From: a virus
Lineage: Duplodnaviria > Heunggongvirae > Uroviricota > Caudoviricetes
Reading direction: 5' to 3' (one strand)
Virus record (IMG/VR): IMGVR_UViG_2695420576_000005
Location: 1-34,113 of that record
DNA length: 34,113 nt
Shown here: piece after piece, positions 1-34,113 of the stretch
Position numbering within the stretch: position 1 is the stretch's first letter
Layout: the number at the start of each line of letters is the position of its first letter
Notes under the pieces: generated by a model
Told to the model about the DNA's origin: nothing
What the model saw: the letters and a program-made list of their open reading frames with translations, nothing else
Databases searched by the model: none
Made by a program: the position numbers and the translations under genes

Positions 1-2
1 TG

Positions 3-863
3 GCATTATTACTGGAGCCACTGCAGTTCACCTTTATGAGTCACGCACTGCTGATTTCACTGGTAGTTTCCATACCCTGTGCGCTGCTGTCGGTCTTTCT
101 GGTCCTGAAAGGTTGGGCACTGATGGGTGACGCGATGAGTCATGCGGTTTTTCCTGGCATCGTGCTTGCCTGGATTCTGGGGTTACCTCTGGCTACAGGG
201 GCATTCGTCGCCGGAGTATTCTGCGCGGTGGCGACGGGATACCTGAAAGACAACAGCCGAATCAAGCAAGATACAGTGATGGGGATTGTTTTTTCTGGCA
301 TGTTTGCCGCAGGTCTGATCTTGTATATTGCAGTCAAACCAGACGTACATCTTGACCATATTCTTTTCGGCGACATGCTCGGGGTAACCATCGGCGATAT
401 AATCCAGACGGTGATTATTGCCGGGCTGGTTACACTTGTTATTAGCGTAAAATGGCGGGATTTTTTTCTGTTTTTGCTGTTCAGCTTTGATTATCAACAG
501 GCGCAGGTAAGCGGTTTGCATACGAGATGTCTGCATTATGGGCTGCTGTGCATGGTCTCTCTGACCATTGTGGCGACGCTGAAAGCGGTAGGTATCATTC
601 TCTCCATTTCTCTGCTCATTGCGCCTGGCGCCATTGCGGTACTCCTGACACAACGCTTTCATATTGCGCTCCTACTGGCGATTGGCATATCGGTAATAGT
701 GTCAATGACTGGTGTCTGGTTGTCCTTTTTTATCGACAGTGCACCAGCTCCGACGATTGTCGTCTTATTCGCGGTTGTGTTCATCATGACGTTCACCGTT
801 ACCAGCATCAACGCACGCACAAAGGGAAACACCCATACACAGGATTTGTCATCACCCAATTAG
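3..863 (+). CDS. sitD: Mn2+/Fe2+ ABC transporter permease, SitD/MntB (ABC-3) family; 5'-partial
   Basis: Track ORF 36..863; the same frame is open back to nt 3 (ALLLEPLQFTF precedes the first Met), so the start lies outside the window. Polytopic hydrophobic protein resembling SitD-type permeases by recall. Confidence 0.7.
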   Translation, partial: ALLLEPLQFTFMSHALLISLVVSIPCALLSVFLVLKGWALMGDAMSHAVFPGIVLAWILGLPLATGAFVAGVFCAVATGYLKDNSRIKQDTVMGIVFSGMFAAGLILYIAVKPDVHLDHILFGDMLGVTIGDIIQTVIIAGLVTLVISVKWRDFFLFLLFSFDYQQAQVSGLHTRCLHYGLLCMVSLTIVATLKAVGIILSISLLIAPGAIAVLLTQRFHIALLLAIGISVIVSMTGVWLSFFIDSAPAPTIVVLFAVVFIMTFTVTSINARTKGNTHTQDLSSPN

Positions 864-1214
864 CACAACATCCGAGGGCAGCATCGTCCGCTGGCCCACA
901 GAAGTCCGGAAAGTCATGGAAGGTCGTTGTTGGGAGGAGGTACAAATTCTCTCATGCAAAAAATACGTAAAATCGATAATAGCTGGAAATAATTCAATAC
1001 ATGCACTCTCGAAAGTGCATCAGCCAACCACAGAACGTTATCCCACACAACGTGCCTGCGGCATAATCCCAATGATTACTCCCTGACAGGGTTCGTAGGC
1101 CACTCAATATCAGGTGCAGTTGATGTATCAACACGGTTCAGCAGCATCCGATACTTTTTCCAGGCTTCCAGCAACGGGGTTTCTTCCTCCGTTGCATATA
1201 CAGCTCACCTTTTT

Positions 1215-1508
1215 TCACCCACGATTAACCAACAGCCAGACCAGCAGACACGCCACCACCGGCACAGCAAAATCCATCAGGCTTGCCACATCCCATGCAC
1301 GTGTATCAAAACCGCCCCACCACGGCATATTCATTCGCTTGCCATGCCCGAACATTTCGATCCAGCGATATTCTGCCTGGGTGTGTTCACGCGCAATGAA
1401 GAACGTACAACCGGCTATCGCCCCGTAAGCCCAGTTCCCGGTAAAAAGACCAATCAGTAGCTGCGCAGCCACAGCACAAAGCGCATGAAGGAAAGGTGTT
1501 ATATCCAT
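1215..1508 (-). CDS. small hydrophobic membrane protein, unknown function
   Basis: Track ORF 1215..1523 (102 aa). Start probably the third Met (MDITPF..., ATG 1506-1508, AGGA-type RBS just upstream) because the first codons overlap the upstream terminator hairpin. Two hydrophobic segments; no family recognised. Confidence 0.45.
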   Translation of the reverse strand: MDITPFLHALCAVAAQLLIGLFTGNWAYGAIAGCTFFIAREHTQAEYRWIEMFGHGKRMNMPWWGGFDTRAWDVASLMDFAVPVVACLLVWLLVNRG

Positions 1509-1521
1509 TTTCATCCTACCC

Positions 1522-1548
1522 AATAAAACGGGGCGCTCGGCCCCTTAA
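1522..1548 (-). terminator. rho-independent terminator after the tail-fibre genes
   Basis: GC hairpin ggggcgctcggcccc (1531-1545) followed on the minus strand by GTTTTATTGG; lies 6 nt downstream of the stop at 1551. Confidence 0.5.
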
Positions 1549-1550
1549 TA

Positions 1551-2594
1551 TTATTTAGACGCAAGCGCCGCCTCAATTGCAGATAATCTTTGTCTTAATT
1601 CTGCGTTTTCTTCTTCCAGTGCTGTTATTCTGTCGTCTGACTCTCTGGCTACCTGAACAAGCAAGCCAGTAACACCAGAATAATCTACTGTGTAATAACG
1701 TTCACCTTCTTCACCTTCCGATCCGCTCGCACCGTCCTGATATTTCATTGCGGAACCTACAACTTCTGGGATTGCTTCCAGAGCTTCCTGTGCAATGACA
1801 CCAGCATAGGGCATACCGTTTTCTTTAAGCGTGTATGTATAGCCGTTCATTTTACGGATGCGGTCGGTTGCATTATCGATCACCTGAATGTTGTCTTTCA
1901 GATCCCGGTCGGAATGCTGGTTAAATGCGGTGGCATGACATGCACCATTAACGCTTAACATATAGGTGTTATCGGTATTTTTCTGCGCATAGAACATATA
2001 AGCGCCACCATAGCGAACACCGACTTCATAAACAACAGGACGGCTGGAGTTGCCCCACAATTGAGCAGTAACACCAGCATAAGCGGTTCCCTGTGTGTTT
2101 AATGTCATGGTTGACCCATGATTGGCATATTTGATCTGTAATGTGTCGGTGTAATCAAATTTAATAAGCGCGTTACTTCCACGCTTGCTGTATGACATAA
2201 GGCAGTTACCCATTTTGAGGTATCCGCTGTCACCGGGAAAAATCATCGTACCGCCATAAAGGTTGGTAAAGTCCCAGCAAATGTTTGTCCCGTTATCGTT
2301 CAGGTTAAGGCGCGCCATTGCGTTACCTGGACTGTCTATCCATTTTTTGAGGTATAGTTCGCAATACGCATCCTCAACACCTGCCGTCCTGTGAGTTGAG
2401 CGGAGTTTTCTCCCAAATATAGCTCCGCTAGTTGGCAATACCTGCTGATACCATGAAGCAGACCAGTCACCAACGATTTCATCTTTGCTGTCTACATATA
2501 ATTTTGTTGCGTAGCTTCCTTGATCGTTTTTTAATTTGCTAACGTCGGATTTTAGCGTTTTGATGTCATCAGGAATTACTGTCGATGTAGCCAT
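1551..2594 (-). CDS. tail fibre/tailspike-like protein with C-terminal intramolecular chaperone (peptidase S74-like) domain
   Basis: 347-aa ORF. C-terminal ~110 aa (SDRDLKDNIQVIDNATDRIRKMNGYTYTLKENG...YAGVIAQEALEAIPEVV...ITALEEENAELRQRLSAIEAAL) matches, by recall, the self-cleaving chaperone domain of endosialidase/T5 L-shaped-fibre type proteins. Confidence 0.65.
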   Translation of the reverse strand: MATSTVIPDDIKTLKSDVSKLKNDQGSYATKLYVDSKDEIVGDWSASWYQQVLPTSGAIFGRKLRSTHRTAGVEDAYCELYLKKWIDSPGNAMARLNLNDNGTNICWDFTNLYGGTMIFPGDSGYLKMGNCLMSYSKRGSNALIKFDYTDTLQIKYANHGSTMTLNTQGTAYAGVTAQLWGNSSRPVVYEVGVRYGGAYMFYAQKNTDNTYMLSVNGACHATAFNQHSDRDLKDNIQVIDNATDRIRKMNGYTYTLKENGMPYAGVIAQEALEAIPEVVGSAMKYQDGASGSEGEEGERYYTVDYSGVTGLLVQVARESDDRITALEEENAELRQRLSAIEAALASK

Positions 2595-2603
2595 TTTTCT
2601 TCC

Positions 2604-2885
2604 TCACATCCAGCCACGAAGTTGATGCTCAACAGCAACCACGTATTCATCGAATAATGACGATATTTGCGAATCATTAATGATGCGCACGTTTACAAAA
2701 TATCCGTCTTCCTTAACACATACCGGTTCGCCATCTTCAGTCAGTTCTCCGGTTTCTTTGTACACGTTACCTATCACGTCGATAAGAATATCATCCTGCA
2801 TCGACTCGTCATCATAATAGCCAATACTCTCCATAAAGGCCGAAAAGTCGGCCCTGTCTTCAAATTTGAGTGTTAAATCTTTCAT
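2604..2885 (-). CDS. acidic 93-aa protein of unknown function, translationally coupled to stf
   Basis: Track ORF 2604..2885; its ATG (2883-2885) overlaps the stf stop (TAATG). No recognisable family; sits where Tfa would be in lambda. Confidence 0.5.
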   Translation of the reverse strand: MKDLTLKFEDRADFSAFMESIGYYDDESMQDDILIDVIGNVYKETGELTEDGEPVCVKEDGYFVNVRIINDSQISSLFDEYVVAVEHQLRGWM

Positions 2886-5284
2886 TAGATTGACTCCCCC
2901 ATTTGTGCCTCAGTTAATTCTTTATGCCAAATGCGTAAATTTTTCACATGACCGAACAGGTGTCTGTTGCCACTGGATGATTGTCCACCGATATTAATAT
3001 TACCGGCAGTATAACGTTGCAATGTATGCAGAGACGGGGAGCTGCCACCTAAAATTCCATCAACAACAACCTGCAACTGTTTATCTTCTGTAAACTTAAA
3101 GCCAGTAACAAATTTCCTTTTCTCTCTATTCCCATATGCTTTATATTCTGTTTTTGTTCCTTTGCCATTGGTGATAATTAGCCTTTTACCACGAGTGGTA
3201 AAACCAAAATACATATAACTTTCATCAGAAACTTCAGTCGTCGCCCCTGTAATTGAGATATTAAGCAAACGCGCAGAGCCTTCTAAATTAGGCATTTCAG
3301 AATCCCAATTAACATTAACTTCCATGAGAACACTAACTGGTGGAGTTGCCCAATTGAAAGGTATAGGTATGATTACCTGGTCACTTGCTCTCGTGGCACC
3401 GACCTCTGTTGTGATGATAAAAGATGACGCGTTTAGTCCCTTTTCGAATTGAGGGGTTGTTAACATTAATTTATCGCCAGACTTGATTGATCGTTGATGT
3501 GCTCCAAACTCAAAACGCCCATACATATTTTTTGCTTCTGGTGATTTGTAGGTAAACTCAACACGAATCCATCCATTAGACTCTCTGAATATGTTATAAG
3601 TTGCCGCCTCACCTCCAGAATAACTCAACATATCGCCAGTCTCGCAATCAATATATGCGCCAGCGGTCAGTGTGTTACTTGAGCCATCGTCGTTAACATA
3701 TGATATTCTTGGACGCAACGTGATAATACCATCCCCACTTACTTTTTTAACTCTGCAGGATAAAGTAACTGATTCATTTGCCGAAACTGAAATAACCCTG
3801 GTATATCCAGTAGAAATTAATGTCGCCCTTTCAGTTGTGGATGTTTCTTTAACGCCAAACAAACCATAACTGAAACCATACTCATCAACTCCCGTGGTAA
3901 TAGTTAAGTTAGCAGTGTCATAGTTCCACGATACTGGTGTATTCGTATAAGAAAAAGTATTCGTTCTCTGACCTTCAATGAGCAGACCATCTTTTTCAAA
4001 ACGTGGTTCATTTATCGCTGATTCAGCAAAACACCCAGACTTATCTATATACGTTGCAGTTGACGCCCTGGTAAATGAAACAACCTTTTCAGACGGCAAT
4101 GCAATAACATCGTCACCAACTGTGATGCTCTTATATCCAGGAGCAAACCCGGTAATCATATCCAGTGAATCGTTAAACGGTATCCACACCTCAGGTAACG
4201 GCTGTAAGACATATTTATACGGCTCCGCAGCCTGGCTTGCGTACTCTCTGGCTGCATCTTCGCTTGCTTTAGCTGCCGTCTGGCTTGCTGCCGATGCTTT
4301 CGCTGAGTTCGCAGCCGCTGTTTCGCTCGCCTTTGCGTTGGTTTCACTGGTTTTTGCTGCTTTTTGACTGTTAGCTGATGCAGTGGCAGAAGCAGCCGCC
4401 GCACTTGCAGAACCAGCTGCAGCACTCTCGCTTTCAGCTGCTGCAGCCTGACTACTTTTCGCCGCAGTTTCACTGGCTTTGGCATTCGTTTCGCTGGTCT
4501 TCGCTGCTGTCTGGCTGGACTTTGCGTTAGTTTCACTCGTCTTCGCAGCTTTCTGGCTGTTAGCCGCAGCAGTTGCTGATCCGGCTGCTGAAGTCGCAGA
4601 ACCGGCCGCCGCACTCTCGCTGTCAGCTGCTGCATCCTGACTGCTTTTCGCCGCAGTTTCACTGGCTTTGGCATTCGTTTCGCTGGTTTTCGCTGCCGTC
4701 TGGCTGGACTTCGCGTTGGTTTCGCTCGTCTTTGCGGCTGTCTCACTGTTTTTCGCGTTGGTTTCTGATTTTTTGGCTGCAGTCGCGGAGTTTGCCGATG
4801 CAGTCTGTGAGGCCGCTGCCGCCTGTGCGCTGTTAGCTGCGTTCGTTTCTGAGGTTTTCGCCGCGTTCTTCGATGATGCCGCTGCTGTTTCGGATTTCTT
4901 TGCCGCCGCTGCGCTCTGAGAGGCGGCTTCAGCGTTGCGTGCCGCTTCTTCCACCATTTCCTCAAAACGACGCAATGCCTCCGGCATGACATCATCTTCC
5001 GTCATGGCACCGAGAAAATCATTCAGCGTCCCCGGCTTAGAATCTTCATACACGGTGATGGTCCCGGCATGTGAAGGCGGAAAACCTTCAACCAGCAGGA
5101 TAACGCTGTACTGGCCATACTCAACATCCATGCTGTAACGCCCGGCTTCATCCGGATTTTCAGAGGCCACCGTGTTCACCAGTACCGTGGTGCTGTTACG
5201 CTTTGCCTTCAGTTGAATAGTGCAGTTCTGTATTGGTTTTCCCGCACCATCTTTCAGCACACCTGAGATTTTTACTGCTGCCAT
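2885..5284 (-). CDS. stf: side tail fibre protein Stf (lambda-like N-terminus, Ala/Ser/Thr repeat shaft, divergent C-terminal domain)
   Basis: Track ORF 2885..5290 (801 aa). MAAVKISGVLKDGAGKPIQNCTIQLKA... is near-identical to the lambda Stf N-terminus; lambda-equivalent ATG at 5282-5284 with GGAG RBS. The C-terminal ~450 aa are unrelated to lambda Stf. Confidence 0.85.
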   Translation of the reverse strand: MAAVKISGVLKDGAGKPIQNCTIQLKAKRNSTTVLVNTVASENPDEAGRYSMDVEYGQYSVILLVEGFPPSHAGTITVYEDSKPGTLNDFLGAMTEDDVMPEALRRFEEMVEEAARNAEAASQSAAAAKKSETAAASSKNAAKTSETNAANSAQAAAASQTASANSATAAKKSETNAKNSETAAKTSETNAKSSQTAAKTSETNAKASETAAKSSQDAAADSESAAAGSATSAAGSATAAANSQKAAKTSETNAKSSQTAAKTSETNAKASETAAKSSQAAAAESESAAAGSASAAAASATASANSQKAAKTSETNAKASETAAANSAKASAASQTAAKASEDAAREYASQAAEPYKYVLQPLPEVWIPFNDSLDMITGFAPGYKSITVGDDVIALPSEKVVSFTRASTATYIDKSGCFAESAINEPRFEKDGLLIEGQRTNTFSYTNTPVSWNYDTANLTITTGVDEYGFSYGLFGVKETSTTERATLISTGYTRVISVSANESVTLSCRVKKVSGDGIITLRPRISYVNDDGSSNTLTAGAYIDCETGDMLSYSGGEAATYNIFRESNGWIRVEFTYKSPEAKNMYGRFEFGAHQRSIKSGDKLMLTTPQFEKGLNASSFIITTEVGATRASDQVIIPIPFNWATPPVSVLMEVNVNWDSEMPNLEGSARLLNISITGATTEVSDESYMYFGFTTRGKRLIITNGKGTKTEYKAYGNREKRKFVTGFKFTEDKQLQVVVDGILGGSSPSLHTLQRYTAGNINIGGQSSSGNRHLFGHVKNLRIWHKELTEAQMGESI
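4380..4760. repeat. 189-bp (63-codon) tandem direct repeat inside stf, two near-identical copies with degenerate flanking copies
   Basis: ttttcgccgcagtttcactggctttggcattcgtttcgctgg occurs at 4456 and again at 4645 (period 189 bp); the protein shows repeated AKTSETNAKSSQTAAKTSETNAKASETAAKSSQ blocks. Confidence 0.75.
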
Positions 5285-5294
5285 ATCCACTCCA

Positions 5295-5322
5295 CAAAAA
5301 AGCCCGCCTGAACCGGCGGGCT
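5295..5322 (-). terminator. rho-independent terminator between lom and stf
   Basis: 7-bp GC stem gcccgcc/ggcgggc (5302-5321) followed on the minus strand by TTTTTGTGG. Confidence 0.6.
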
Positions 5323-5348
5323 GTCATAACACTGTGTTACCTGGCTAA

Positions 5349-5948
5349 TCAGAACTTATAACCGACACCCACGATGAAACCGTCAGTGCGCCAGTCACCA
5401 CTGCCGGAGCCTTCATAAGCAATATCAATGGCCACGGATTCGGTCGGGTTAAACTGCACGCCAGCTCCCCACGCCAGAGACGTGTTGCTGTGGCGACCGT
5501 CATCACTTCCGGTCAGCACATCGTGCGTTTTCCCCTTGTTGTCAGTTACGCGGAGGTAATCCCCGGAAAAAGTCGAAACACGGCTGTAAGCCATACCCGC
5601 CATCGCATACGCGCTGAACCATTCATTCACGCGCACAGACGGCCCCGCCATCACGCTGAACCAGCGGTTACGCACGGAATCTTTATGCCAGCGGGTATCG
5701 CTGTAACGGGTCAGCTGACGATTCTTGTATCCTGCATAACTGAATGACGTCACCAGCCCCAGCGTGTCCGTAAATTCATAACGGTATTTCACGTTAATGC
5801 CCTTCAGGTCATCACTGCCTGGCATATCAGTATGGGTCTGAAGATACCCGGCGCTTAGTGTGGACTGATGCTCTGCTGCGCTCGCTGGCGTACCAGCGGC
5901 AACCAGCCAGACTACTGCGGACAGAATAACAGCACATAATTTACGCAT
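5349..5948 (-). CDS. lom: Lom/Ail/PagC-family outer membrane protein
   Basis: 199-aa ORF with signal peptide; C-terminus ...AYEGSGSGDWRTDGFIVGVGYKF matches lambda Lom; located directly after J as in lambda. Confidence 0.85.
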   Translation of the reverse strand: MRKLCAVILSAVVWLVAAGTPASAAEHQSTLSAGYLQTHTDMPGSDDLKGINVKYRYEFTDTLGLVTSFSYAGYKNRQLTRYSDTRWHKDSVRNRWFSVMAGPSVRVNEWFSAYAMAGMAYSRVSTFSGDYLRVTDNKGKTHDVLTGSDDGRHSNTSLAWGAGVQFNPTESVAIDIAYEGSGSGDWRTDGFIVGVGYKF

Positions 5949-6015
5949 AATTACCTCTCGCTTTTCTGCAATAAAAAAGGCGTCATTTCTGACGCCCGTA
6001 TTGGGGTTATAAAAT

Positions 6016-9000
6016 TCAGCTGATACTGATGCCTGCAGTGGCTTTCTTCATCACAACAACCAGCAAATCGCTGATACTTGCTGTGGGATACCAACCATTT
6101 ACCCACCATGCTGATACAGAAAACTCCAGTGTCATTACACCACTGCCTGCAGGCATATCAATAACACCCGTGTAAATCAGAGTATTATCCAGAGCCGTTC
6201 GGTTATAAATTTCAGCCCCGTTTTTCTTCACTATCAGGCGGCATGACGAATAAGTATCGCTATTCTCCCGCTCATGTCTGGCACCGCAGAAAGCCCACCG
6301 CTGGAATAACAATTTGCCGGTCAAACGACTGATCGTCATAAACCCTGACGGTAATAGTCCCTGATGGCCACCGCTCCGGTGCACGGGAGTCCCGGGGGAA
6401 AGCTTTGCCCACTGTTTTAACGAGATCGCCTTCAATCTGGTTCGCGGACAGTTTTCCCAGAACCCGACAGTTCTCGTTAATCGTGACATTATTGAGCGTC
6501 CCGGAGTTCGCATTCACGTTACCGCTGATATCGGCATTTTTCGCCGTCAGCCGCCCGTCCGGTGTCAGGGAAAATACCGGAGGATTGCCGCCACTGGTAA
6601 TGGTGGGAGCCGTCAGATACTTCAGGAACACTTCGTTCATGAATATCTGGTTGCCCTGCGCCACAAACATCGGCGTTTCATTCCCGTTTGCCGGGTCAAT
6701 AAACGCGATACGGTTAGCGGCAACCAGGAACTGGCTCAGTTTGCCTTCCTCCGTATCCTCCATACTAAGGCCAAGCCCCGCGACATAATGCCTGCCGTCT
6801 TCGGTCTGCTCAATTTTGACGCCCCACATGGCATTCCATTTATCGTTGGCGTCCTTCCACTCTTTCGAAAACTCCTCCAGTTTGCTGGCGTTATCCTCCG
6901 TCAGCTCGACTTTTTCCAGCAGCTCCTTGCCGAGATGGGATTCGGTTATCTGGCCTTTGAAAAAATCCAGGTAACCTTCCGCATCATCGCTCGGCTGACC
7001 AACAGCCTCCACGAATGCCGATTTGCCAACGGTGTTCACACTGCGGATATAAAAGTAATAATCATGGCCCGGTTTGATATTGATACTGGCAGCTATCCAG
7101 TACAGCGCCGTACCAAGATAGCGGGCTGTGGTCTCAACCTGCCTGATATCGGTAATCCGCTTTTCCGAGAACCAGAACTCAAACTGTACCGTCGGATCAT
7201 AAACCGCAAGATGCGGCGTGGCAGTTATCTGAAAATAGCCCGGCGTCAGCTCAATCCGCGACGGCGCTGCCGGTGCGGCAATCCGGAACGATACCGATGC
7301 CGGATCGCCCTGCTGTCCCCACGCATTTACCGCCCGGACCGTCAGCGTGTAACGCCCCAGCGCCAGTTGCCTGAAGCGGTATGTGGTTTCCGTCGTCCTG
7401 GCCGTGCTGACCAGCCGCTCACTGCCGTCATCCGCTGCCACGGTCAGGCGAAGCATAAAGCTCACCCCCTTCACCACCTTCGGCGTATCCCAGCGCGCCA
7501 GCACCTGATACTCCCCGCTGTCTGAGGTGACTTCGGCAGTCAGGTGCTGCACCGCAGGCGGCGTGACACCATTCACCGTGCCGCTCTGGTCGCCGTCAAA
7601 GTGCGCCCCGTTATCCACGATGGCCTCTTTTTCCGGCACATGCTGCACGGCGGTGATGGCATACGTGCCGTCGTCGTTCTCACGGATACTCACGCAGCGG
7701 AACAGGCGCTGGCGCAGCGTCGGCAGCTTCAGCCCCCATACGCTGTATTCAGCAACACCGTCAGGAACACGGCTCACTTTTACCTTCACGCCGTCGGTGA
7801 CGGACTGAACCTCCACGCTGACCGGATTGCCACTTCCGTCAACCAGACTTATCAGCGTGGTACCGGAGGATGGCAGCGTGATTTCACGGTCGAGCGTCAG
7901 CGTCCGGGTCTGGCTGTTCACCGCCAGCACGCGCAAGCCGATGCTGATACCCGCATAGTCATCATCACAGATTTCAATGACATCCCCCGGTACATGGCGA
8001 AGCCCTTCCGCACCCACGCTGAAGTCCACGGTCTGCGTTTCCAGCAGTTCCGTTTTAATCAGCCACAGCCCGGCGCGGTGCGCCTGCCCCCGGCTGGTAC
8101 AGCCAAAGGCATCCATCTTCGTGACGTTACGACCGTAACGGGCAATGGCCTGCGTATCTTCAACAAGCTCTGTCGCCGTCTCCCAGCCGTTGTTCGGGTC
8201 AATCCAGTTCACCTCAACGGCATTATGGCGGTCCTTCAGGGCGCTGAAGCTGTAGCGGAACGGCGCGCCATCATCCGGCATCACCACATTACTGCGGTTA
8301 TAGGTCCACACCTTATCTGATGGTCGGTCCTGCACGAACGTCAGCGTCTGCCCGTTCCATACCGGCATACAGCGCATCGCCGAGCAGAAATCACTGAGCA
8401 CATCCCACGCCTTGCGCTGTGTGGTCAGCCAGGCATTACAGGTGATGCGCGGCTCCGTGCCACCAAAGCCATCCGGCACCGACTGGTCGCAATTCTGGCC
8501 GATGACATACAGCGCCCATTTGTCCACATCCGCCGCACCGAGACGCTTCCCCATGCCGTAGCGCGGATGGGTCAGCATATCCCACAGACACCAGGCCATG
8601 TTGTTGCTGTATGCTGGCTTAAACGTTCCGTCCCAGATACCGCTGTATTGTCGCGTCTGCGGGTTATAGTTCGACGGCACCTGCAGAATGCGCCCGCGAA
8701 GATGATAATTACGACTCACCTGCTGGCTGCCGAACTGCTCCGAGGGTCCACCTGTACGCTGACCAGTGCCGTGTTCGGGTAGCACTGTTTCACATCGATG
8801 ATTTCGGTGTATGACGACCAGAGCGTTTTGTTCTGCAGCTGGTCTGTGGTGCTGTCCGGCGTCATCCTGCGCATCCGGATATTAAACGGGCGCGGCGGCA
8901 GGTTATCCACCACCACCGAGGCCAGATACTGCGAGGTGGTTTTGCCTTTAATGGTGATGTCTTTTTCCGTCACCCAGCCACCGTTACGCTGTATCTGAAC

Positions 9001-9414
9001 CAGCAGGCGGACTTCCGACGGATTCCGGTCCCCCTTTGAGGTGGTTTCCACCAGTGCCTGCACACCGAAGGTAAAGCGCAGACGGTCGATGTTTGCAGAC
9101 GTGATGGTCCGGGTAATCGGCGTGTCGTACTTCACTTCCGTACCCAGCACCGTCTCGGAGCCGGAGGATTCAAATCCCTCCGGCGGTGTCTGCTCCTGCT
9201 CACCTGCCCGGAACACCACCGTGACACCGGAGATATTGGTATTCCCCTCACTGTCCAGCACCGGCGTACTGTTCAGCAGCACACTTTTTAATCCGTCCAC
9301 CGGACCTTCAATCGGCCCTTCACTGATGGCGTCTATCACGCTCAGCATCTGGGATGATTTCAGGTTGTCCTTCGCTTCGCGCGGGGTATGCCCCTTACTG
9401 CTGCCTTTACCCAT
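6016..9414 (-). pseudogene. J: tail tip / host-specificity protein J, interrupted by two frameshifts
   Basis: Three collinear ORF pieces (8716..9414, 6272..8785, 6016..6513) each match successive parts of lambda J. The span is 3399 nt, the intact lambda J length. Frame changes at about 8744-8747 (C run) and 6290-6293 (T run). Confidence 0.85.
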
Positions 9415-9475
9415 TCCTCACGCTCCAGAAACGAACAAAACCGCCCTGAGGCGGTTTCACACAAAACATTCTGCA

Positions 9476-10123
9476 TCAACGACCAATCACCACAACCTGA
9501 CCACCATCTCCTTCATCTGCCGTGCTGATCTCCTGCGAAATCACCCGTGACCCCACGCGCATTTCACCGTACAGAACCGGCAGAACATTGCCCTGGGCAA
9601 CCATGTTATCCAGTGAGGAGAAATAGGTGTTCTGTTTGCCGTTATCCGTTGTCTGTGTACGGGGAGTTCTGGCTTTCGGTGCCAGCATCTGCGCCACACC
9701 ACCGAGCACCATACTGGCCCCCGCACCATACATTCCTGTAATTGCGGCAGCCCCCAACCAACCTGCAGGGTTCCACCATGCCACCGCAATCAGCGCCGCC
9801 CCCAGCACAGCCTGAAAAACACCGCCACTTTTGGCTCCCGCCAGACGCGGCACAATGTGGATCACGGCACCATTTGCCAGCGGTTCATTAAGACGGGCAG
9901 ATAATTCAGTTTCACCTGCATCACGCCCGGCAATACGTACCTGATACCAGCCGTCGCTCAGTTTCTGACGAAACGCCGGAAGCTGTGTGGTCAGCGCCCG
10001 GACTGCTTCGGCCCCCGTTTTCACACGCAGGTCGATGCGGCGGCCAAATCGTTGTAAATCCCCGTAAAGGCAGATTCGCGCCATGCCCGGTGACGCCAGA
10101 GGGAGTGTGTGCGTTGCTGCCAT
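9476..10123 (-). CDS. I: tail assembly protein I
   Basis: 215-aa ORF MAATHTLPLASPGMARICLYGDLQRFGRR... matching lambda gpI; overlaps the 3' end of K by ~100 nt as in lambda. Confidence 0.85.
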   Translation of the reverse strand: MAATHTLPLASPGMARICLYGDLQRFGRRIDLRVKTGAEAVRALTTQLPAFRQKLSDGWYQVRIAGRDAGETELSARLNEPLANGAVIHIVPRLAGAKSGGVFQAVLGAALIAVAWWNPAGWLGAAAITGMYGAGASMVLGGVAQMLAPKARTPRTQTTDNGKQNTYFSSLDNMVAQGNVLPVLYGEMRVGSRVISQEISTADEGDGGQVVVIGR

Positions 10124-10764
10124 TTGTCGGTATACCTCTCTCGTTTACTCAGTTGTTCAGGAATATGGTGCAGCAGCTCGCCGTCACCACAGTAAATGGC
10201 GGCATGATTCGGCACCGATGAACCAAAACAGCACAGCAGCACATCACCCGGTTGTGCTGATGACAACGGCACCTGATACAGCCCTGTGGCCTCCAGATTA
10301 TCCAGATAGAGATTCTGGCCGTTACGCCACCAGTCATCCTCACGATGAAAATCCGGCATCTCAATCCCCGCCAGATGGTAAGCGTCCCGGAACAGCGTGT
10401 AACAATCCGTCACCCCGTGCTCAAAGCGCCGCCCGGTAAGATGCGGCACACAGCGGAATTTATGAATCGCCCCCCGGCAGACCAGCCACCATGGCAAATC
10501 ACTCTGCACCTGCAGCCGCCGGTCAGCCTCACTCAGCCAGGGCAGGCCACCGGGGTGGCTGTGGACCAGCGCCACAATCTCACCCTGCATCTCTGCCCGC
10601 AGCCAGTCCTCCGGCGACATCCGGAAATAATCCTCCGGCTCACCGGAGATATTCACGCAGGGAAAATATCTTTCCCCTTCCGACGTTCTCACCACGAAGC
10701 CGCACGACTCCGCTGGCGCACATCGCCGGGCGTGCGCCAGAATCGCTGATTCTGTCTCTGTCAT
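10021..10764 (-). CDS. K: tail assembly protein K (MPN/JAB plus NlpC/P60 domains)
   Basis: 247-aa ORF MTETESAILAHARRCAPAESCGF... with HSHP and DCYTLFRDAYH motifs; lambda K is annotated from the internal Met (MSPEDW..., 199 aa). Confidence 0.85.
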   Translation of the reverse strand: MTETESAILAHARRCAPAESCGFVVRTSEGERYFPCVNISGEPEDYFRMSPEDWLRAEMQGEIVALVHSHPGGLPWLSEADRRLQVQSDLPWWLVCRGAIHKFRCVPHLTGRRFEHGVTDCYTLFRDAYHLAGIEMPDFHREDDWWRNGQNLYLDNLEATGLYQVPLSSAQPGDVLLCCFGSSVPNHAAIYCGDGELLHHIPEQLSKRERYTDKWQQRTHSLWRHRAWRESAFTGIYNDLAAASTCV

Positions 10765-10769
10765 GGGAT

Positions 10770-11468
10770 TTACTGCGAAAGTTTGTTAATGGAAAGGAAG
10801 CCGCCAAAGTTGCCGACATTATTGCGGAACTCACAGCCACTCAGGCATTTGCTGCATTTATCCTTCGTGATTTCGGATGTCGGCTGGTCATATTCATCCG
10901 CGACCGCCGGACCGTGATAACCGCACTCATCACCGCGATAGGTCCAGGTGCAGGTATTAGCAAGCATGATGCGCCCCGGAAAAACGGCACCATCCGTTTC
11001 CGTCGGCGTGGACAGTACAAAAGAGGCACTGACCGCGCTCAGTTCGCTGCACTGCTCGATGCGCCAGCGGCTGATCACCTCCTGCTCCGGATCGGCGTCG
11101 CTGTTTCCGTTGACGAAGTTCACCGCATCCAGAAAACGGGCATAAACCTTACGCCTGACCACCGTTCCGCCGACCAGACTCTGCAGGTCTTCCGCCATCC
11201 CGGTGACCATACCGTACAGGTTAGAAACCGTCAGCGTGGGGCGCGTACTGGTGCCTTTGCCATTCAGTTCAAAACCACTCCCCTGAATGGGATACGGCTG
11301 ATACTGTCGCCCCTGCCAGGTGACCGGCTCACCTTTTTCGTTCTGCTCATTACAGAAAAAATAACGTTCTCCACCGACCTCTGTCAGGTCGATTTCCCAG
11401 AGCACCACGCTGGCCGACTGCTCCGCACGGGTGCATTCATTCAGTGTTTCCTGCCGGATATCCTGCAT
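10770..11468 (-). CDS. L: tail tip protein L
   Basis: 232-aa ORF MQDIRQETLNECTRAEQSASVVLWEIDLTEVGGERYFF..., same length and sequence as lambda gpL by recall. Confidence 0.9.
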   Translation of the reverse strand: MQDIRQETLNECTRAEQSASVVLWEIDLTEVGGERYFFCNEQNEKGEPVTWQGRQYQPYPIQGSGFELNGKGTSTRPTLTVSNLYGMVTGMAEDLQSLVGGTVVRRKVYARFLDAVNFVNGNSDADPEQEVISRWRIEQCSELSAVSASFVLSTPTETDGAVFPGRIMLANTCTWTYRGDECGYHGPAVADEYDQPTSEITKDKCSKCLSGCEFRNNVGNFGGFLSINKLSQ

Positions 11469-11797
11469 CAGTTCACCACCTGTTCAAACTCTGCGCTGAA
11501 CTCAACACGCAGCATACTGACCCGCGACGACCATTTTGCGCAGGTCACCTTTATCTGCCGCCACTCATAAGGCGGCGTCCACAGAAAGGCTTTCCAGCCC
11601 CCGTGCTCTTCCAGAAACGACTCCAGCGCCGCGGCCTCCCAACGGGGAACAGAAAGCGTCACGCTGTACGTTTTCAGGTTGGCATTCAGCCCGGCAGGCG
11701 CTCGCTGGGAATAGCCATCACCAAAGCGCACCTTTCTTACAGAAGGGGCCGAAGCCACATCCATACCGGGTTTCACTTTCCAGCGGAAGGTTTTCAT
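11468..11797 (-). CDS. M: tail tip protein M
   Basis: 109-aa ORF MKTFRWKVKPGMDVASAPSVRKVRFGDGYSQRAPAGLNANLKTYSV..., lambda gpM. Confidence 0.9.
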   Translation of the reverse strand: MKTFRWKVKPGMDVASAPSVRKVRFGDGYSQRAPAGLNANLKTYSVTLSVPRWEAAALESFLEEHGGWKAFLWTPPYEWRQIKVTCAKWSSRVSMLRVEFSAEFEQVVN

Positions 11798-14363
11798 CGT
11801 CCACCTCCGGAGAACAGACCACCATCACGCATCTGAGCCCGGTCACAACATCCATTGCCGCCTTACGGGCTACGTCATAAACAGCCTTCAGCGCCTGTGG
11901 CCCTATCTGACCGTTCGTGCCGTCGTTGTTAATCACCACATGGTTATTCTGCTCAAACGTCCCGGACGCCTGCGACCGACTGTCCGCCATGCTGCCCGGT
12001 GTACCGACATAACCGCCGGTGGCATAGCCGCGCATAAGCCGGTAAAGATTCCCCACGCCAATCCGGCTGGTTGCCTCCTTCGTGAAGACAAATTCACCAC
12101 GGTGAACAATCCCCGCTGGCTCATATTTGCCGCCGGTTCCCGTAAATCCTCCGGTCGCAAAATGGAATTTCGCCGCAGATGCCTGAATGGCTGTACCGCC
12201 TGACGCTGATGCACCGCCAATGACACTCCCGACACTCCCGACGATCCCCACCATTGCCTGCTTAAGCAGAATTTCTGTCATCATGGACAGCACGGAACGG
12301 GTGAAGCTGCGCCAGTTCTGTTCACTGCCGGTCAGCATCGCCGCCATATTCTGTGCAATACCATCAAAGGTCTGCGTGGCTGCACTTTTTACCTGCGACA
12401 TACTGTCCGTGGCGCTCTCTTCCCACTCACTCCAGCCGGACTTCAGGCCTGCCATCCAGTTCCCGCGAAGCTGGTCTTCAGCCGCCCAGGTCTTTTTCTG
12501 CTCTGACATGACGTTATTCAGCGCCAGCGGATTATCGCCATACTGTTCCTTCAGGCGCTGTTCCGTGGCGTCCCGCGCTGCCTGCCGGTCAGTCAGCCCC
12601 CGGTTTCAAGTCGCCTCAATGGCTGCCCGTTTTGCCCGTTGCTGCTGTGCGAATTTATCCGCCTGCTGCGCCAGCGCGTTCAGGTGCTCCTGATACGTGA
12701 CCTTATCGCCAAGTGCAGCCAGCTGGCGTTTGTACTCCAGCGTCTCATCTTTATGCGCCAGCAGGGATTTCTCCTGTGCGGACAGCTGGCGACGTTGCGC
12801 CGCCTCCTCCAGTACCGCGAACTGACTTTCCGCCTTCCACAAATCCCGGCGCTGCTGGCTGATTTTCTCATTCGCTCCGGCATGCTTCTCCAGTGTCCGG
12901 AGTTCTGCCTGAAGCGTCAGCAGGGCAGCATGAGCACTGTCTTCCTGACGATCGCCCGCAGACACTTTCACGCCGGACTGCTTCGGCTTTTTCAGCGTCG
13001 CTTCATAGTCCTTTTTCGCCGCCGCCATCAGCGTGTTGTAATCTGCCTGCAGGATTTTTCCGTCTTTCAGTGCCTTATTCAGTTCCTCCTGGCGGGCGGT
13101 ATATTTCTCCAGCGGTGTCTGCAGGCGTTCGTAAGCCTTCTGCGCCTCTTCGGTATATTTCAGCCGTGATGCCTCAGACGAGGCCCGATCTTTTGCTGCC
13201 ATCTCACTGGCCTTTTCAAGATCTGCCTGCAACGTGGCGGCTGAAAGCCCAAGTCGCGCATTCTCTCTCTTCTCCCATGCCCCCCGGAGATTGGCAAGAA
13301 ATGCTGACGTTTTACCGCGCCGGTGGCTTCGGCTCTGATACCACTGCCATTTTTTATCCGCTTCATCAAAAGCCTTTTCAGCTTTGGCGAGCATATCTGC
13401 AGAGGAGTCCGGGCGACCAATATCCAGCACCGCATCCCACATGGATTTGAATGCCTGTGCAGTCTTGTCTGCCCAGGTCTCCAGCGTACCCATGTTATCT
13501 TTCAGTTTACGGGTCTGGTCATCAAACCCTTTCGTTGCGGCCTCGTTCGCCGCCTGCAATGCCCCGGCCCCATCGCCGGAACGCTGCAACTGAGCAACAT
13601 ACGCAATCTGTTCCGCCGTCACGTTATGGAACTGGCGCGCCATCGCCGTCAACCCAGACGTCGGGTCAGTGGTCAGCTTCCCGAAGGCTTCAGCGACCTT
13701 GTCCACCTCCACGCCGGATGCAGAGGAGAAACGCGCCACACTCTGGCTGATTGCCTCAAACTGCTCACCACCACGCACACCGGCATTCACCAGCGCCGTC
13801 AGTGACTCGCTGGTCTGGTTAAACGTCAGCCCTGCCGCCTGCCCGGATCTGGACAGGGCCAGCATACGATCTGCCGTCAGTCCCGCCTGATTACCGGAAA
13901 GGACCAGCGTTTTATTGAAATTGGACAGGGTTGAGTCACCCTGATACCAGGCATACGCCAGCGCACCGGTCGCCACCGCCAGCGAAGTGATACCAACCAT
14001 CGGCAGGGTGATCGCACCGGCAAGCCCCCTGAACATGGGGATCATCCCGCCGAAGGAGTCCTTCACCTGACCACCCTGTTGCAGCAGGATGAGCCACGGA
14101 TTCTGCCCCCCTGCAAGCTGCGTGGCCACGTCGGTGAACTGCGCAGGCAGCATACGCATGGCAGCTTTATACTGCCCGACGGAAATCCCCGCTTTCTGTG
14201 CAGCCAGCGCCTGCCGGTTCATTGACTGTTCAACGACTGCCGCTGTTTTTTTCGCATCACTTTCCGTACCGGAAAAATGACGCCTGACTCTGGCCATCTG
14301 CTCGTCAAATCTGGCCGCATCCAGACTTAAATCAACGACCAGATCGCCTACCGGTTCAGCCAT
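11794..14363 (-). pseudogene. H: tail tape-measure protein H, interrupted by an in-frame TGA and a 3'-terminal frameshift
   Basis: ORFs 12606..14363 (585 aa) and 11718..12509 (263 aa) are in one frame separated by TGA at 12606-12608. The conserved C-terminus ...QMRDGGLFSGGGR* (stop 11794-11796, overlapping the M start as ATGA) lies in a different frame. Confidence 0.85.
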
Positions 14364-14790
14364 ACCGGACTCCTCCTGCGATCCCTTCTGATACTGTCAT
14401 CAGCATTACGTCATCCTCCATCATGTCCGCCACATACGGGGAAGCGGGGATAACTTCATTCCCGTCCGGGCCAAAACGAACGCCTCCGGCAAGCCCTGCC
14501 GCTTTCTGCATCAGCACATCATCTTCAGGCTCTTCGTCAGCCTCGCGCCGGTTAAGCAGACTGAAATCCAGCGGATGCATATCCGGATCGCTGAAAAACA
14601 GGCTGAGCACGGTGTACGTCAGCCCGGAAAAGTGCATATCCAGCAGAACATCATGAAAATAATGGGTACTGTAAAAGCGGTGCCAGTCGGCATACTCCGT
14701 GGATGACATCCCGGCAAGCATGGCGCGCCAGTCGGGTCGCCCCATCTCACGCGCCAGTTTCAGGGCAAAACTCAGCTCACCGACGAACAC
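14356..14790 (-). CDS. T: T-frame segment of the G-T tail assembly chaperone fusion
   Basis: 144-aa ORF VFVGELSFALKLAREMGRPDWRAMLAGMSSTEYADW... matches the lambda gpGT C-terminal portion; begins immediately after the slippery heptamer. Confidence 0.75.
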   Translation of the reverse strand: MFVGELSFALKLAREMGRPDWRAMLAGMSSTEYADWHRFYSTHYFHDVLLDMHFSGLTYTVLSLFFSDPDMHPLDFSLLNRREADEEPEDDVLMQKAAGLAGGVRFGPDGNEVIPASPYVADMMEDDVMLMTVSEGIAGGVRYG

Positions 14791-14796
14791 TTTCCC
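14790..14796 (-). promoter_or_regulatory. programmed -1 ribosomal frameshift slippery heptamer GGGAAAG (G/GT site)
   Basis: Plus-strand ctttccc at 14790-14796 is GGGAAAG on the minus strand, followed by the T-frame ORF exactly as in lambda G-T. Confidence 0.7.
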
Positions 14797-14823
14797 GCAG
14801 AAACAGGCTCTGCAGGCCCGGCG

Positions 14824-15198
14824 TCAGACGAGGGCCTGTTCAGGGGAATTATTCACCACAAACTCAGACATTCCGGACAGACGTAACACCACGTTTTCAG
14901 CCTGAGCAATTGCCTCCGTGGGCCAGGTGGTAAGCACTTCCTGCTCAATCTGCGTAATGGCTTCATTCATGGACGGCAGCTTTGTCTTCTGCGGATGGTT
15001 ATGCCACAGAGACATCGCCACCAGAAACGCCCCGCCTCTGATAAGATCCTCTACAGACACCTGCAGGTTGCCGCTGGATTCAGCCTTTTTTTCCTGCTCT
15101 TTCAACCAGGCAAGATGCTCAATACGCTGCAGGGCTGACAGTTCAGAAAGCGTGACGGTCACGCCGTTATGTTCAAATGATTCTGTTTTCAGGAACAT
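14824..15198 (-). CDS. G: tail assembly chaperone G, truncated: 3' end out of register with the slippery site
   Basis: 124-aa ORF MFLKTESFEHNGVTVTLSELSALQRIEHLA... matches lambda gpG (140 aa) but stops at TGA 14824-14826; the conserved tail SSDAGPAEPVSAGKCSS and GGGAAAG lie in the +1 frame. Confidence 0.75.
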   Translation of the reverse strand: MFLKTESFEHNGVTVTLSELSALQRIEHLAWLKEQEKKAESSGNLQVSVEDLIRGGAFLVAMSLWHNHPQKTKLPSMNEAITQIEQEVLTTWPTEAIAQAENVVLRLSGMSEFVVNNSPEQALV

Positions 15199-15213
15199 CG
15201 CTGACTCTCCGGA

Positions 15214-15954
15214 TTAACTGGCGGTGACGGTGATTTCTGCAACCGCAGCAAACTCACCATTACCGGATACAACCGGAATGTTGACCTTGCCTGCAGCAAC
15301 GCCGTTCACGGTGATGGTCATACCACTGACCGACACGGTGGCTTTTGTTTTATCCGCTGACACCGCACGGAAGCTCTTGTCGGTTGCGCCTTCCGGCTGG
15401 AATGCCACGGTCAGCGTCGTGCTCTGCCCTTTCACTACGGAAGCACTGGCTGGCGTTACCGTCATGCCGGTGGCCGCTGTTACCGTGCTGCGATCTTCCC
15501 CCATCGACGGGCGTCCCACATTGGTGACCTTCACCGTGCGGGTGATCACTTCCTTCGCCGTCACCGCTTTACCGATACTGCTGACCCAGCCACGGAACAC
15601 ATCGACCGTGCCGTTCGGGAAGCGGATTTTATAGGCACGGGTATCACCTTCATTAAACCACGCCAGCAGCGCCTGCTGCCCCTGCTCTCCGGGCATCCAC
15701 GCCAGCGTGAAGCTGGTATCTCCGGCTGATTTCTGCCCCTGCCCGGTCGCAGTCCAGTCCGCATCCTCATCATCGAGATAACTGTCGTCATAGGACTCAG
15801 CGGTCAGTTCGCCGGGCGTCAGGTCTTTAACTTTTGCCAGACGCGACCAGTCAACGTCTGAAAGCGGGTTCGCATAAGGGTCACCGTTCCCCTTATAAAC
15901 CCATAGTGTGGTCCCGGCCCCTTTCACCGGCATTGTAGGATTTGGTACAGGCAT
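15214..15954 (-). CDS. V: major tail protein V
   Basis: Track ORF 15214..15984; lambda-equivalent start [22 protein letters not shown]... at ATG 15952-15954 with GAGGA RBS; 246 aa ending ...AEITVTAS. Confidence 0.9.
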
Positions 15955-15961
15955 ATCGTCC

Positions 15962-16357
15962 TCACATTTCATAGGTAATGACATACGTCAGATCGGCTGA
16001 ACTCCACAGGCCCGCATCATCGTCGCGTCGGTAGTCATAGCCACTGGCCACCATACTGGTGATCAAATCTGACAGTGCCGGAATATCGCTCATCACCGGA
16101 TAAATCCGGGACTCCATCCACGAATCCAGCTCTGAATCCGGCACCTGAGCAGGCAGGAAAACTTCAATATGCAGCTCCGCCTGCCAGGTATCGCTGTCCA
16201 GCTCTTCGCCCGTGTATTCAGCGCCGGTGAGATAAACGGCAATTGCCGGAAAATCCGCCTCATCAAAAACAGCGGGGCGACCATCAAAAAGCGTCGCCCC
16301 GGTGTCATGCTTCTCCAGTGCATCCAGTACGGCTGCACGGAGTTCAGTATGTTTCAT
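15962..16357 (-). CDS. U: tail terminator protein U
   Basis: 131-aa [46 protein letters not shown]..., lambda gpU. Confidence 0.9.
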
Positions 16358-16932
16358 CGCTTTATTACCATTCTCAGTTGATGCTGCAGCGCATAGCCCA
16401 GCTCTTTCGGAAGACGCTCACGCCGTATCCGTTCAATATTCTGTTTAAACGCCGTGGTCAGTGGCACCGCCATCGGGATTTTCACCACATCAATGGGGTA
16501 ACGGTTTTTCCCGGCCACACGCTGCATAACATGCCAGCGGCCATTTTTCAGTTGCTGAATAAACGCGCCGGGAATACGACGGTTTCCCACCACAAGCACG
16601 CTGCCGCCACCTTTCAGGGCTGAACGCTGCCCCTTTTTACGACGCCTGCGTCGGGACAGGACAATCCGCGCGTTACCCAGCTTTATTACGGGCAAATCCC
16701 CCCGGTTAACCTTGATTCTGGCCTGCGGATTTTTAACCGTGGCCCTTTTCAGCCTGGCCCTTTCCTTTACCAGTTTCCGGCGTACCTTTGTCTCACGGGC
16801 AACCTGTGACGCCGACTGCGATATCGCGGATGAAGCAACGCGGTTAATGGCCATTGCGGCGGCACCAGGCACCGCCGTTTTGCTGATACGGCTGAGGTTT
16901 TCAACGGCCTGCTCAAGACCTTTTATGGCCAT
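16354..16932 (-). CDS. Z: tail completion protein Z
   Basis: 192-aa ORF MAIKGLEQAVENLSRISKTAVPGAAAMAINRVASSAISQ..., lambda gpZ; ATGA overlap with U. Confidence 0.9.
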   Translation of the reverse strand: MAIKGLEQAVENLSRISKTAVPGAAAMAINRVASSAISQSASQVARETKVRRKLVKERARLKRATVKNPQARIKVNRGDLPVIKLGNARIVLSRRRRRKKGQRSALKGGGSVLVVGNRRIPGAFIQQLKNGRWHVMQRVAGKNRYPIDVVKIPMAVPLTTAFKQNIERIRRERLPKELGYALQHQLRMVIKR

Positions 16933-16943
16933 ACATCCCCCTT

Positions 16944-17297
16944 TCAGCGGCGACGGTTAACGGCAGGCGGTACGCCCCGTCCAAGCCAGAGATGACAGCT
17001 TCCGCCATCATCCGGCGAAACACGATCTATCCAGAAGTTTTCCTCACCGATGGTCAGCGTGTCTCCACGCCGCAGTTGCCGCACATCATCAGTCCGGACA
17101 AACAGGGACGGGCTGGAGCCTTCAACGCGCACGCCCTGTCCGGCATAGCTGATATTTTCAGGGTCATCAAAAACACCACGTATTACTGCGCCGGACTGCT
17201 CACCGGATGTCATGGTGGCTGACGTTCCCATGTACCCGCGTATCGTTTCATCGGTGCGGGCAATGGCAGCATCGAACAGGTTATCGAAATCAGCCAC
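16944..17297 (-). CDS. FII: head-tail joining protein FII
   Basis: 117-aa ORF MADFDNLFDAAIARTDETIRGYMGTSATMTSGEQSGAVIRGVFDDPENISYAGQGVRVEG..., lambda gpFII. Confidence 0.9.
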   Translation of the reverse strand: MADFDNLFDAAIARTDETIRGYMGTSATMTSGEQSGAVIRGVFDDPENISYAGQGVRVEGSSPSLFVRTDDVRQLRRGDTLTIGEENFWIDRVSPDDGGSCHLWLGRGVPPAVNRRR

Positions 17298-17308
17298 AGC
17301 GCCTCCCG

Positions 17309-17707
17309 TTATTGCATTCTGGCCAGGCCGCGCTCTGTCATTTCAGCTGCCACACCGGCAGAGACACGGAACGCCGTTCCCGGCAGCACAAATGCCACAG
17401 GTTCATCCCGCGTGGCGTGAAGTGCATCAGTATGCAGCGTCACCAGTGCCACGACCGTGACCAGTTCAGCCGTATCCTGAATCACGGTATCCGGCTGCGC
17501 TGATACCACCTCATGTTCATGCCCGGTCAGCACATTTTCCGGGCTGAGAGGGGTATCCTGACCGGCAGTGTCGCCCGTGTCATCAAGCTCCTCTTCCAGC
17601 TCTGCCACACGGAGCGCCAGTTCTTCTTTCGTCCCCGTCAGACTGACATCACGGTTCAGTTGTTCACCCAGCGAGCGGAGACGGGCAATCAGTTCATCTT
17701 TCGTCAT
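17309..17707 (-). CDS. FI: DNA packaging protein FI
   Basis: Track ORF 17309..17746; lambda-equivalent start MTKDELIARLRSLGEQLNRDVSLTGTKEELALRVAEL... at ATG 17705-17707 (132 aa). Confidence 0.85.
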   Translation of the reverse strand: MTKDELIARLRSLGEQLNRDVSLTGTKEELALRVAELEEELDDTGDTAGQDTPLSPENVLTGHEHEVVSAQPDTVIQDTAELVTVVALVTLHTDALHATRDEPVAFVLPGTAFRVSAGVAAEMTERGLARMQ

Positions 17708-17748
17708 GGACTCCTCCACAGAGAGAAAATGGCCCCGAAGGGCCACGA

Positions 17749-18774
17749 TTACGCCAGTTGTACGGACACGAACTCATCAGGGTCAGCCAGCAGCATCAGC
17801 GGTGCTGACTGAATCATGGTGAACTCACGCGCCGGATCGCCGGTGGTCACCCAGTTTTTCGGGTAACGGGCAGAGGCGTTAATGCCTTCGCGCTGTGCGT
17901 CCGCATCCTGAATACAGCCATAGGTACGCAGACCGCGTGCCTGAGTGTTCCCCAGCACCATCGTGTTGTCCGGCAGGAAGTTCTTTTTGACGCCGTTTTC
18001 CACGTACTGTCCGGAATACACGACGATGGCAACATCGCCATACATCCCCTTATAGGACACCGCTTTACCCAGGTCTTTCACCGCTGTCTCCAGCTCGGAA
18101 TTAGAGCCACGACGGGTATCCAGCTTCTCCTTGACGGCTTTGAAGGAACGGAACAGCGCCCAGCCTTTCGGATCAAACACGATGATATTCACCACACCGC
18201 TGGCGTTCAGCGCGTAGGCTTCGATATCGTCGGTCGGGTCATACGTGGACTTGTCACGCTTGCTCCACTCCGTGCCGCCGGACTGCGTGATGTTATTCGC
18301 CGCACTGCGGCCCATATCCACCTCAACCGGATCGAAGGCTTCACCGGTCATGGTGTATTTGCCCTTAAGCACGGCAGAAACGGCCTGCATCTCTTCGACC
18401 TGAGCAATGGCCAGCTCTTCGTCACGCATGTTCTGCATGATGATGCGACGGCGGCGGTAAGCCGGGTCCGCCAGATTCTGCGGATCTTCATCCGGCAGGC
18501 GACGCAGGGTCATCTGCGGATTCACCTCATGCTTCGGCTTGACATATCCCGGCGTAAATTCAGAGGTGGATCCGCCACGGGAACGGATAACCTCACCGGA
18601 AACAATCGGCGAAACGTACAGCGCCATGTTTACCAGTCCCGGAATTTGTGAGAGATAGACTTTCTCCGTGGTGAAGGGATAGCTCTCACGGAAAAAGAGA
18701 CGCAGAAACAGCGGATCAAACTTAAATTTCTGCTCATTTGCCGCCAGCAGCTGGGCGGTTGTGTACATCGACAT
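17749..18774 (-). CDS. E: major capsid protein E
   Basis: 341-aa ORF MSMYTTAQLLAANEQKFKFDPLFLRLFFRESYPFTTEKVYLSQIPGLVNMALYVSPIVSGE..., lambda gpE. Confidence 0.95.
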   Translation of the reverse strand: MSMYTTAQLLAANEQKFKFDPLFLRLFFRESYPFTTEKVYLSQIPGLVNMALYVSPIVSGEVIRSRGGSTSEFTPGYVKPKHEVNPQMTLRRLPDEDPQNLADPAYRRRRIIMQNMRDEELAIAQVEEMQAVSAVLKGKYTMTGEAFDPVEVDMGRSAANNITQSGGTEWSKRDKSTYDPTDDIEAYALNASGVVNIIVFDPKGWALFRSFKAVKEKLDTRRGSNSELETAVKDLGKAVSYKGMYGDVAIVVYSGQYVENGVKKNFLPDNTMVLGNTQARGLRTYGCIQDADAQREGINASARYPKNWVTTGDPAREFTMIQSAPLMLLADPDEFVSVQLA

Positions 18775-18830
18775 AAAAAAAATCCCGTAAAAAAAGCCGC
18801 ACAGGCGGCCTTTAGTGATGAAGGGTAAAG

Positions 18831-19163
18831 TTAAACGATGCTGATTGCCGTTCCGGCAAACGCGGTCCGTTTTTTCGTCTCGTCGCTGGCAGCCTCCGGC
18901 CAGAGCACATCCTCATAACGGAACGTGCCGGACTTGTAGAACGTCAGTGTGGTGCTGGTCTGGTCAGCAGCAACTGCAAGAATGCCAACGGCAGCACCGT
19001 CGGTGGTGCCATCCCACGCAACCAGCTTACGGGTGGAGGTGTCCAGCATCAGCGGGGTCATTGCAGGCGCTTTCGCACTCAATCCGCCGGGCGCGGTTGC
19101 GGTATGAGCCGGGTCACTGTTGCCCAGCGGCTGGTAATGGGTAAAGGTTTCTTTGCTCGTCAT
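18831..19163 (-). CDS. D: capsid decoration protein D
   Basis: Track ORF 18831..19169; lambda-equivalent start [12 protein letters not shown]... (ATG 19161-19163), 110 aa ending ...[12 protein letters not shown]. Confidence 0.9.
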
Positions 19164-19172
19164 AAACATCCC

Positions 19173-19778
19173 TTACACTGGTGTGTTCAGCAAATCGTTA
19201 ACGGCATCAGATGCCGGGTTACCTGCAGCCAGCGGTGCCGGTGCCCCCTGCATCAGACGATCCAGCGCAGTGTCACTGCGCGCCTGTGCACTCTGTGGTG
19301 CTGCGGCCAGAATACGGCGGGCCGTTTCCACGGTCATACCGGGGGTTTCGGCCAGCACGCATGCCTGTTCTTCGCGTCCGTGAGCCTCCTCACAGTTGAG
19401 GATCCCCATAATGCGACTGTTTTCTGCCGCAACCGCTGCGGTGATCTGCGCGTTCACGTCCGGCTGCGCAGCGCTGGCGTTCTCGCCCTCCGTCGCTTGC
19501 ACCACGCCAGTAACGTCAGCCTGCGAAGCAGTGGCTGAAACAGTTGTTGATTGAGTCTCTTTGGTCATTCGCCCTCCTGAGAGACGGGATTTACGTGCAT
19601 CCAGTGCATCACGCATGACGGTGATCGCATCGGTGCTGTTAACAAGTTCATCAGCCAGTCCGGCATCAATGGCCTCCTGACCGCTGTACACTGCAGCCTC
19701 GGTATCCAGCACAGCCTGCACAGACAGGCCGGTATATGCCGACACCTTCTGCGCAAACATCTGGCGGGTTGCATCCAT
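19173..19778 (-). CDS. Nu3: scaffolding protein Nu3 (in-frame internal start within C)
   Basis: In-frame ATG at 19776-19778 (MDATRQMFAQKVSAYTGLSVQ...) gives a 201-aa product co-terminal with C, same geometry as lambda Nu3. Confidence 0.65.
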   Translation of the reverse strand: MDATRQMFAQKVSAYTGLSVQAVLDTEAAVYSGQEAIDAGLADELVNSTDAITVMRDALDARKSRLSGGRMTKETQSTTVSATASQADVTGVVQATEGENASAAQPDVNAQITAAVAAENSRIMGILNCEEAHGREEQACVLAETPGMTVETARRILAAAPQSAQARSDTALDRLMQGAPAPLAAGNPASDAVNDLLNTPV

Positions 19779-20472
19779 CCGGGACTGCAGTGTCTCCCGG
19801 ACGTCATCCAGAAGATGGCTGTAGGGGTTGCCATCCACCTTATGGCTGCCGCTGTAAATCAGCGTGATTTCCACACCCTGTTTCTCCAGCGCAGCACCGT
19901 AATTACTGTGAGCCATCATGACGCCGATGGAGCCTGTCCGGGCGGTCTGCGTGACCAGACGCCGGGAGGCAGCACTGGCAAGCAGCTGACCTGCACTGCA
20001 GTTCATGTCGTTGGCCAGCGCCCATACCGGTTTTATGTCACGCACACGGGCGATGATGTCAGCGCAGTCAAATGCTCCCGCCACCATTCCGCCTGGCGTG
20101 TCCATATCGAGCAGAATGCCGTCCACCATCGGATCGCTGGCAGCCTGTTGCAGACGGGCGATAATGCCGTTGTAACCGGTCATCCCCGAATACGGCTGCA
20201 GCGCCCGCGTCCGGCTGACCAGCGTGCCGGACACCGGCAGCACGGCGATGCCGTTCATGACCTGATAACTGCGGGCCTGTCGTGGTCCGTCATCATCACC
20301 GGATAACGCCAGCGTCGCGGGTGCCTCTCCGGCAGTCAGACTGTCGCCGGATACCGCATCCGTCAGGCGGCTGATCCCAAGCTGGCCTGCAAGCGCACAA
20401 AAGAAAACCCGCGCATAGGCGGGTTCAAGCATCAGCGGCTCATTAAAGGCCATACTGGCAATATGCGGGAGA

Positions 20473-20492
<20 letters not shown>
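19173..20492 (-). CDS. C: head maturation protease / scaffold C
   Basis: Track ORF 19173..20627; the lambda-equivalent start codon is GTG at 20490-20492 (VTAELRNLPHIASMAFNEPLMLEPAYARVFF...), giving 439 codons with the lambda-like ~20-nt overlap with B. Confidence 0.85.
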
Positions 20493-24173
<3,681 letters not shown>

Positions 24174-24199
<26 letters not shown>

Positions 24200-24719
24200 T
24201 CAGCAACCCCGGTATCAGTTCATCCAGCGCGGCTGCTTTGTTCATGGCTTTGATGATATCCCGTTTCAGGAAATCAACATGTCGGTTTTCCAGTTCCGGA
24301 AAACGCCGCTGCACCGACAGGGGGATCCCGTCGAGAATACTGGCAATTTCACCTGCGATACGCGACAGCACGAAAGTACAGAATGCGGTTTCCACCACTT
24401 CAGCGGAGTCTCTGGCATTTTTCAGCTCCTGTGCATCGGCCTGCGCACGCGTAAGTCGATGGCGTTCGTACTCAATAGTCCCTGGCTGGAGATCTGTCTC
24501 GCTGGCCTGCAGCAGTTCTTCAACCTCCCGGCGCAGCTTTTCGTTCTCAATTTCAGCATCCCTTTCGGCATACCATTTTATGACGGCGGCAGAGTCATAA
24601 AGCACCTCATTACCCTTGCCACCGCCTCGCAGAACGGGCATTCCCTGTTCCTGCCAGTTCTGAATGGTACGGATACTCGCACCGAAAATGTCAGCCAGCT
24701 GCTTTTTGTTGACTTCCAT
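24174..24719 (-). CDS. Nu1: terminase small subunit Nu1
   Basis: 181-aa ORF MEVNKKQLADIFGASIRTIQNWQEQGMPVLRGGGKGNEVLYDSAAVIKWYAERD..., lambda gpNu1. Confidence 0.95.
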
Positions 24720-24935
24720 TGCTCATTCCACGGACAAAAACAGAGAAAGGAAACGACAGAGGCCAAAAAGCTCGCTTTCAGGACCTGTCGTTTCCTTTCT
24801 TTTCAGGGGGTGTTTTAAATAAAAACATTAGGTTACGGCGAAGAAGAACGGAAACACCTTAAACCGGAAAATTTTCATAAATAGCGAAAACCCGCGAGGT
24901 CGCCGCCCCGTAACCTGTCGGATCGCCGGAAAGGA
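24720..24935 (-). promoter_or_regulatory. cos packaging site (cosB - cosN - cosQ region); cosN 12-nt cohesive end at 24897..24908
   Basis: Plus-strand aggtcgccgccc at 24897-24908 is the reverse complement of the lambda cohesive end GGGCGGCGACCT. Flanking sequence on both sides matches the lambda left and right ends by recall. Confidence 0.85.
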
Positions 24936-25386
24936 CCCGTTGGCCGTTCTGGTCTACTTCGTAATGGGATTTAATAGCTGAACGACAAAAGTCTTGCGAC
25001 CACAGTCACACAGACCTGAATACACGTCCTGTTTCTTCCACCCCCGCACAGGACTGGCGAGCATGAGGGCCCCCCCCCCGCGAACCATAAACGCGGTAAA
25101 AACCCGGTGTGCATCGTTTTTGATTATTCCCGCACACTCACGCAGAAGGAATTCCCCGTCGGGCTACGGTCATGGTTAATGCGGGAATACGGCGACGATA
25201 CAGCGCAGCTAAAAGGGTAATGGACAGATAGAGCGGTTTATTTCATTCCACAGGATTCTGAGTGCCTCCCTCCGCCAATAGGCTGAGCATCCACCTATAT
25301 AGTTTTAATTTTCATCAATCCATTTAACTATCGTTTAATTGTTGTCACATAGGATTCTGCCGTTTTTAACAATGCAGGATAATAAG

Positions 25387-25680
25387 ATGAAAAAAATGTT
25401 GTTTTCTGCCGCTCTGGCAATGCTTATTACAGGATGTGCTCAACAGACGTTTACTGTTGGAAACAAACCGACAGCAGTAACACCAAAGGAAACCATCACC
25501 CATCATTTCTTCGTTTCGGGAATTGGACAGGAGAAAACTGGTGATGCAGCCAAAATTTGTGGCGGCGCAGAAAATGTTGTTAAAACAGAAACCCAGCAAA
25601 CATTCGTAAATGGATTGCTCGGTTTTATTACTTTAGGCATTTATACTCCGCTGGAAGCGCGTGTCTATTGCTCACAATAA
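25387..25680 (+). CDS. bor: Bor lipoprotein (serum-resistance lipoprotein family)
   Basis: Track ORF 25339..25680; lambda-equivalent start MKKMLFSAALAMLITGCAQQTFTV... (ATG 25387-25389, AGGA RBS); lipobox LITGC; 97 aa; opposite strand to the lysis genes as in lambda. Confidence 0.9.
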   Translation: MKKMLFSAALAMLITGCAQQTFTVGNKPTAVTPKETITHHFFVSGIGQEKTGDAAKICGGAENVVKTETQQTFVNGLLGFITLGIYTPLEARVYCSQ

Positions 25681-25711
25681 TTGCATGAGTTGCCCATCGA
25701 TATGGGCAGCT

Positions 25712-26173
25712 CTATCTGCACTGCTCATTAATATACTTCTGGGTTCCTTCCAGTTGTTTTTGCATCGTGATCAGCCTCTCTCTGAGGGTGAAATAATCCC
25801 GTTCAGCGGTGTCTGCCAGTCGGGGGGAGGCTGCATTATCCACGCCGGAGGCGGTGGTGGCTTCACGCACTGACTGACAGACTGCTTTGATGTGCAACCG
25901 ACGACGACCAGCGGCAACATCATCACGCAGAGCATCATTTTCAGCTTTCGCATCAGCTAACTCCTTCGTGTATTTTGCATCGAGCGCAGCAACATCACGC
26001 TGACGCATCTGCATGTCAGTAATTGCCGCATTCGCCAGCTTCAGTTCTCTGGCATTTTTGTCGCGCTGGGCTTTGTAGGTAATGGCGTTATCACGGTAAT
26101 GATTAACAGTCCATAACAGGCAGACGATGATGCAGATGAGCAGAGCGGAGATAATCGCGGTTAACCGACTCAG
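25712..26173 (-). CDS. Rz: Rz i-spanin; start codon uncertain (lambda ATG position is CTG here)
   Basis: Track ORF 25712..26302. From ...[37 protein letters not shown]... to ...KYINEQCR it is near-identical to lambda Rz, but the codon at the lambda Met position is CTG (26171-26173). In-frame GTGs lie 10-12 codons upstream. Confidence 0.7.
25771..25953 (-). CDS. Rz1: Rz1 o-spanin lipoprotein (embedded in Rz, +1 frame)
   Basis: 60-aa [63 protein letters not shown]; lipobox VVGC and proline-rich region as in lambda Rz1. Confidence 0.85.
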
Positions 26174-26261
26174 GACATCAACACTCCAACAGCCAGAAAC
26201 CACGGCCACGCATCGTTGCCATTGAATGCGAGCAACGCTGCCATGAAAAAGCAAATCATGC

Positions 26262-26759
26262 TCATTGTTGCCCCCACAAACAGACTTCACGCTCAATCTC
26301 ACGGCGAGTCATCAGCCCTTTCCATTGCTTACCGCCAGCGTATGTCCAGCGCCGTAGCTGATCACATGCGCCTTTGATATCGCCCTGGTTTATTTTGCGA
26401 AGAAGCGTCGATGTTCTGAAATTGCCAGCGCCCACGTTGTAAACGAATGAGTAAAGAGCGCCGCGCGTTGTTTCCGGTATATCGACTGTGATGTACGGGT
26501 TAATTTGTCTGGCGACAGTGGCAAGGTCTTTATTCAGGAGGGCTTTGCATTCTGCTTCGGTATACGTTTTACCGAGCATGATGTCTTTTCCGGTGTGTCC
26601 GTGACATACAGTCCATACGCCAACGATATCTTTGTATGGTATGTAGCTGACACCTTCCAGGCCATCGTCACCACTCGGACCAGTGATGAGCACAGACGCT
26701 ATGGCAACAGCCCCACCACCAATAGCAGCAGCAATAGCCTTGCGTAATGATGGCGACAT
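26262..26759 (-). CDS. R: SAR endolysin (phage-21 / T4-lysozyme-like muramidase with N-terminal signal-anchor-release segment)
   Basis: 165-aa ORF; N-terminal Gly/Ala-rich weak TM segment ([28 protein letters not shown]) followed by a lysozyme-like domain; not lambda R transglycosylase. Resembles phage 21 R / DLP12 RrrD by recall. Confidence 0.85.
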
Positions 26760-26974
26760 TATTCACCTCTCGCAGCCTTACGCTTATCTTCTTTAATCTT
26801 GAAATAAAGGTTTGTCAGATACGTCAGCAAGCCAAATACCAGACTACCCAGCACACCTATTGCCGCCCACTGTGAGGGCGTGACTTTATCGAGCAACTGT
26901 AAAAACCAGTACCCGGCACTACCTGCTGAGGTGCCATAGGCGACACCCGTTGTTAACTTATCCATGGATTTCAT
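26759..26974 (-). CDS. S: pinholin S (phage-21 type), dual-start MKSM motif
   Basis: 71-aa [74 protein letters not shown] with two TM segments and Met1/Met4 dual start, like S21 / DLP12 EssD. Confidence 0.85.
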
Positions 26975-27106
26975 AACCCCACCTCGCAGACAAAGCGGGT
27001 GTAAATTAAGGGGATACTACGTATCGCAATAAAGGCAGAAACGTAACAGATTTGGAGTCAGTGAATAACTCAGGTATTGGGTTATCAGCTAATATCGAGA
27101 CTCAAA

Positions 27107-27134
27107 AAATGGAAAAACCCGCTCGACGGCGGGT
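27107..27134 (-). terminator. rho-independent terminator about 130 nt upstream of S
   Basis: Hairpin acccgctcgacggcgggt (27117-27134) followed on the minus strand by TTTTTCCATTTTTTGAG. Confidence 0.5.
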
Positions 27135-27563
27135 TTAAGCTGTGTGACGAAGTAACCACTCTTAACAGCATAACCAATTTTTTACGTACGTAAACTACTA
27201 AATGATATTTGTGAGAATGCCACCGAGTGTTCAAAACACCACCACAAATACATAAGAAAACTTCAACAAATAACCAATGAATAATTTCCGATGTTATTTT
27301 TAGTTTGTTTAAATTAAGCTAAAGAATTATAGAGCGCTTATAAATAAGTGCCATTAATATAAATTAGCTAATAGATTTATTTTCGTTCAAACAAGAGCCA
27401 TGAATAGGATTAGATAGAAAAGGTTCAGATAAAAATAGAGATCTACTTCACAAATTAAATGAGAAACTAAAACTTACATCTTGAAATAATCGCATTGATT
27501 AGATGAATATTTATCGCGCAGTGACATCATTTTTTAATAATAGTTCAAAAAAAAGGGCGTACA

Positions 27564-28684
27564 ATGAAAAAATTAACAGTGGCAATTTCTGCTGTAGCTG
27601 CATCAGTACTGATGGCGATGTCTGCTCAGGCAGCTGAAATTTATAATAAAGACAGTAACAAGCTGGATCTATACGGGAAAGTTAATGCCAAGCACTACTT
27701 TTCCTCTAATGATGCAGATGATGGTGATACTACTTATGCCCGTCTTGGCTTCAAAGGTGAAACCCAAATCAACGATCAACTGACTGGTTTCGGTCAGTGG
27801 GAATATGAATTCAAAGGCAACCGTGCTGAATCTCAAGGTTCTTCCAAAGACAAAACCCGTCTTGCATTTGCAGGCCTGAAATTTGGTGATTACGGCTCAA
27901 TCGATTACGGCCGTAACTACGGTGTAGCATACGACATCGGTGCGTGGACTGACGTCCTGCCAGAATTCGGTGGTGATACCTGGACCCAAACAGATGTGTT
28001 CATGACTGGTCGCACTACTGGTGTTGCAACTTATCGTAACAACGACTTCTTTGGTCTGGTCGATGGCCTGAACTTTGCTGCTCAGTATCAGGGTAAAAAT
28101 GACCGCACTGACGTAACTGAAGCCAACGGTGATGGTTTCGGTTTCTCCACTACTTATGAGTATGAAGGATTCGGCGTGGGTGCAACCTATGCTAAATCAG
28201 ATCGCACTGACGGTCAGGTCGCCTATGGTAAGAGCAAATTCAATGCCTCCGGCAAAAATGCGGAAGTATGGGCTGCAGGCCTGAAATATGATGCGAACAA
28301 TATCTATCTGGCTACCACATATTCTGAAACTCAGAATATGACCGTTTTTGGTAATAACCATATTGCAAACAAAGCACAAAACTTTGAAGCAGTAGCACAA
28401 TATCAGTTTGACTTCGGTCTGCGACCATCTGTTGCTTACCTTCAGTCAAAAGGTAAAGACCTTGGTGTTCATGGTGACCGAGACTTAGTCAAGTATGTCG
28501 AGTCTTAGTCAAGTATGTCGATGTAGTCAAGTATGTCGATGTCGGTGCTACTTACTACTTTAATAAAAACATGTCCACTTTTGTTGATTACAAAATCAAC
28601 TTAATTGACGATAGTAAGTTTACCAAAACAGCTGGTATTGATACCGACGACATCGTCGCTGTAGGTCTGGTTTATCAGTTCTAA
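27564..28684 (+). pseudogene. nmpC: prophage-encoded OmpC/NmpC-family general porin, reading frame broken 60 codons from the 3' end
   Basis: ORF 27564..28508 (314 aa with signal peptide [23 protein letters not shown], then [16 protein letters not shown]...). Downstream in another frame is an intact porin C-terminus ...[54 protein letters not shown] (stop 28682-28684). Confidence 0.85.
28485..28539 (+). repeat. imperfect tandem triplication of a 16-20 nt unit (ttagtcaagtatgtcga) causing a 38-nt insertion in the porin gene
   Basis: Copies at 28485-28501, 28505-28521 and 28524-28539, separated by gtc and tg. Deleting 28486-28523 restores a continuous porin frame. Confidence 0.8.
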
Positions 28685-28705
28685 TCTGACTTACGAAAAA
28701 GATAT

Positions 28706-28731
28706 GTTGCGGGAGGCTTTGCCTCCGCAAC
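28706..28731. terminator. GC hairpin between the convergent porin and Q genes (candidate bidirectional terminator / tR')
   Basis: gttgcgggaggc-ttt-gcctccgcaac stem-loop; on the minus strand it is followed by ATATCTTTTT; lies 22 nt after the ancestral porin stop. Confidence 0.45.
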
Positions 28732-28821
28732 ATATAAGTGGAGCCCTCAAGCCACTTCCTTTAGAAGCACTACCTTGCTTCTTACTATATAAACCTTCTG
28801 TTATATATTACCCTTTATTTT

Positions 28822-28846
28822 GGGGGCGTTTCCACGCCCCATTTTT
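28822..28846 (+). terminator. rho-independent terminator-like hairpin just 3' of Q (plus-strand orientation)
   Basis: 7-bp stem ggggcgt/acgcccc with ttcc loop (28823-28840) followed by ATTTTTAAT on the plus strand. Confidence 0.4.
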
Positions 28847-28872
28847 AATAACTTTTAGTAAACAATTGCATA

Positions 28873-29256
28873 TCAATTAGAATTATTAGCAACGATATCC
28901 ATATCTAACCGGATATCTAATGCCATTAACATCCCTTCAATTATGCCCTCAGCCTTCTGTAACCTTTTCCCGATATAACCATCCGAGCAGCAATGCTTAC
29001 TTGCCAGTGACATGAATGTCATACCACATACATAATAATCTACTAATAAATCGTGTAAATCGCTGTTGTTCTTTTTCAGACGGGCCATGCACCCGCAAAT
29101 GATCATCGCGTCATCGTCACAACATTGCGGGCGAGATTTTACTTTTGAAGGAATTAATCCCTTAAAACCGGCGGCAACGGACGACCAGGTCACATCTTCA
29201 TGATTATTAGCCGCCCACGCTCCCCAACGCTCAAGAACCATCTGAATATCACGCAT
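28873..29256 (-). CDS. Q: late-gene antiterminator Q (DLP12 QuuD / phage-82-type)
   Basis: Track ORF 28873..29271; likely start [24 protein letters not shown]... (ATG 29254-29256, GGAG RBS); Cys-rich zinc-binding region [19 protein letters not shown]; positioned immediately upstream of the lysis region. Confidence 0.8.
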
Positions 29257-29341
29257 CAACTTACTCCACAAAAATCAGACCAGAACGCCAATTACAAGCA
29301 AAAATCAACAAAACAGTATTAGTTGATTGTTATCTCTGACT

Positions 29342-29482
29342 TCATACTCCTGCTCCTGTCAGGGTTTTGGCGTAATTCTTCAGTATTCGGTAATCGGTCA
29401 AAACAGAACCAGGAAAACGATATAAGCGCAGGCGCACCCAGCGGCGGCGAAGACGCTCTGCCATATAAGACTCAAACATCAT
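29342..29482 (-). CDS. ylcG: YlcG-like small protein (46 aa)
   Basis: Unlisted small [49 protein letters not shown]; its ATG overlaps the rusA stop (ATGA); same position as ylcG in DLP12. Confidence 0.5.
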
Positions 29483-29841
29483 TCATCTCCCAGTTCGGTG
29501 ATGGTCAGCTCCAGCTTCCCACCTTTGGTAACGGGCATCTTCACAACACGGTAATCAACGACCTGAATATCATCCAGCCAGAAACCTGCTTTGGTGAGTG
29601 CGTCAAAAGCGGCTTTTTGCAGATTATCCAGGTCACGGCGACGGCGATCCGGCATGTGGCACTCAATACGGATTTTAAAAGGCATAGCCAAGCCGATATC
29701 CAGCATTGCGTTTTTAATGATTCGGGCGACGTTATCGCAGTATGCCTGCCCCTCTGCGCTGACGTGCGTGCGCCCACGATTATGGCGGTAATAGCGATTA
29801 TTGCTCGGAGGCCAAGGTAATGTGATGCTGTAGGTATTCAC
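29479..29841 (-). CDS. rusA: Holliday junction resolvase RusA
   Basis: 120-aa [94 protein letters not shown]..., RusA family. Confidence 0.9.
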
Positions 29842-30128
29842 GCCTCAATAACCCCCTCTTTCAACCAGATAACCTGTGTTCTCGCCATACCTTCCAGCGC
29901 GCATTCTTTTGCATATCCAGCGTCAACAAAATGCGTGCGACGGTCGATTTCGTCGTGGCAGGCAGAACATGCAATGGTGGCAATCAGGTCTGGCGGTTTG
30001 ATACCGGTACCGCACAATCCAGCCAGCCGGATATGTGCCAGTACTGACGTTTCAGGATTGCCATTACATACGCCAGGGATTCTTACCTGGCATTCCCGAC
30101 CACGCGCTGCTTTTCTCAAATCAGCCAT
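29838..30128 (-). CDS. ybcO: YbcO-like Cys-rich nin-region protein (DUF1364)
   Basis: Track ORF 29838..30167; likely start [42 protein letters not shown]... (ATG 30126-30128) overlapping the ninE stop. Confidence 0.7.
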
Positions 30129-30291
30129 GATTCCTCCTTGCTGCCAGTCGCAACCATTTTTTATCAACCAGGCTGGCGGTATACCCGAGCAGTGTTGGTA
30201 TTTCGGATGGCTTCAGCTCAGGTTTACGCTTACGACGATTTGGTACTTTGTAGATGTGTCCGTTCATGATACGAATAAGCGGTGTAGCCAT
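30121..30291 (-). CDS. ninE: NinE-like small protein (56 aa)
   Basis: Unlisted [59 protein letters not shown]; its ATG overlaps the ninB stop (TAATG) and its stop overlaps the ybcO start. Confidence 0.5.
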   Translation of the reverse strand: MATPLIRIMNGHIYKVPNRRKRKPELKPSEIPTLLGYTASLVDKKWLRLAARRNHG

Positions 30292-30746
30292 TACGCCTCC
30301 TGCTTGTCGCGCAGCAGCTGGAACTCGCAGCGCTGCGGAATAGTCAGGTGGCAGCCAATATTCATCGCCCAGGCTTCAACCTTACACAGGAAGACATACA
30401 TCTCTCCGGTATCAAGATCGGAGGTATGGCGTAACGACTGGATAGTAGTGATTTCGCCGGTTACGACATCAACCAGGTCCTTGGTTTCATAACCGAGGTA
30501 TGTGTGTTTGAGAGCATCTTTTACCCATGCTGCGGTAGCGAACGATTTCCCCCTGCTGATGAGGTATTCACTGATTTCGCTGTACCACATATGGCTGAGT
30601 GCATTCTGGGAAAGACTGCGTTTCTCACGCCACGGTTTAAGCACCATGCGAAAGCATTTTCCGTCCTCCAGATAAGGCTGGATCTGCTGGCCGAAAGCGG
30701 TGAAGTTGCCGCGATGCAATTTGATGCCATCTTGTGGGAGGTTCAC
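30291..30746 (-). CDS. ninB: NinB/YbcN-family recombination protein
   Basis: 151-aa ORF (GTG start) [62 protein letters not shown]..., NinB/Orf family as in DLP12 ybcN. Confidence 0.85.
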
Positions 30747-30844
30747 GATTCACCTCCGCAGAGGCCAAACGCTGGATGCAAAAAATCGCAGGTGCATTTC
30801 TGCATCTGTGAATGGAGAAGATAGGTTGGATTGTATGTGCGCAT
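30743..30844 (-). CDS. ylcH: YlcH-like small ORF (33 aa)
   Basis: Unlisted [36 protein letters not shown]; its stop overlaps the ninB GTG start (GTGA). Weak support: size and position only. Confidence 0.3.
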
Positions 30845-31229
30845 AAACGTCCCCGTTTAGCGCAGAAGTCACAGGAGTTGTTCAGGCTCCGGTGATACAA
30901 TTATGGCGAATTGATTATTCATAATCAAACAAGATAAGGTCTCAAACTTCATGCAAGCCAAGATTTATTTCTGACAGAATTATACAAAGAAGCTATTGGT
31001 CAGAATCTACTCGGACTGTAAAACATACGCATAACCTTAAGCTCTCACTTTAAGCATTGTTGAAATAATAGCCGTCAAGTACAACCTTAACCACGACTGG
31101 GATATTTCCCTAGCTACCACGAGTTGTACTGCTATTAAACTGCCGTTAAATTCAGTAAGAGAATTTCATCCGATAAGTCAAGGCATGTAAAACATAAAAA
31201 TTAACAAGATATTATCATCTGCAACACTA

Positions 31230-32237
31230 TTGTATGGTATGTCAATGGCCATGTCGGTCGGGAGTTGTGCAACACCTGTCCAGACTAATTTTCCTGGTTA
31301 CACCCCGGGTGCAGATATCATTAGTGTTTCACCCACCAGAAACCAGGTCGATCTCATTGGTGATGTTGTTTATTCCCAGATAAAAGGAACTCGTTCTGTC
31401 AGACAGCTTCACATGTCAGTTCTTGTCCCGCGAACAAATGATTTAAAACCAGCCATTATTTATTATCCCGGCGGCGGATTCATGTCTTCTGAACATGACA
31501 AATTTATTGAAATGAGAATGGCTCTGGCTGAAGCTGGTTTTGTTGTGGCCGCTGTAGAATACAGAACAATTCCTGATACATTTCCAGCACCAGTTGAGGA
31601 TGGGAAAGCTGCAATACGTTACTTGAGAGAACATGCCAGCGATTATGGGATTGATCCTCAAAGAATCGGAGTTCTGGGTGACTCTGCCGGTGGATGGCTT
31701 GCCCAGATGATGGGAACTACAAATGGTGACAAAACCTTTAATAAAGGTGACTTTCTTCAGCAATCAGCAGATGTTCAGGCAGTTGCCACACTTTATGGGA
31801 TTTCTGACTTGTTGAATATTGGCGAGGGGTTCCCTGAATCAGTGCAGGAGGTTCATCGATCTCCTGCCGTAACCGAAGCCTTAATGATCAATGGCCCTGC
31901 ATTCAGAAGTTTTGCGGGAGCCCCCATAACAGCGTCAAAAGAAAAAGCGCTAAACGCCAGTCCAATCGGACATATGAAAGGAGTAAAACCCCCATTTCTT
32001 ATTATGCATGGTAGCAAAGACACTCTGGTTTCACCTGAGCAAAGCGCCAAACTATTCAGGATGTTGAAGAAGAACGGCGATAACGCTGAGTACGTTCTGG
32101 TAGAAGGGGCTGAGCATGGCGATAATACATGGTATCAGCCAATTATTATAAACAGAGTTGTTGAGTGGTTTACTAAAAACCTGGGAACCCCCATAAAAAC
32201 CGCTACCCAACAACAAAAAACAAACGCTGACCTGTAA
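31230..32237 (+). CDS. alpha/beta-hydrolase-fold esterase/lipase (HSL-type, GDSAGG nucleophile elbow); N-terminus/start unresolved
   Basis: Track ORF 31230..32237 (TTG start, 335 aa) with YYPGGGF oxyanion-hole-like motif and GDSAGG serine motif. The frame is open back to TAA at 31188-31190 and encodes a lipoprotein-like signal (KILSSATLLYGMSMAMSVGSC) without a clean ATG. Confidence 0.7.
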   Translation: MYGMSMAMSVGSCATPVQTNFPGYTPGADIISVSPTRNQVDLIGDVVYSQIKGTRSVRQLHMSVLVPRTNDLKPAIIYYPGGGFMSSEHDKFIEMRMALAEAGFVVAAVEYRTIPDTFPAPVEDGKAAIRYLREHASDYGIDPQRIGVLGDSAGGWLAQMMGTTNGDKTFNKGDFLQQSADVQAVATLYGISDLLNIGEGFPESVQEVHRSPAVTEALMINGPAFRSFAGAPITASKEKALNASPIGHMKGVKPPFLIMHGSKDTLVSPEQSAKLFRMLKKNGDNAEYVLVEGAEHGDNTWYQPIIINRVVEWFTKNLGTPIKTATQQQKTNADL

Positions 32238-32242
32238 AAAGC

Positions 32243-32262
32243 AGCCCGCACTTATGCGGGCT
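32243..32262. terminator. bidirectional terminator hairpin between convergent esterase and recombinase genes
   Basis: Stem agcccgca/tgcgggct with ctta loop (32243-32262), flanked by an A run upstream and a T-containing tract downstream. Confidence 0.5.
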
Positions 32263-32586
32263 AACCTATTTCACTCGATTCAAAAGAAATTATTTTTAAT
32301 GGGGGCGTGACCAGCCTCTCGGTGCTCAGATACTTAATGAAGTGGAGTGGCATTCAGGCAAGAGGTTAACATCACCTGTTCGCCATAACCAAGCACGTGC
32401 ACAAAGTTTGTTATCAGTGAATTGTTTTGTGATTGGGTATTGTTGAGCTACTAGAGCAAGAATGCCAACATCCAGTGGCAGTGCCTATAGTAAAACTATA
32501 GCTCAGGGCGCTTCGTTCAAGATAGTTAATATCATATTAGTCACTTTACTTTCATACCATAGCACGGTTGAAAAAGTGATTATTAC

Positions 32587-34113
32587 TCAAAAATAAATCT
32601 CACCATCAACCATATATTTAAGAGTACTTATCGCCTGCTGGGCGGATATTACTTTCATTAAAGGATAGTGTTTAAAAACAATGCCATTCATAAAATAGAT
32701 ATCACAGGTTTTATTATCTGTATTAATTATAATTTTTTCGAATATTTTATAGGCAAGTGTACGACATAGCTCTCGCCCATTTTTACTGGTTAAATCAATA
32801 GCATGAAAATCACCAAGTGAACTCACCCCTTTACTCTTCAAAGTTTTTAATGATACCGAAGCCCTTCGTAATTCCTTATCTAATAGTCTTATTTTCTCTG
32901 CTATAGCGGTAACTTCAGGCGCGACAGACAATGCAACGATTAAATTATTAATTTTCATCTGAAGCTCAATAATTTTTAACTCTAAAGTTTCATTAGCATC
33001 TTTCTTGTTTTCAACTGGTTGAATTTTGCTACAATTAAAAAGCAATTCATTAATGATATTATAATCAACCAAATCTCTTTTTATTGATGGTCTGTCACAT
33101 CGATGTAATCTTCTCATCGGACAAACATAATAGCCATGCAAACTTCCAGATACCGCATGAACAATCATGGTATTACCACAAGCCTCACACTTCATAACTG
33201 TTCGAAGTAGATTTATTAGCATAGGATTCTTGCTACTATTGCTAATACCAAAAGGTGCCAACCGAATTTCCTGTACAGCGTAAAACAAATCATCTGATAT
33301 GACTCTGGGATAATAGCCAGCGATTTCACTTATCCCTTTCCCTCTTGCACGATATGAAGGTACGCATATACCTATCAGAGCTTTATTCGCTAATAATTTT
33401 TCAATTACAGAAGGTCCCCATGCACTTTCTTTTCCTGAGAAATTCTTTACAGCATGATCATTTAAATACTTGGCTATTGCATTCAATGAGCGCCTTTCCA
33501 TCCTGAGTTTAAAAATTAGCTCAATAGTTTTCACCCTGTCGGGGTCTGGAACAAAAGCCGTTCTTTTGTCATCCAATGAGAGCCATCTCGGACAAGAAGC
33601 CGTCATAATCGTGCCTGACTCCAGTGCATCCTGCCGTTTTTTCTTCCATGATAATTTAACCCGACTTGACTTTATCTCGCTTTCTTCATTTGCCCTTTGT
33701 GCTATAAGTATGGCTTTTATTAATGAATATGGCTCATTCAATGAGTCAATATTATAGACTGTATTATCGCAAAGAGTTATAACATCAATACCGTGATTCA
33801 AAATCAATTTCAGACGCTCAATCGCTTCACCGACTTTTTCTCTTGAAAGTCTGTCCAGACTTTCAACTAACAATGTAGTCCCTGGCAATATATAACCATG
33901 TTCTATAGCATCTAAAAATTCCGAAAAAGCTCCTGATTGTGCATGCTTTCCATTGAATGCGCTTAACCCCAAATCTTCATACGTTACGGTATCAAGGTAA
34001 TAATCACTATTTACCTTTAGCCATTCAGTAATAAGCCTTCTCTGGCGGTTTAATGAATCACCAGACATCTGACCTGGTGATGAAAATCGCATATATGCTA
34101 TGGCTTTTTTCAT
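32587..34113 (-). CDS. ybcK: large serine recombinase (resolvase/invertase N-terminal catalytic domain, recombinase domain, zinc ribbon), YbcK-like
   Basis: 508-aa ORF whose ATG is the last three bases of the window. N-terminus MKKAIAYMRFSSPGQMSGDSLNRQRR is a serine-recombinase catalytic motif; Cys cluster CEACGNTM...CPMRRLHRC. Matches DLP12 YbcK by recall. Confidence 0.85.
   Translation of the reverse strand: MKKAIAYMRFSSPGQMSGDSLNRQRRLITEWLKVNSDYYLDTVTYEDLGLSAFNGKHAQSGAFSEFLDAIEHGYILPGTTLLVESLDRLSREKVGEAIERLKLILNHGIDVITLCDNTVYNIDSLNEPYSLIKAILIAQRANEESEIKSSRVKLSWKKKRQDALESGTIMTASCPRWLSLDDKRTAFVPDPDRVKTIELIFKLRMERRSLNAIAKYLNDHAVKNFSGKESAWGPSVIEKLLANKALIGICVPSYRARGKGISEIAGYYPRVISDDLFYAVQEIRLAPFGISNSSKNPMLINLLRTVMKCEACGNTMIVHAVSGSLHGYYVCPMRRLHRCDRPSIKRDLVDYNIINELLFNCSKIQPVENKKDANETLELKIIELQMKINNLIVALSVAPEVTAIAEKIRLLDKELRRASVSLKTLKSKGVSSLGDFHAIDLTSKNGRELCRTLAYKIFEKIIINTDNKTCDIYFMNGIVFKHYPLMKVISAQQAISTLKYMVDGEIYF

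Follow-up and report, generated by a model that had tools for sequence, protein, structure and literature searches.

The interruptions of the tail genes G, H and J in a lambda-type prophage of Escherichia coli would, in our judgement, very probably represent consensus errors of a single low-quality draft sequence from 2013, and not mutations carried by the bacterium. The lesions are private to one contig, odd insertions occur elsewhere on that contig, and a sister assembly is intact at the same genes; hence, the breaks are most likely sequence errors. The DNA studied here (the window; 34,113 nucleotides) matches part of draft contig AOQH01000090.1 (GCA_000397345.1) letter for letter, and contig coordinates are obtained by adding 21245 to those of the window.

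The Prophage and Its Late Operon

The window most likely contains an ordinary, essentially complete lambda-type prophage that is integrated at icd and carries iss/bor and, at its distal end, sitABCD as cargo. Prophages of this type are common in extraintestinal pathogenic E. coli (ExPEC), and the element underlying the window is such a common ExPEC element that has been sequenced before. Its minus strand holds a lambda-type late operon with cos, the genes Nu1 to J, lom and stf. In lambda, the late genes are arranged in the order Nu1-A-W-B-C-D-E-FI-FII-Z-U-V-G-T-H-M-L-K-I-J-lom-stf, and the window resembles the bacteriophage lambda late operon in gene order, gene overlaps, cos, the slippery heptamer at the G/T junction and the Pfam families; its tail block has a DNA identity of 91-95% to sequenced lambda-like phages. 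Unlike lambda, the prophage sits at icd, carries iss/bor and sitABCD as cargo and has early and lysis genes with DLP12-like names; its G, H and J genes, moreover, are interrupted in this one draft. The following segments of the late operon are full length or match exactly:

24897-24908, minus strand: cos cohesive end GGGCGGCGACCT, exact match, upstream of Nu1
15214-24719, minus strand: Nu1, A, W, B, C, D, E, FI, FII, Z, U and V (head, packaging and proximal tail), all full length
9476-11797, minus strand: M, L, K and I, all full length

A match to the cos sequence with one mismatch allowed was found in 20 of 100 shuffled sequences, so that the assignment of cos is credible because of its position and context. 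The genes Nu1 through J are collinear with lambda-type protein families, as is characteristic of a lambda-type late region. The Pfam assignments, taken from the gene calls of the sequence collection, comprise Phage_Nu1, GpA_ATPase, gpW, Phage_portal_2, Peptidase_S49, HDPD, Phage_cap_E and Packaging_FI for packaging and head, and Minor_tail_Z, Phage_tail_U, Phage_TAC_2, Phage_tail_T, TMP_2, Tape_meas_lam_C, Phage_min_tail, Phage_tail_L, Lambda_tail_I and the GpJ domains for the tail.

The original prediction that all 16 other named late genes from Nu1 through I are full length held up: the lengths of Nu1 to V, and likewise those of T, M, L, K, I and lom, equal those annotated in the complete genome of strain YP3, and 12 of these 18 genes encode proteins identical to their YP3 counterparts. 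Only two private events fall into the Nu1-V block, a missense change in B at 21512 and a CA to GG change in V at 15500-15499. L has a private missense change at 10832, and I has a private change at 9899 and a second one at 9820 that is common to the window and the sister assembly. The genes S and R are also intact in the window. That stf is broken too was considered and rejected, since window, sister and relatives alike have it as an open frame of 799 codons; that RefSeq relatives show stf as split is an annotation matter. The broader notion that everything apart from G, H and J is intact is correct for the head and packaging genes, but fails for the wider late region, where Rz has lost its start codon and a porin gene is frameshifted.

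The Interruptions in G, H and J

When aligned with intact prophages of near-identical sequence, the window showed all five disruptive lesions that had been read from the sequence of G, H and J alone, along with an additional insertion in the I-J spacer:

14772-15198, minus strand: gene G, tail assembly chaperone (PF06894), interrupted, 124 versus 140 amino acids
14827-14834, minus strand: lesion in G, AGA replaced by CCTCGTC (net +4), new TGA at 14826-14824; contig 36072-36079
14790-14796, minus strand: programmed −1 G/T slippery heptamer GGGAAAG, intact, conserved, downstream of the new stop
14356-14790, minus strand: T reading frame, 144 codons (PF06223), identical to the relatives
11794-14363, minus strand: gene H, tape measure (PF06791 and PF09718), split into fragments of 585 and 245-263 amino acids
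12607-12610, minus strand: first lesion in H, A replaced by CTTG (net +3), TGA at 12608-12606; contig 33852-33855
11836-11837, minus strand: second lesion in H, +CT frameshift about 40 nt ahead of the H stop; contig 33081-33082
9435, minus strand: private +T in the I-J intergenic spacer, from alignment to intact prophages
6016-9414, minus strand: gene J, tail tip and host specificity, in three frame pieces of 232, 815-837 and about 93 codons
8745-8746, minus strand: first lesion in J, +CC; contig 29990-29991
6296, minus strand: second lesion in J, +G; contig 27541

The heptamer, whose role in the G/T frameshift we take to be that established for lambda, is situated near the 3' end of G, and T is open in the −1 frame, as befits a G/G-T pair. 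The break in G is not a misread programmed frameshift, since a distinct +4 change brings in a TGA 28 nt ahead of the intact heptamer; if this lesion were real, the slippery site would thus be out of reach. The first lesion in H is an in-frame gain, and hence a nonsense change without a frameshift, that stops the protein after 585 of 854 amino acids; downstream of the second lesion, the shifted frame overruns the start of M. The two lesions in J, when combined, restore the original frame across the last 93 codons.

According to the original prediction, at least three of the indels sit in short homopolymer runs. This is true of both insertions in J, which extend such runs (from 1 to 3 C and from 2 to 3 G), but not of the lesion in G and the two lesions in H, which are complex or lie in non-repeat sequence. 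As the only other run extension is the intergenic insertion at 9435 (from 1 to 2 T), homopolymer-length errors can mostly be rejected as the cause.

Intact Relatives and a Sister Assembly

The same prophage is present, at 99.8% identity, in five complete genomes from four continents (UPEC132, YP3, GN02350, Z0117EC0117 and MS20658; China, Australia, USA, Korea and Finland), and all five are annotated with intact genes (G, 140 amino acids; T, 144; H, 854; J, 1131). A sister contig, AOQO01000103.1 (GCA_000397485.1), stems from the same accession and submission batch as the window contig. These complete relatives and the sister are at least 99.8% identical to the window over 27-34 kb, with like flanks, and differ from it in having intact G, T, H and J genes and none of its insertions or complex changes. 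The sister is particularly close: it is the only other contig with the exact gpI variant of the window, and the two share three rare derived alleles (9820, 4472 and 4436). Yet its G, H, M, K, J, tail fibre and sitD genes are all full length, and its H protein has a RefSeq WP accession. When aligned to GN02350, the sister shows no gaps over 20.5 kb, a span in which the window has 18 private events and the sister 2 (P = 4 × 10⁻⁴).

The private proteins of the window have no NCBI/RefSeq protein accession. Among about 15 billion proteins, its truncated G, the N-terminal fragments of H and J, and full-length B with its one private missense change were each found on a single contig, and the Logan read-based assemblies contain none of the four. 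Likewise, a search of 5,426 complete E. coli genomes with 22 lesion-centred 41-48-mers gave no match. For the variant of A in the window, the index of the collection lists 229 blocks; the 24 longest contigs with this variant share the same neighbourhood, and G and H are intact in the one displayed. The caveat of the original prediction, that assembly error has to be excluded first, was therefore well placed: the lesions are private, and both the sister and the five complete genomes lack them.

Number, Spectrum and Distribution of the Private Changes

The changes that set the draft apart are by no means restricted to the tail genes, as the following private events illustrate:

28502-28539, plus strand: 38-bp imperfect triple stutter (TCGACATACTTGACTA, three times) inserted in the porin gene
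26173, minus strand: start codon of Rz (rzpD) changed from ATG to CTG, A to C
2012-2015, minus strand: distal tail-fibre gene, G replaced by CGCT, +3 in frame
467-475, plus strand: 9-bp imperfect tandem duplication in sitD

The porin stutter frameshifts the OmpC-like porin of the prophage (314 versus 360 amino acids) and is the same class of event as the tail lesions, although it lies outside the tail genes. In addition, sitA has a private +2 frameshift and a +3, and a private +1 is present upstream of ariR in the core chromosome; since this is the single private event in just 4.8 kb of true core chromosome that were inspected, to call the error assembly-wide is an extrapolation. In the draft, the 3' remnant of icd combines sequence of the remnant itself with that of the functional copy and bears extra spurious insertions; such a mosaic amounts to a chimeric consensus at an intragenomic repeat, which is thus seen here, but not for the five tail lesions.

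In total, 37 events within 42.5 kb are private to the draft, whereas four complete genomes have 4, 0, 3 and 1 (P about 5 × 10⁻¹⁹), which makes its load roughly 10-20 times that of its relatives; such an excess irrespective of gene or element is what an artefact would produce. There are 14 private insertions and no deletions (P = 1.2 × 10⁻⁴), seven multi-base substitutions, imperfect duplications (the 38-bp triple stutter and the 9-bp event) and no IS element among the private changes of the draft. Natural mutation would be expected to yield deletions at least as often as insertions, along with slippage and IS events; the spectrum found here departs from this. Three of the 14 insertions are slippage-like expansions of short repeats (GT, CAA, GC). 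Each of the 16 private single substitutions replaces an A or a C of the same strand (P about 3 × 10⁻⁵), with an excess of A to C; we cannot explain this strand bias by any error process that we could name.

Five of the 14 insertions fall within the 6.4 kb of G, H and J, out of 42.5 kb compared (P = 0.047, post hoc), a concentration that is only marginally above chance, and none falls in Nu1-V (P = 0.03, post hoc). The private events are also spread unevenly, which tells against an artefact: a single 19-kb stretch accounts for about 28 of the 37, the head block for 1 (P about 0.005, post hoc).

Templates and Paralogues as Candidate Sources of the Lesions

E. coli genomes typically carry lambdoid tail genes in several copies, and the tail block occupies a median of three places per genome, the head block one; GN02350, the closest complete relative, has a single tail-block copy. 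We compared nine homologous lambdoid tail blocks spanning about 6% divergence. At the sites of all five tail lesions, that in G included, and of the tandem substitutions, these nine homologues do not vary; only the changes at 9899 and 9820 match other alleles. Copying from a diverged paralogous prophage was rejected on these grounds, and simple paralogue mixing provides no explanation for the tail lesions.

A systematic search within ±300 nt revealed no template for any complex lesion, and local template switching at quasi-palindromes was rejected as well. Local templates exist only for the change at 12228, where an adjacent 9-nt repeat has been homogenised, and for 4472 and 4436, which lie in internal repeats of stf. 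By inspection, the G lesion and a change at 13181 raise local inverted-repeat symmetry.

The errors probably arose during assembly or consensus building and are probably worst where the genome holds diverged repeats; the true strain probably possesses intact G, G-T, H and J, as the sister does. The draft shares many properties with spurious frameshifts of low-quality drafts: its changes are private, unreplicated and scattered regardless of gene function, with an unnatural indel spectrum, stutter duplications, repeat mosaics and proteins devoid of a RefSeq accession. It differs in that its changes are not of the classic homopolymer-length kind and in the unexplained strand bias of the substitutions.

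Could the Lesions Be Real?

That this isolate's copy of the prophage recently became cryptic through ordinary decay of G, H and J is unlikely, yet it is the most plausible of the alternatives. The lesions are, after all, present in the deposited sequence, annotations of other E. coli prophages include frameshifted or stopped copies of H, L, K or J, and the slippage-like insertions in GT, CAA and GC repeats are of a natural kind. However, decay would have to account for five hits in three genes and some 30 further private changes while the sister branch has 2, and for a set of changes that includes insertions, imperfect stutters and many complex or tandem events, but neither deletions nor IS elements. 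Similar changes break sitA and alter sitD and chromosomal spacers. Known cryptic lambdoid prophages, among them DLP12, Rac and Qin in K-12, and laboratory lambda PaPa with its stf frameshift resemble the window in having tail or late-gene defects in an otherwise recognisable lambdoid element. They are marked by large deletions, by IS insertions or by one fixed mutation passed down in a lineage; the window has many tiny private insertions without lineage support. A genuinely cryptic prophage should have inherited lesions, and the present ones occur on one contig only and in common with no other genome. The suggestion that the prophage is simply cryptic is, hence, not borne out.

An unusual mutational process, localised or strain-wide, such as a mutator or template switching at quasi-palindromes, is an improbable source of real lesions. 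The strong strand asymmetry of the single substitutions with their A to C excess, and the inverted-repeat symmetry noted above, would suit it, but the complex lesions lack a template within 300 nt. Mismatch-repair mutators give transitions and homopolymer slips, and mutT gives A:T to C:G changes with neither insertions nor tandem changes; neither spectrum fits. Moreover, 0.33 insertions per kb, extrapolated genome-wide, correspond to about 1,700 insertions, a lethal load, so that the strain would not be viable if the changes were real.

The most elaborate scenario, in which an insertion-biased, strand-asymmetric burst in a clinical isolate killed the tail chaperone, tape measure and tip genes, left cos, terminase, portal and capsid perfect, and thereby created a producer of tail-less, DNA-filled heads or a satellite that relies on the tails of another prophage, is highly improbable. 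Still harder to credit is that real lesions form a functional pattern, heads and packaging being kept so that tail-less filled heads are released or tails are obtained from a co-resident lambdoid phage: the intact head and packaging genes, S, R and cos, a head block significantly poorer in private events than the rest, and the established independent assembly of lambda heads and tails speak for it, but everything that argues against real lesions applies equally, the contrast in insertions between head and tail is marginal (P = 0.03-0.06, post hoc), the start codon of Rz is lost, and selection is not indicated, the pattern being confined to one contig and absent in the sister. The tail-less-particle reading of the original prediction hence found no positive support, and the contig-wide scatter of changes also reaches non-tail and non-prophage DNA.

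Implications

If the breaks were real, they would define a natural lambdoid prophage with a head-only morphogenetic module, with a bearing on transduction and helper-dependence. With the breaks very probably being consensus errors, H and J, as large and often multi-copy genes, would simply be the biggest targets for scattered errors. The main value of the finding is one of caution: a pseudogene pattern in a single old draft, here one of dead tails and living heads, can mimic biology.

Breaks in the tail genes of the prophage

The minus strand of the window carries a lambda-type late region that begins at cos and continues into further fibre genes after stf.

Layout of the prophage in the window
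24897-24908, minus strand: cos, GGGCGGCGACCT
24719 down to 2885, minus strand: Nu1, A, W, B, C, D, E, FI, FII, Z, U, V, G, T, H, M, L, K, I, J, lom and stf, in this order after cos
25.4-34 kb: lysis genes S, R and Rz; iss/bor; the prophage porin; DLP12-like nin-region genes
Left edge of the window: sitD

Alignment of the window to near-identical intact copies confirmed the five lesions that the original prediction had placed in G, H and J, and delimited them exactly. All five disrupt genes, as had been claimed, but one acts as a nonsense change instead of shifting the frame; nor are most of them homopolymer slips, which had been proposed for at least three of the indels. The G lesion leads to a TGA at 14826-14824 and leaves G with 124 amino acids (140 when intact), while the first H lesion, although in frame, creates a TGA that ends H at residue 585 of 854.

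Gene-damaging changes in the window
14834-14827, minus strand: G lesion, AGA to CCTCGTC (+4)
12610-12607, minus strand: H lesion 1, A to CTTG (+3, in frame)
11837-11836, minus strand: H lesion 2, +CT
8746-8745, minus strand: J lesion 1, +CC
6296, minus strand: J lesion 2, +G
26173: start codon of the Rz spanin gene (rzpD), ATG to CTG; private to the window, ATG in all relatives
28539-28502: private 38-bp insertion in the prophage OmpC/NmpC-like porin gene

The natural programmed G/T frameshift was rejected as the cause of the G break, since the lesion is separate from the slippery heptamer GGGAAAG (14796-14790), which is conserved together with the T frame. The remaining late genes match the annotated lengths of strain YP3 exactly, and most of them encode proteins identical to those of YP3; the prediction that every head and packaging gene is intact holds. 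The Rz start is damaged as well, and so is the porin, which is cut to 314 of 360 amino acids. The porin insertion forms an imperfect triple repeat of the 16-nt unit TCGACATACTTGACTA and looks like an assembly stutter. The stf gene (window 2885-5284; 29902-32301 in L004-L007, the loci of the relatives) is a single open 799-codon frame in the window, in its sister contig described below and in all relatives; in the relatives, RefSeq nonetheless annotates it as a pseudogene plus two short genes. An internal 245-bp repeat (84% identity) lies within the stf region.

Comparison with complete genomes and with the sister draft

The window matches, base for base, a part of contig AOQH01000090.1 (55,674 bp; contig coordinate = window coordinate + 21245) of the draft assembly GCA_000397345.1. 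Exact-protein look-ups among ~15 billion proteins, including Logan assemblies from public read sets, found the truncated G, the N-terminal pieces of H and J, and a full-length portal protein with a single private missense change on this contig only. None of these four proteins has an NCBI protein accession, and 22 lesion-centred 41-48-mers were all absent from the 5,426 complete E. coli genomes searched. A RefSeq accession does exist for the H protein of the sister, and we infer that the assembly of the window either never entered RefSeq or was removed from it.

The same prophage is present at 99.8% identity in five complete genomes from China, Australia, the USA, Korea and Finland (human and dog), in all of which G (140 aa), T, H (854 aa) and J (1131 aa) are annotated as intact. 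In these relatives it is a full lambdoid prophage (int, xis, exo, bet, gam, repressor, O, P and others) that is integrated at icd, with sitABCD and an icd 3' remnant at its far end. Its early, nin and lysis part (window 25.4-34.1 kb; L004 1-10000; a further locus, L020) shares synteny with DLP12, a cryptic prophage of K-12 (emrE, ybcK, ybcN, ninE, ybcO, rusA, ylcG, quuD, porin, essD, rrrD, rzpD, bor/iss, nohD); in the present element it is linked to an entire lambda-type late operon and to an integrase specific for icd. Related prophages of other complete genomes, namely ETEC L5_E1779 (L015) and ECL27977 (L013), have annotations of a frameshift in H, K or J or of an internal stop in L, which may be real or may be long-read errors.

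Pairwise comparison of four of the complete-genome copies gave 4-14 substitutions and at most one indel over 49 kb. When a further 8.4 kb of the contig, outside the window (L008), was included, for a total of 42.5 kb, the draft had 37 private events, against 4, 0, 3 and 1 in the four complete genomes (P ~5e-19).

The exact gpI variant of the window occurs on one other contig only: AOQO01000103.1, which belongs to GCA_000397485.1 and to the same batch of accessions. Three derived alleles (9820, 4472 and 4436), absent from the complete genomes, are common to both contigs, making AOQO01000103.1 the closest known sister. This comparison is the decisive one: in the sister, G, T, H, M, K, J, the distal fibre and sitD are all full length; it aligns to GN02350 with zero gaps over 20.5 kb, and has 2 private events in this span versus 18 in the window (P=4e-4). 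A private C to G of the window and a private A to C of the sister are adjacent at 12227-12228, directly following GGC in GTCGGCAGT, and may mark a systematic sequencing-error hot spot common to both drafts.

Nature of the private events

The private events comprise 14 insertions (1, 1, 1, 1, 2, 2, 2, 2, 3, 3, 3, 4, 9 and 38 nt) versus no deletions (P=1.2e-4), together with seven multi-base substitutions such as CA to GG, GA to TC, GG to TT and AGTG to TTTT; the insertions include the imperfect triple stutter with its 16-nt unit and a 9-bp duplication, likewise imperfect. They reach beyond the tail genes and beyond the prophage: sitABCD are iron/manganese transporter genes, not phage morphogenesis genes, and one base was added upstream of ariR in the core chromosome.

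Private events in sitA, sitD and the icd 3' remnant
L008 14349-14350: sitA, +2, frameshift
L008 14502-14504: sitA, +3
Window 467-475: sitD, +9 nt
L008 16091-16283, past the left edge of the window: icd 3' remnant where the prophage ends, six events within 200 bp

In the draft, the icd 3' remnant mixes its own sequence with that of the functional icd copy 45 kb away in a mosaic that also contains spurious insertions (+GC, +C), and it has the appearance of a consensus built from mixed repeat reads. Six further private substitutions, absent from the sister, fall within 26 bp (window 1030-1055) of non-coding DNA between a tail-fibre-assembly remnant and sitD. Extrapolated genome-wide, 0.33 insertions per kb would amount to ~1,700 insertions, which, if this rate applied throughout, is incompatible with a viable isolate. 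A real recent decay of the prophage, in which the tail genes would have been broken by true mutations, is an improbable source of the five lesions. An unusual mutational process is considerably less probable still. Over the window and L008, all 16 private single substitutions lie at A or C of the late-gene sense strand, the minus strand of the window (P ~3e-5), and six of them are A to C. Local template switching was rejected as an explanation: no template was found within 300 nt of any complex lesion.

Distribution between head and tail genes

The lesions lie where the original prediction had seen broken tails beside intact heads, but this pattern exceeds chance only marginally: G, H and J (6.4 kb) hold 5 of the 14 insertions of the 42.5 kb (P=0.047, post hoc) and Nu1 to V none (P=0.03, post hoc). 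Counting all private events, the head block is depleted (1/37; P ~0.005), and event density is uneven along the contig, with ~28 events in a single 19-kb stretch that extends from V as far as the icd remnant. Copy number is a plausible, though unproven, reason: E. coli genomes have the tail block at a median of three places, compared with one for the head block, so that the tail genes run the greatest short-read consensus risk. Against this idea, only one tail block is present in the closest complete relative, and the five tail lesions match no allele of nine diverged homologues, for which reason an origin of these lesions from paralogues was also rejected. A functional head-only prophage is the least credible reading of the pattern. 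It overlaps with real decay and with an unusual mutational process, and the three are not mutually exclusive.

The best explanation, which we consider probable, is that the five lesions arose as errors in the consensus of a single low-quality draft, and that the prophage of this strain, like that of the sister, has intact tail genes.

Follow-up and report, generated by a model that had tools for sequence, protein, structure and literature searches.

In lambda-type tail operons the genes are arranged in the order V-G-T-H-M-L-K-I-J-lom-stf, in which J encodes the tip attachment protein, the central tail fibre (8IYK chain J). An intact orthologue of lambda J is WP_000515309.1 from E. coli UPEC132, of which residues 1-1130 align with residues 1-1131 of the lambda protein (PDB 8iyk_J) with an E-value of 0. 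Changes of reading frame are not foreign to this operon, as lambdoid tail operons use a programmed -1 frameshift (G/GT).

The DNA analyzed here, referred to as the window, is the whole stretch of 34,113 bp and covers record positions 21,246-55,358 (record = window + 21,245). Its prophage has the same operon order as the lambda type, and within the series H-M-L-K-I-J-Lom-tail fibre, J is located after I and before lom/stf, as is the case for lambda-type J. Six Pfam families with scores above the curated cut-offs follow each other in canonical order across the J region, namely FNIII-A_GpJ, Phage-tail_3, Ig_J, Ig_J_second, Phage_Tail_Tip, and Ig_GpJ_C. This domain order is the same as in lambda J and in WP_000515309.1. 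Judged by its sequence, the gene is an ordinary lambda-type J with nothing novel in comparison to known systems. In contrast to both orthologues, the window gene as deposited is split into three pieces; instead of a single uninterrupted frame of ~1130 codons, it contains two frameshifts.

The side tail-fibre gene of the prophage (2885-5290, minus strand) consists of a single ORF of 801 aa, in which a long repeat region is rich in Ala, Ser, Thr, and Lys (AAKTSETNAKSSQT...). The tail-fibre ORF of UPEC132 (L002 5410-7815) is uninterrupted, too, yet RefSeq divides it into three separate or partial features, apparently an annotation quirk in this repetitive region. The prophage furthermore carries the serum-survival gene iss (~25360-25655), a homologue of bor, as well as a porin gene and lom. 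It directly adjoins sitABCD, and this arrangement is kept in eight or more complete genomes of extraintestinal E. coli.

Structure of the deposited J gene

A first-pass annotation of this DNA had described a frameshift in the N-terminal quarter of J, located on the minus strand in the sequence GTGGACCCTCGG (8751..8740) with a plus-strand GGG at 8744-8746 (record ~29,989-29,991). Coordinates and sequence proved to be exact. The 232-aa ORF at 9414..8716 indeed stops after the junction, J continues one frame over, and the Pfam domains on both sides belong to J. The J break is a deterministic break of the reading frame and not a chance pattern. It is located about one fifth into a lambda-type J, after residue 223 of 1131; the described position is correct, whereas the reading of the lesion as a C lost from a C run is not.

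The minus strand of the window reads GTA CAG GTG GAC CCT CGG AGC AGT TCG GCA GCC AGC AGG TGA at the junction. In a base-by-base alignment with UPEC132, GTGGA--CTCGGAG of the relative is opposed to GTGGACCCTCGGAG of the window, which has two extra C. Written for the coding strand, the window has GGA-CC-CTCGG and the relatives have GGACTCGG with a single C. The insertion of CC turns GAC TCG into GAC CCT CGG directly after J codon 223 (GAC, Asp), and the CCC at 8744..8746 (minus strand) represents a +2 frameshift; every J match listed is accordingly 2 bases shorter than the query. As deduced from the relatives, the ancestral state at the junction is GAC TCG with a single C, encoding V-D-S-E-Q. 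With this ancestral state, the window carries two extra C, and the CCC run is the lesion itself and not a pre-existing slippage-prone tract. The direction of the change is thereby the opposite of what had been proposed: instead of a C run that has lost one C, there is a gain of two bases (CC) in comparison to every relative, all of which have a single C.

The first J fragment (8716..9414, minus strand) is the 232-aa ORF, which contains the FNIII-A_GpJ domain (PF24801, E=6e-43). It comprises native residues 1-223, encoded from 9414 to 8746, followed by nine out-of-frame residues (PRSSSAASR) and a TGA. The second fragment (6272..8743, minus strand) starts at the TCG at position 8743 and comprises native residues 224-1039 with Phage-tail_3, Ig_J, Ig_J_second, Phage_Tail_Tip, and profile positions 1-44 of Ig_GpJ_C. 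It ends with seven out-of-frame residues (GFLRCQT) and a TGA at 6274..6272. The cause of this second interruption is found after residue 1039, where the alignment with UPEC132 has GGG in the window (6294..6296, minus strand) versus GG in the relatives. This +1 frameshift is located inside the C-terminal receptor-binding domain, and Ig_GpJ_C is split at profile position 44 between the second and the third fragment. The latter (6016..6293, minus strand) encodes native residues 1040-1131 plus the native stop codon and matches Ig_GpJ_C at profile positions 44-135 (E=1e-21). Thus, J as deposited consists of three pieces and not of two, caused by the +2 at 8744-8746 and the +1 at 6294-6296.

Two further private changes are found in and near J. 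A tandem substitution of GG by TT at 7935..7936 (minus strand), identified by alignment, converts codon 493 from GGG to TTG and thereby Gly to Leu. In the I-J spacer, a private +1 (coding-strand T) is located at 9434..9435 (minus strand), ~20 nt upstream of the J start codon, in the same alignment. Removal of the three inserted bases yields a J protein of 1131 aa that is identical to UPEC132 gpJ WP_000515309.1 except for G493L. The repair suggested earlier, addition of one more C to obtain V-D-P-S-E-Q, restores the frame arithmetically, but a CCCC allele with this Pro is present in no J copy of the complete E. coli genomes or IMG/VR. Moreover, any repair confined to 8744-8746 leaves J broken by the second frameshift at 6294-6296.

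Junction alleles in related genomes and source of the window

Over the J region, the window is 99.8% identical to its closest complete genomes, which are E. coli UPEC132 and about ten more and which encode an intact gpJ of 3,396 nt. Matches were obtained from 251 phage records and ~14,900 places in complete E. coli genomes, and all top-ranked ones listed cover 299 bases, compared with 301 in the query. A short junction-centred query was compared with 3,559 complete E. coli genomes containing 6,560 J places, and the CCC allele of the window was found at none of these places (best match 57/59). The same applies to the in-frame CCCC allele with its extra Pro in the same 6,560 places and 3,559 genomes (best match 57/60). 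Instead, a single C, encoding V-D-S-E-Q, is present in every one of these 6,560 J copies. The CCC allele was also not found in IMG/VR, JGI metagenomes, or GTDB representative genomes, and the CCCC allele was not found in IMG/VR. The junction search has a positive control in the single-C allele, which was retrieved from 69 IMG/VR contigs. No length polymorphism at the junction was seen among the relatives in complete E. coli genomes and IMG/VR.

The exact 232-aa product was retrieved from one contig of one sample in the entire assembly collection. This is AOQH01000090.1, the source of the window itself, a 2013-era draft WGS contig of 55,674 bp belonging to GCA_000397345.1. A second protein with a private insertion, the sitA product, also maps to AOQH01000090.1 alone. 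As these two exact proteins with private insertions are present in the NCBI copy of the contig, the window is unaltered in comparison to the public record. A lesion shared by descent, as in an inherited pseudogene, does not agree with these results: the lesion occurs in a single assembly, and eight prophages that are nearly identical to this one are intact.

Private differences along the contig

The alignment of the window with UPEC132 contains 32 difference events in 34,113 bp. All nine length differences among them are insertions in the window (+9, +3, +1, +2, +1, +2, +3, +4, and +38), and there are no deletions. The +9 is located in sitD (462-470) and consists of TTTTTTCTG, which repeats the adjacent 9-mer imperfectly, and a +3 with a substitution is aligned at 2012-2015. 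The tape measure gene H (minus strand) has two insertions. A +2 at 11835-36 shifts the frame ~37 nt before the H stop, and a +3 with a substitution at 12607-10 creates an in-frame TGA; the source contig has H annotated in two pieces of 585 aa and 245 aa.

A private complex change in gpG (14827-14833, minus strand) replaces GCAGAT on the coding strand by GCCCTCGTCT, a net +4, and creates a TGA. The chaperone G is thereby truncated at 124 aa, and the stop codon lies 14 codons before the GGGAAAG slip site for G/GT, which is intact. As the TGA precedes the slip site, neither G nor GT could be made from the deposited sequence. The largest insertion is a private +38 in the ompC/nmpC-like porin gene of the prophage (28486-28523, plus strand), which frameshifts the porin. 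At this site, a ~19-mer (TTAGTCAAGTATGTCGAG/TG) that is present once in the relatives is repeated imperfectly in the window to give three tandem copies, and in its sequence this resembles an assembly 'stutter'. For window positions 5300-30000, eight complete genomes, which are independent and derive from different hosts and projects, agree on ~24,650 bases, in comparison to 24,701 in the window. The difference of 51 is the sum of the insertions of the window in this interval, which identifies the insertions as private to the contig.

The number of indels is about half that of the substitution events. Outside a cluster at 1030-1055, the single-base differences comprise 4 transitions versus 10 transversions, six of which are A:T>C:G, and four tandem or complex multi-base changes are seen in addition between the window and UPEC132. 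Private substitutions at 2858, 4622, 7935-36, 21512, 23601, 25274, 25541, 26173, and 29677-80 are dominated by A<->C and T>G, and the tandem double substitutions include CC>AA, TC>GA, and TG>CC. The private T>G at 26173 converts the ATG start codon of rzpD, which encodes an Rz-like endopeptidase, into CTG. The coding changes amount to ~13 non-synonymous versus 3-4 synonymous events, a ratio that is as expected for unfiltered random change, with no purifying selection visible at the sequence level. In natural polymorphism, transitions and synonymous sites are favoured, and natural bacterial indels are biased towards deletions. The substitution spectrum is unlike natural E. coli polymorphism and may hint at the sequencing chemistry.

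The cluster at 1030-1055 has six substitutions in 26 bases and is located in an unannotated stretch between sitD and a tail-fibre-assembly remnant. Unlike the scattered private changes, it could be a genuine small recombination patch. This cluster and some of the changes in the repetitive tail-fibre gene may represent genuine variation.

The chromosomal flank, of which ~9 kb without essential genes were covered, has differences of the same kind. In the 2,980 bp aligned over sitA-B-C outside the window (L004:12595-15574), the contig has a +3 (GTT), a +2 (AC), two substitutions, and 0 deletions. The +2 in sitA frameshifts the C-terminus, and the product is called at 287 aa instead of 304. The adjacent 5,470 bp of core chromosome with bluF, bluR, and ymg genes correspond to 5,466 bases in every top genome, a net +4 in the contig, and no top genome exceeds 99.8% identity over this flank. 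One of these insertions, a +1 G in the ymgA-ariR spacer, was located in a 390-bp alignment; the remaining +3 is a net figure derived from the lengths of BLAST matches over the 5.5 kb. With at least 5 events in 9.3 kb, the insertion density of the chromosome is no lower than that of the prophage, which has 8 in 33 kb. In the 37.1 kb that are fully aligned, 11 insertions are opposed to 0 deletions, for which we calculated p ~5e-4 under equal rates of insertion and deletion. The private discrepancies occur irrespective of gene function and also affect conserved chromosomal genes; they are found in sitD, sitA, and the ymgA-ariR spacer as well as in H, G, J, and the porin gene.

Origin of the J break and comparison with known systems

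The pattern of these differences makes it quite probable that the J frameshift is an error in the deposited draft assembly and not a property of the phage or the strain. According to the alignments, the +2 insertion is present in one assembly only, the length differences throughout the contig are insertion-only, and no sign of purifying selection is apparent. The most likely cause is a sequencing or consensus error rather than a mutation in the living strain. This interpretation is favoured because the differences are private, insertion-only, indel-rich, blind to gene function, and unselected, and are set on a backbone that is otherwise identical to eight intact copies. As the insertion-only discrepancy runs through the whole contig, the likely cause moves from gene-specific biology to data quality. 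Two spurious C would have entered the consensus beside the genuine single C and would thereby have split an otherwise intact J. Spurious bases would have been added likewise at about a dozen other sites of the contig, in the prophage and the chromosome alike, and the scatter of transversions and multi-base miscalls would derive from the same error process as the spurious J bases.

Alternatively, the CC insertion could be a genuine private mutation of the isolate, which would make J a young pseudogene in a decaying, tail-defective prophage. Prophage structural genes are common targets of inactivation, and tail genes decay in nature. The lesion is present in the deposited sequence, and there would be nothing remarkable about a private indel that inactivates J. 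The second J lesion and the broken genes H and G are as expected in an unselected cryptic prophage, and the non-synonymous to synonymous ratio of ~3:1 also fits relaxed selection. However, sitA, sitD, and the bluF-ymg flank have insertion-only differences at equal or higher density, and decay specific to the prophage was rejected as the sole cause because the chromosomal flank has like insertions. The complete lack of deletions versus at least 11 insertions is the opposite of the usual bacterial deletion bias, and indels at about half the number of substitution events are far above natural ratios. The site itself also argues against a natural event, as a single ancestral C provides no homopolymer tract to drive slippage to +2. 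If all changes were real, an otherwise identical prophage would have acquired two lesions in J, two in H, a stop codon in G, a lost Rz start, and a disrupted porin. These disabling changes are accompanied by almost no neutral divergence, while eight near-identical genomes are intact. Altogether, a genuine mutation is rather unlikely. If the lesions were real, J would be inactivated twice, and the sole consequence would be a further lambdoid prophage that is defective, in one isolate.

A broader variant, in which all private insertions and transversions are real, would require an insertion-biased and transversion-rich mutational burst in the isolate, and such a burst is very improbable. It could have been caused, for example, by an error-prone polymerase or a chemical mutagen and would have acted across prophage and chromosome, with J hit twice and H, G, the porin, and sitA lost.

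Still less credible is the possibility that the true allele is an in-frame CCCC with an extra Pro (V-D-P-S-E-Q), from which the assembly lost one C. Under-calling of homopolymers is a known type of error, and one added C gives a continuous frame arithmetically. Nevertheless, CCCC/Pro occurs neither at any of the 6,560 J places of the complete genomes (best match 57/60) nor in IMG/VR, every other length error in the contig is an insertion and not a deletion, and the rest of J is identical to the single-C relatives at the DNA level.

The weakest candidate, with hardly any probability left, is recoding or phase variation, i.e. a programmed ribosomal -1/+2 frameshift or a C-tract slippage switch comparable to lambda G/GT. 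The likeness to lambda G/GT consists in a frame change in a gene of the same lambdoid tail operon, and a GGGAAAG slip site is visible in the G gene of the window. The J junction differs in that a slippery X XXY YYZ heptamer is lacking, by direct reading, at the junction and in the 10 codons up to the TGA. It is also unconserved, as the two-frame arrangement occurs in none of the 6,560 related J copies and in none of the viral, metagenome, and GTDB representative collections, and the second frameshift downstream would still truncate J. Programmed -1/+2 frameshifting was rejected on these grounds, the missing slippery motif and the unconserved junction. A slip-strand contingency locus was rejected as well: a run of three bases is too short for slip-strand or transcriptional slippage, and the relatives have a single C, with neither a long tract nor CCC/CCCC variants.

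The assembly error that is favoured here would be relevant mainly as a data-quality flag. Users of the contig would wrongly score the prophage as tail-defective, and their counts of pseudogenes or variants would wrongly include J, H, G, the prophage porin, sitA, and sitD. For the biology of J, its host range, or recoding, the break would have no significance.

Among known systems, the contig differs from the classic profile of pure homopolymer errors, as only 3 of ~12 insertions extend an existing base. Several insertions are complex replacements (C>AGCG, T>CAAG, TCT>GACGAGG), which is also unlike pure homopolymer errors. In contrast, the contig agrees with genes split by indel errors in draft assemblies, in which the differences are likewise private to one contig, are distributed evenly over prophage and chromosome, are biased to one indel direction, and are unfiltered by selection. 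Imperfect local duplications are a further feature of indel errors in draft assemblies, and these are represented in the contig by the +38 in the porin gene and the +9 in sitD.

Follow-up and report, generated by a model that had tools for sequence, protein, structure and literature searches.

Apparent paired frameshifts in the tail tip gene J of a lambdoid prophage are probably consensus errors of a draft contig

The closest described counterpart of the J gene analysed here is the gpJ/TipJ allele WP_000515309.1 (1131 aa), which is carried by Escherichia coli UPEC132, GN02350, YP3, FDAARGOS_1259 and others, and to which it is 99.9% identical in nucleotides over the full gene. The carriers of this allele also show the synteny H-M-L-K-I-J-lom-stf and have the same prophage beside sitABCD. 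Another member of the family, with the same gene order, is the J of phage lambda (NP_040600.1, 3399 nt), although lambda-type records align over about 89% of the gene and diverge at its C-terminal, receptor-binding end. In the same tail gene cluster, the lambda G/GT tail assembly chaperone has a real, conserved programmed -1 frameshift at a conserved slippery heptamer that is found in all relatives, whereas no slippery site accompanies the frame shifts in the J described here, which are private and unconserved.

A frame-disrupted copy of the same J allele has been deposited for E. coli A1.S1.65 (NZ_CP146591.1), where the gene (3395 nt; 15505-18899 of its locus) has a private 1-nt length change and is annotated as "frameshifted". 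That change is a deletion, with its gap near window position 6394, in contrast to the insertions found here. The A1.S1.65 assembly contains several further genes annotated as "frameshifted" or with an "internal stop" in the same prophage, and its J frameshift may have a similar, artefactual origin.

The window, that is, the whole 34,113-nucleotide stretch of viral DNA that was analysed, carries a lambda-type tail module on the minus strand, composed of H, M, L, K, I, J, lom and an stf-like fibre. Its J lies where gpJ/TipJ is expected, between I and lom and downstream of H-M-L-K, and the precomputed Pfam matches on the two called fragments comprise FNIII-A_GpJ, Phage-tail_3, Ig_J, Ig_J_second, Phage_Tail_Tip and Ig_GpJ_C. 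It is an unremarkable representative of the gpJ/TipJ family, and its allele is already present in many complete genomes. Unlike WP_000515309.1, it has an insertion of two bases, an insertion of one base and one dinucleotide substitution, and is in consequence read as three ORFs. The relevant features are as follows.

6016..9414, minus strand: whole J (lambda-type tail tip / host specificity protein), 3399 nt, split into three reading-frame segments
8716..9414, minus strand: N-terminal J fragment ORF, 232 aa, genuine J until the first insertion, after which a few out-of-frame codons lead to a stop
6272..8785, minus strand: middle J-frame ORF, 837 aa in the mechanical translation and 815 aa in the gene calls of the deposited assembly, with J homology from about 8743 to about 6297
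6016..6293, minus strand: C-terminal J segment with the N-terminal frame regained, a portion of the mechanical ORF 6016..6513
8744..8746, minus strand: first frameshift, plus-strand GGG against a single G in all intact relatives, +2
6294..6296, minus strand: second frameshift, plus-strand CCC (minus-strand GGG) against CC/GG in all intact relatives, +1
7935..7936, minus strand: private dinucleotide substitution, plus-strand AA against CC (minus-strand TT against GG), G493L in the repaired protein

An earlier note, made from the sequence of the window alone, had described J as a gene whose central part is out of frame and which returns to its first frame near the C-terminus, and this return is real in the deposited sequence, although the details of the indels differ. 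The middle, J-homologous ORF does end at 6272, and the C-terminal homology does run on to 6016 in the frame of the N-terminal part, the last part of the ORF 6016..6513 encoding ...ENSDTYSSCRLIVKKNGAEIY...DMPAGSG...VVVMKK... This ORF and the N-terminal one share a frame (8716-6016 = 2700, which is divisible by 3), and the frame of the middle ORF is a different one. Also correct are the span of 3399 nt and the plus-strand AAA at 6290-6292. The single uninterrupted ORF of about 1131-1132 codons by which gpJ/TipJ is recognised is absent, the deposited J consisting of three ORFs, and a ribosome starting at the J start would stop at 8716-8718, a few codons past the first insertion.

The nature and position of the shifts had to be revised once J was compared with intact alleles by global alignment to UPEC132 and UTI89 and by a window-wide alignment. 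In these alignments, the two bases gained at 8744-8746, the one gained at 6294-6296 and the dinucleotide at 7935-7936 are the only differences from the closest allele. The second shift had been placed at the TTT/AAA run at 6290-6292, but that run is the same in all relatives, and the extra base belongs to the adjacent CCC at 6294-6296, where the minus strand reads GGTGGGCTTT against the intact GGTGGCTTT. The stretch flagged by the earlier note, 6284-6295, thus overlaps the true site by its last two bases only, and the proposed refutation, TT rather than TTT in the reads, addressed the wrong run, the informative one being CCC/GGG. Nor are the two indels reciprocal: both are insertions, +2 and +1, with a sum of +3. 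When positions 6294, 8744 and 8745 are deleted, an uninterrupted J of 1131 aa is obtained, which equals WP_000515309.1 apart from G493L.

A further claim, that 3399 nt is exactly the intact length of J, does not apply to this allele, which is 3396 nt long when intact, so that the J of the window is 3 nt longer. In a megablast search of 5,426 complete E. coli genomes, J-like sequence was detected in 4,658, and the nearest matches, 99.9% identical, are annotated as intact gpJ (WP_000515309.1). Every full-length match listed at 94-99.9% identity, among genomes and phage records, has an intact J of 3396 nt, the sole exception in length (H11) being one of 3395 nt that is annotated as "frameshifted". 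Lambda J does measure 3399 nt, but the agreement of the window with lambda in this respect is coincidental.

Whether the inserted versions occur elsewhere was addressed at three levels. A panel was assembled from seven near-identical complete genomes in which this prophage occupies the same place, adjoining sitABCD; although 405 compared sites vary among these genomes, all seven oppose the window at every J difference. The direct adjacency of prophage and sitABCD at the icd locus is an arrangement that the window has in common with this panel, several members of which are of human urine or blood origin. Probes of 61 nt centred on each insertion were then searched in the 5,426 complete E. coli genomes, and neither inserted version had a full-length exact match among them. 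The +2 version (8744-8746) was found in none of the 3,559 genomes with a match, the best identity being 96.7% of 61 nt, which corresponds to 2 gaps. For the +1 version (6294-6296), the best identity among the 321 genomes with a full-length match was 98.4%, which corresponds to one gap; a single record at 99% or above would be a partial-coverage match, 322 of the 323 records covering at least 80% of the probe. Metagenome contigs were scanned for the +1 version with a pattern that allowed GG or GG plus any base between the flanks, and all seven matches had the intact 27-nt GG form. In a collection of 15 billion proteins, the exact 232-aa truncated product of J was found on one contig only, AOQH01000090.1, a sequence of 55,674 bp from the draft assembly GCA_000397345.1. 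From this contig, 8.45 kb to the left of the window were recovered, the overlap with the window being identical (by our own arithmetic, a window position plus 21,245 gives the position on AOQH01000090.1). A literature search on AOQH00000000, AOQH01 and GCA_000397345 found no paper on the assembly. Both J insertions are private to one assembly, with the relatives and the population agreeing on the other state.

On these grounds, the frameshifts in J are very probably an error of assembly or sequencing and not biology, and the J of this lambdoid prophage would be intact in the organism. The consensus of AOQH01000090.1 would contain errors, mostly small spurious insertions and clusters of miscalled bases, two of which would fall in J, at 8744-8746 (+2) and at 6294-6296 (+1). 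As 2 + 1 = 3, the original frame would be regained near the C-terminus, which would mimic a "compensating" frameshift. This reading is favoured because the removal of three private bases gives an intact J of 1131 aa, because neither insertion occurs outside a single draft contig in comparisons with thousands of genomes, and because private small insertions are in excess all along this contig, non-prophage genes included. A point against it is that both insertions make 3-base homopolymers, as replication slippage could. The differences in J are confined to this contig, along which the spectrum of private differences is abnormal, and we infer that they would stem from sequencing or assembly and not from mutation in the cell. 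The earlier note had left the choice between recent decay and sequencing error to a comparison with intact J genes, and this comparison favours error over decay.

Because translation that begins at the J start ends at 8716-8718, there can be no selection for restoration of the frame, so that the word "compensating" has no functional meaning for this gene. By chance, about one third of all pairs of frameshifting indels would add up to a multiple of 3.

Private differences were counted over 42.6 kb of the contig, including 8.45 kb of non-prophage chromosome, against the seven relatives. Thirteen private indel events were counted (12 insertions and 1 deletion), to which a complex +4 change at 14827-14833, binned elsewhere by the script, adds a 14th, and insertions thus make up 13 of the 14. 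Private substitution events number 24, of which 8 are multi-base clusters. The ratio of indel events to substituted sites is 13 : 24 among private differences, compared with 14 : 405 among the seven relatives (Fisher p = 7e-9), and that of transitions to transversions is 12 : 22, compared with 276 : 129 (p = 2e-4). Nonsynonymous and synonymous changes stand at 19 : 9, compared with 90 : 163 (p = 0.002); this ratio has the expected direction and is a weak discriminator on its own, because the closest relatives, separated by very short branches, have a nonsynonymous excess as well. By our count, only 5 of these 14 indels change the length by a multiple of 3, which is about the chance expectation, and selection has therefore not filtered them. 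Their density, about 0.33 events per kb (14 per 42.6 kb), leads to an expectation of about 1.1 events in a J of 3.4 kb, and the Poisson probability of at least two, by our own arithmetic, is about 0.3, so that two events in J need no special explanation.

The same kinds of damage are seen at other sites of the contig. In the tape-measure gene H (minus strand, about 11795-14363), a private complex replacement at 12607-12610 turns the intact TT into CAAGT, a net gain of 3 nt, and brings in an in-frame TGA, as a result of which H reads as a product of 585 aa and a separate C-terminal ORF. A second private event in H, +2 at 11835-11836, lies near the 3' end, whereas the relatives have one gene of 2565 nt. 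Immediately upstream of the G/T overlap, in the 3' part of gpG, the complex change at 14827-14833 replaces TCATCTGCC by TCAGACGAGGGCC (net +4) and shortens the G ORF to 124 aa, compared with 140 aa in the relatives. The motif CAGACGAGG at this change recurs at a private dinucleotide change at 13180-13181. In the ompC-like porin gene of the prophage, at 28485-28543, a unit of about 19 nt (TAGTCAAGTATGTCGATG...) is imperfectly triplicated, with a net gain of 39 nt, while all seven relatives have one copy. An imperfect 9-nt tandem duplication in sitD, at 462-470 (TTTTTTCTG beside TTTTTGCTG), adds three codons and is likewise private, being absent from 7/7 relatives. The porin triplication, with its inexact junctions, looks like assembly stutter, and both it and the sitD duplication look like stutter of the consensus.

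Private insertions extend into the non-prophage DNA to the left of the window, where five were found, at -7608, -3682, -3579, -1916 and -1757 relative to window base 1. They include insertions of +3 and +2 in sitA, which is called as 287 aa compared with a 915-nt (304-codon) gene in the relatives, as well as intergenic ones, and private substitutions are clustered around the icd remnant. The density of private insertions in the chromosomal flank (sitA, sitD and intergenic) equals or exceeds that of the prophage. Private differences of similar density and unnatural spectrum are thus found outside J, conserved non-mobile genes included.

Several smaller observations belong to the same stretch. 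Downstream of sitD, six private substituted bases fall within 26 nt (1030-1055), and in rusA three fall within 4 nt (29677-29680), with one amino-acid change, V to F. A tail fibre domain gene on the minus strand (1551-2594) has a private +3 at 2012-2015, where AG and G are inserted, and its 347-aa product is found on this contig only. The neighbouring stf-like ORF, 2885-5290, was considered as a further difference from the relatives and rejected, as UPEC132 has the same continuous ORF of 801 aa (12873-15278 of its locus); RefSeq splits the relatives' copy of this fibre, which has Ala/Ser-rich repeats, into a pseudogene and two CDSs, an annotation quirk. Both iss, a bor-like serum-survival lipoprotein gene (about 25350-25650), and lom are located on the prophage.

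The alternative that survives best, although it is unlikely, is genuine pseudogenisation, in which a defective prophage would have gained +2 and later +1 in J by slippage, the net +3 being coincidental. Decay of prophage structural genes does occur, the deposited sequence does read in this way, both insertions lengthen short G/C runs, and H and G, which are also structural genes in the window, are broken too. However, the damage reaches beyond the prophage into sitA, sitD and the intergenic flank, and neither insertion was found in any other genome or metagenome contig searched; the lesions are neither common to clonal relatives nor confined to the dispensable prophage. The spectrum is also unlike the natural polymorphism of the relatives, with 13 of 14 indels being insertions, complex multi-base replacements, an excess of transversions and stutter duplications. 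A further possibility, which we consider quite improbable, is that the insertions are real and that J has been freshly inactivated, and H, G and sitA broken, by an unusual, insertion-biased and transversion-rich mutational process acting chromosome-wide.

It is still less credible that the consensus is chimeric, that is, that a short-read assembler mixed reads of paralogous J genes from other lambdoid prophages in the genome. J-like sequence occurs at a median of 3 places per E. coli genome, and some J alleles, that of lambda among them, are 3399 nt long; on this reading, another J copy of the assembly should read GAGGGTC or GTGGGCTTT at the corresponding sites. Against it, the whole 3.4 kb are identical to one allele apart from 3 inserted bases and one dinucleotide, and borrowing from a paralogous 3399-nt allele was rejected, since no J copy in the 5,426 genomes has the inserted versions. 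A chimera would in any case be an assembly artefact all the same.

Functional recoding, in which ribosomes would change frame twice in a programmed manner to make J, or the insertions would serve as a phase-variation switch, has a negligible probability and was rejected: its sole supporting point is that the three frame segments jointly encode a full-length J with complete homology, but the relatives all encode J in one frame without the inserted bases, neither minus-strand context, GGACCCTCGG or GGTGGGCTTTC, is a slippery heptamer of the type X XXY YYZ, runs of 3 nt are too short for phase variation, and the insertions, and with them the shifted arrangement, were conserved nowhere in the genome and metagenome searches.

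Consensus error being the preferred reading, the J "frameshift" is best not counted as a real feature. Were the insertions real after all, they would represent ordinary prophage decay. An error rate of about one indel per 3 kb is enough for chance to produce a "compensated" pair of frameshifts. The finding mainly concerns quality control: pseudogene calls, scores of prophage "defectiveness" and inferences of gene decay that are based on this draft would be wrong. In the organism itself, J, H and G of the prophage and the flanking chromosomal sitA are most probably intact.

Follow-up and report, generated by a model that had tools for sequence, protein, structure and literature searches.

In a deposited sequence of a lambda-like E. 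coli prophage, the tail tape-measure gene H is shifted out of frame close to its 3' end by a two-nucleotide insertion. The frameshift is genuinely present in the sequence as deposited, which we analysed over a window of 34,113 nt (the whole stretch of DNA under study). Comparison with near-identical genomes indicates that it is probably a consensus error, introduced during sequencing or assembly of a low-quality draft, and not a mutation of the prophage. We observed the insertion itself, its privacy and an insertion-only pattern of small changes along the whole contig, and from these we infer a technical origin for that pattern. The underlying phage would then be an ordinary lambda-like prophage at icd with an intact H, and two spurious bases would have entered after codon 841 as one of many small insertions scattered along the contig. 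A sequence-only reading had proposed a frameshift lesion near the H 3' end; alignment bears out the lesion, but damage to the prophage is the less probable interpretation of it. Draft-assembly error is judged more probable than prophage decay because the same insertion-only pattern recurs, at the same rate, in neighbouring chromosomal genes.

All genes of the tail module lie on the minus strand, with H (from 14363) following T (14356–14790) and preceding M and L (10770–11468). The gene order G-T-H-M-L and the overlap of the H stop with the M start are those of a lambda-family H, and relatives are annotated with an identical 4-nt H/M overlap. What the window lacks is an uninterrupted H frame of ~853 codons ending ...QMRDGGLFSGGGR. 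In three-frame translation, the body frame opens with the ATG at 14363 (MAEPVGDLVVDL...), meets an in-frame TGA and then continues in the same frame to ~11837, recognisable H sequence after the TGA reaching ...ALKAVYDVARKAAMDVVTG. Past that point the body frame reads ...ARKAAMDVVTG-LRCVMVVCSPEVDDENLPLESETRYGCGFGPFCKKGALW*, running 80 nt through M from 11797 to 11718, and the conserved end QMRDGGLFSGGGR sits in a different frame. Intact H in other strains ends ...VVTGQMRDGGLFSGGGR, its stop overlapping the M start. Translation and sequence thereby confirm what had been read from the letters alone: a canonical stop joined to M as ATGA in a frame other than that of the body, a shifted body terminating 80 nt inside M, and an H span of 2570 nt (14363–11794).

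Table 1. Features of the H–M region of the window (positions in window coordinates).
Feature	Position	Strand	Details
Gene H, lambda-family tail tape-measure protein	11794..14363	-	2570 nt; two interruptions
Upstream lesion, A -> CTTG (+3)	12606..12610	-	AAA (Lys586) -> ACT-TGA; stop 12606-12608; from alignment
2-nt insertion, coding strand GACCGGG[CT]CAGATG	11836..11837	-	From alignments with relatives
Out-of-frame H tail	11718..11835	-	39 unrelated codons (LRCVMVV...GALW) + TGA 11718-11720; ORF 11718-12509; from translation
ATGA overlap	11794..11797	-	Canonical H stop TGA 11796-11794; M start ATG 11797-11795; from sequence
Gene M, minor tail protein	11468..11797	-	109 aa; intact; full-length Pfam Phage_min_tail match

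The two fragments together retain the domain content of the family. Pfam finds TMP_2 (PF06791) in the 585-aa H fragment (E 1.4e-71) and Tape_meas_lam_C (PF09718) in the 263-aa fragment (E 1.8e-22); the intact 854-aa H of a relative carries both. M is base-for-base the same as in the closest genome and untouched by the H shift. Judged from its frames, H as written is either a gene remnant or an error-bearing gene, and full-length gpH could not be made from it.

To place the lesions, the H region was aligned with that of phage Lambda_4B5 (97.3% identity) and of three complete E. coli genomes (99.1–99.7%), the closest genome also being aligned over the whole window. In all four of these relatives the tape-measure gene is annotated as intact. 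In the alignment, a +2 shift of H follows codon G841 of 854, 13 codons ahead of the stop, and the last 13 conserved residues give way to 39 unrelated ones; the insertion is lacking in every relative aligned. Its placement is ambiguous within plus-strand positions 11835–11837 (TC at 11835–11836 is equally valid), and it falls at the lower edge of the interval, about 11836–11861, in which a net frameshift had been predicted. The nearest intact H alleles measure 2565 nt, and the excess of 5 nt in the window arises because the +2 insertion adds to the +3 of the stop-creating event upstream. Only five differences separate the window from the closest genomes over 4.1 kb, the CT insertion among them.

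Gene H of lambda itself likewise lies between T and M, encodes TMP_2 and Tape_meas_lam_C and overlaps M by ATGA. The relatives' intact allele can be aligned over its full length with lambda gpH (PDB 8IYK), with the last 13 residues identical, a diverged central segment and 854 codons against 853. Unlike lambda H, the frame in the window is broken twice, by TGA at codon 586 and by the +2 shift after codon 841. The C-terminal helix of lambda gpH spans residues 818–842 (modelled to 849); it builds a three-helix coiled coil within the tip lumen (PMC10721106) and rests on the gpI plug (PMC10721106; PDB 8IYK, 9E7M). A shift at codon 842, if real, would change the very end of this anchoring segment.

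Natural use of the longer frame by the phage, or recovery of the conserved end through programmed ribosomal frameshifting, is scarcely credible. In lambda-type tail modules the adjacent G-T genes do use a programmed -1 shift, and a -1 slip after the CTC codon in H would yield ...TGLQMRDGGLFSGGGR, the conserved end with one additional Leu. The H frame, however, contains no in-phase X XXY YYZ slippery heptamer anywhere (codon by codon, the site reads ACC GGG CTC AGA), and the two-frame arrangement occurs in no relative, full-length matches from 1,084 genomes all being without the 2 nt; on these two grounds both variants were set aside. The stop 770 nt upstream would, moreover, cut H regardless. 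The alternative tail is merely an out-of-frame reading of M, and every relative retrieved has an intact gene annotated; natural use of the longer frame, which had been named as a possible refutation of the lesion, is seen in none of the relatives aligned.

The insertion is private to a single deposited contig. A 120-nt query centred on it was run by megablast against 5,426 complete E. coli genomes and matched 1,084 of them over its full length; none of these matches contains the 2-nt insertion; the best, at 118/120, is without exactly those two bases. The insertion was likewise not found when GTDB species representatives, IMG/VR and JGI metagenomes were scanned for the exact pattern, and an exact-product look-up returned no identical product on record for the 263-aa shifted ORF, for which the assembly's own gene call uses a later start (245 aa). 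The truncated 585-aa H product is on record on one contig only, AOQH01000090.1 (55,674 bp), from an NCBI draft of 2013 era in which the insertion lies at about record position 33081. Window positions 9606–17363 and a second stretch reaching window 1–12594 match this contig exactly. Since the broken product occurs on one contig and the window matches it exactly over these two stretches, the lesion belongs to the public draft assembly GCA_000397345.1.

Independent complete genomes hold the same prophage with 0–1 differences in 34 kb, and near-identical copies occur in ExPEC isolates of human and canine origin from the USA, China and Korea. The prophage sits at icd, with an icd 3' remnant at one end and intact icd adjoining int at the other. 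In the relatives it comprises int, xis, exo/bet/gam, a repressor, O, P, lysis, head and tail genes, with sitABCD, iss, a porin and emrE as cargo; every structural gene is intact in GN02350. A view of the prophage as cryptic throughout the relatives was rejected, given the presence of early genes and the intact structural genes. The stf-like side-tail-fibre gene (2885–5290, minus strand) is a continuous 801-codon ORF both in the window and in GN02350; RefSeq annotation splits the GN02350 stf region into three pieces, one of them a pseudogene, which is an annotation quirk and not a lesion.

These sister genomes made it possible to count private differences over 42.6 kb of the contig, namely the 34.1-kb window and 8.45 kb of upstream flank. 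GN02350 (human blood, USA) and Z0117EC0117 (dog, Korea) lie one SNP apart over 34 kb, and against both of them the window has 95 private alignment columns, grouped into 28 events. Nine are insertions (+9, +3, +1, +2, +1, +2, +3, +4 and +38 nt; 63 nt in sum), and alignment with these near-identical complete genomes over the 34.1 kb revealed no private deletions. Window substitutions include multi-base replacements (TC>GA, CC>AA, TG>CC, CACT>AAAA).

The same pattern extends beyond the prophage. The flank is chromosomal DNA carrying ymgC-ariR-ymgA-ycgZ, bluF, bluR, ycgX and sitABC, and against three complete genomes, which themselves show 0–1 differences in the region, it has 5 private insertions, 0 deletions and 7 substituted columns. 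In total, 37 private events fall in the 42.6 kb, among them 14 small insertions and 0 deletions (binomial p = 1.2e-4). Bacterial genomes have a known deletion bias, and the 14:0 split runs opposite to it. The window has 0.82 events per kb and the chromosomal flank 1.07, with private small indels at ~1 per 3 kb independent of gene function. H carries 4 events where 2.2 are expected (P = 0.19), showing no enrichment, and 4 of the 14 insertion lengths are divisible by 3, about the one third expected without selection. These private, one-directional indels are spread evenly over functional and dispensable genes, as expected of error. About half of the private insertions are short tandem duplications. 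By our own count from the alignments, about 10 of the 16 single-base changes are transversions; on one strand, T>G occurs 6 times and A>C never, a spectrum unlike natural E. coli polymorphism. Private insertions also lie in the chromosomal iron/manganese transporter genes sitA and sitD, so the lesions are not prophage-specific. On this comparison, the event pattern resembles residual consensus error, and does not resemble natural divergence or prophage-specific decay.

The main competing reading takes the event as a true, recent, strain-private 2-bp insertion that inactivated the H C-terminus in a decaying prophage, alongside the lesions in G, H and J. Ribosomes would then pass the M start and end 80 nt inside M, breaking H-M termination-reinitiation coupling; the TGA at codon 586 would already abolish H, leaving the +2 shift redundant. 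We regard this as possible but rather unlikely. The sequence does stand in the public record, and several tail genes are struck (G once, H and J twice each), genes that in a prophage are dispensable to the host. Many of the insertions resemble slippage duplications, which replication slippage also produces, and the altered H tail is the very end of a C-terminal coiled coil, where a change would plausibly matter to the phage. Against it, like events are equally dense in chromosomal DNA, sitA and sitD included, and the combination of 14:0 insertions, multi-base substitutions and transversion excess fits no known natural spectrum. Scaled to 5 Mb, moreover, the observed rate would give >1000 indels, though the isolate's relatives hardly differ from one another.

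Tail-gene pseudogenisation in defective lambdoid prophages of E. coli offers a partial parallel: the prophage as written would be unable to build tails, its G, H and J genes being broken by frameshifts and a premature stop. The case differs from such prophages in that sister genomes have intact genes and a full early region at icd, and the lesions extend beyond the prophage. Artefacts of low-quality drafts share with the present sequence the scattered private indels, the insertion-only bias and broken genes that are intact in near-identical sister genomes. They differ in that the inserted CT does not alter the length of a homopolymer, and here the artefact is inferred from assemblies, not reads. 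Being neither a homopolymer nor a tandem-duplication change, the CT insertion misfits the textbook error of any one platform. A further alternative is that the insertions are real and stem from an unusual mutational process whose sole products are small insertions, imperfect tandem duplications of short length and replacements of several bases. Some events would then be templated (the hairpin at 13180–13181; the G event at 14827–14833 copying TCAGACGAGG), and the H shift would be one footprint of the process; we consider this very improbable.

Should consensus error be the correct explanation, the record would describe an ordinary, apparently intact lambda-like phage at icd, with "lesions" that are neither decay nor pseudogenes to count. 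Should the mutation be real, it would strike, redundantly, a tape-measure gene that the upstream stop already truncates. The frameshift finding is ordinary under either reading and carries little biological weight. Its practical bearing is a caution for AOQH01000090.1: for any frameshift, premature stop or odd small duplication there, an assembly artefact should be suspected first.

Other private events were recorded in further genes. In gene G (minus strand), TCT is replaced by GACGAGG on the plus strand at 14827–14833, a private complex insertion (+4) that cuts gpG short at ...PEQALV*; the G-T slippery site GGGAAAG (14796–14790) lies about 30 nt further downstream. Truncation before the slippery site means that neither full gpG nor the gpGT fusion would be made as written. 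The tail-tip gene J (minus strand) has a private +2 (G>GGG) at 8744–8745 and a private +1 (CC>CCC) at 6294, and is split into ORFs 8716–9414, 6272–8785 and 6016–6513; in GN02350 it is intact (1131 aa). The sitD gene carries a private +9 at window 462–470, an imperfect duplicate of TTTTTGCTG, and sitA, upstream of the window, carries a private +3 (GTT) and a private, frameshifting +2 (AC) at window coordinates -1916 and -1757. The prophage porin gene (ompC in the relatives' annotation; plus strand) is frameshifted by a private 38-nt insertion at 28486–28523, an imperfect triplication of TAGTCAAGTATGTCGA.. with units of 20 and 18 nt, which looks like a gap-closure or overlap artefact.

Several substitutions also have local structure. 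The same 10-mer, TCAGACGAGG, is made by two separate private events, at 13180–13181 and 14824–14833, and the TC>GA change at 13180–13181 also perfects the hairpin GCCTC-AGAC-GAGGC. The shared 10-mer could hint at template switching; we rejected it as a significant signal, as a rough estimate puts chance coincidence at 0.1–0.2. SOLiD colour-space translation errors were also considered and found unsupported: worked by hand, one mapping fits TC>GA and CC>AA and misfits TG>CC and CACT>AAAA. Private single-base changes at 4436, 4472, 4622 and 12228 each equalise one copy of a nearby direct repeat with the other (stf 4434–4480 versus 4623–4670; GACACTCCCGAC twice in H), which could reflect repeat collapse in assembly or gene conversion. 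A remnant of a tail-fibre-assembly gene contains 8 substituted bases within 26 nt (1030–1055), a cluster that looks like a short recombination patch, unlike the scattered events elsewhere.

Follow-up and report, generated by a model that had tools for sequence, protein, structure and literature searches.

The in-frame stop in the tape-measure gene of an E. coli lambdoid prophage is probably an error of one draft assembly

The tape-measure gene H in the 34,113-nt stretch of DNA analysed here (the window; IMG/VR record IMGVR_UViG_2695420576_000005, positions 1 to 34,113) is interrupted, as deposited, by an in-frame TGA. To judge from sequence comparisons, this TGA is probably a consensus or assembly error of the draft assembly GCA_000397345.1, contig AOQH01000090.1. 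It belongs to a set of about 30 small differences, of insertion or multi-base type, that are spread along that contig, and the organism's real H would very probably be an ordinary intact 854-aa gene with AAA (Lys) at the site, as in a sibling assembly. The sequence-only reading had taken the stop for a biological inactivation. The truncation stands as written, but a sequence error is judged likelier, because the class of lesions to which the stop belongs is private, insertion-only, often complex, absent from the sibling and also present in chromosomal genes. The privateness, the complexity and the bias towards insertions are plain in the data; for the class as a whole we infer a technical rather than a biological origin.

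The minus-strand TGA, 'tca' on the plus strand, is in frame with H. Translation of the minus strand from 14363 down to 11718 stayed in one frame throughout, with just one internal stop (...QQQRAKRAAIEAT-stop-NRGLTDRQA..., the residues before the stop being ...RAKRAAIEAT). The two open reading frames on either side, 12606..14363 (585 aa) and 11718..12509 (263 aa), both lie on the minus strand and in a common frame (14363 − 12509 = 1854 = 618 × 3). Aligned with the 853-aa lambda tape-measure protein (PDB 8IYK, chain H), the first piece covered residues 1–578 (E = 0) and the downstream piece residues 580–838 (E = 8e-155), and the gene calls of the collection placed the Pfam domains TMP_2 and Tape_meas_lam_C on the first and the second piece, respectively. 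The position and frame of the stop, the match of both frames to lambda H and a truncation near residue 585 of about 850, all claimed from the sequence alone, were thus borne out; the product as written ends at residue 585 of about 854.

Homology and synteny place the interrupted gene in the lambda gpH family of tape-measure genes. Its homology to gpH extends across the whole length of the protein, it lies between the G/T chaperone genes and M-L-K-I-J, and the gene order V-G-T-H-M-L-K-I-J is common to the window and lambda. Unlike lambda gpH, the window copy has a TGA where lambda has K579, one extra codon and a frameshift over its last 13 codons. A single reading frame of ~850 codons, with a stop that overlaps the start of M, was found in the sibling and the other relatives (854 aa) but not here.

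Base-level alignments revealed that the change creating the TGA is a 4-for-1 replacement and not a point mutation. On the coding strand, the window reads GCG ACT TGA AAC, the relatives GCG AAA AAC (A-K-N) and lambda encodes A-K-S; a single A has been replaced by CTTG, with a gain of 3 nt. A second lesion, an insertion of 2 nt, sits 770 nt downstream of the TGA. H of the relatives ends in ...VVTGQMRDGGLFSGGGR followed by the stop, whereas the window product would run ...VVTG and then through 39 out-of-frame residues, 80 nt into M. Because of this insertion, the downstream frame overruns the normal H stop, ending 76 nt beyond it. The last 13 H residues are replaced, and therefore suppression of the TGA would not give wild-type H. 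The earlier claim that the stop is inactivating unless suppressed accordingly holds for the truncation and not for the rescue. Neither the 4-for-1 nature of the change nor the 2-nt insertion had been part of the sequence-only reading. Coordinates of the features are collected in Table 1.

Table 1. Features of the tape-measure gene and neighbouring tail genes in the window.
Feature	Position	Strand	Details and basis
H, orthologous span	11794..14363	-	2570 nt vs 2565 nt in intact 854-aa relatives; GN02350 annotation mapped via pairwise alignment
N-terminal H reading frame, 585 aa, up to the TGA	12606..14363	-	TMP_2
In-frame TGA	12606..12608	-	Read from sequence
Complex replacement creating the TGA	12607..12610		Plus strand CAAG vs T in UPEC132, GN02350 and sibling alignments; net +3 nt
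In-frame continuation of H past the stop	11837..12605	-	Matches lambda H residues 580–838
Second H lesion, 2-nt insertion	11835..11836		Alignments including the sibling; frameshifts the last 13 H codons
Out-of-frame H tail, 39 codons	11718..11834	-	Replaces ...QMRDGGLFSGGGR; overlaps the first 80 nt of M
Gene M, 109 aa, intact	11468..11797	-	Start normally overlaps the H stop; GN02350 mapping
Tail assembly chaperone G, 124 of 140 aa	14824..15198	-	GN02350 mapping, reading frame list
G lesion, complex	14827..14833		Plus strand GACGAGG vs TCT in relatives, +4 nt; brings TGA into frame at codon 125
G-T slippery heptamer GGGAAAG, sequence intact	14790..14796	-	Downstream of the premature G stop
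T reading frame, 144 aa	14356..14790	-	Identical to relatives; GN02350 mapping
Tail tip gene J, broken	6016..9414	-	1-nt insertion at 6294 and 2-nt insertion at 8744-8745

Other tail genes besides H are broken too: G is cut short and J carries two frameshifts, so that the deposited sequence holds five frame-breaking lesions across three tail genes. The premature stop of G lies ~28 nt upstream of the conserved GGGAAAG heptamer, the G-T slippery site familiar from lambda G/GT, and as written both the full G protein and the G-T fusion would be impossible to make. Both insertions in J are homopolymer extensions and put ~2.4 kb of the gene out of frame. According to the GN02350 genes mapped onto the window, open frames are kept in the head genes and in M, L, K, I, T, U, Z and V. 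If the lesions are errors, the frames artificially broken by them would be those of H (twice), G, J (twice), sitA and a porin gene.

Adjoining sitABCD, the region is a lambdoid prophage of the DLP12 type in which the lambda-like module for head and tail is complete. Its DLP12-like backbone comprises ybcK, ybcN, ninE, ybcO, rusA, ylcG, quuD, an nmpC/ompC-like porin gene, essD, rrrD, rzpD, bor/iss and nohD, and its cargo includes iss/bor (25387-25680), lom (5349-5948) and the porin gene. The nearest complete genomes, UPEC132 and GN02350 among them, are 99.7–99.9% identical to the window and collinear over all 34 kb; these two are human and dog extraintestinal E. coli in which an intact 854-aa tape-measure protein is annotated. 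A comparison with related prophages, proposed from the sequence alone as a way to see whether the codon is a sense codon elsewhere, gave an unequivocal answer. AAA (Lys, lambda K579) occupies the site in UPEC132, GN02350, the sibling, five cluster members (all full-length cluster members that were read), 30 IMG/VR loci and lambda.

The origin of the window was established by exact-sequence look-up among ~15 billion proteins. Each of the three truncated products (H, G and J) occurs on exactly one contig, AOQH01000090.1, a draft contig of GCA_000397345.1, in which window position 1 corresponds to contig position 21246 and the TGA to 33851-33853. The window's variant of tail protein I was found on one other contig, AOQO01000103.1 of GCA_000397485.1 (the sibling); the neighbouring accession prefixes and assembly numbers suggest that the two assemblies were submitted together. 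On the sibling contig lies the same prophage, and there H (854 aa), G (140 aa), J (1131 aa) and sitD (285 aa) are all intact. A literature search for AOQH00000000, AOQH01 and GCA_000397345 found no paper.

A three-way alignment of window positions 1-20024, the sibling and GN02350 separated shared from private changes. Three events (4436, 4472 and 9820), all single-base SNPs, distinguished both the window and the sibling from GN02350; with these derived SNPs in common, the window and sibling strains are therefore true close relatives. The sibling had one or two private events, which were single-base SNPs with no indels. The window had 18 private events in 20 kb, among them all eight insertions and all dinucleotide or complex replacements, a class that appears unlike the real lineage SNPs in nature.

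Over its full length, the window differed from GN02350 by 30 events: nine insertions, no deletions, six dinucleotide substitutions and 15 single substitutions. Transversions outnumbered transitions among the single substitutions (nine, including five T to G, versus six), and three complex replacements were present (CAAG/T, GACGAGG/TCT and AGCG/C). The 8.45-kb flank to the left of the window contributed 11 more events, with five insertions, including +3 and +2 in sitA, and again no deletions; flank events also fell in intergenic DNA and in the icd remnant. Over the 42.6 kb, the count was 14 insertions versus 0 deletions (binomial p = 1.2e-4 under equal odds). In most cases, the inserted bases extend a homopolymer or repeat the adjoining sequence in tandem.

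The distribution of these events was uneven. Unique core coding sequence (3.5 kb; ymgC, ariR, ymgA, ycgZ, bluF, bluR and ycgX) showed no differences, and the head genes few. With unique core coding DNA free of differences, the spread is therefore not uniform, the affected sites being the prophage, sit, the icd remnant and intergenic DNA. A disruption of ymgA, which is uncalled as a gene in the contig, was considered and rejected, since its DNA is identical to that of the relative and only the gene calling differs.

Several further differences were observed along the contig. In sitD, window positions 462-470 hold a 9-nt imperfect tandem insertion, and sitA (contig 19329 and 19488) has gained 3 nt and 2 nt, the latter a frameshift; both are chromosomal iron/manganese transporter genes, and the lesion class is therefore not prophage-specific. 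Four substitutions cluster at 1030-1055 (A, CC, C and GC versus G, TG, T and TT), a short way downstream of sitD and close to a partial pseudogene for tail fibre assembly. This cluster has the look of an allele patch, yet it is private to GCA_000397345.1. The nmpC/ompC-like porin gene is frameshifted by an imperfect tandem triplication at 28479-28542 (20- and 18-nt units, 38 nt extra), the copies of which differ among themselves, which is odd for a fresh natural duplication. The start codon of rzpD (Rz-like endopeptidase) at 26173 is CTG here versus ATG in the relatives, one of the five T-to-G differences. The plus-strand 10-mer TCAGACGAGG was created twice by private lesions, at 13175-13184 in H (GA for TC) and at 14824-14833 in G (the GACGAGG lesion); this repetition could be a coincidence or a hint of a systematic artefact.

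Among 5,426 complete E. coli genomes, the TGA variant was absent (best match 95.1% over 81 nt), and none matched the 2-nt insertion at 11835-11836 at 100% across the site (best match 97.5% over the full 81 nt). The TGA-bearing 32-mer had no matches in JGI metagenome contigs and IMG/VR, while its AAA version had 30 IMG/VR matches. None of 11 window-private k-mers was found in 30 related IMG/VR prophage loci, where the reference versions were present. The protein-altering differences tested (in L, V, portal, Iss and RusA) were each unique to AOQH01000090.1; the unchanged M and E proteins occurred on at least 1000 contigs.

Against the error reading stands an explanation that we regard as distinctly less likely but still a serious possibility, namely that the lesions are real, recent and strain-private mutations, the tail module of a DLP12-like cryptic prophage is decaying, and H is a true pseudogene with a nonsense and a frameshift lesion. 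Among E. coli lambdoid prophages, defective ones such as DLP12 of K-12 and the O157 Sakai pool build up pseudogenes, and cryptic lambdoid prophages do gain real inactivating lesions. The five frame-breaking lesions in three tail genes would fit such decay, as would the state of the prophage in the relatives, whose annotation lists partial genes for the side tail fibre and for tail fibre assembly. The uneven spread of differences could also reflect relaxed selection on accessory DNA, and tandem or homopolymer extensions also arise by real replication slippage. It is the difference-free 3.5 kb of unique core coding sequence and the slippage-like insertions that keep this explanation alive.

Weighing against real mutation, the sibling, with the same lineage SNPs, has none of the lesions, so that ~18 private events per 20 kb would be needed versus one or two in the sibling. 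Bacterial mutation is deletion-biased, contrary to the 14 insertions and no deletions counted here, and complex multi-base replacements and imperfect fresh duplications are uncommon as recent natural events. Unlike in known defective prophages, the head and tail module is intact in the relatives and the sibling, the lesions are private to one assembly, and the same class reaches sitA and sitD outside the prophage. A pseudogene inherited by descent should have its lesion in common with related strains or be limited to DNA under relaxed selection; the lesion was absent from the sibling and the other collections, and the class extended to sitA and sitD. What was found instead is the pattern of an artefact: presence in one assembly only, a non-biological spectrum and a density far above that of the sibling.

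If the lesions were nonetheless real, the element would be an ordinary decaying cryptic prophage, which by analogy with lambda H nonsense mutants might make heads at most and no tails. Lambda H amber mutants are tailless in a non-suppressing host. They have a premature H stop, as does the window, but theirs are laboratory-selected single-base changes to TAG, and the TGA of the window arose by a 4-for-1 replacement, has other lesions alongside and is probably not real.

It appears very unlikely that the differences are patches from a second, diverged lambdoid prophage, introduced by real gene conversion or through repeats that collapsed into a chimeric consensus. The relatives do have between one and eight H-matching places per genome, the differences are concentrated in DNA that is often multi-copy (prophage, sit and the icd remnant), and the 1030-1055 cluster resembles such a patch. 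The sequence at the TGA site, however, matches no allele in the complete genomes searched, and a donor allele would carry no stop or frameshifts. The absence of all 11 private k-mers from the related prophage loci means that they are not alleles borrowed from paralogues, and borrowing or a chimeric consensus found no support either at the TGA site or at the 10 other private variants.

That the TGA is a programmed recoding site (readthrough or selenocysteine), from which both a 585-aa and a full-length tape-measure protein are made, is so improbable that it was rejected: E. coli reads through UGA more readily than through the other stop codons, and 257 H-like codons follow the TGA without a further stop, but the stop is kept in no homologue (Lys, AAA, in all relatives and Lys in lambda), the 77 nt from the stop onward fold like shuffled sequences (MFE −23.1 versus a mean of −22.8 kcal/mol, z = −0.11), the RNA of the intact relative likewise folds no better than its shuffles, no Rfam family reaches its gathering score in the window, neither a conserved stop nor a SECIS or similar structure was found, and the readthrough product would keep the C-terminal frameshift, with G/GT and J also broken. 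Hardly any credence attaches, likewise, to a genuine TGA with partial readthrough in its UGA-A context, which would turn H into a natural two-product gene for a 585-aa fragment and a near-full-length protein. Two programmed events, the lambda G-T −1 frameshift and the Q-beta A1 UGA readthrough, resemble the window in that a region of structural genes contains a stop or a change of frame; these programmed sites are conserved and have defined signals, whereas the window TGA is conserved nowhere and lacks downstream structure.

An error in the draft consensus thus remains the probable explanation of the H stop. At contig 33851-33853 (window 12606-12610), GCGAAAAAC would be the outcome if the TGA is an artefact and GCGACTTGAAAC the outcome if the mutation is real. 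There is no new biology in the H stop of the window. The lesson is one of quality control: before a stop codon from a draft is given a biological reading, it needs comparison with a sibling assembly or with reads. Taken at face value, AOQH01000090.1 would lead to overcounted pseudogenes and to a lambda-like tail module being scored as defective when it is probably intact.

What the first reader, a model, noticed from the sequence alone, without database searches (positions are those of the whole stretch)
14824..14840. G is out of register with its own GGGAAAG frameshift site
The 124-aa G ORF stops at TGA 14824-14826, 28 nt before the slippery heptamer (14790-14796). The conserved G C-terminus (SSDAGPAEPVSAGKCSS) and the heptamer are in the +1 frame, and the G-to-T region is 843 nt against 839 in lambda. 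One extra base around the C/G run at 14832-14836 explains this. As written, ribosomes terminate before reaching the slip site, so neither full-length G nor G-T can be made normally. The G body and the T ORF are now in the same frame separated only by that TGA, so stop-codon readthrough would yield a G-T-like fusion directly.
Basis: partly seen in the sequence, partly recalled or inferred. Interest (0 to 1): 0.55.

Follow-up and report, generated by a model that had tools for sequence, protein, structure and literature searches.

The report
Likely sequencing error in prophage G/T
The lambda-type tail-chaperone gene G really is knocked out of frame with its frameshift site in this deposited sequence. 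The lesion is unique to one error-laden draft assembly, so it is almost certainly a sequence artefact and not new biology.

Summary
G (15198..14824, minus strand) ends after 124 codons at a TGA. The GGGAAAG slip site (14796..14790) and the conserved G C-terminus lie in the +1 frame. The G body is now in frame with T across that single TGA.

The cause is not one extra base. Plus-strand TCT in every relative is replaced by GACGAGG at 14827-14833, a net gain of 4 nt.

This lesion occurs nowhere else:
- None of 5,426 complete E. coli genomes or 109 phage records carries it.
- It has no match in IMG/VR, the JGI metagenomes or the GTDB representative genomes.
- The 124-aa product is on record on one contig only, AOQH01000090.1 of draft assembly GCA_000397345.1.

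That contig carries 14 private small insertions and no deletions in 42.6 kb. They break J, H, a porin gene and the single-copy chromosomal gene sitA. Its closest relatives, from three continents, differ from each other by only 2-3 substitutions.

At that rate a whole genome would carry well over 1,000 frameshifts, so a faulty consensus is the best explanation (about 0.8). A real private mutation is possible (about 0.15). A selected stop-codon readthrough route to G-T has no support (about 0.02).

The underlying G/GT cassette is the ordinary, well-known lambda one.

The parts
15214..15954 (-). Major tail protein V gene, immediately upstream of G
   Evidence: Gene called on the source contig with Pfam Phage_TTP_12 and Big_2 (L006 2245-2985 mapped to the window). 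Annotated as a phage tail protein in relatives.
14824..15198 (-). G body ORF: 124 codons plus TGA. Identical to the relatives' 140-aa G through ...NNSPEQA, then LV*
   Evidence: Pfam PF06894 Phage_TAC_2, E = 1e-51, covering profile positions 1-121 of 126.
14827..14833 (.). The lesion. Plus-strand GACGAGG stands where all relatives have TCT (net +4 nt). This puts a pre-existing out-of-frame TCA/TGA into the G frame
   Evidence: Alignments. Absent from the 5 closest relatives, from 5,426 E. coli genomes, and from the viral, metagenome and GTDB collections.
14824..14826 (-). In-frame TGA, followed by C, that ends the G body
14772..14825 (-). Orphaned conserved G C-terminus DAGPAEPVSAGKCSSVS* in the +1 frame relative to the G body
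   Evidence: Identical to the C-terminus of the relatives' G.
14790..14796 (-). Slippery heptamer G GGA AAG of the lambda G/GT -1 frameshift. It is in phase with the orphaned C-terminus, not with the G body
   Evidence: The heptamer and its ~4% shift in lambda are described in PMC3296357.
14356..14790 (-). T ORF of 144 codons, now in the same frame as the G body
   Evidence: Pfam PF06223 Phage_tail_T, E = 2e-14. The exact 144-aa product is on record on 895 contigs.
12606..14363 (-). N-terminal 585-codon fragment of the tape measure gene H. It is cut short by another private lesion at 12607-12610
   Evidence: H is 854 aa in relatives.

Best explanation
The locus is the ordinary lambda-type tail assembly chaperone cassette. 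G and G-T are made from overlapping ORFs by -1 ribosomal frameshifting at G GGA AAG, between the tail tube gene V and the tape measure gene H. The out-of-register state is most likely an error in the consensus of one draft assembly (GCA_000397345.1, contig AOQH01000090.1). A 7-nt string stands where the real genome very probably has 3 nt. The true sequence is expected to read ...GAACAGGCAGATGACGCC..., giving the 140-aa G and normal G-T found in all close relatives.

Shown here: the lesion is unique, and the same contig is littered with private small insertions, including in single-copy chromosomal genes.

Inferred: these are artefacts and not mutations.
For: 1. Uniqueness.
- All 109 phage records and all listed E. 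coli genome hits have 872 nt where the window has 876.
- The best match of a 101-nt probe across the lesion, in 5,426 complete genomes, is 93.1%.
- The lesion, and also a hypothetical in-frame precursor one base shorter, has 0 matches in IMG/VR, the JGI metagenomes and the GTDB representative genomes.
- The exact 124-aa product is on record on one contig only.

2. The junction does not vary in length in nature.
- In 118 IMG/VR loci that share the 38-nt slip-site block, the upstream sequence always has the form CAG-[G/A]CAGA[G/T]-GACGCC.
- The distance from the G start to that block is 369 nt in 105 of 109 loci, against 373 nt in the window.

3. The contig has an anomalous private branch.
- The window differs from each of its four closest relatives by 30-46 mismatched bases and 11-12 gap openings.
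- Three of those relatives (USA, China, Australia) differ from each other by 2-3 substitutions and 0-1 indels over 34 kb. The fourth, FDAARGOS_1259, differs from them by 16-17.

4. The same pattern extends into single-copy chromosome.
- The 8.45 kb left of the window on the same contig has 5 more private small insertions and no deletions.
- One of them is a 2-nt frameshift that truncates sitA. Relatives differ there by 2-4 substitutions and no indels.

5. Insertion bias and implied load.
- In total there are 14 net insertions and 0 net deletions in 42.6 kb, and 10 of them are not multiples of 3.
- The ratio of indel events to substitution events is about 0.67. A real divergent relative, L011, shows 8 gaps to 239 mismatches.
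- Scaled to a 5-Mb genome, this rate means roughly 1,600 indels and more than 1,000 frameshifts, which is not credible for a living isolate (inference).

6. Two private lesions, at 13180-13181 in H and at 14827-14833 in G, create the same 10-mer TCAGACGAGG. It occurs only at those two places, against 0.03 expected. That points to a systematic process and not to independent mutations.
Against: - No reads are available, so the error is inferred and not seen.
- The lesions are mostly not simple homopolymer miscalls, and I could not name the sequencing platform or the assembler step that produces such replacements.
- No paper or record describing the assembly was found.
- Prophage genes do decay in nature.
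- Only one contig of the assembly could be examined.
Confidence: 0.8

Rival explanations
1. The lesion is a real mutation private to this isolate. A small insertion-substitution inactivated the G/GT chaperone of a prophage that is decaying in this lineage, along with frameshifts in J and H. The prophage can no longer build tails.
For: - The lesion is in a public record and has a plausible consequence.
- J (+1 at 6294, +2 at 8744-8745) and H (12607-12610, 11835-11836) are also broken, as expected if tail genes were no longer under selection.
- Another relative, A1.S1.65, has annotated pseudogenes in J and T, so decay of this prophage does occur.
Against: - The same class of private insertions hits sitA, sitD and intergenic chromosome at the same density.
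- There are 14 insertions and 0 deletions, although bacterial mutation is biased towards deletions (established knowledge).
- The three closest relatives differ from each other by only 2-3 substitutions, so there has been little time for about 35 private events.
- Two of the lesions create the same 10-mer.
Confidence: 0.15
2. The arrangement is functional. The -1 frameshift has been replaced by readthrough of a leaky UGA-C stop, so a truncated 124-aa G is the major product and a 280-aa G-T-like fusion is made at low level.
For: - The G body and T are in one frame with only the TGA between them.
- The stop is UGA followed by C, a context documented as inefficient for termination in bacteria (PMC5289835).
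- The truncated G keeps 121 of 126 positions of the Pfam G domain.
- Lambda needs much G and little G-T (PMC3296357), which a leaky stop could mimic.
Against: - There is no conservation at all. The arrangement exists in one contig only.
- The intact slippery heptamer and the G C-terminus persist unchanged in the now useless frame, as expected of a very recent event or an error and not of an adapted system.
- No stimulatory RNA structure is predicted (z = -0.27).
- UGA readthrough products seen in K-12 were undetectable with the fully active RF2 of non-K-12 strains (PMC5373646). This host is a clinical-type E. coli by its relatives.
- The fusion would carry an out-of-frame, cysteine-rich 11-residue linker.
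- J and H are broken as well, so a tail could not be built anyway.
Confidence: 0.02
3. The lesion is a misassembly that mixes reads from several similar lambdoid prophages in the same genome. This is a special case of the artefact explanation.
For: E. coli genomes carry a median of 2 and up to 8 copies of this G/T region. Most of the private lesions lie in the tail module that such prophages share.
Against: - The lesion sequence matches no G allele in 5,426 genomes or in the 118 IMG/VR loci. A mix of paralogues should give known alleles.
- Single-copy sitA and its neighbours show the same lesions.
Confidence: 0.03

Closest known systems
Bacteriophage lambda G / G-T tail assembly chaperone with programmed -1 frameshift at G GGA AAG (Levin, Hendrix and Casjens 1993, as cited in PMC3296357)
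   Same: - The gene order V-G-T-H is the same.
- The DNA is 92.7% identical to lambda over G-T.
- The Pfam families PF06894 and PF06223 both match.
- The heptamer and the downstream T frame are identical.
   Different: In the deposited sequence a net 4-nt insertion 31 nt upstream of the heptamer takes the G body out of phase with it. The cassette cannot work as written. All close relatives have the canonical arrangement.
The same prophage in E. coli GN02350, UPEC132, N50 and YP3 (a complete lambdoid prophage next to sitABCD)
   Same: They are 99.7-99.9% identical over the whole 34-kb window with the same gene content. The T ORF is identical.
   Different: The relatives have an intact 140-aa G (WP_000479180.1), a 854-aa H and a full-length J. 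None of the window's private insertions is present in them.
Leaky UGA-C termination signals in E. coli (the prfB recoding site; readthrough extensions in K-12)
   Same: The stop is UGA followed by C, with an in-frame downstream ORF (PMC5289835).
   Different: There is no conservation, no shift-prone P-site codon (GUC) and no predicted structure. This is a resemblance of context only.

Membership tests
Lambda-type G/GT tail assembly chaperone frameshift cassette | Two consecutive ORFs lying between the major tail gene and the tape measure gene | tested here: met
   The order V (15954..15214), G (15198..14824), T (14790..14356), H (14363..) holds on the minus strand.
Lambda-type G/GT tail assembly chaperone frameshift cassette | Homology of the two ORFs to lambda G and T | tested here: met
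   PF06894 matches at E = 1e-51 and PF06223 at E = 2e-14. The DNA is 92.7% identical to lambda.
Lambda-type G/GT tail assembly chaperone frameshift cassette | A slippery heptamer X XXY YYZ read in the zero frame of the upstream ORF near its end, with the downstream ORF in the -1 frame | tested here: not met
   The heptamer is present. However, the G body ends 27 nt before it and lies in the T frame. Only the orphaned 17-codon C-terminus is in phase with the heptamer. The feature is met in every relative.
Lambda-type G/GT tail assembly chaperone frameshift cassette | Production of both G and G-T at a high G:G-T ratio | not testable with these tools
   This needs protein analysis.
Programmed stop-codon readthrough | The stop codon and the in-frame downstream ORF are conserved among relatives | tested here: not met
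   The arrangement is found in one contig only.
Programmed stop-codon readthrough | A leaky stop context or a stimulatory downstream structure | tested here: inconclusive
   The UGA-C context is weak according to the literature. No structure beyond that of shuffled sequence is predicted (z = -0.27).
Sequencing or assembly artefact | The difference is private to a single assembly and absent from near-identical genomes | tested here: met
Sequencing or assembly artefact | The same kind of lesion occurs at similar density in conserved single-copy genes of the same assembly | tested here: met
   There are 5 private insertions in 8.45 kb of chromosome, one of them a sitA frameshift, plus a 9-nt insertion in sitD.
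Sequencing or assembly artefact | The reads disagree with the consensus at the site | not testable with these tools
   No reads were accessible, and no paper on the assembly was found.

The most novel reading that the evidence does not exclude
The lesion is real, and this prophage makes its G-T-like chaperone by readthrough of a leaky UGA-C stop instead of by -1 frameshifting. That would be a natural swap of one recoding mechanism for another in the most conserved frameshift cassette of tailed phages.
Probability: 0.02. Interest if true: 0.6.

Novelty: not a real feature. Interest (0 to 1): 0.06.

Why it matters
If the lesion were real and functional, it would show that the strongly conserved G/GT frameshift of long-tailed phages can be replaced by stop-codon readthrough. 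That would interest people who study recoding and tail assembly.

As it stands, the value is practical. The contig, and probably the whole of draft assembly GCA_000397345.1, carries about one spurious small insertion every 3 kb. Apparent pseudogenes, truncated proteins and "recoding" candidates drawn from it should not be trusted without reads.

Tried and rejected
- **One-base homopolymer error.** Rejected as a description: the alignment shows a 3-to-7 nt replacement. No 141-codon in-frame allele exists in any collection searched.
- **Rescue by +1 frameshifting before the TGA.** Rejected: the +1 frame is open only from ATA ATT CCC onwards. None of the zero-frame P-site codons there (AAU, UCC, CCU, GAA, CAG, GCC, CUC, GUC) can re-pair in +1. 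This is my reading plus established rules.
- **Template-switch (quasi-palindrome) mutation.** The lesion extends an inverted repeat from CAGGC...GCCTG to CAGGCCC...GGGCCTG. However, the inserted bases are not an exact complement of the partner arm, and the RNA fold is no better than shuffled sequence. This is not supported.
- **Colour-space conversion errors.** Some dinucleotide changes fit a single base mapping (CC to AA, TC to GA). Others do not (TG to CC, CACT to AAAA). Rejected.
- **Untrimmed 454/Ion key plus MID1.** From memory, this reads TCAGACGAGT..., which matches 9 of 10 bases of the shared 10-mer TCAGACGAGG. It is an untested lead only.
- **Defective DLP12-like remnant.** Rejected: in relatives the prophage continues with P, O-like, cro/cI-like, gam/bet/exo, xis and int genes.
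- **Look-up of the variant SitD to reach the flank.** I reached the flank through the private 347-aa fibre protein instead.
- **Paper search for the accession.** Nothing was found.
- **Positive control with the relatives' allele.** I replaced it with a pattern taken from the window.
- **The 801-aa fibre ORF at 2885..5290.** It looked more intact than the relatives' annotation, but the same ORF exists in the relative. This was an annotation quirk.

Full report
**The observation**

The genes lie on the minus strand. The G ORF runs from ATG 15198 to TGA 14826-14824 and is 124 codons long. The heptamer GGGAAAG is at 14796-14790, and the T ORF spans 14790-14356.

A single-frame translation from the G start reads G(124)-stop-RRACRACFCGK-VFVGELSF... 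through to the end of T. The G body and T therefore share a frame, with only that TGA between them.

The +1 frame reads NRPSSDAGPAEPVSAGKCSSVS*. This is the conserved G C-terminus, with the heptamer in its working phase G GGA AAG. G start to T stop is 843 nt, against 839 nt in lambda.

Pfam confirms the identities. G matches PF06894 (E = 1e-51, profile positions 1-121 of 126) and T matches PF06223.

**What the lesion is**

I aligned the window with lambda, three closer phages and the nearest E. coli prophages. The difference is confined to plus-strand 14827-14833, where the window has GACGAGG and every relative has TCT. On the coding strand, GAACAGGC-AGA-TGACGCC becomes GAACAGGC-CCTCGTC-TGACGCC.

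The net gain is 4 nt, which shifts the frame by one and brings a pre-existing out-of-frame TGA into the G frame. Relatives read ...NNSPEQADDAGPAEPVSAGKCSSVS* and are 140 aa long. So this is not a one-base slip in a C/G run. Deleting one base would give a 141-codon G that no known phage has.

**How common it is**

- All 109 phage records and all listed E. coli hits have 872 nt where the 876-nt query lies.
- A 101-nt probe across the lesion finds nothing better than 93.1% identity in 5,426 complete E. coli genomes.
- An exact-pattern scan that allowed either the lesion or a version one base shorter found nothing in IMG/VR, the JGI metagenomes or the GTDB representative genomes.
- As a positive control, the 38-nt block just downstream (GACGCC...GGGAAAGTG) hit at least 119 IMG/VR contigs. 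In all 118 usable loci the upstream junction has the form CAG-[G/A]CAGA[G/T] with no length variation. G start to block is 369 nt in 105 of 109 loci, against 373 nt in the window.
- The exact 124-aa product is on record on a single contig, AOQH01000090.1 of draft assembly GCA_000397345.1. That contig is the source of the window.
- By contrast, the window's exact T product is on 895 contigs.

**The company the lesion keeps**

The window is a lambdoid prophage next to sitABCD. It is 99.7-99.9% identical to the same prophage in complete genomes from the USA, China and Australia. Those three differ from each other by 2-3 substitutions and 0-1 indels over 34 kb.

The window differs from each of them by about 30 mismatched bases and 11-12 gap openings. 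None of the window's variants is present in five relatives.

The private indels are all net insertions:

| Position | Net change | Where |
|---|---|---|
| 462-470 | +9 | sitD |
| 2012-2015 | +3 | tail fibre gene |
| 6294 | +1 | J |
| 8744-8745 | +2 | J |
| 9434 | +1 | intergenic |
| 11835-11836 | +2 | H |
| 12607-12610 | +3, with a stop | H |
| 14827-14833 | +4 | G |
| near 28502-28524 | +38 | imperfect tandem repeat in the porin gene |

As a result J is split into three ORFs, H into two, and the porin gene is truncated.

**The deciding test**

I used a private protein of the window to fetch the same contig further left. I then compared 8.45 kb of single-copy chromosome (ymgC to sitC) with three complete genomes.

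The draft again carries 5 private small insertions (+1, +1, +2, +3, +2), no deletions and several odd substitutions. The relatives differ among themselves by 2-4 substitutions and no indels. One of these insertions frameshifts and truncates sitA.

The lesion type is therefore not specific to the prophage. In total there are 14 net insertions and no net deletions in 42.6 kb, and 10 of them disrupt the reading frame. The ratio of indel events to substitution events is about 0.67. A truly divergent relative shows 8 gaps to 239 mismatches.

Scaled to 5 Mb, this rate means some 1,600 indels and more than 1,000 broken genes, which is not credible for a cultured isolate (inference).

In addition, the G lesion and a private dinucleotide change in H create the same 10-mer, TCAGACGAGG. 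It occurs only at those two sites, against 0.03 expected by chance. That fits a systematic artefact better than two independent mutations.

**Mechanism**

The underlying element is the standard lambda G/GT cassette. In lambda, about 4% of ribosomes slip -1 at G GGA AAG and continue into T. Both G and G-T are needed for tail assembly, at a high G:G-T ratio (PMC3296357, citing Levin et al. 1993). In all relatives this arrangement is intact.

My best explanation (about 0.8) is that the real genome of this isolate has it too, and that 14827-14833 is a consensus error.

If the lesion were real (about 0.15), it would be a null mutation of G/GT in a prophage whose J and H are also dead.

The readthrough idea (about 0.02) rests on three points. 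G and T are in one frame, UGA-C is a documented weak stop (PMC5289835), and most of the G domain is kept. Several points count against it:

- The arrangement is not conserved at all.
- The old slip site and the G C-terminus are untouched in a frame that is now useless.
- No structure is predicted (z = -0.27).
- UGA readthrough products seen in K-12 were undetectable with the fully active RF2 of non-K-12 strains (PMC5373646).
- J and H are broken, which would prevent tail assembly anyway.

**Verdict**

The feature is most likely not real. The cassette underneath is already known, so interest is low. What could not be done here is to look at reads, and that is the decisive step.

Noticed in passing
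window 6294 and 8744-8745: Private +1 and +2 insertions split the tail tip gene J into three ORFs (9414..8716, 8785..6272, 6513..6016). J is a single 1,131-aa gene in relatives.
   Followed up: partly
window 12607-12610 and 11835-11836: A private replacement (CAAG for T) and a +2 insertion cut the tape measure gene H into fragments of 585 and 263 codons. H is 854 aa in relatives.
   Followed up: partly
window 28480-28540: An imperfect tandem repeat of a ~19-nt unit (TAGTCAAGTATGTCGA...) adds 38 nt. It truncates the prophage porin gene (nmpC/ompC-like; ORF 27564..28508, 314 aa against 360 aa in relatives).
   Followed up: partly
window 462-470; L012 (same contig, 1,757 and 1,916 nt left of the window start): Chromosomal sit genes carry the same kind of private insertions. 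sitD has +9 nt (adding FLF). sitA has +3 nt and a +2 nt frameshift that replaces its last 17 residues.
   Followed up: yes
window 13174-13183 and 14824-14833: Two private lesions create the same 10-mer TCAGACGAGG, which occurs nowhere else in the window (0.03 expected). From memory it matches 9 of 10 bases of the 454/Ion key TCAG plus MID1 ACGAG.... This is an untested lead to the source of the errors.
   Followed up: partly
window 4622, 21512, 25274, 25541, 26173 and left flank 4954: Six of the private single-base differences are T in relatives and G in the draft, all on the same strand. None is the complementary A to C. This is an odd, strand-biased spectrum.
   Followed up: no
window 1030-1055: Six private substitutions fall within 26 nt at the prophage-chromosome boundary, in a tail fibre assembly pseudogene. 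This could be a small recombination patch or another error cluster.
   Followed up: no
window 25339-25680, 5349-5948 and 27564-28508: The prophage carries cargo genes annotated in relatives as iss (serum survival, Bor-like), an Ail/Lom family outer membrane protein and a porin. It sits directly beside sitABCD. In relatives it is a complete lambdoid prophage with int, xis, exo/bet/gam, a cI-like repressor and O/P-like replication genes.
   Followed up: partly
L011 (E. coli A1.S1.65), locus 14335-14769 and 6005-9399: In this more distant relative, the RefSeq annotation marks T as a pseudogene with an internal stop and J as frameshifted. Real or apparent decay of this prophage's tail genes is therefore on record in at least one complete genome.
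   Followed up: no

Follow-up and report, generated by a model that had tools for sequence, protein, structure and literature searches.

A Three-Copy Tandem Array Interrupting a Prophage Porin Gene in a Single Escherichia coli Draft Assembly

The Prophage Porin Gene and Its Neighbours

The window analyzed here is the whole 34,113-nt stretch of DNA deposited as IMG/VR virus record IMGVR_UViG_2695420576_000005, and includes a lambdoid prophage that is inserted at icd and adjoins sitABCD. A disrupted porin gene of the Lc/NmpC type, belonging to the OmpC family, is located at 27564–28684 on the plus strand and would encode 360 aa without 38 extra nucleotides. On one side it is flanked by the gene for antiterminator Q (quuD-like; 28873–29256), and on the other by the holin gene (essD-like; 26759–26974), next to the lysozyme gene (26262–26759), all on the minus strand. 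The Q and holin sequences are identical to those of the relatives, and the porin strand is opposite to that of Q and of the holin/lysozyme/Rz cassette. The initial annotation of the gene as a prophage porin is borne out by the OmpC-family homology and by this slot between Q and the lysis cassette.

As written, the open reading frame is truncated (27564–28508, plus strand; 314 aa): the start codon and signal peptide are intact and are followed by AEIY, whereas the product ends in DLVKYVES at a premature TAG stop (28506–28508). Pfam domains Porin_1 (PF00267) and Porin_4 (PF13609) are still recognized in the truncated product. When 28502–28539 is deleted in silico, a 360-aa frame without internal stops is obtained, ending in GLVYQF. 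A plus-strand remnant encoding the native C-terminus (28540–28684; TAA at 28682–28684) is retained downstream out of frame, as had been claimed; translated in frame 2, it gives the same C-terminal sequence as the restored protein. Thus, the C-terminal beta-signal (VYQF) is absent in frame from the gene as written, and is present only once the 38 nt are removed.

The frameshift hits a conserved segment, and the last 49 residues are lost, the terminal Phe included. In the OmpF/OmpC fold, these residues would be approximately the final three strands, together with loop L8 and the C-terminal Phe on which assembly depends, and in the window these three strands are out of frame. The truncated porin could not form a 16-strand barrel. 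In searches against the PDB, the restored protein aligns end to end with the structures of OmpC, OmpK36, PhoE and OmpF, and the match to OmpC (2xe2; E=5.8e-137) pairs query residues 24–360 with chain residues 1–343. Similarity to the chromosomal porins OmpC, OmpF and PhoE (2xe2, 2j1n, 1pho and 1opf) extends from mature residue 1 to YQF, with E-values of about 1e-137 to 1e-119; unlike these, the porin here is carried by a prophage and possesses distinct loop sequences. The database names for the porin cluster are 'outer membrane porin protein LC' or 'porin OmpC'.

The Lc porin of lambdoid phage PA-2 and the NmpC porin of the defective prophage DLP12 (Blasband, Marcotte and Schnaitman, 1986, as cited in PMC11677980) occupy the same slot between Q and the holin/lysozyme/Rz genes, likewise on the opposite strand. 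The restored protein shares 91% amino-acid identity with K-12 NmpC over 347 residues. The DLP12 NmpC protein has 365 aa when intact, whereas the allele here is of the 360-aa type common in B2-type strains; NmpC is interrupted by IS5, and the porin here by a 38-nt insertion.

The porin and Q genes converge, and the interval separating them contains, just past the porin stop codon, a GC-rich and nearly perfect inverted repeat seen by eye at 28701–28734 (ATATGTTGCGGGAGGC ttt GCCTCCGCAACATAT), which is presumably a terminator. Elsewhere, the prophage carries as morons the iss/bor serum-resistance lipoprotein gene (25387–25680), an Ail/Lom outer-membrane protein gene (5349–5948) and, between ybcN and the ybcK recombinase gene, an alpha/beta hydrolase gene (31245–32237).

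Structure of the Three-Copy Array

The 16-mer TAGTCAAGTATGTCGA is present in three exact copies in the 34-kb window (28486–28501, 28506–28521 and 28524–28539; 0 mismatches). The number of matches expected from 100 dinucleotide shuffles is 0.02, and none of the 100 shuffles reached three. Copies 1 (28485–28501) and 2 (28505–28521) extend to the 17-mer TTAGTCAAGTATGTCGA, and are separated by the spacer GTC (28502–28504); the spacer TG (28522–28523) precedes copy 3 (28524–28539). The offsets between copies are 20 and 18 nt, which add up to the 38 extra nucleotides, and the premature stop falls inside copy 2. Exact matching, TRF analysis and ORF translation all agree with the earlier description of three copies, 38 extra nt and a TAG at 28506. 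By contrast, the interval originally given for the feature (28485–28523) covers the extra part but is too narrow, as the whole imperfect array spans 28485–28539 on the plus strand.

By TRF, the array is assigned to 28479–28542 with a period of 20, 3.2 copies and a score of 94; an alternative period of 18 has a score of 89. The period-18 stretch (28506–28542) is exact, and the period-20 stretch (28479–28521) has one mismatch (A28483 versus T28503). The junction k-mers of the array are GTCGAGTCTTAGTC and TCGATGTAGTCA, and the contiguous, non-array form is GTATGTCGATGTCGG. At the duplication bounds, microhomology amounts to 3 nt for the 20-nt unit and 1 nt for the 18-nt unit. Because two different periods and one mismatch occur within 60 nt, at least three steps or one complex event are needed to produce the array. 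The view that the copies look like replication slippage may hold: the 3-nt and 1-nt microhomologies fit it, and the unequal periods and the mismatch would call for several steps or a complex event.

At the 3' edge of the array (28533–28544), the ancestral sequence already forms a perfect two-unit tandem hexamer, ATGTCG-ATGTCG, which could favour misalignment, whether in vivo or in silico.

Distribution of the Three-Copy and Intact Alleles

The exact 314-aa product is recorded on one contig, AOQH01000090.1 of the NCBI draft assembly GCA_000397345.1, and the deposited contig matches the window as an exact substring of it. At least 1000 contigs have the exact restored 360-aa product. In 5,426 complete E. 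coli genomes, the porin 3' region is matched with at least 99% identity by 772 records, and the matches listed are all 38 nt shorter. A 71-mer spanning the junction has no match in the same 5,426 genomes, not even a shared 28-mer; DUST masking was excluded as the cause of this null result, as the query finds itself with DUST on. A pattern for two or more copies, allowing either junction type, has no match in IMG/VR, the GTDB species representatives or the JGI metagenomes. The single-copy locus is well represented in IMG/VR (440 relatives), a control that applies to the IMG/VR scan alone. Since all close relatives are single-copy, the array is a derived insertion, and it is a singleton.

All 80 IMG/VR loci with a 99–100% identical N-terminus are single-copy and retain the 360-aa frame. 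Of the records with at least 95% identity at the porin 3' region, 916 of 917 cover at least 80% of the region. Ten more divergent alleles (86–93% nucleotide identity), taken at even steps through the ranking of 3,142 complete-genome records, are all annotated as full-length and non-pseudogene, and by sequence encode 360 or 365 aa ending in VYQF. Essentially all natural E. coli lineages in the sample thus retain an intact porin, even in decayed prophages.

In E. coli 67-1 (NZ_CP035826.1), an intact 360-aa porin is found in a prophage remnant with truncations in the lysozyme gene and its neighbours, a hint at maintenance of the porin and not at selection against it. In phage 3W (OM475430.1, 1004–2147), the porin is annotated as two overlapping CDSs and was considered as an independent lesion; the sequence holds an intact 360-aa ORF, and the split is an annotation quirk.

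These distributions bear on the idea that the array is a contingency locus, toggling the porin by gain or loss of repeat units. One point in its favour is that the wild-type gene would be recovered exactly by a deletion between the perfect 16-nt direct repeats (28486 and 28524). However, the repeat units differ in length (20 and 18 nt) and are imperfect, and single-unit losses would have dissimilar outcomes: without the 18-nt unit the frame would still be shifted, and without the 20-nt unit a 6-aa insertion would remain. Moreover, the ancestral state is a single copy without a repeat tract, and the other genomes and metagenomes searched contain neither 2- nor 3-copy alleles and hence give no indication that copy number switches. 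A reversible switch is therefore extremely improbable. Of the 1-, 2- and 3-copy alleles that the initial annotation proposed to look for in relatives, the single-copy form is the one present throughout those surveyed, and no multi-copy junction occurs in the four collections; the suggestion of reversibility likewise finds no support, given constant copy number and non-identical units.

Private Lesions Across the Source Contig

The nearest complete relative of the window is the genome of strain GN02350. The source contig was compared with this and two further independent complete genomes, which come from different countries (GN02350, USA; UPEC132, China; MS20658, Finland), over 42,563 nt. This span consists of the window and 8.45 kb of core chromosome on the same contig, and represents 42.6 of the 55.7 kb of that contig. 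Over it, 35 lesion clusters are private to the source, corresponding to about 0.8 per kb, and at each of them the three relatives agree against the source. Among themselves, the relatives differ by 12 single-base changes and no indels. Ordinary strain divergence is ruled out by this agreement at all 35 clusters.

The private lesions include 14 insertion events and no deletions, and comparison with each relative shows an identical set of 35 extra bases; for 14 of 14 indels to be insertions has a two-sided p of about 1e-4. A consistent length difference is seen in the tail genes, for which four complete genomes have identical scores, each with 9,988 bases against the 10,001-base query. Private substitutions comprise 12 transitions and 25 transversions, or 5 and 22 without three ordinary-looking polymorphic clusters, and nearly all of those in coding sequence are non-synonymous. 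In addition to insertions that are short re-copies (+GG, +GC, +AC and +GTT), there are untemplated replacements (T to CAAG; TCT to GACGAGG) and tandem substitutions (CC to AA; TC to GA; CACT to AAAA). A longer imperfect tandem duplication of 9 nt in sitD (462–470), with TTTTTTCTG next to TTTTTGCTG, adds FLF in frame.

In total, J, H, G, Rz, sitA and the porin are broken by private lesions. The tail-tip gene J has two frameshifts (+1 at 6294 and +2 at 8744–8745); the tape-measure gene H is frameshifted, with a +2 lesion at 11835–11836 and a +3 complex lesion at 12607–12610; the chaperone gene G is frameshifted by a +4 complex lesion near the G/T overlap (14827–14833); the Rz start codon is changed from ATG to CTG (26173); and sitA is frameshifted. 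With J, H and G broken, the prophage as written could not make tails.

The prophage has about 0.8 lesions per kb, and the core chromosome about 1 per kb. The 9.3-kb core-chromosome part, which includes sitABCD, bluF/R and ymg genes, matches the prophage in lesion types and density, and prophage-specific decay is thereby ruled out. At the contig rate, a 1,083-nt gene is expected to bear 0.89 lesions, and the probability of at least one is about 0.59.

Some of the complex lesions had by eye suggested a quasi-palindrome or template-switch origin (13180–81, 14827–33 and 29677–80). At the last of these, CACT of all relatives is replaced in rusA by AAAA (29677–29680), which makes a perfect palindrome, TTTTAAAA. 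This origin is unsupported by a randomization test: when 11 lesions were compared with randomized replacements for templating from nearby direct or inverted sequence, none was significant after correction for multiple testing, the best score being that of 29677–29680 (nominal p about 0.013).

Porin Loss and Selection

The K-12 lineage provides a parallel that the initial annotation took as a pointer to recurrent selection against expression of this porin. The nmpC::IS5 arrangement in K-12 has been described, and nmpC expression raises sensitivity to colicins and phages (PMC11677980). In a K-12-type genome, homology to the porin extends as far as FTK, the counterpart of residue 342, and gives way to IS5, in accordance with the statement that nmpC of DLP12 is inactivated near its 3' end by this element. 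As in the gene here, the lesion is 3'-proximal and the C-terminal strand and terminal Phe are lost. In contrast, nmpC::IS5 loses the last 18 residues whereas the porin here loses 49, and nmpC::IS5 is fixed lineage-wide in K-12 derivatives whereas the three-copy allele is a singleton in one draft assembly.

According to an explanation by adaptive loss, the porin would be repeatedly inactivated near its 3' end, by IS5 in K-12 and by the duplication here, because its expression carries a cost, such as sensitivity to phages or colicins. The break in K-12 nmpC after the residue equivalent to 342 is in line with this. However, the 80 IMG/VR loci, the ten divergent alleles and 916 of the 917 records with at least 95% identity have the porin intact; it is kept intact even in degraded prophage remnants; and two lesions in more than 2,500 genomes do not amount to recurrence. 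Outside the K-12 lineage, recurrent inactivation was not seen among the 80 loci and ten divergent alleles, the K-12 IS5 allele standing alone. Furthermore, the contig-wide lesion rate fully explains the porin lesion: its neighbours J, H, G, Rz and sitA are also broken in the source contig. Because the lesion is expected by chance, it carries no information about selection on the porin. Adaptive loss is thus very unlikely as an explanation of the array, and there is no evidence for porin-specific selection. The proposal of recurrent selection is not upheld by a singleton allele surrounded by intact relatives and accompanied by 35 private lesions across the contig. The survey of the porin is more consistent with maintenance than with counter-selection.

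Origin of the Array

The array is probably of technical origin: an error of consensus calling or assembly in a draft of low quality or low coverage. The porin gene is in other respects unremarkable and is conserved very widely. The 38-nt insertion consists of imperfect re-copies of local sequence, 20 nt and then 18 nt, and was not aimed at the porin, being one among about 35 lesions private to one draft assembly. These lesions occur in the prophage and in the adjacent core chromosome alike, with no filtering by selection. Their spectrum is unnatural, with insertions only, short imperfect tandem duplications, untemplated multi-base replacements and an excess of transversions. The private lesion pattern suggests that GCA_000397345.1 is a low-quality draft. 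A literature search for this assembly accession gave no match.

Viability is one consideration that favours a technical origin. If 0.8 lesions per kb, about 40% of them indels, were present genome-wide (about 4,000 lesions, as extrapolated from one contig), about a fifth of genes would be disabled, essential genes included. Such gene loss would be incompatible with a living isolate. An assembly artefact, named at the outset as what would overturn the biological reading, is now the leading explanation because of the 35 private lesions, a circumstantial argument. False tandem duplications and insertion-biased errors in drafts resemble the present lesions in being private, insertion-only and often short local re-copies; draft consensus errors, likewise, have a uniform density regardless of gene content and are unfiltered by selection, a match that is also circumstantial.

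Some features are less easily reconciled with an error. Assemblers usually collapse repeats and seldom invent them. As the junction k-mers of the array are absent from the ancestral sequence, an artefact would presuppose faulty reads or wrongly joined contigs. Also, the ancestral tandem hexamer and short repeats make genuine slippage mechanistically plausible, which is a point against an artefact.

A genuine but unselected mutation is accordingly to be weighed. The array might result from complex serial replication slippage or a template switch at a repeat-rich site, amid an unselected, insertion-biased burst of mutation: a 20-nt duplication with 3 nt of microhomology, an 18-nt duplication with 1 nt, and one base change would make the porin a true, very recent and selectively neutral pseudogene. 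The intrinsic tandem hexamer and short repeats at the site are suggestive of this, the junction microhomologies fit slippage, and the novel junction sequences argue against simple mis-assembly of a repeat. Short tandem duplications recur elsewhere among the private lesions (+9 in sitD, +GC, +AC, +GTT and +GG). As the prophage genes and sitABCD are dispensable, none of the visible gene breaks would be lethal. On the other hand, the indels are insertions in 14 of 14 cases, and the substitutions show no filtering and an abundance of transversions; we know of no familiar in vivo mutator spectrum that matches this pattern. In addition, as the core chromosome has an equal density, lesions would number in the thousands across the genome; the complex lesions show no significant templating from adjacent direct or inverted sequence, and the three-copy allele is absent from all other recorded assemblies. 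A genuine private mutation is therefore conceivable yet rather unlikely.

A broader form of the same idea, that the lesions are real and that the source isolate, or at least 43 kb of its chromosome, was hit by an insertion-biased, transversion-rich and partly duplicative burst, is doubtful. It is similarly doubtful that such a burst, at about 0.8 events per kb, left the porin array as preserved multi-step replication slippage. Were the lesions real, this pattern of mutation in vivo would be unusual for a natural B2 E. coli strain, and the object of interest would be the genome-wide mutational signature, not the porin.

With technical error as the favoured origin, the feature is most likely not real biology; if real, it would be an ordinary private pseudogene. 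The earlier observation and its molecular consequence hold, whereas the biological reading, selection and reversibility, does not. The case also provides a caution, in that a single-gene pseudogene story collapses once neighbouring genes are compared with close relatives.

Repeated Segments and Private Differences

Five private clusters lie within about 200 nt of a duplicated icd 3' fragment at the edge of the prophage, 3.5–3.7 kb to the left of the window start. Lesions at this icd' fragment are more crowded than in other parts, which may be due to repetition of the segment within the genome. Within the window, the tail-fibre region has an internal repeat of about 264 nt with 83% identity (4298–4561 versus about 4503–4764), inside which private single-base differences are found at 4436, 4472 and 4622.

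Follow-up and report, generated by a model that had tools for sequence, protein, structure and literature searches.

The window, by which we mean the whole 34,113-nucleotide stretch of a Caudoviricetes virus record that was analyzed, carries a phage moron for a predicted lipoprotein esterase that has very probably been inactivated by a change of its start codon from ATG to ATA, and not by the ATG-TAA that lies immediately upstream. The ORF list of the window contained the gene as a 335-amino-acid reading frame with a TTG start (31230 to 32237, plus strand). The stretch free of in-frame stop codons begins at 31191 and extends to 32237, and the residues encoded from 31191 onwards read N-I-K-I-N-K-I-L-S-S-A-T-L-L-Y-G-M-S-M-A-M-S-V-G-S-C. 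The full reading frame, encoding a BD-FAE-type alpha/beta hydrolase, was assigned to positions 31194 to 32237 of the plus strand (347 codons plus stop). Thirteen stop-free codons have a chance of about 0.5, by our own estimate and not by computation, and the stretch alone is therefore uninformative. We regard it as real coding sequence because 677 complete Escherichia coli genomes and several phages carry a start inside it, and because homologues have signal peptides there. Both 31185 and 31230 are divisible by 3, which places the ATG at 31185 in frame with the TTG at 31230; other in-frame ATGs are found 3' of this TTG at 31239, 31245, and 31251. Further downstream, the frame encodes LGDSAGGW, with its serine codon at 31683 to 31685. 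The open frame upstream of the TTG start, the ATG-TAA at 31185 to 31190, the GDSAGG motif, and the ATG at 31239, all of which had been pointed out in the initial annotation, were thus confirmed in the sequence.

The mutated start codon occupies positions 31194 to 31196 of the plus strand, with a G>A change at 31196 relative to the ATG that represents both the ancestral and the population-wide state. In a six-way alignment, ATA was present only in the window and in UPEC132, whereas Eco889, LF82, MS1737, and A1.S1.65 had ATG. When 5,426 complete E. coli genomes were searched with 55-mers centered on the single nucleotide polymorphism, the ATA allele was recovered from 4 and the intact-ATG allele, by exact match, from 677 further genomes; 681 to 682 complete genomes (approximately 12.6%) possess the esterase gene, including those 4. 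The start used in intact alleles was deduced from annotation and homology. PGAP placed it at the equivalent of 31194 in all four sampled annotations (Eco889, LF82, MS1737, and phage 4A7), resulting in a product of 347 amino acids, MKINKILSS...VGSC. The same ATG is present in the more distant L008 lineage (74% identity), where no ATG precedes it. Since the window allele deviates here from the consensus start of the population, and the N terminus would not be preserved by any other canonical start, the change qualifies as a start loss. The start region is damaged in the window, as had been suspected, and the fallback suggestion of a noncanonical start matches its present ATA state.

The genome of UPEC132 is identical to the window over positions 30900 to 32400 and shares 99.8 to 99.9% identity with it across the full length, with indels, which rules out that the window is the UPEC132 genome itself. 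In UPEC132, PGAP called a shorter coding sequence of 330 amino acids (WP_001251751.1, equivalent to 31245 to 32237 on the plus strand) that lacks the signal peptide. This exact short protein, used as a proxy for the ATA allele, was found on 184 contigs from several sources. Together with the fact that the four complete ATA assemblies are independent and come from different hosts, this leaves a virtually negligible probability that the ATA arose from faulty sequencing or assembly.

The initial annotation had proposed that the gene began at ATG-31185, that the TAA in codon 2 was the disabling lesion, and that the signal was lost in this way. The ATG-TAA (31185 to 31190, plus strand), although in frame with the gene, is the normal state in E. 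coli and not the lesion of the window: it is identical across the six aligned copies, and the 55-mer for the ATG allele contains both ATG-TAA and the intact ATG 9 nucleotides downstream, so that the 677 records share this arrangement, with the four sampled annotations starting at the latter codon. Inducible Bievrevirus phages 4A7 and 4C10 are arranged likewise. The L008 lineage does without any upstream ATG, and dN/dS values of about 0.12 among intact alleles reveal purifying selection, which would be unexpected had the TAA killed the gene. What speaks for the proposal is that two relatives have a sense codon directly after the homologous ATG, with the frame staying open, the sequence being ATG-CAA (ATG CAA AAC ATG) in Escherichia sp. 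MOD1-EC7003 and ATG-AAT (ATG AAT AAA ATG) in the metagenome-assembled locus L011. A sense-to-stop change is therefore a plausible history, and it probably took place earlier, as judged from these two loci; ATG-31194 would still have worked afterwards. As the cause of inactivation, the ATG-TAA is largely refuted already, and we consider it highly improbable.

The sequence upstream of the gene offers little to distinguish the candidate starts. A weak Shine-Dalgarno-like motif, AAGG, is located at 31180 to 31183 on the plus strand, 10 nucleotides 5' of 31194 and merely 1 nucleotide 5' of ATG-31185, a spacing that also argues against the latter as a start. The duplex energy of AAGG with the anti-Shine-Dalgarno sequence was -3.2 kcal/mol, which is not clearly above background. 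Across the candidate starts, energies ranged from -3.2 to +2.2 kcal/mol, with the background averaging -2.5 kcal/mol; because they are weak everywhere, they do not discriminate between these starts. For the internal starts TTG-31230, ATG-31239, and ATG-31245, the Shine-Dalgarno interaction was never better than background. A consensus scan yielded no plus-strand promoter match 5' of the esterase, its 4 matches in total comparing with 4.2 expected from shuffled sequences, and an Rfam scan of positions 30300 to 32900 at E values of up to 1 returned no RNA families.

In its ancestral form, the start region encodes a putative signal peptide with a lipobox, (M>I)KINKILSSATLLYGMSMAMSVGS-C25, at 31194 to 31268 of the plus strand, with the cysteine codon at 31266 to 31268 and alanine as residue +2. 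The lipobox was judged by our own PROSITE PS51257-type rule and not by a trained predictor. This rule requires K or R in the n-region, an uncharged h-region, and a lipobox of the type [LVI..][ASTG..][GAS]-C with the cysteine at positions 15 to 35. The ancestral 347-amino-acid form passes it with K2, K5, and VGS-C25, its h-region being only moderately hydrophobic. Forms initiated at TTG-31230, ATG-31239, or ATG-31245 all fail, and a protein begun at a downstream start would be devoid of the n-region and retain little of the h-region. N-terminal signal peptides were found in most of the 120 listed homologues, and the closest ones have lipoboxes; for some database homologues, such as the entries of 317 to 318 amino acids, the called protein includes no signal peptide. 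The lipoprotein-type signal that had been suspected upstream of the TTG start is thus borne out by the rule, with only the full-length variant passing, and by the homologues, which carry signal peptides instead of starting at the methionine of 31239 without one. A Cys25Tyr variant, present in the cluster representative P0001, was found in no complete E. coli genome by an SNP-centered 55-mer and is therefore rare.

We infer from these features that the normal product is an exported, lipid-anchored esterase. The intact precursor of 347 amino acids, MKINKILSSATLLYGMSMAMSVGS|C, would be exported by Sec, and Cys25 would be lipidated through Lgt, LspA, and Lnt. As residue +2 is alanine, the lipoprotein is probably directed to the outer membrane.

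In E. coli reporters, AUA supports initiation at 1 to 2%, or over a wider range of approximately 0.02 to 3%, of the level of AUG (bioRxiv 10.1101/063800). An rpoS ATG>ATA isolate is reported to show reduced RpoS (PMC12864459), and natural start codon polymorphisms that tune expression are reported for rpoS and the lac operon. In the window, the true start at 31194 to 31196 has mutated from ATG to ATA, and ATG-31185 is no substitute because every E. coli copy has TAA right behind it; the precursor is therefore expected to be initiated at about 0.02 to 3% of the normal rate. Initiation at TTG-31230 or at ATG-31239, -31245, or -31251 would result in an unlipidated cytoplasmic protein without the n-region and with a truncated h-region. 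Low AUA initiation combined with downstream starts that lack a usable signal makes it most likely, from the sequence, that the ATA allele is null or a strong hypomorph. The earlier suggestion that the product may lack its signal peptide or may be missing altogether is supported to the extent that a signal-less product, or hardly any product, is probable, with the ATA start as the cause.

The AUA initiation rates and the tuning polymorphisms of rpoS and the lac operon would also be compatible with ATA being kept as a genuine weak start, that is, as a selected hypomorph with a low but useful level of lipoprotein. Signs of selection are missing, with ATA occurring in 4 of the 681 complete gene-carrying genomes, and the ATA allele also carries a substitution that hits a conserved residue. 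The nearest intact counterpart is the MS1737 allele, from which the window is set apart by two positions in 1,501 bp, corresponding to M1I and L33F. The latter, the sole further difference, derives from C>T at 31290 (plus strand) and falls into an LPGY motif, the leucine of which is shared by at least 90% of the aligned homologues. We therefore consider a selected weak start very unlikely.

A relocated instead of an inactivated enzyme would result if the short form worked, with ATG-31245, ATG-31239, or TTG-31230 giving rise to an active cytoplasmic esterase. The catalytic domain is unchanged save for L33F, the structured fold begins only at about residue 30 to 40, PGAP accepted the 330-amino-acid coding sequence, the short-protein allele is present on 184 contigs, and the homologues of 317 to 318 amino acids are likewise called without a signal. 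Against this stand the absence of any internal start with a Shine-Dalgarno interaction better than background, a family that is overwhelmingly exported, and L33F itself. Moreover, dN/dS among intact alleles was 0.11 to 0.13, which indicates that the intact esterase is under purifying selection, and the branch of the window has 0 synonymous and 2 nonsynonymous changes, a pattern that, at n = 2, resembles relaxed constraint and not a new constraint. A functional short form is hence unlikely. Persistence on 184 contigs fits neutrality and is still compatible with residual function. In terms of the preferred start loss, the ATA allele would be a first step of pseudogenization, inherited within one small lineage.

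The protein affected is an alpha/beta hydrolase of the BD-FAE/carbohydrate-esterase-like branch with an intact Ser164-Asp276-His308 triad. Its best Pfam match was PF20434 (BD-FAE) with 151.4 bits against a gathering cutoff of 26.8, residues 81 to 291 covering profile positions 7 to 214 of 215. Abhydrolase_3 came second with 81.5 bits, also above its cutoff, whereas the NCBIfam HSL models GTSAG, GESAG, and GCSAG reached 54.9, 47.6, and 32.2 bits, below their cutoffs of 380 to 430. The HGG(G) oxyanion motif of the HSL family is absent and is replaced by Y-Y-P-G-G-G-F (Y90-P92-G93-G94-G95), with P92 invariant in the family alignment. The original designation as HSL-type thus fits only loosely, through the Abhydrolase_3 match and the GDSAG motif, since BD-FAE scores far higher and the oxyanion motif is PGGG. 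Two alignments, one with 30 and one with 44 sequences, showed G162-D163-S164-A165-G166, D276, and H308 to be invariant, and all are intact in the window, where the catalytic codons are located at 31683 to 31685 (Ser164), 32019 to 32021 (Asp276), and 32115 to 32117 (His308). An AlphaFold2 model showed an alpha/beta-hydrolase fold (pLDDT, 80; pTM, 0.81) with pLDDT below 50 over residues 1 to 28 and a structured fold from about residue 30 to 40. The best Foldseek match, which was also the best PDB match, was 6nkf (E = 2.5e-24; TM score, 0.68 to 0.78), followed by carbohydrate esterases. Among proteins of solved structure, its nearest relatives comprise an esterase from the rumen and carbohydrate esterases from the gut (6nkf, 6xyc, 6tkx, and 6mly), with identities of only 24 to 34%.

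The esterase ORF is a moron of a DLP12/Bievrevirus-type lambdoid prophage. By blastn, positions 34113 to 32578 of the window align to K-12 ybcK and positions 30929 to 29800 to K-12 ylcH/ybcN. The cargo segment between them (30930 to 32577, delimited from the K-12 alignment and annotation) thus replaces K-12 positions 570438 to 572282, which hold ybcL and ybcM. This agrees with the earlier proposal of a serine esterase as cargo in an exchangeable DLP12-type slot at the position of ybcL-ybcM. The slot holds alternative cargo, with ybcL-ybcM in 3,258 genomes and the esterase in 682; the LF82 and O25b:H4-ST131 genomes were among the matches for the latter. Inducible phages such as 4A7 share the layout. 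The G+C content is 37 to 44% in the cargo segment compared to about 50% in the rusA-ylcH flank, and the gene lies on the strand opposite to its neighbors. The esterase cassette (30952 to 32304, plus strand) comprises a 5' noncoding region, the coding sequence, and a hairpin, and is 93.9% identical by blastn to its counterpart in Escherichia sp. MOD1-EC7003, which lies in a degraded prophage and directly abuts emrE. The GC-rich, terminator-like hairpin (32242 to 32263), 5 nucleotides past the stop codon, has 9 pairs, 6 of them G-C; the minus strand has the better T-run, with the tail CTTTTTAC.

The gene neighborhood of relatives was informative with regard to the substrate. A phenolic-acid decarboxylase gene is located directly 5' of the esterase in loci L008 to L011 and in Selenomonas, and a remnant of it in Erwinia. 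This linkage is absent from the loci of Pectobacterium (L015) and Enterobacter soli (L014), where ABC transporters, a resolvase, an EAL protein, and a TonB receptor are functionally uninformative neighbors. A decarboxylase remnant 5' of the window's esterase was sought by blastn and tblastx and rejected: homology to L008 to L011 begins only at about 31185, from which it follows that the cassette captured the esterase alone. Decarboxylase genes beside the closest relatives, combined with the family match, suggest a hydroxycinnamoyl or acetyl esterase, the likeliest substrates being plant-derived hydroxycinnamoyl (feruloyl) or acetyl esters. Signal peptide-bearing homologues occur across Dickeya at 62 to 69% identity, and that of D. 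aquatica (P0080, 65%) has "Ferulate esterase" as its database label. No mention of this esterase turned up in the literature searched, which was queried by WP_, UniProt, and UniParc accessions and for Bievrevirus and prophage feruloyl esterase.

The window allele represents an ordinary early-stage gene inactivation that leaves existing concepts unchallenged, and the main value of the finding lies in annotation hygiene and a modest lead. In genomes with the ATA allele, PGAP starts an unflagged 330-amino-acid "alpha/beta hydrolase" at an internal ATG, so that databases give no hint of the lineage-specific loss of the exported form. The intact gene is common: inducible phages have it, as do about 12.6% of the complete genomes of E. 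coli. Were it a true feruloyl or acetyl esterase on the cell envelope, it would constitute a phage-borne metabolic trait, unusual beside the serum resistance and adhesin cargo carried by this prophage. It is conceivable, though rather improbable, that the intact esterase is a lysogenic conversion factor that frees hydroxycinnamic acids or acetyl groups from dietary fiber or host glycans and that its silencing in one lineage is adaptive and not neutral decay. If so, gut and extraintestinal E. coli with a Bievrevirus/DLP12-type prophage would have a surface-exposed or periplasmic lipoprotein of this kind.

Several known systems can be compared with the gene. BD-FAE is a family of bifunctional feruloyl/acetyl-xylan esterases, with a founding member described in PMC8165983. 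The window protein resembles the BD-FAE family (PF20434) in its best Pfam match, alpha/beta fold, GDSAG elbow, and Ser-Asp-His triad, but it is carried by a coliphage and not by a Bacteroidota polysaccharide utilization locus, has a predicted lipid anchor, and its activity is a prediction. With HSL family IV (Abhydrolase_3) it shares the GDSAG motif, and many HSL-family structures were among the Foldseek matches; it differs in having PGGG for HGGG, a much higher BD-FAE score, and NCBIfam HSL scores below cutoff. The Dickeya feruloyl esterase FaeD leaves the cell through the Out type II system (PMC9007343; bioRxiv 10.1101/568105). A possible likeness to FaeD is suggested by the label and the Dickeya homologues at 62 to 69% identity. 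Unlike the window protein, these homologues carry Sec signals of the ordinary type, without a lipobox, and E. coli lacks the Out-dependent plant pathogen setting.

As cargo, the gene is similar to the lambdoid morons ybcL-ybcM, bor/iss, lom, and nmpC of DLP12, with the exact slot of ybcL-ybcM, opposite orientation, a hairpin after the gene, and a lower G+C content. Like bor and lom, it encodes a (predicted) envelope protein; unlike morons for serum resistance or adhesion, it encodes an enzyme. The lesion is the same transition as the rpoS ATG>ATA change of an O104:H4 isolate, with reduced protein expected in both cases (PMC12864459). In contrast to rpoS, the next usable starts of the window's gene would also drop the export signal, so that localization as well as amount would be affected.

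The initial annotation described a cargo gene with a lipoprotein signal and a damaged start, and its account of the region matched the sequence as read. A mechanical search returned an open reading frame at 31230-32237 (plus strand, TTG start, 335 aa). This frame contained no stop back to 31191 and was immediately preceded by ATG (31185-31187) and TAA (31188-31190); translation of 31191-31268 gave N-I-K-I-N-K-I-L-S-S-A-T-L-L-Y-G-M-S-M-A-M-S-V-G-S-C. The 13-codon open stretch is not significant alone, its chance being estimated at about one in two. The comparative data show that the stretch is genuinely coding. The cargo gene, the lipoprotein signal, and the damage to the start were all borne out, but the lesion had been mislocated: the window-specific change is not ATG-TAA but ATG to ATA at 31194-31196.

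The start region was aligned for the window and five other Escherichia coli copies (UPEC132, Eco889, LF82, MS1737, and A1.S1.65). ATG-TAA at 31185-31190 was common to all six, and codon 31194-31196 was ATA in the window and UPEC132 and ATG in the other four. The automated PGAP annotation starts the 347-aa protein at the equivalent of ATG-31194 in Eco889, LF82, MS1737, and phage 4A7, and moves the start to ATG-31245 in UPEC132, giving a 330-aa protein. That UPEC132 gene (window 31245-32237, L001 6346-7338) is recorded as WP_001251751.1, "alpha/beta hydrolase," with no pseudogene mark. Because PGAP re-called an internal ATG without such a mark, loss of the signal peptide is invisible in RefSeq.

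Alleles were counted with 55-mers centered on the polymorphism, a design in which the 28-base megablast word cannot seed across a mismatch. The ATA 55-mer matched four genomes (UPEC132, YP3, GN02350, and N50) and the ATG 55-mer 677; in 677 of 678 matching records, the latter aligned exactly at its best place, TAA included. Over 1,501 bp, the window differed from the MS1737 allele only at 31196 (G>A, Met1Ile) and 31290 (C>T, Leu33Phe), and the nearest non-identical genomes carried two mismatches each, judging from bit scores; linkage of the two changes would fit this pattern. With the exact 330-aa protein as a proxy, the ATA allele was represented by 184 contigs versus at least 1,000 for each of the two common full-length alleles; it is therefore real, heritable, and restricted to a minor lineage.

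ATG-TAA is not itself disabling, since nearly all copies have both the TAA and a functional start. The suggestion that a sense codon after the upstream ATG had become a stop fared better as history, because two relatives retain sense codons there. The start region reads ATG CAA AAC ATG AAA in Escherichia sp. MOD1-EC7003 (96% protein identity) and ATG AAT AAA ATG AAA in a metagenome-assembled relative (L011, 80% identity), so that in both the frame begins three codons earlier, at the upstream ATG; the L008 lineage (74%) has the downstream ATG only. The presence of the 31194-equivalent ATG in all three indicates that it is the start common to all lineages. The upstream ATG is optional and was closed on the E. 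coli branch, probably by CAA>TAA. Neither of the two starts that would preserve the signal is now usable in the window, one being lost population-wide and the other privately. AAGG (31180-31183) lies 10 nt before 31194 and 1 nt before 31185, a spacing that favors a start at 31194; anti-Shine-Dalgarno energies of the candidate starts were all weak and did not discriminate between them.

The lipobox was called with a custom PROSITE-type lipoprotein rule. The full-length E. coli protein satisfied it at Cys25, and none of the forms starting at 31230, 31239, or 31245 did. A lipobox occurs mainly in the closest clade (VGSC in E. coli, STGC in homologue P0005, SAGC in P0002), and the rule also flagged two Kluyvera-type sequences at Cys16. 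In some homologue variants Tyr replaces the lipobox Cys, among them P0001, which represents the E. coli protein's 90% cluster, and the 75%-identical P0004. Cys25Tyr would be a second, independent route to lost lipidation; the Tyr allele was absent from the complete E. coli genomes searched.

Initiation at AUA relative to AUG was 1 to 2% in one reporter system and 0.02 to 3% in others (bioRxiv 10.1101/063800), and a natural rpoS ATG>ATA isolate is reported to have reduced RpoS (PMC12864459). Given these precedents, the ATA allele would yield exported precursor at trace levels at best. Initiation at the internal starts would give cytoplasmic products missing the charged n-region and most of the h-region. 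dN/dS among intact alleles was 0.11 to 0.13, indicative of purifying selection. The window branch carried two nonsynonymous changes, one of them at a position conserved in at least 90% of homologues, and no synonymous change, which fits relaxed constraint, two changes being too few for a test. The A1.S1.65 copy is frameshifted and carries a pseudogene annotation (L005 1795-2837), and a truncated 251-aa form (P0124) occurred in 36 contigs. Loss of the cargo gene has recurred in E. coli even though selection on it is purifying overall. A corrected esterase start, and a lesion hidden by current annotation, are useful by-products.

The window is 99.8 to 99.9% identical to a prophage of UPEC132 that adjoins sitABCD and carries DLP12-type early and late genes (emrE, ybcK, ybcN, ninE, ybcO, rusA, ylcG, quuD, an ompC/nmpC-like porin, essD, rrrD, rzpD, and iss/bor) and a full lambda-like head and tail gene set. 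By homology (window 1-29300 to L007 2538-31800), the window starts at sitD of this iron/manganese transporter and continues as a complete-looking lambda-like prophage, whose other envelope cargo comprises an Ail/Lom protein, iss/bor, and the porin, intact here and IS5-interrupted in K-12. Several tail-fiber fragments are marked incomplete in the UPEC132 annotation. The megablast alignment broke at window 28504-28524 (L007 30998-31017, about 20 bp of subject-side overlap), and the first 28.5 kb held 11 gap openings. Either the window derives from a close relative of UPEC132 rather than from UPEC132 itself, or one assembly contains small indel errors.

Against K-12 DLP12, window 34113-32578 aligned with ybcK (97%) and 30929-29800 with ylcH, ybcN, ninE, and part of ybcO (95%); the intervening 30930-32577 (1,648 bp) replaces 1,845 bp with ybcL and ybcM, so the proposed DLP12 slot was correctly identified. 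Among 5,426 complete E. coli genomes, 3,258 carried the ybcL-ybcM version and 682 the esterase version. The esterase lies on the strand opposite to the flanking phage genes; its GC content is 44%, and that of the rusA-ylcH flank is about 50%. The isolated phages Lambda_4C10, 4A7, D2, 1W, 3W, Perceval, and PhiR47_2 share this layout and have the 347-aa gene at full length; two of them, bv_4C10 and 4A7, are described as inducible prophages of the Bievrevirus group (bioRxiv 10.64898/2026.05.26.727859). A smaller unit, window 30952-32304, had a 93.9% match in MOD1-EC7003 (L012 3759-5438), where the cassette joins emrE directly and ybcK and ylcJ are missing. Its neighbors there, a class-III aminotransferase and a pectinesterase-like protein, look non-phage; the locus looks like a heavily degraded prophage that retained its cargo. 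After the esterase stop, a GC-rich terminator-like hairpin (32242-32263) has its good T-run CTTTTTAC on the minus strand and so may stop transcripts arriving from ybcK (phage early-right direction) no less well than it stops that of the esterase. One possibility is a bidirectional terminator insulating the cargo from phage transcription. The approximately 270 bp between the esterase cassette and the ybcK stop (32305-32577) had no counterpart in K-12 DLP12 or the MOD1-EC7003 locus, no Rfam match, and only a mechanical 44-aa ORF (32462-32596).

The two closest non-E. coli lineages carry the esterase directly downstream of a phenolic-acid decarboxylase gene. Close and distant relatives beside this decarboxylase (PF05870) lie at L008 5478-7047, L011 1315-2889, L016 3259-4918, and L013 5103-5575; examples of the pairing include a Selenomonas MAG and Erwinia tracheiphila, the latter with a remnant whose decarboxylase appears broken. 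The Pectobacterium and Enterobacter soli loci showed no such pairing. L008 has a LysR regulator near the esterase; two COesterase-family genes are also nearby. Of the arguments for a hydroxycinnamoyl-ester substrate, the decarboxylase linkage is the strongest, albeit an indirect one. As a lead, the product of this common coliphage moron may be a feruloyl or acetyl esterase anchored in the envelope.

At E <= 1e-10, 2,311 database homologues were found. The nearest named ones belong to Dickeya, Pectobacterium, Pantoea, Kluyvera, Klebsiella, Kosakonia, and Rhizobium, at 62 to 72% identity, and nearly all of those among the matches listed have ordinary Sec signal peptides. One from Dickeya aquatica bears its source's label "Ferulate esterase"; a secreted feruloyl esterase, FaeD, is known from Dickeya (PMC9007343; bioRxiv 10.1101/568105). 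The best Pfam match was BD-FAE (PF20434, 151 bits), followed by Abhydrolase_3 (81 bits), and scores for NCBIfam HSL subfamily models were far under their cutoffs. The AF2 model (pLDDT 80, residues 1 to 28 disordered) best matched goat-rumen esterase 6nkf, followed by gut carbohydrate and acetyl-xylan esterases 6xyc, 6tkx, 6mly, and 6a6o. The protein contains LGDSAGGW (Ser codon 31683-31685), and G162-D163-S164-x-G166, D276, and H308 did not vary across two homologue alignments, of 30 and 44 sequences. Where HSL enzymes have the HGGG motif, this protein has PGGG. A literature search found nothing on the protein itself. What the window carries is a start-codon-loss allele, a known kind of feature, of a prophage esterase that is annotated but apparently unstudied.
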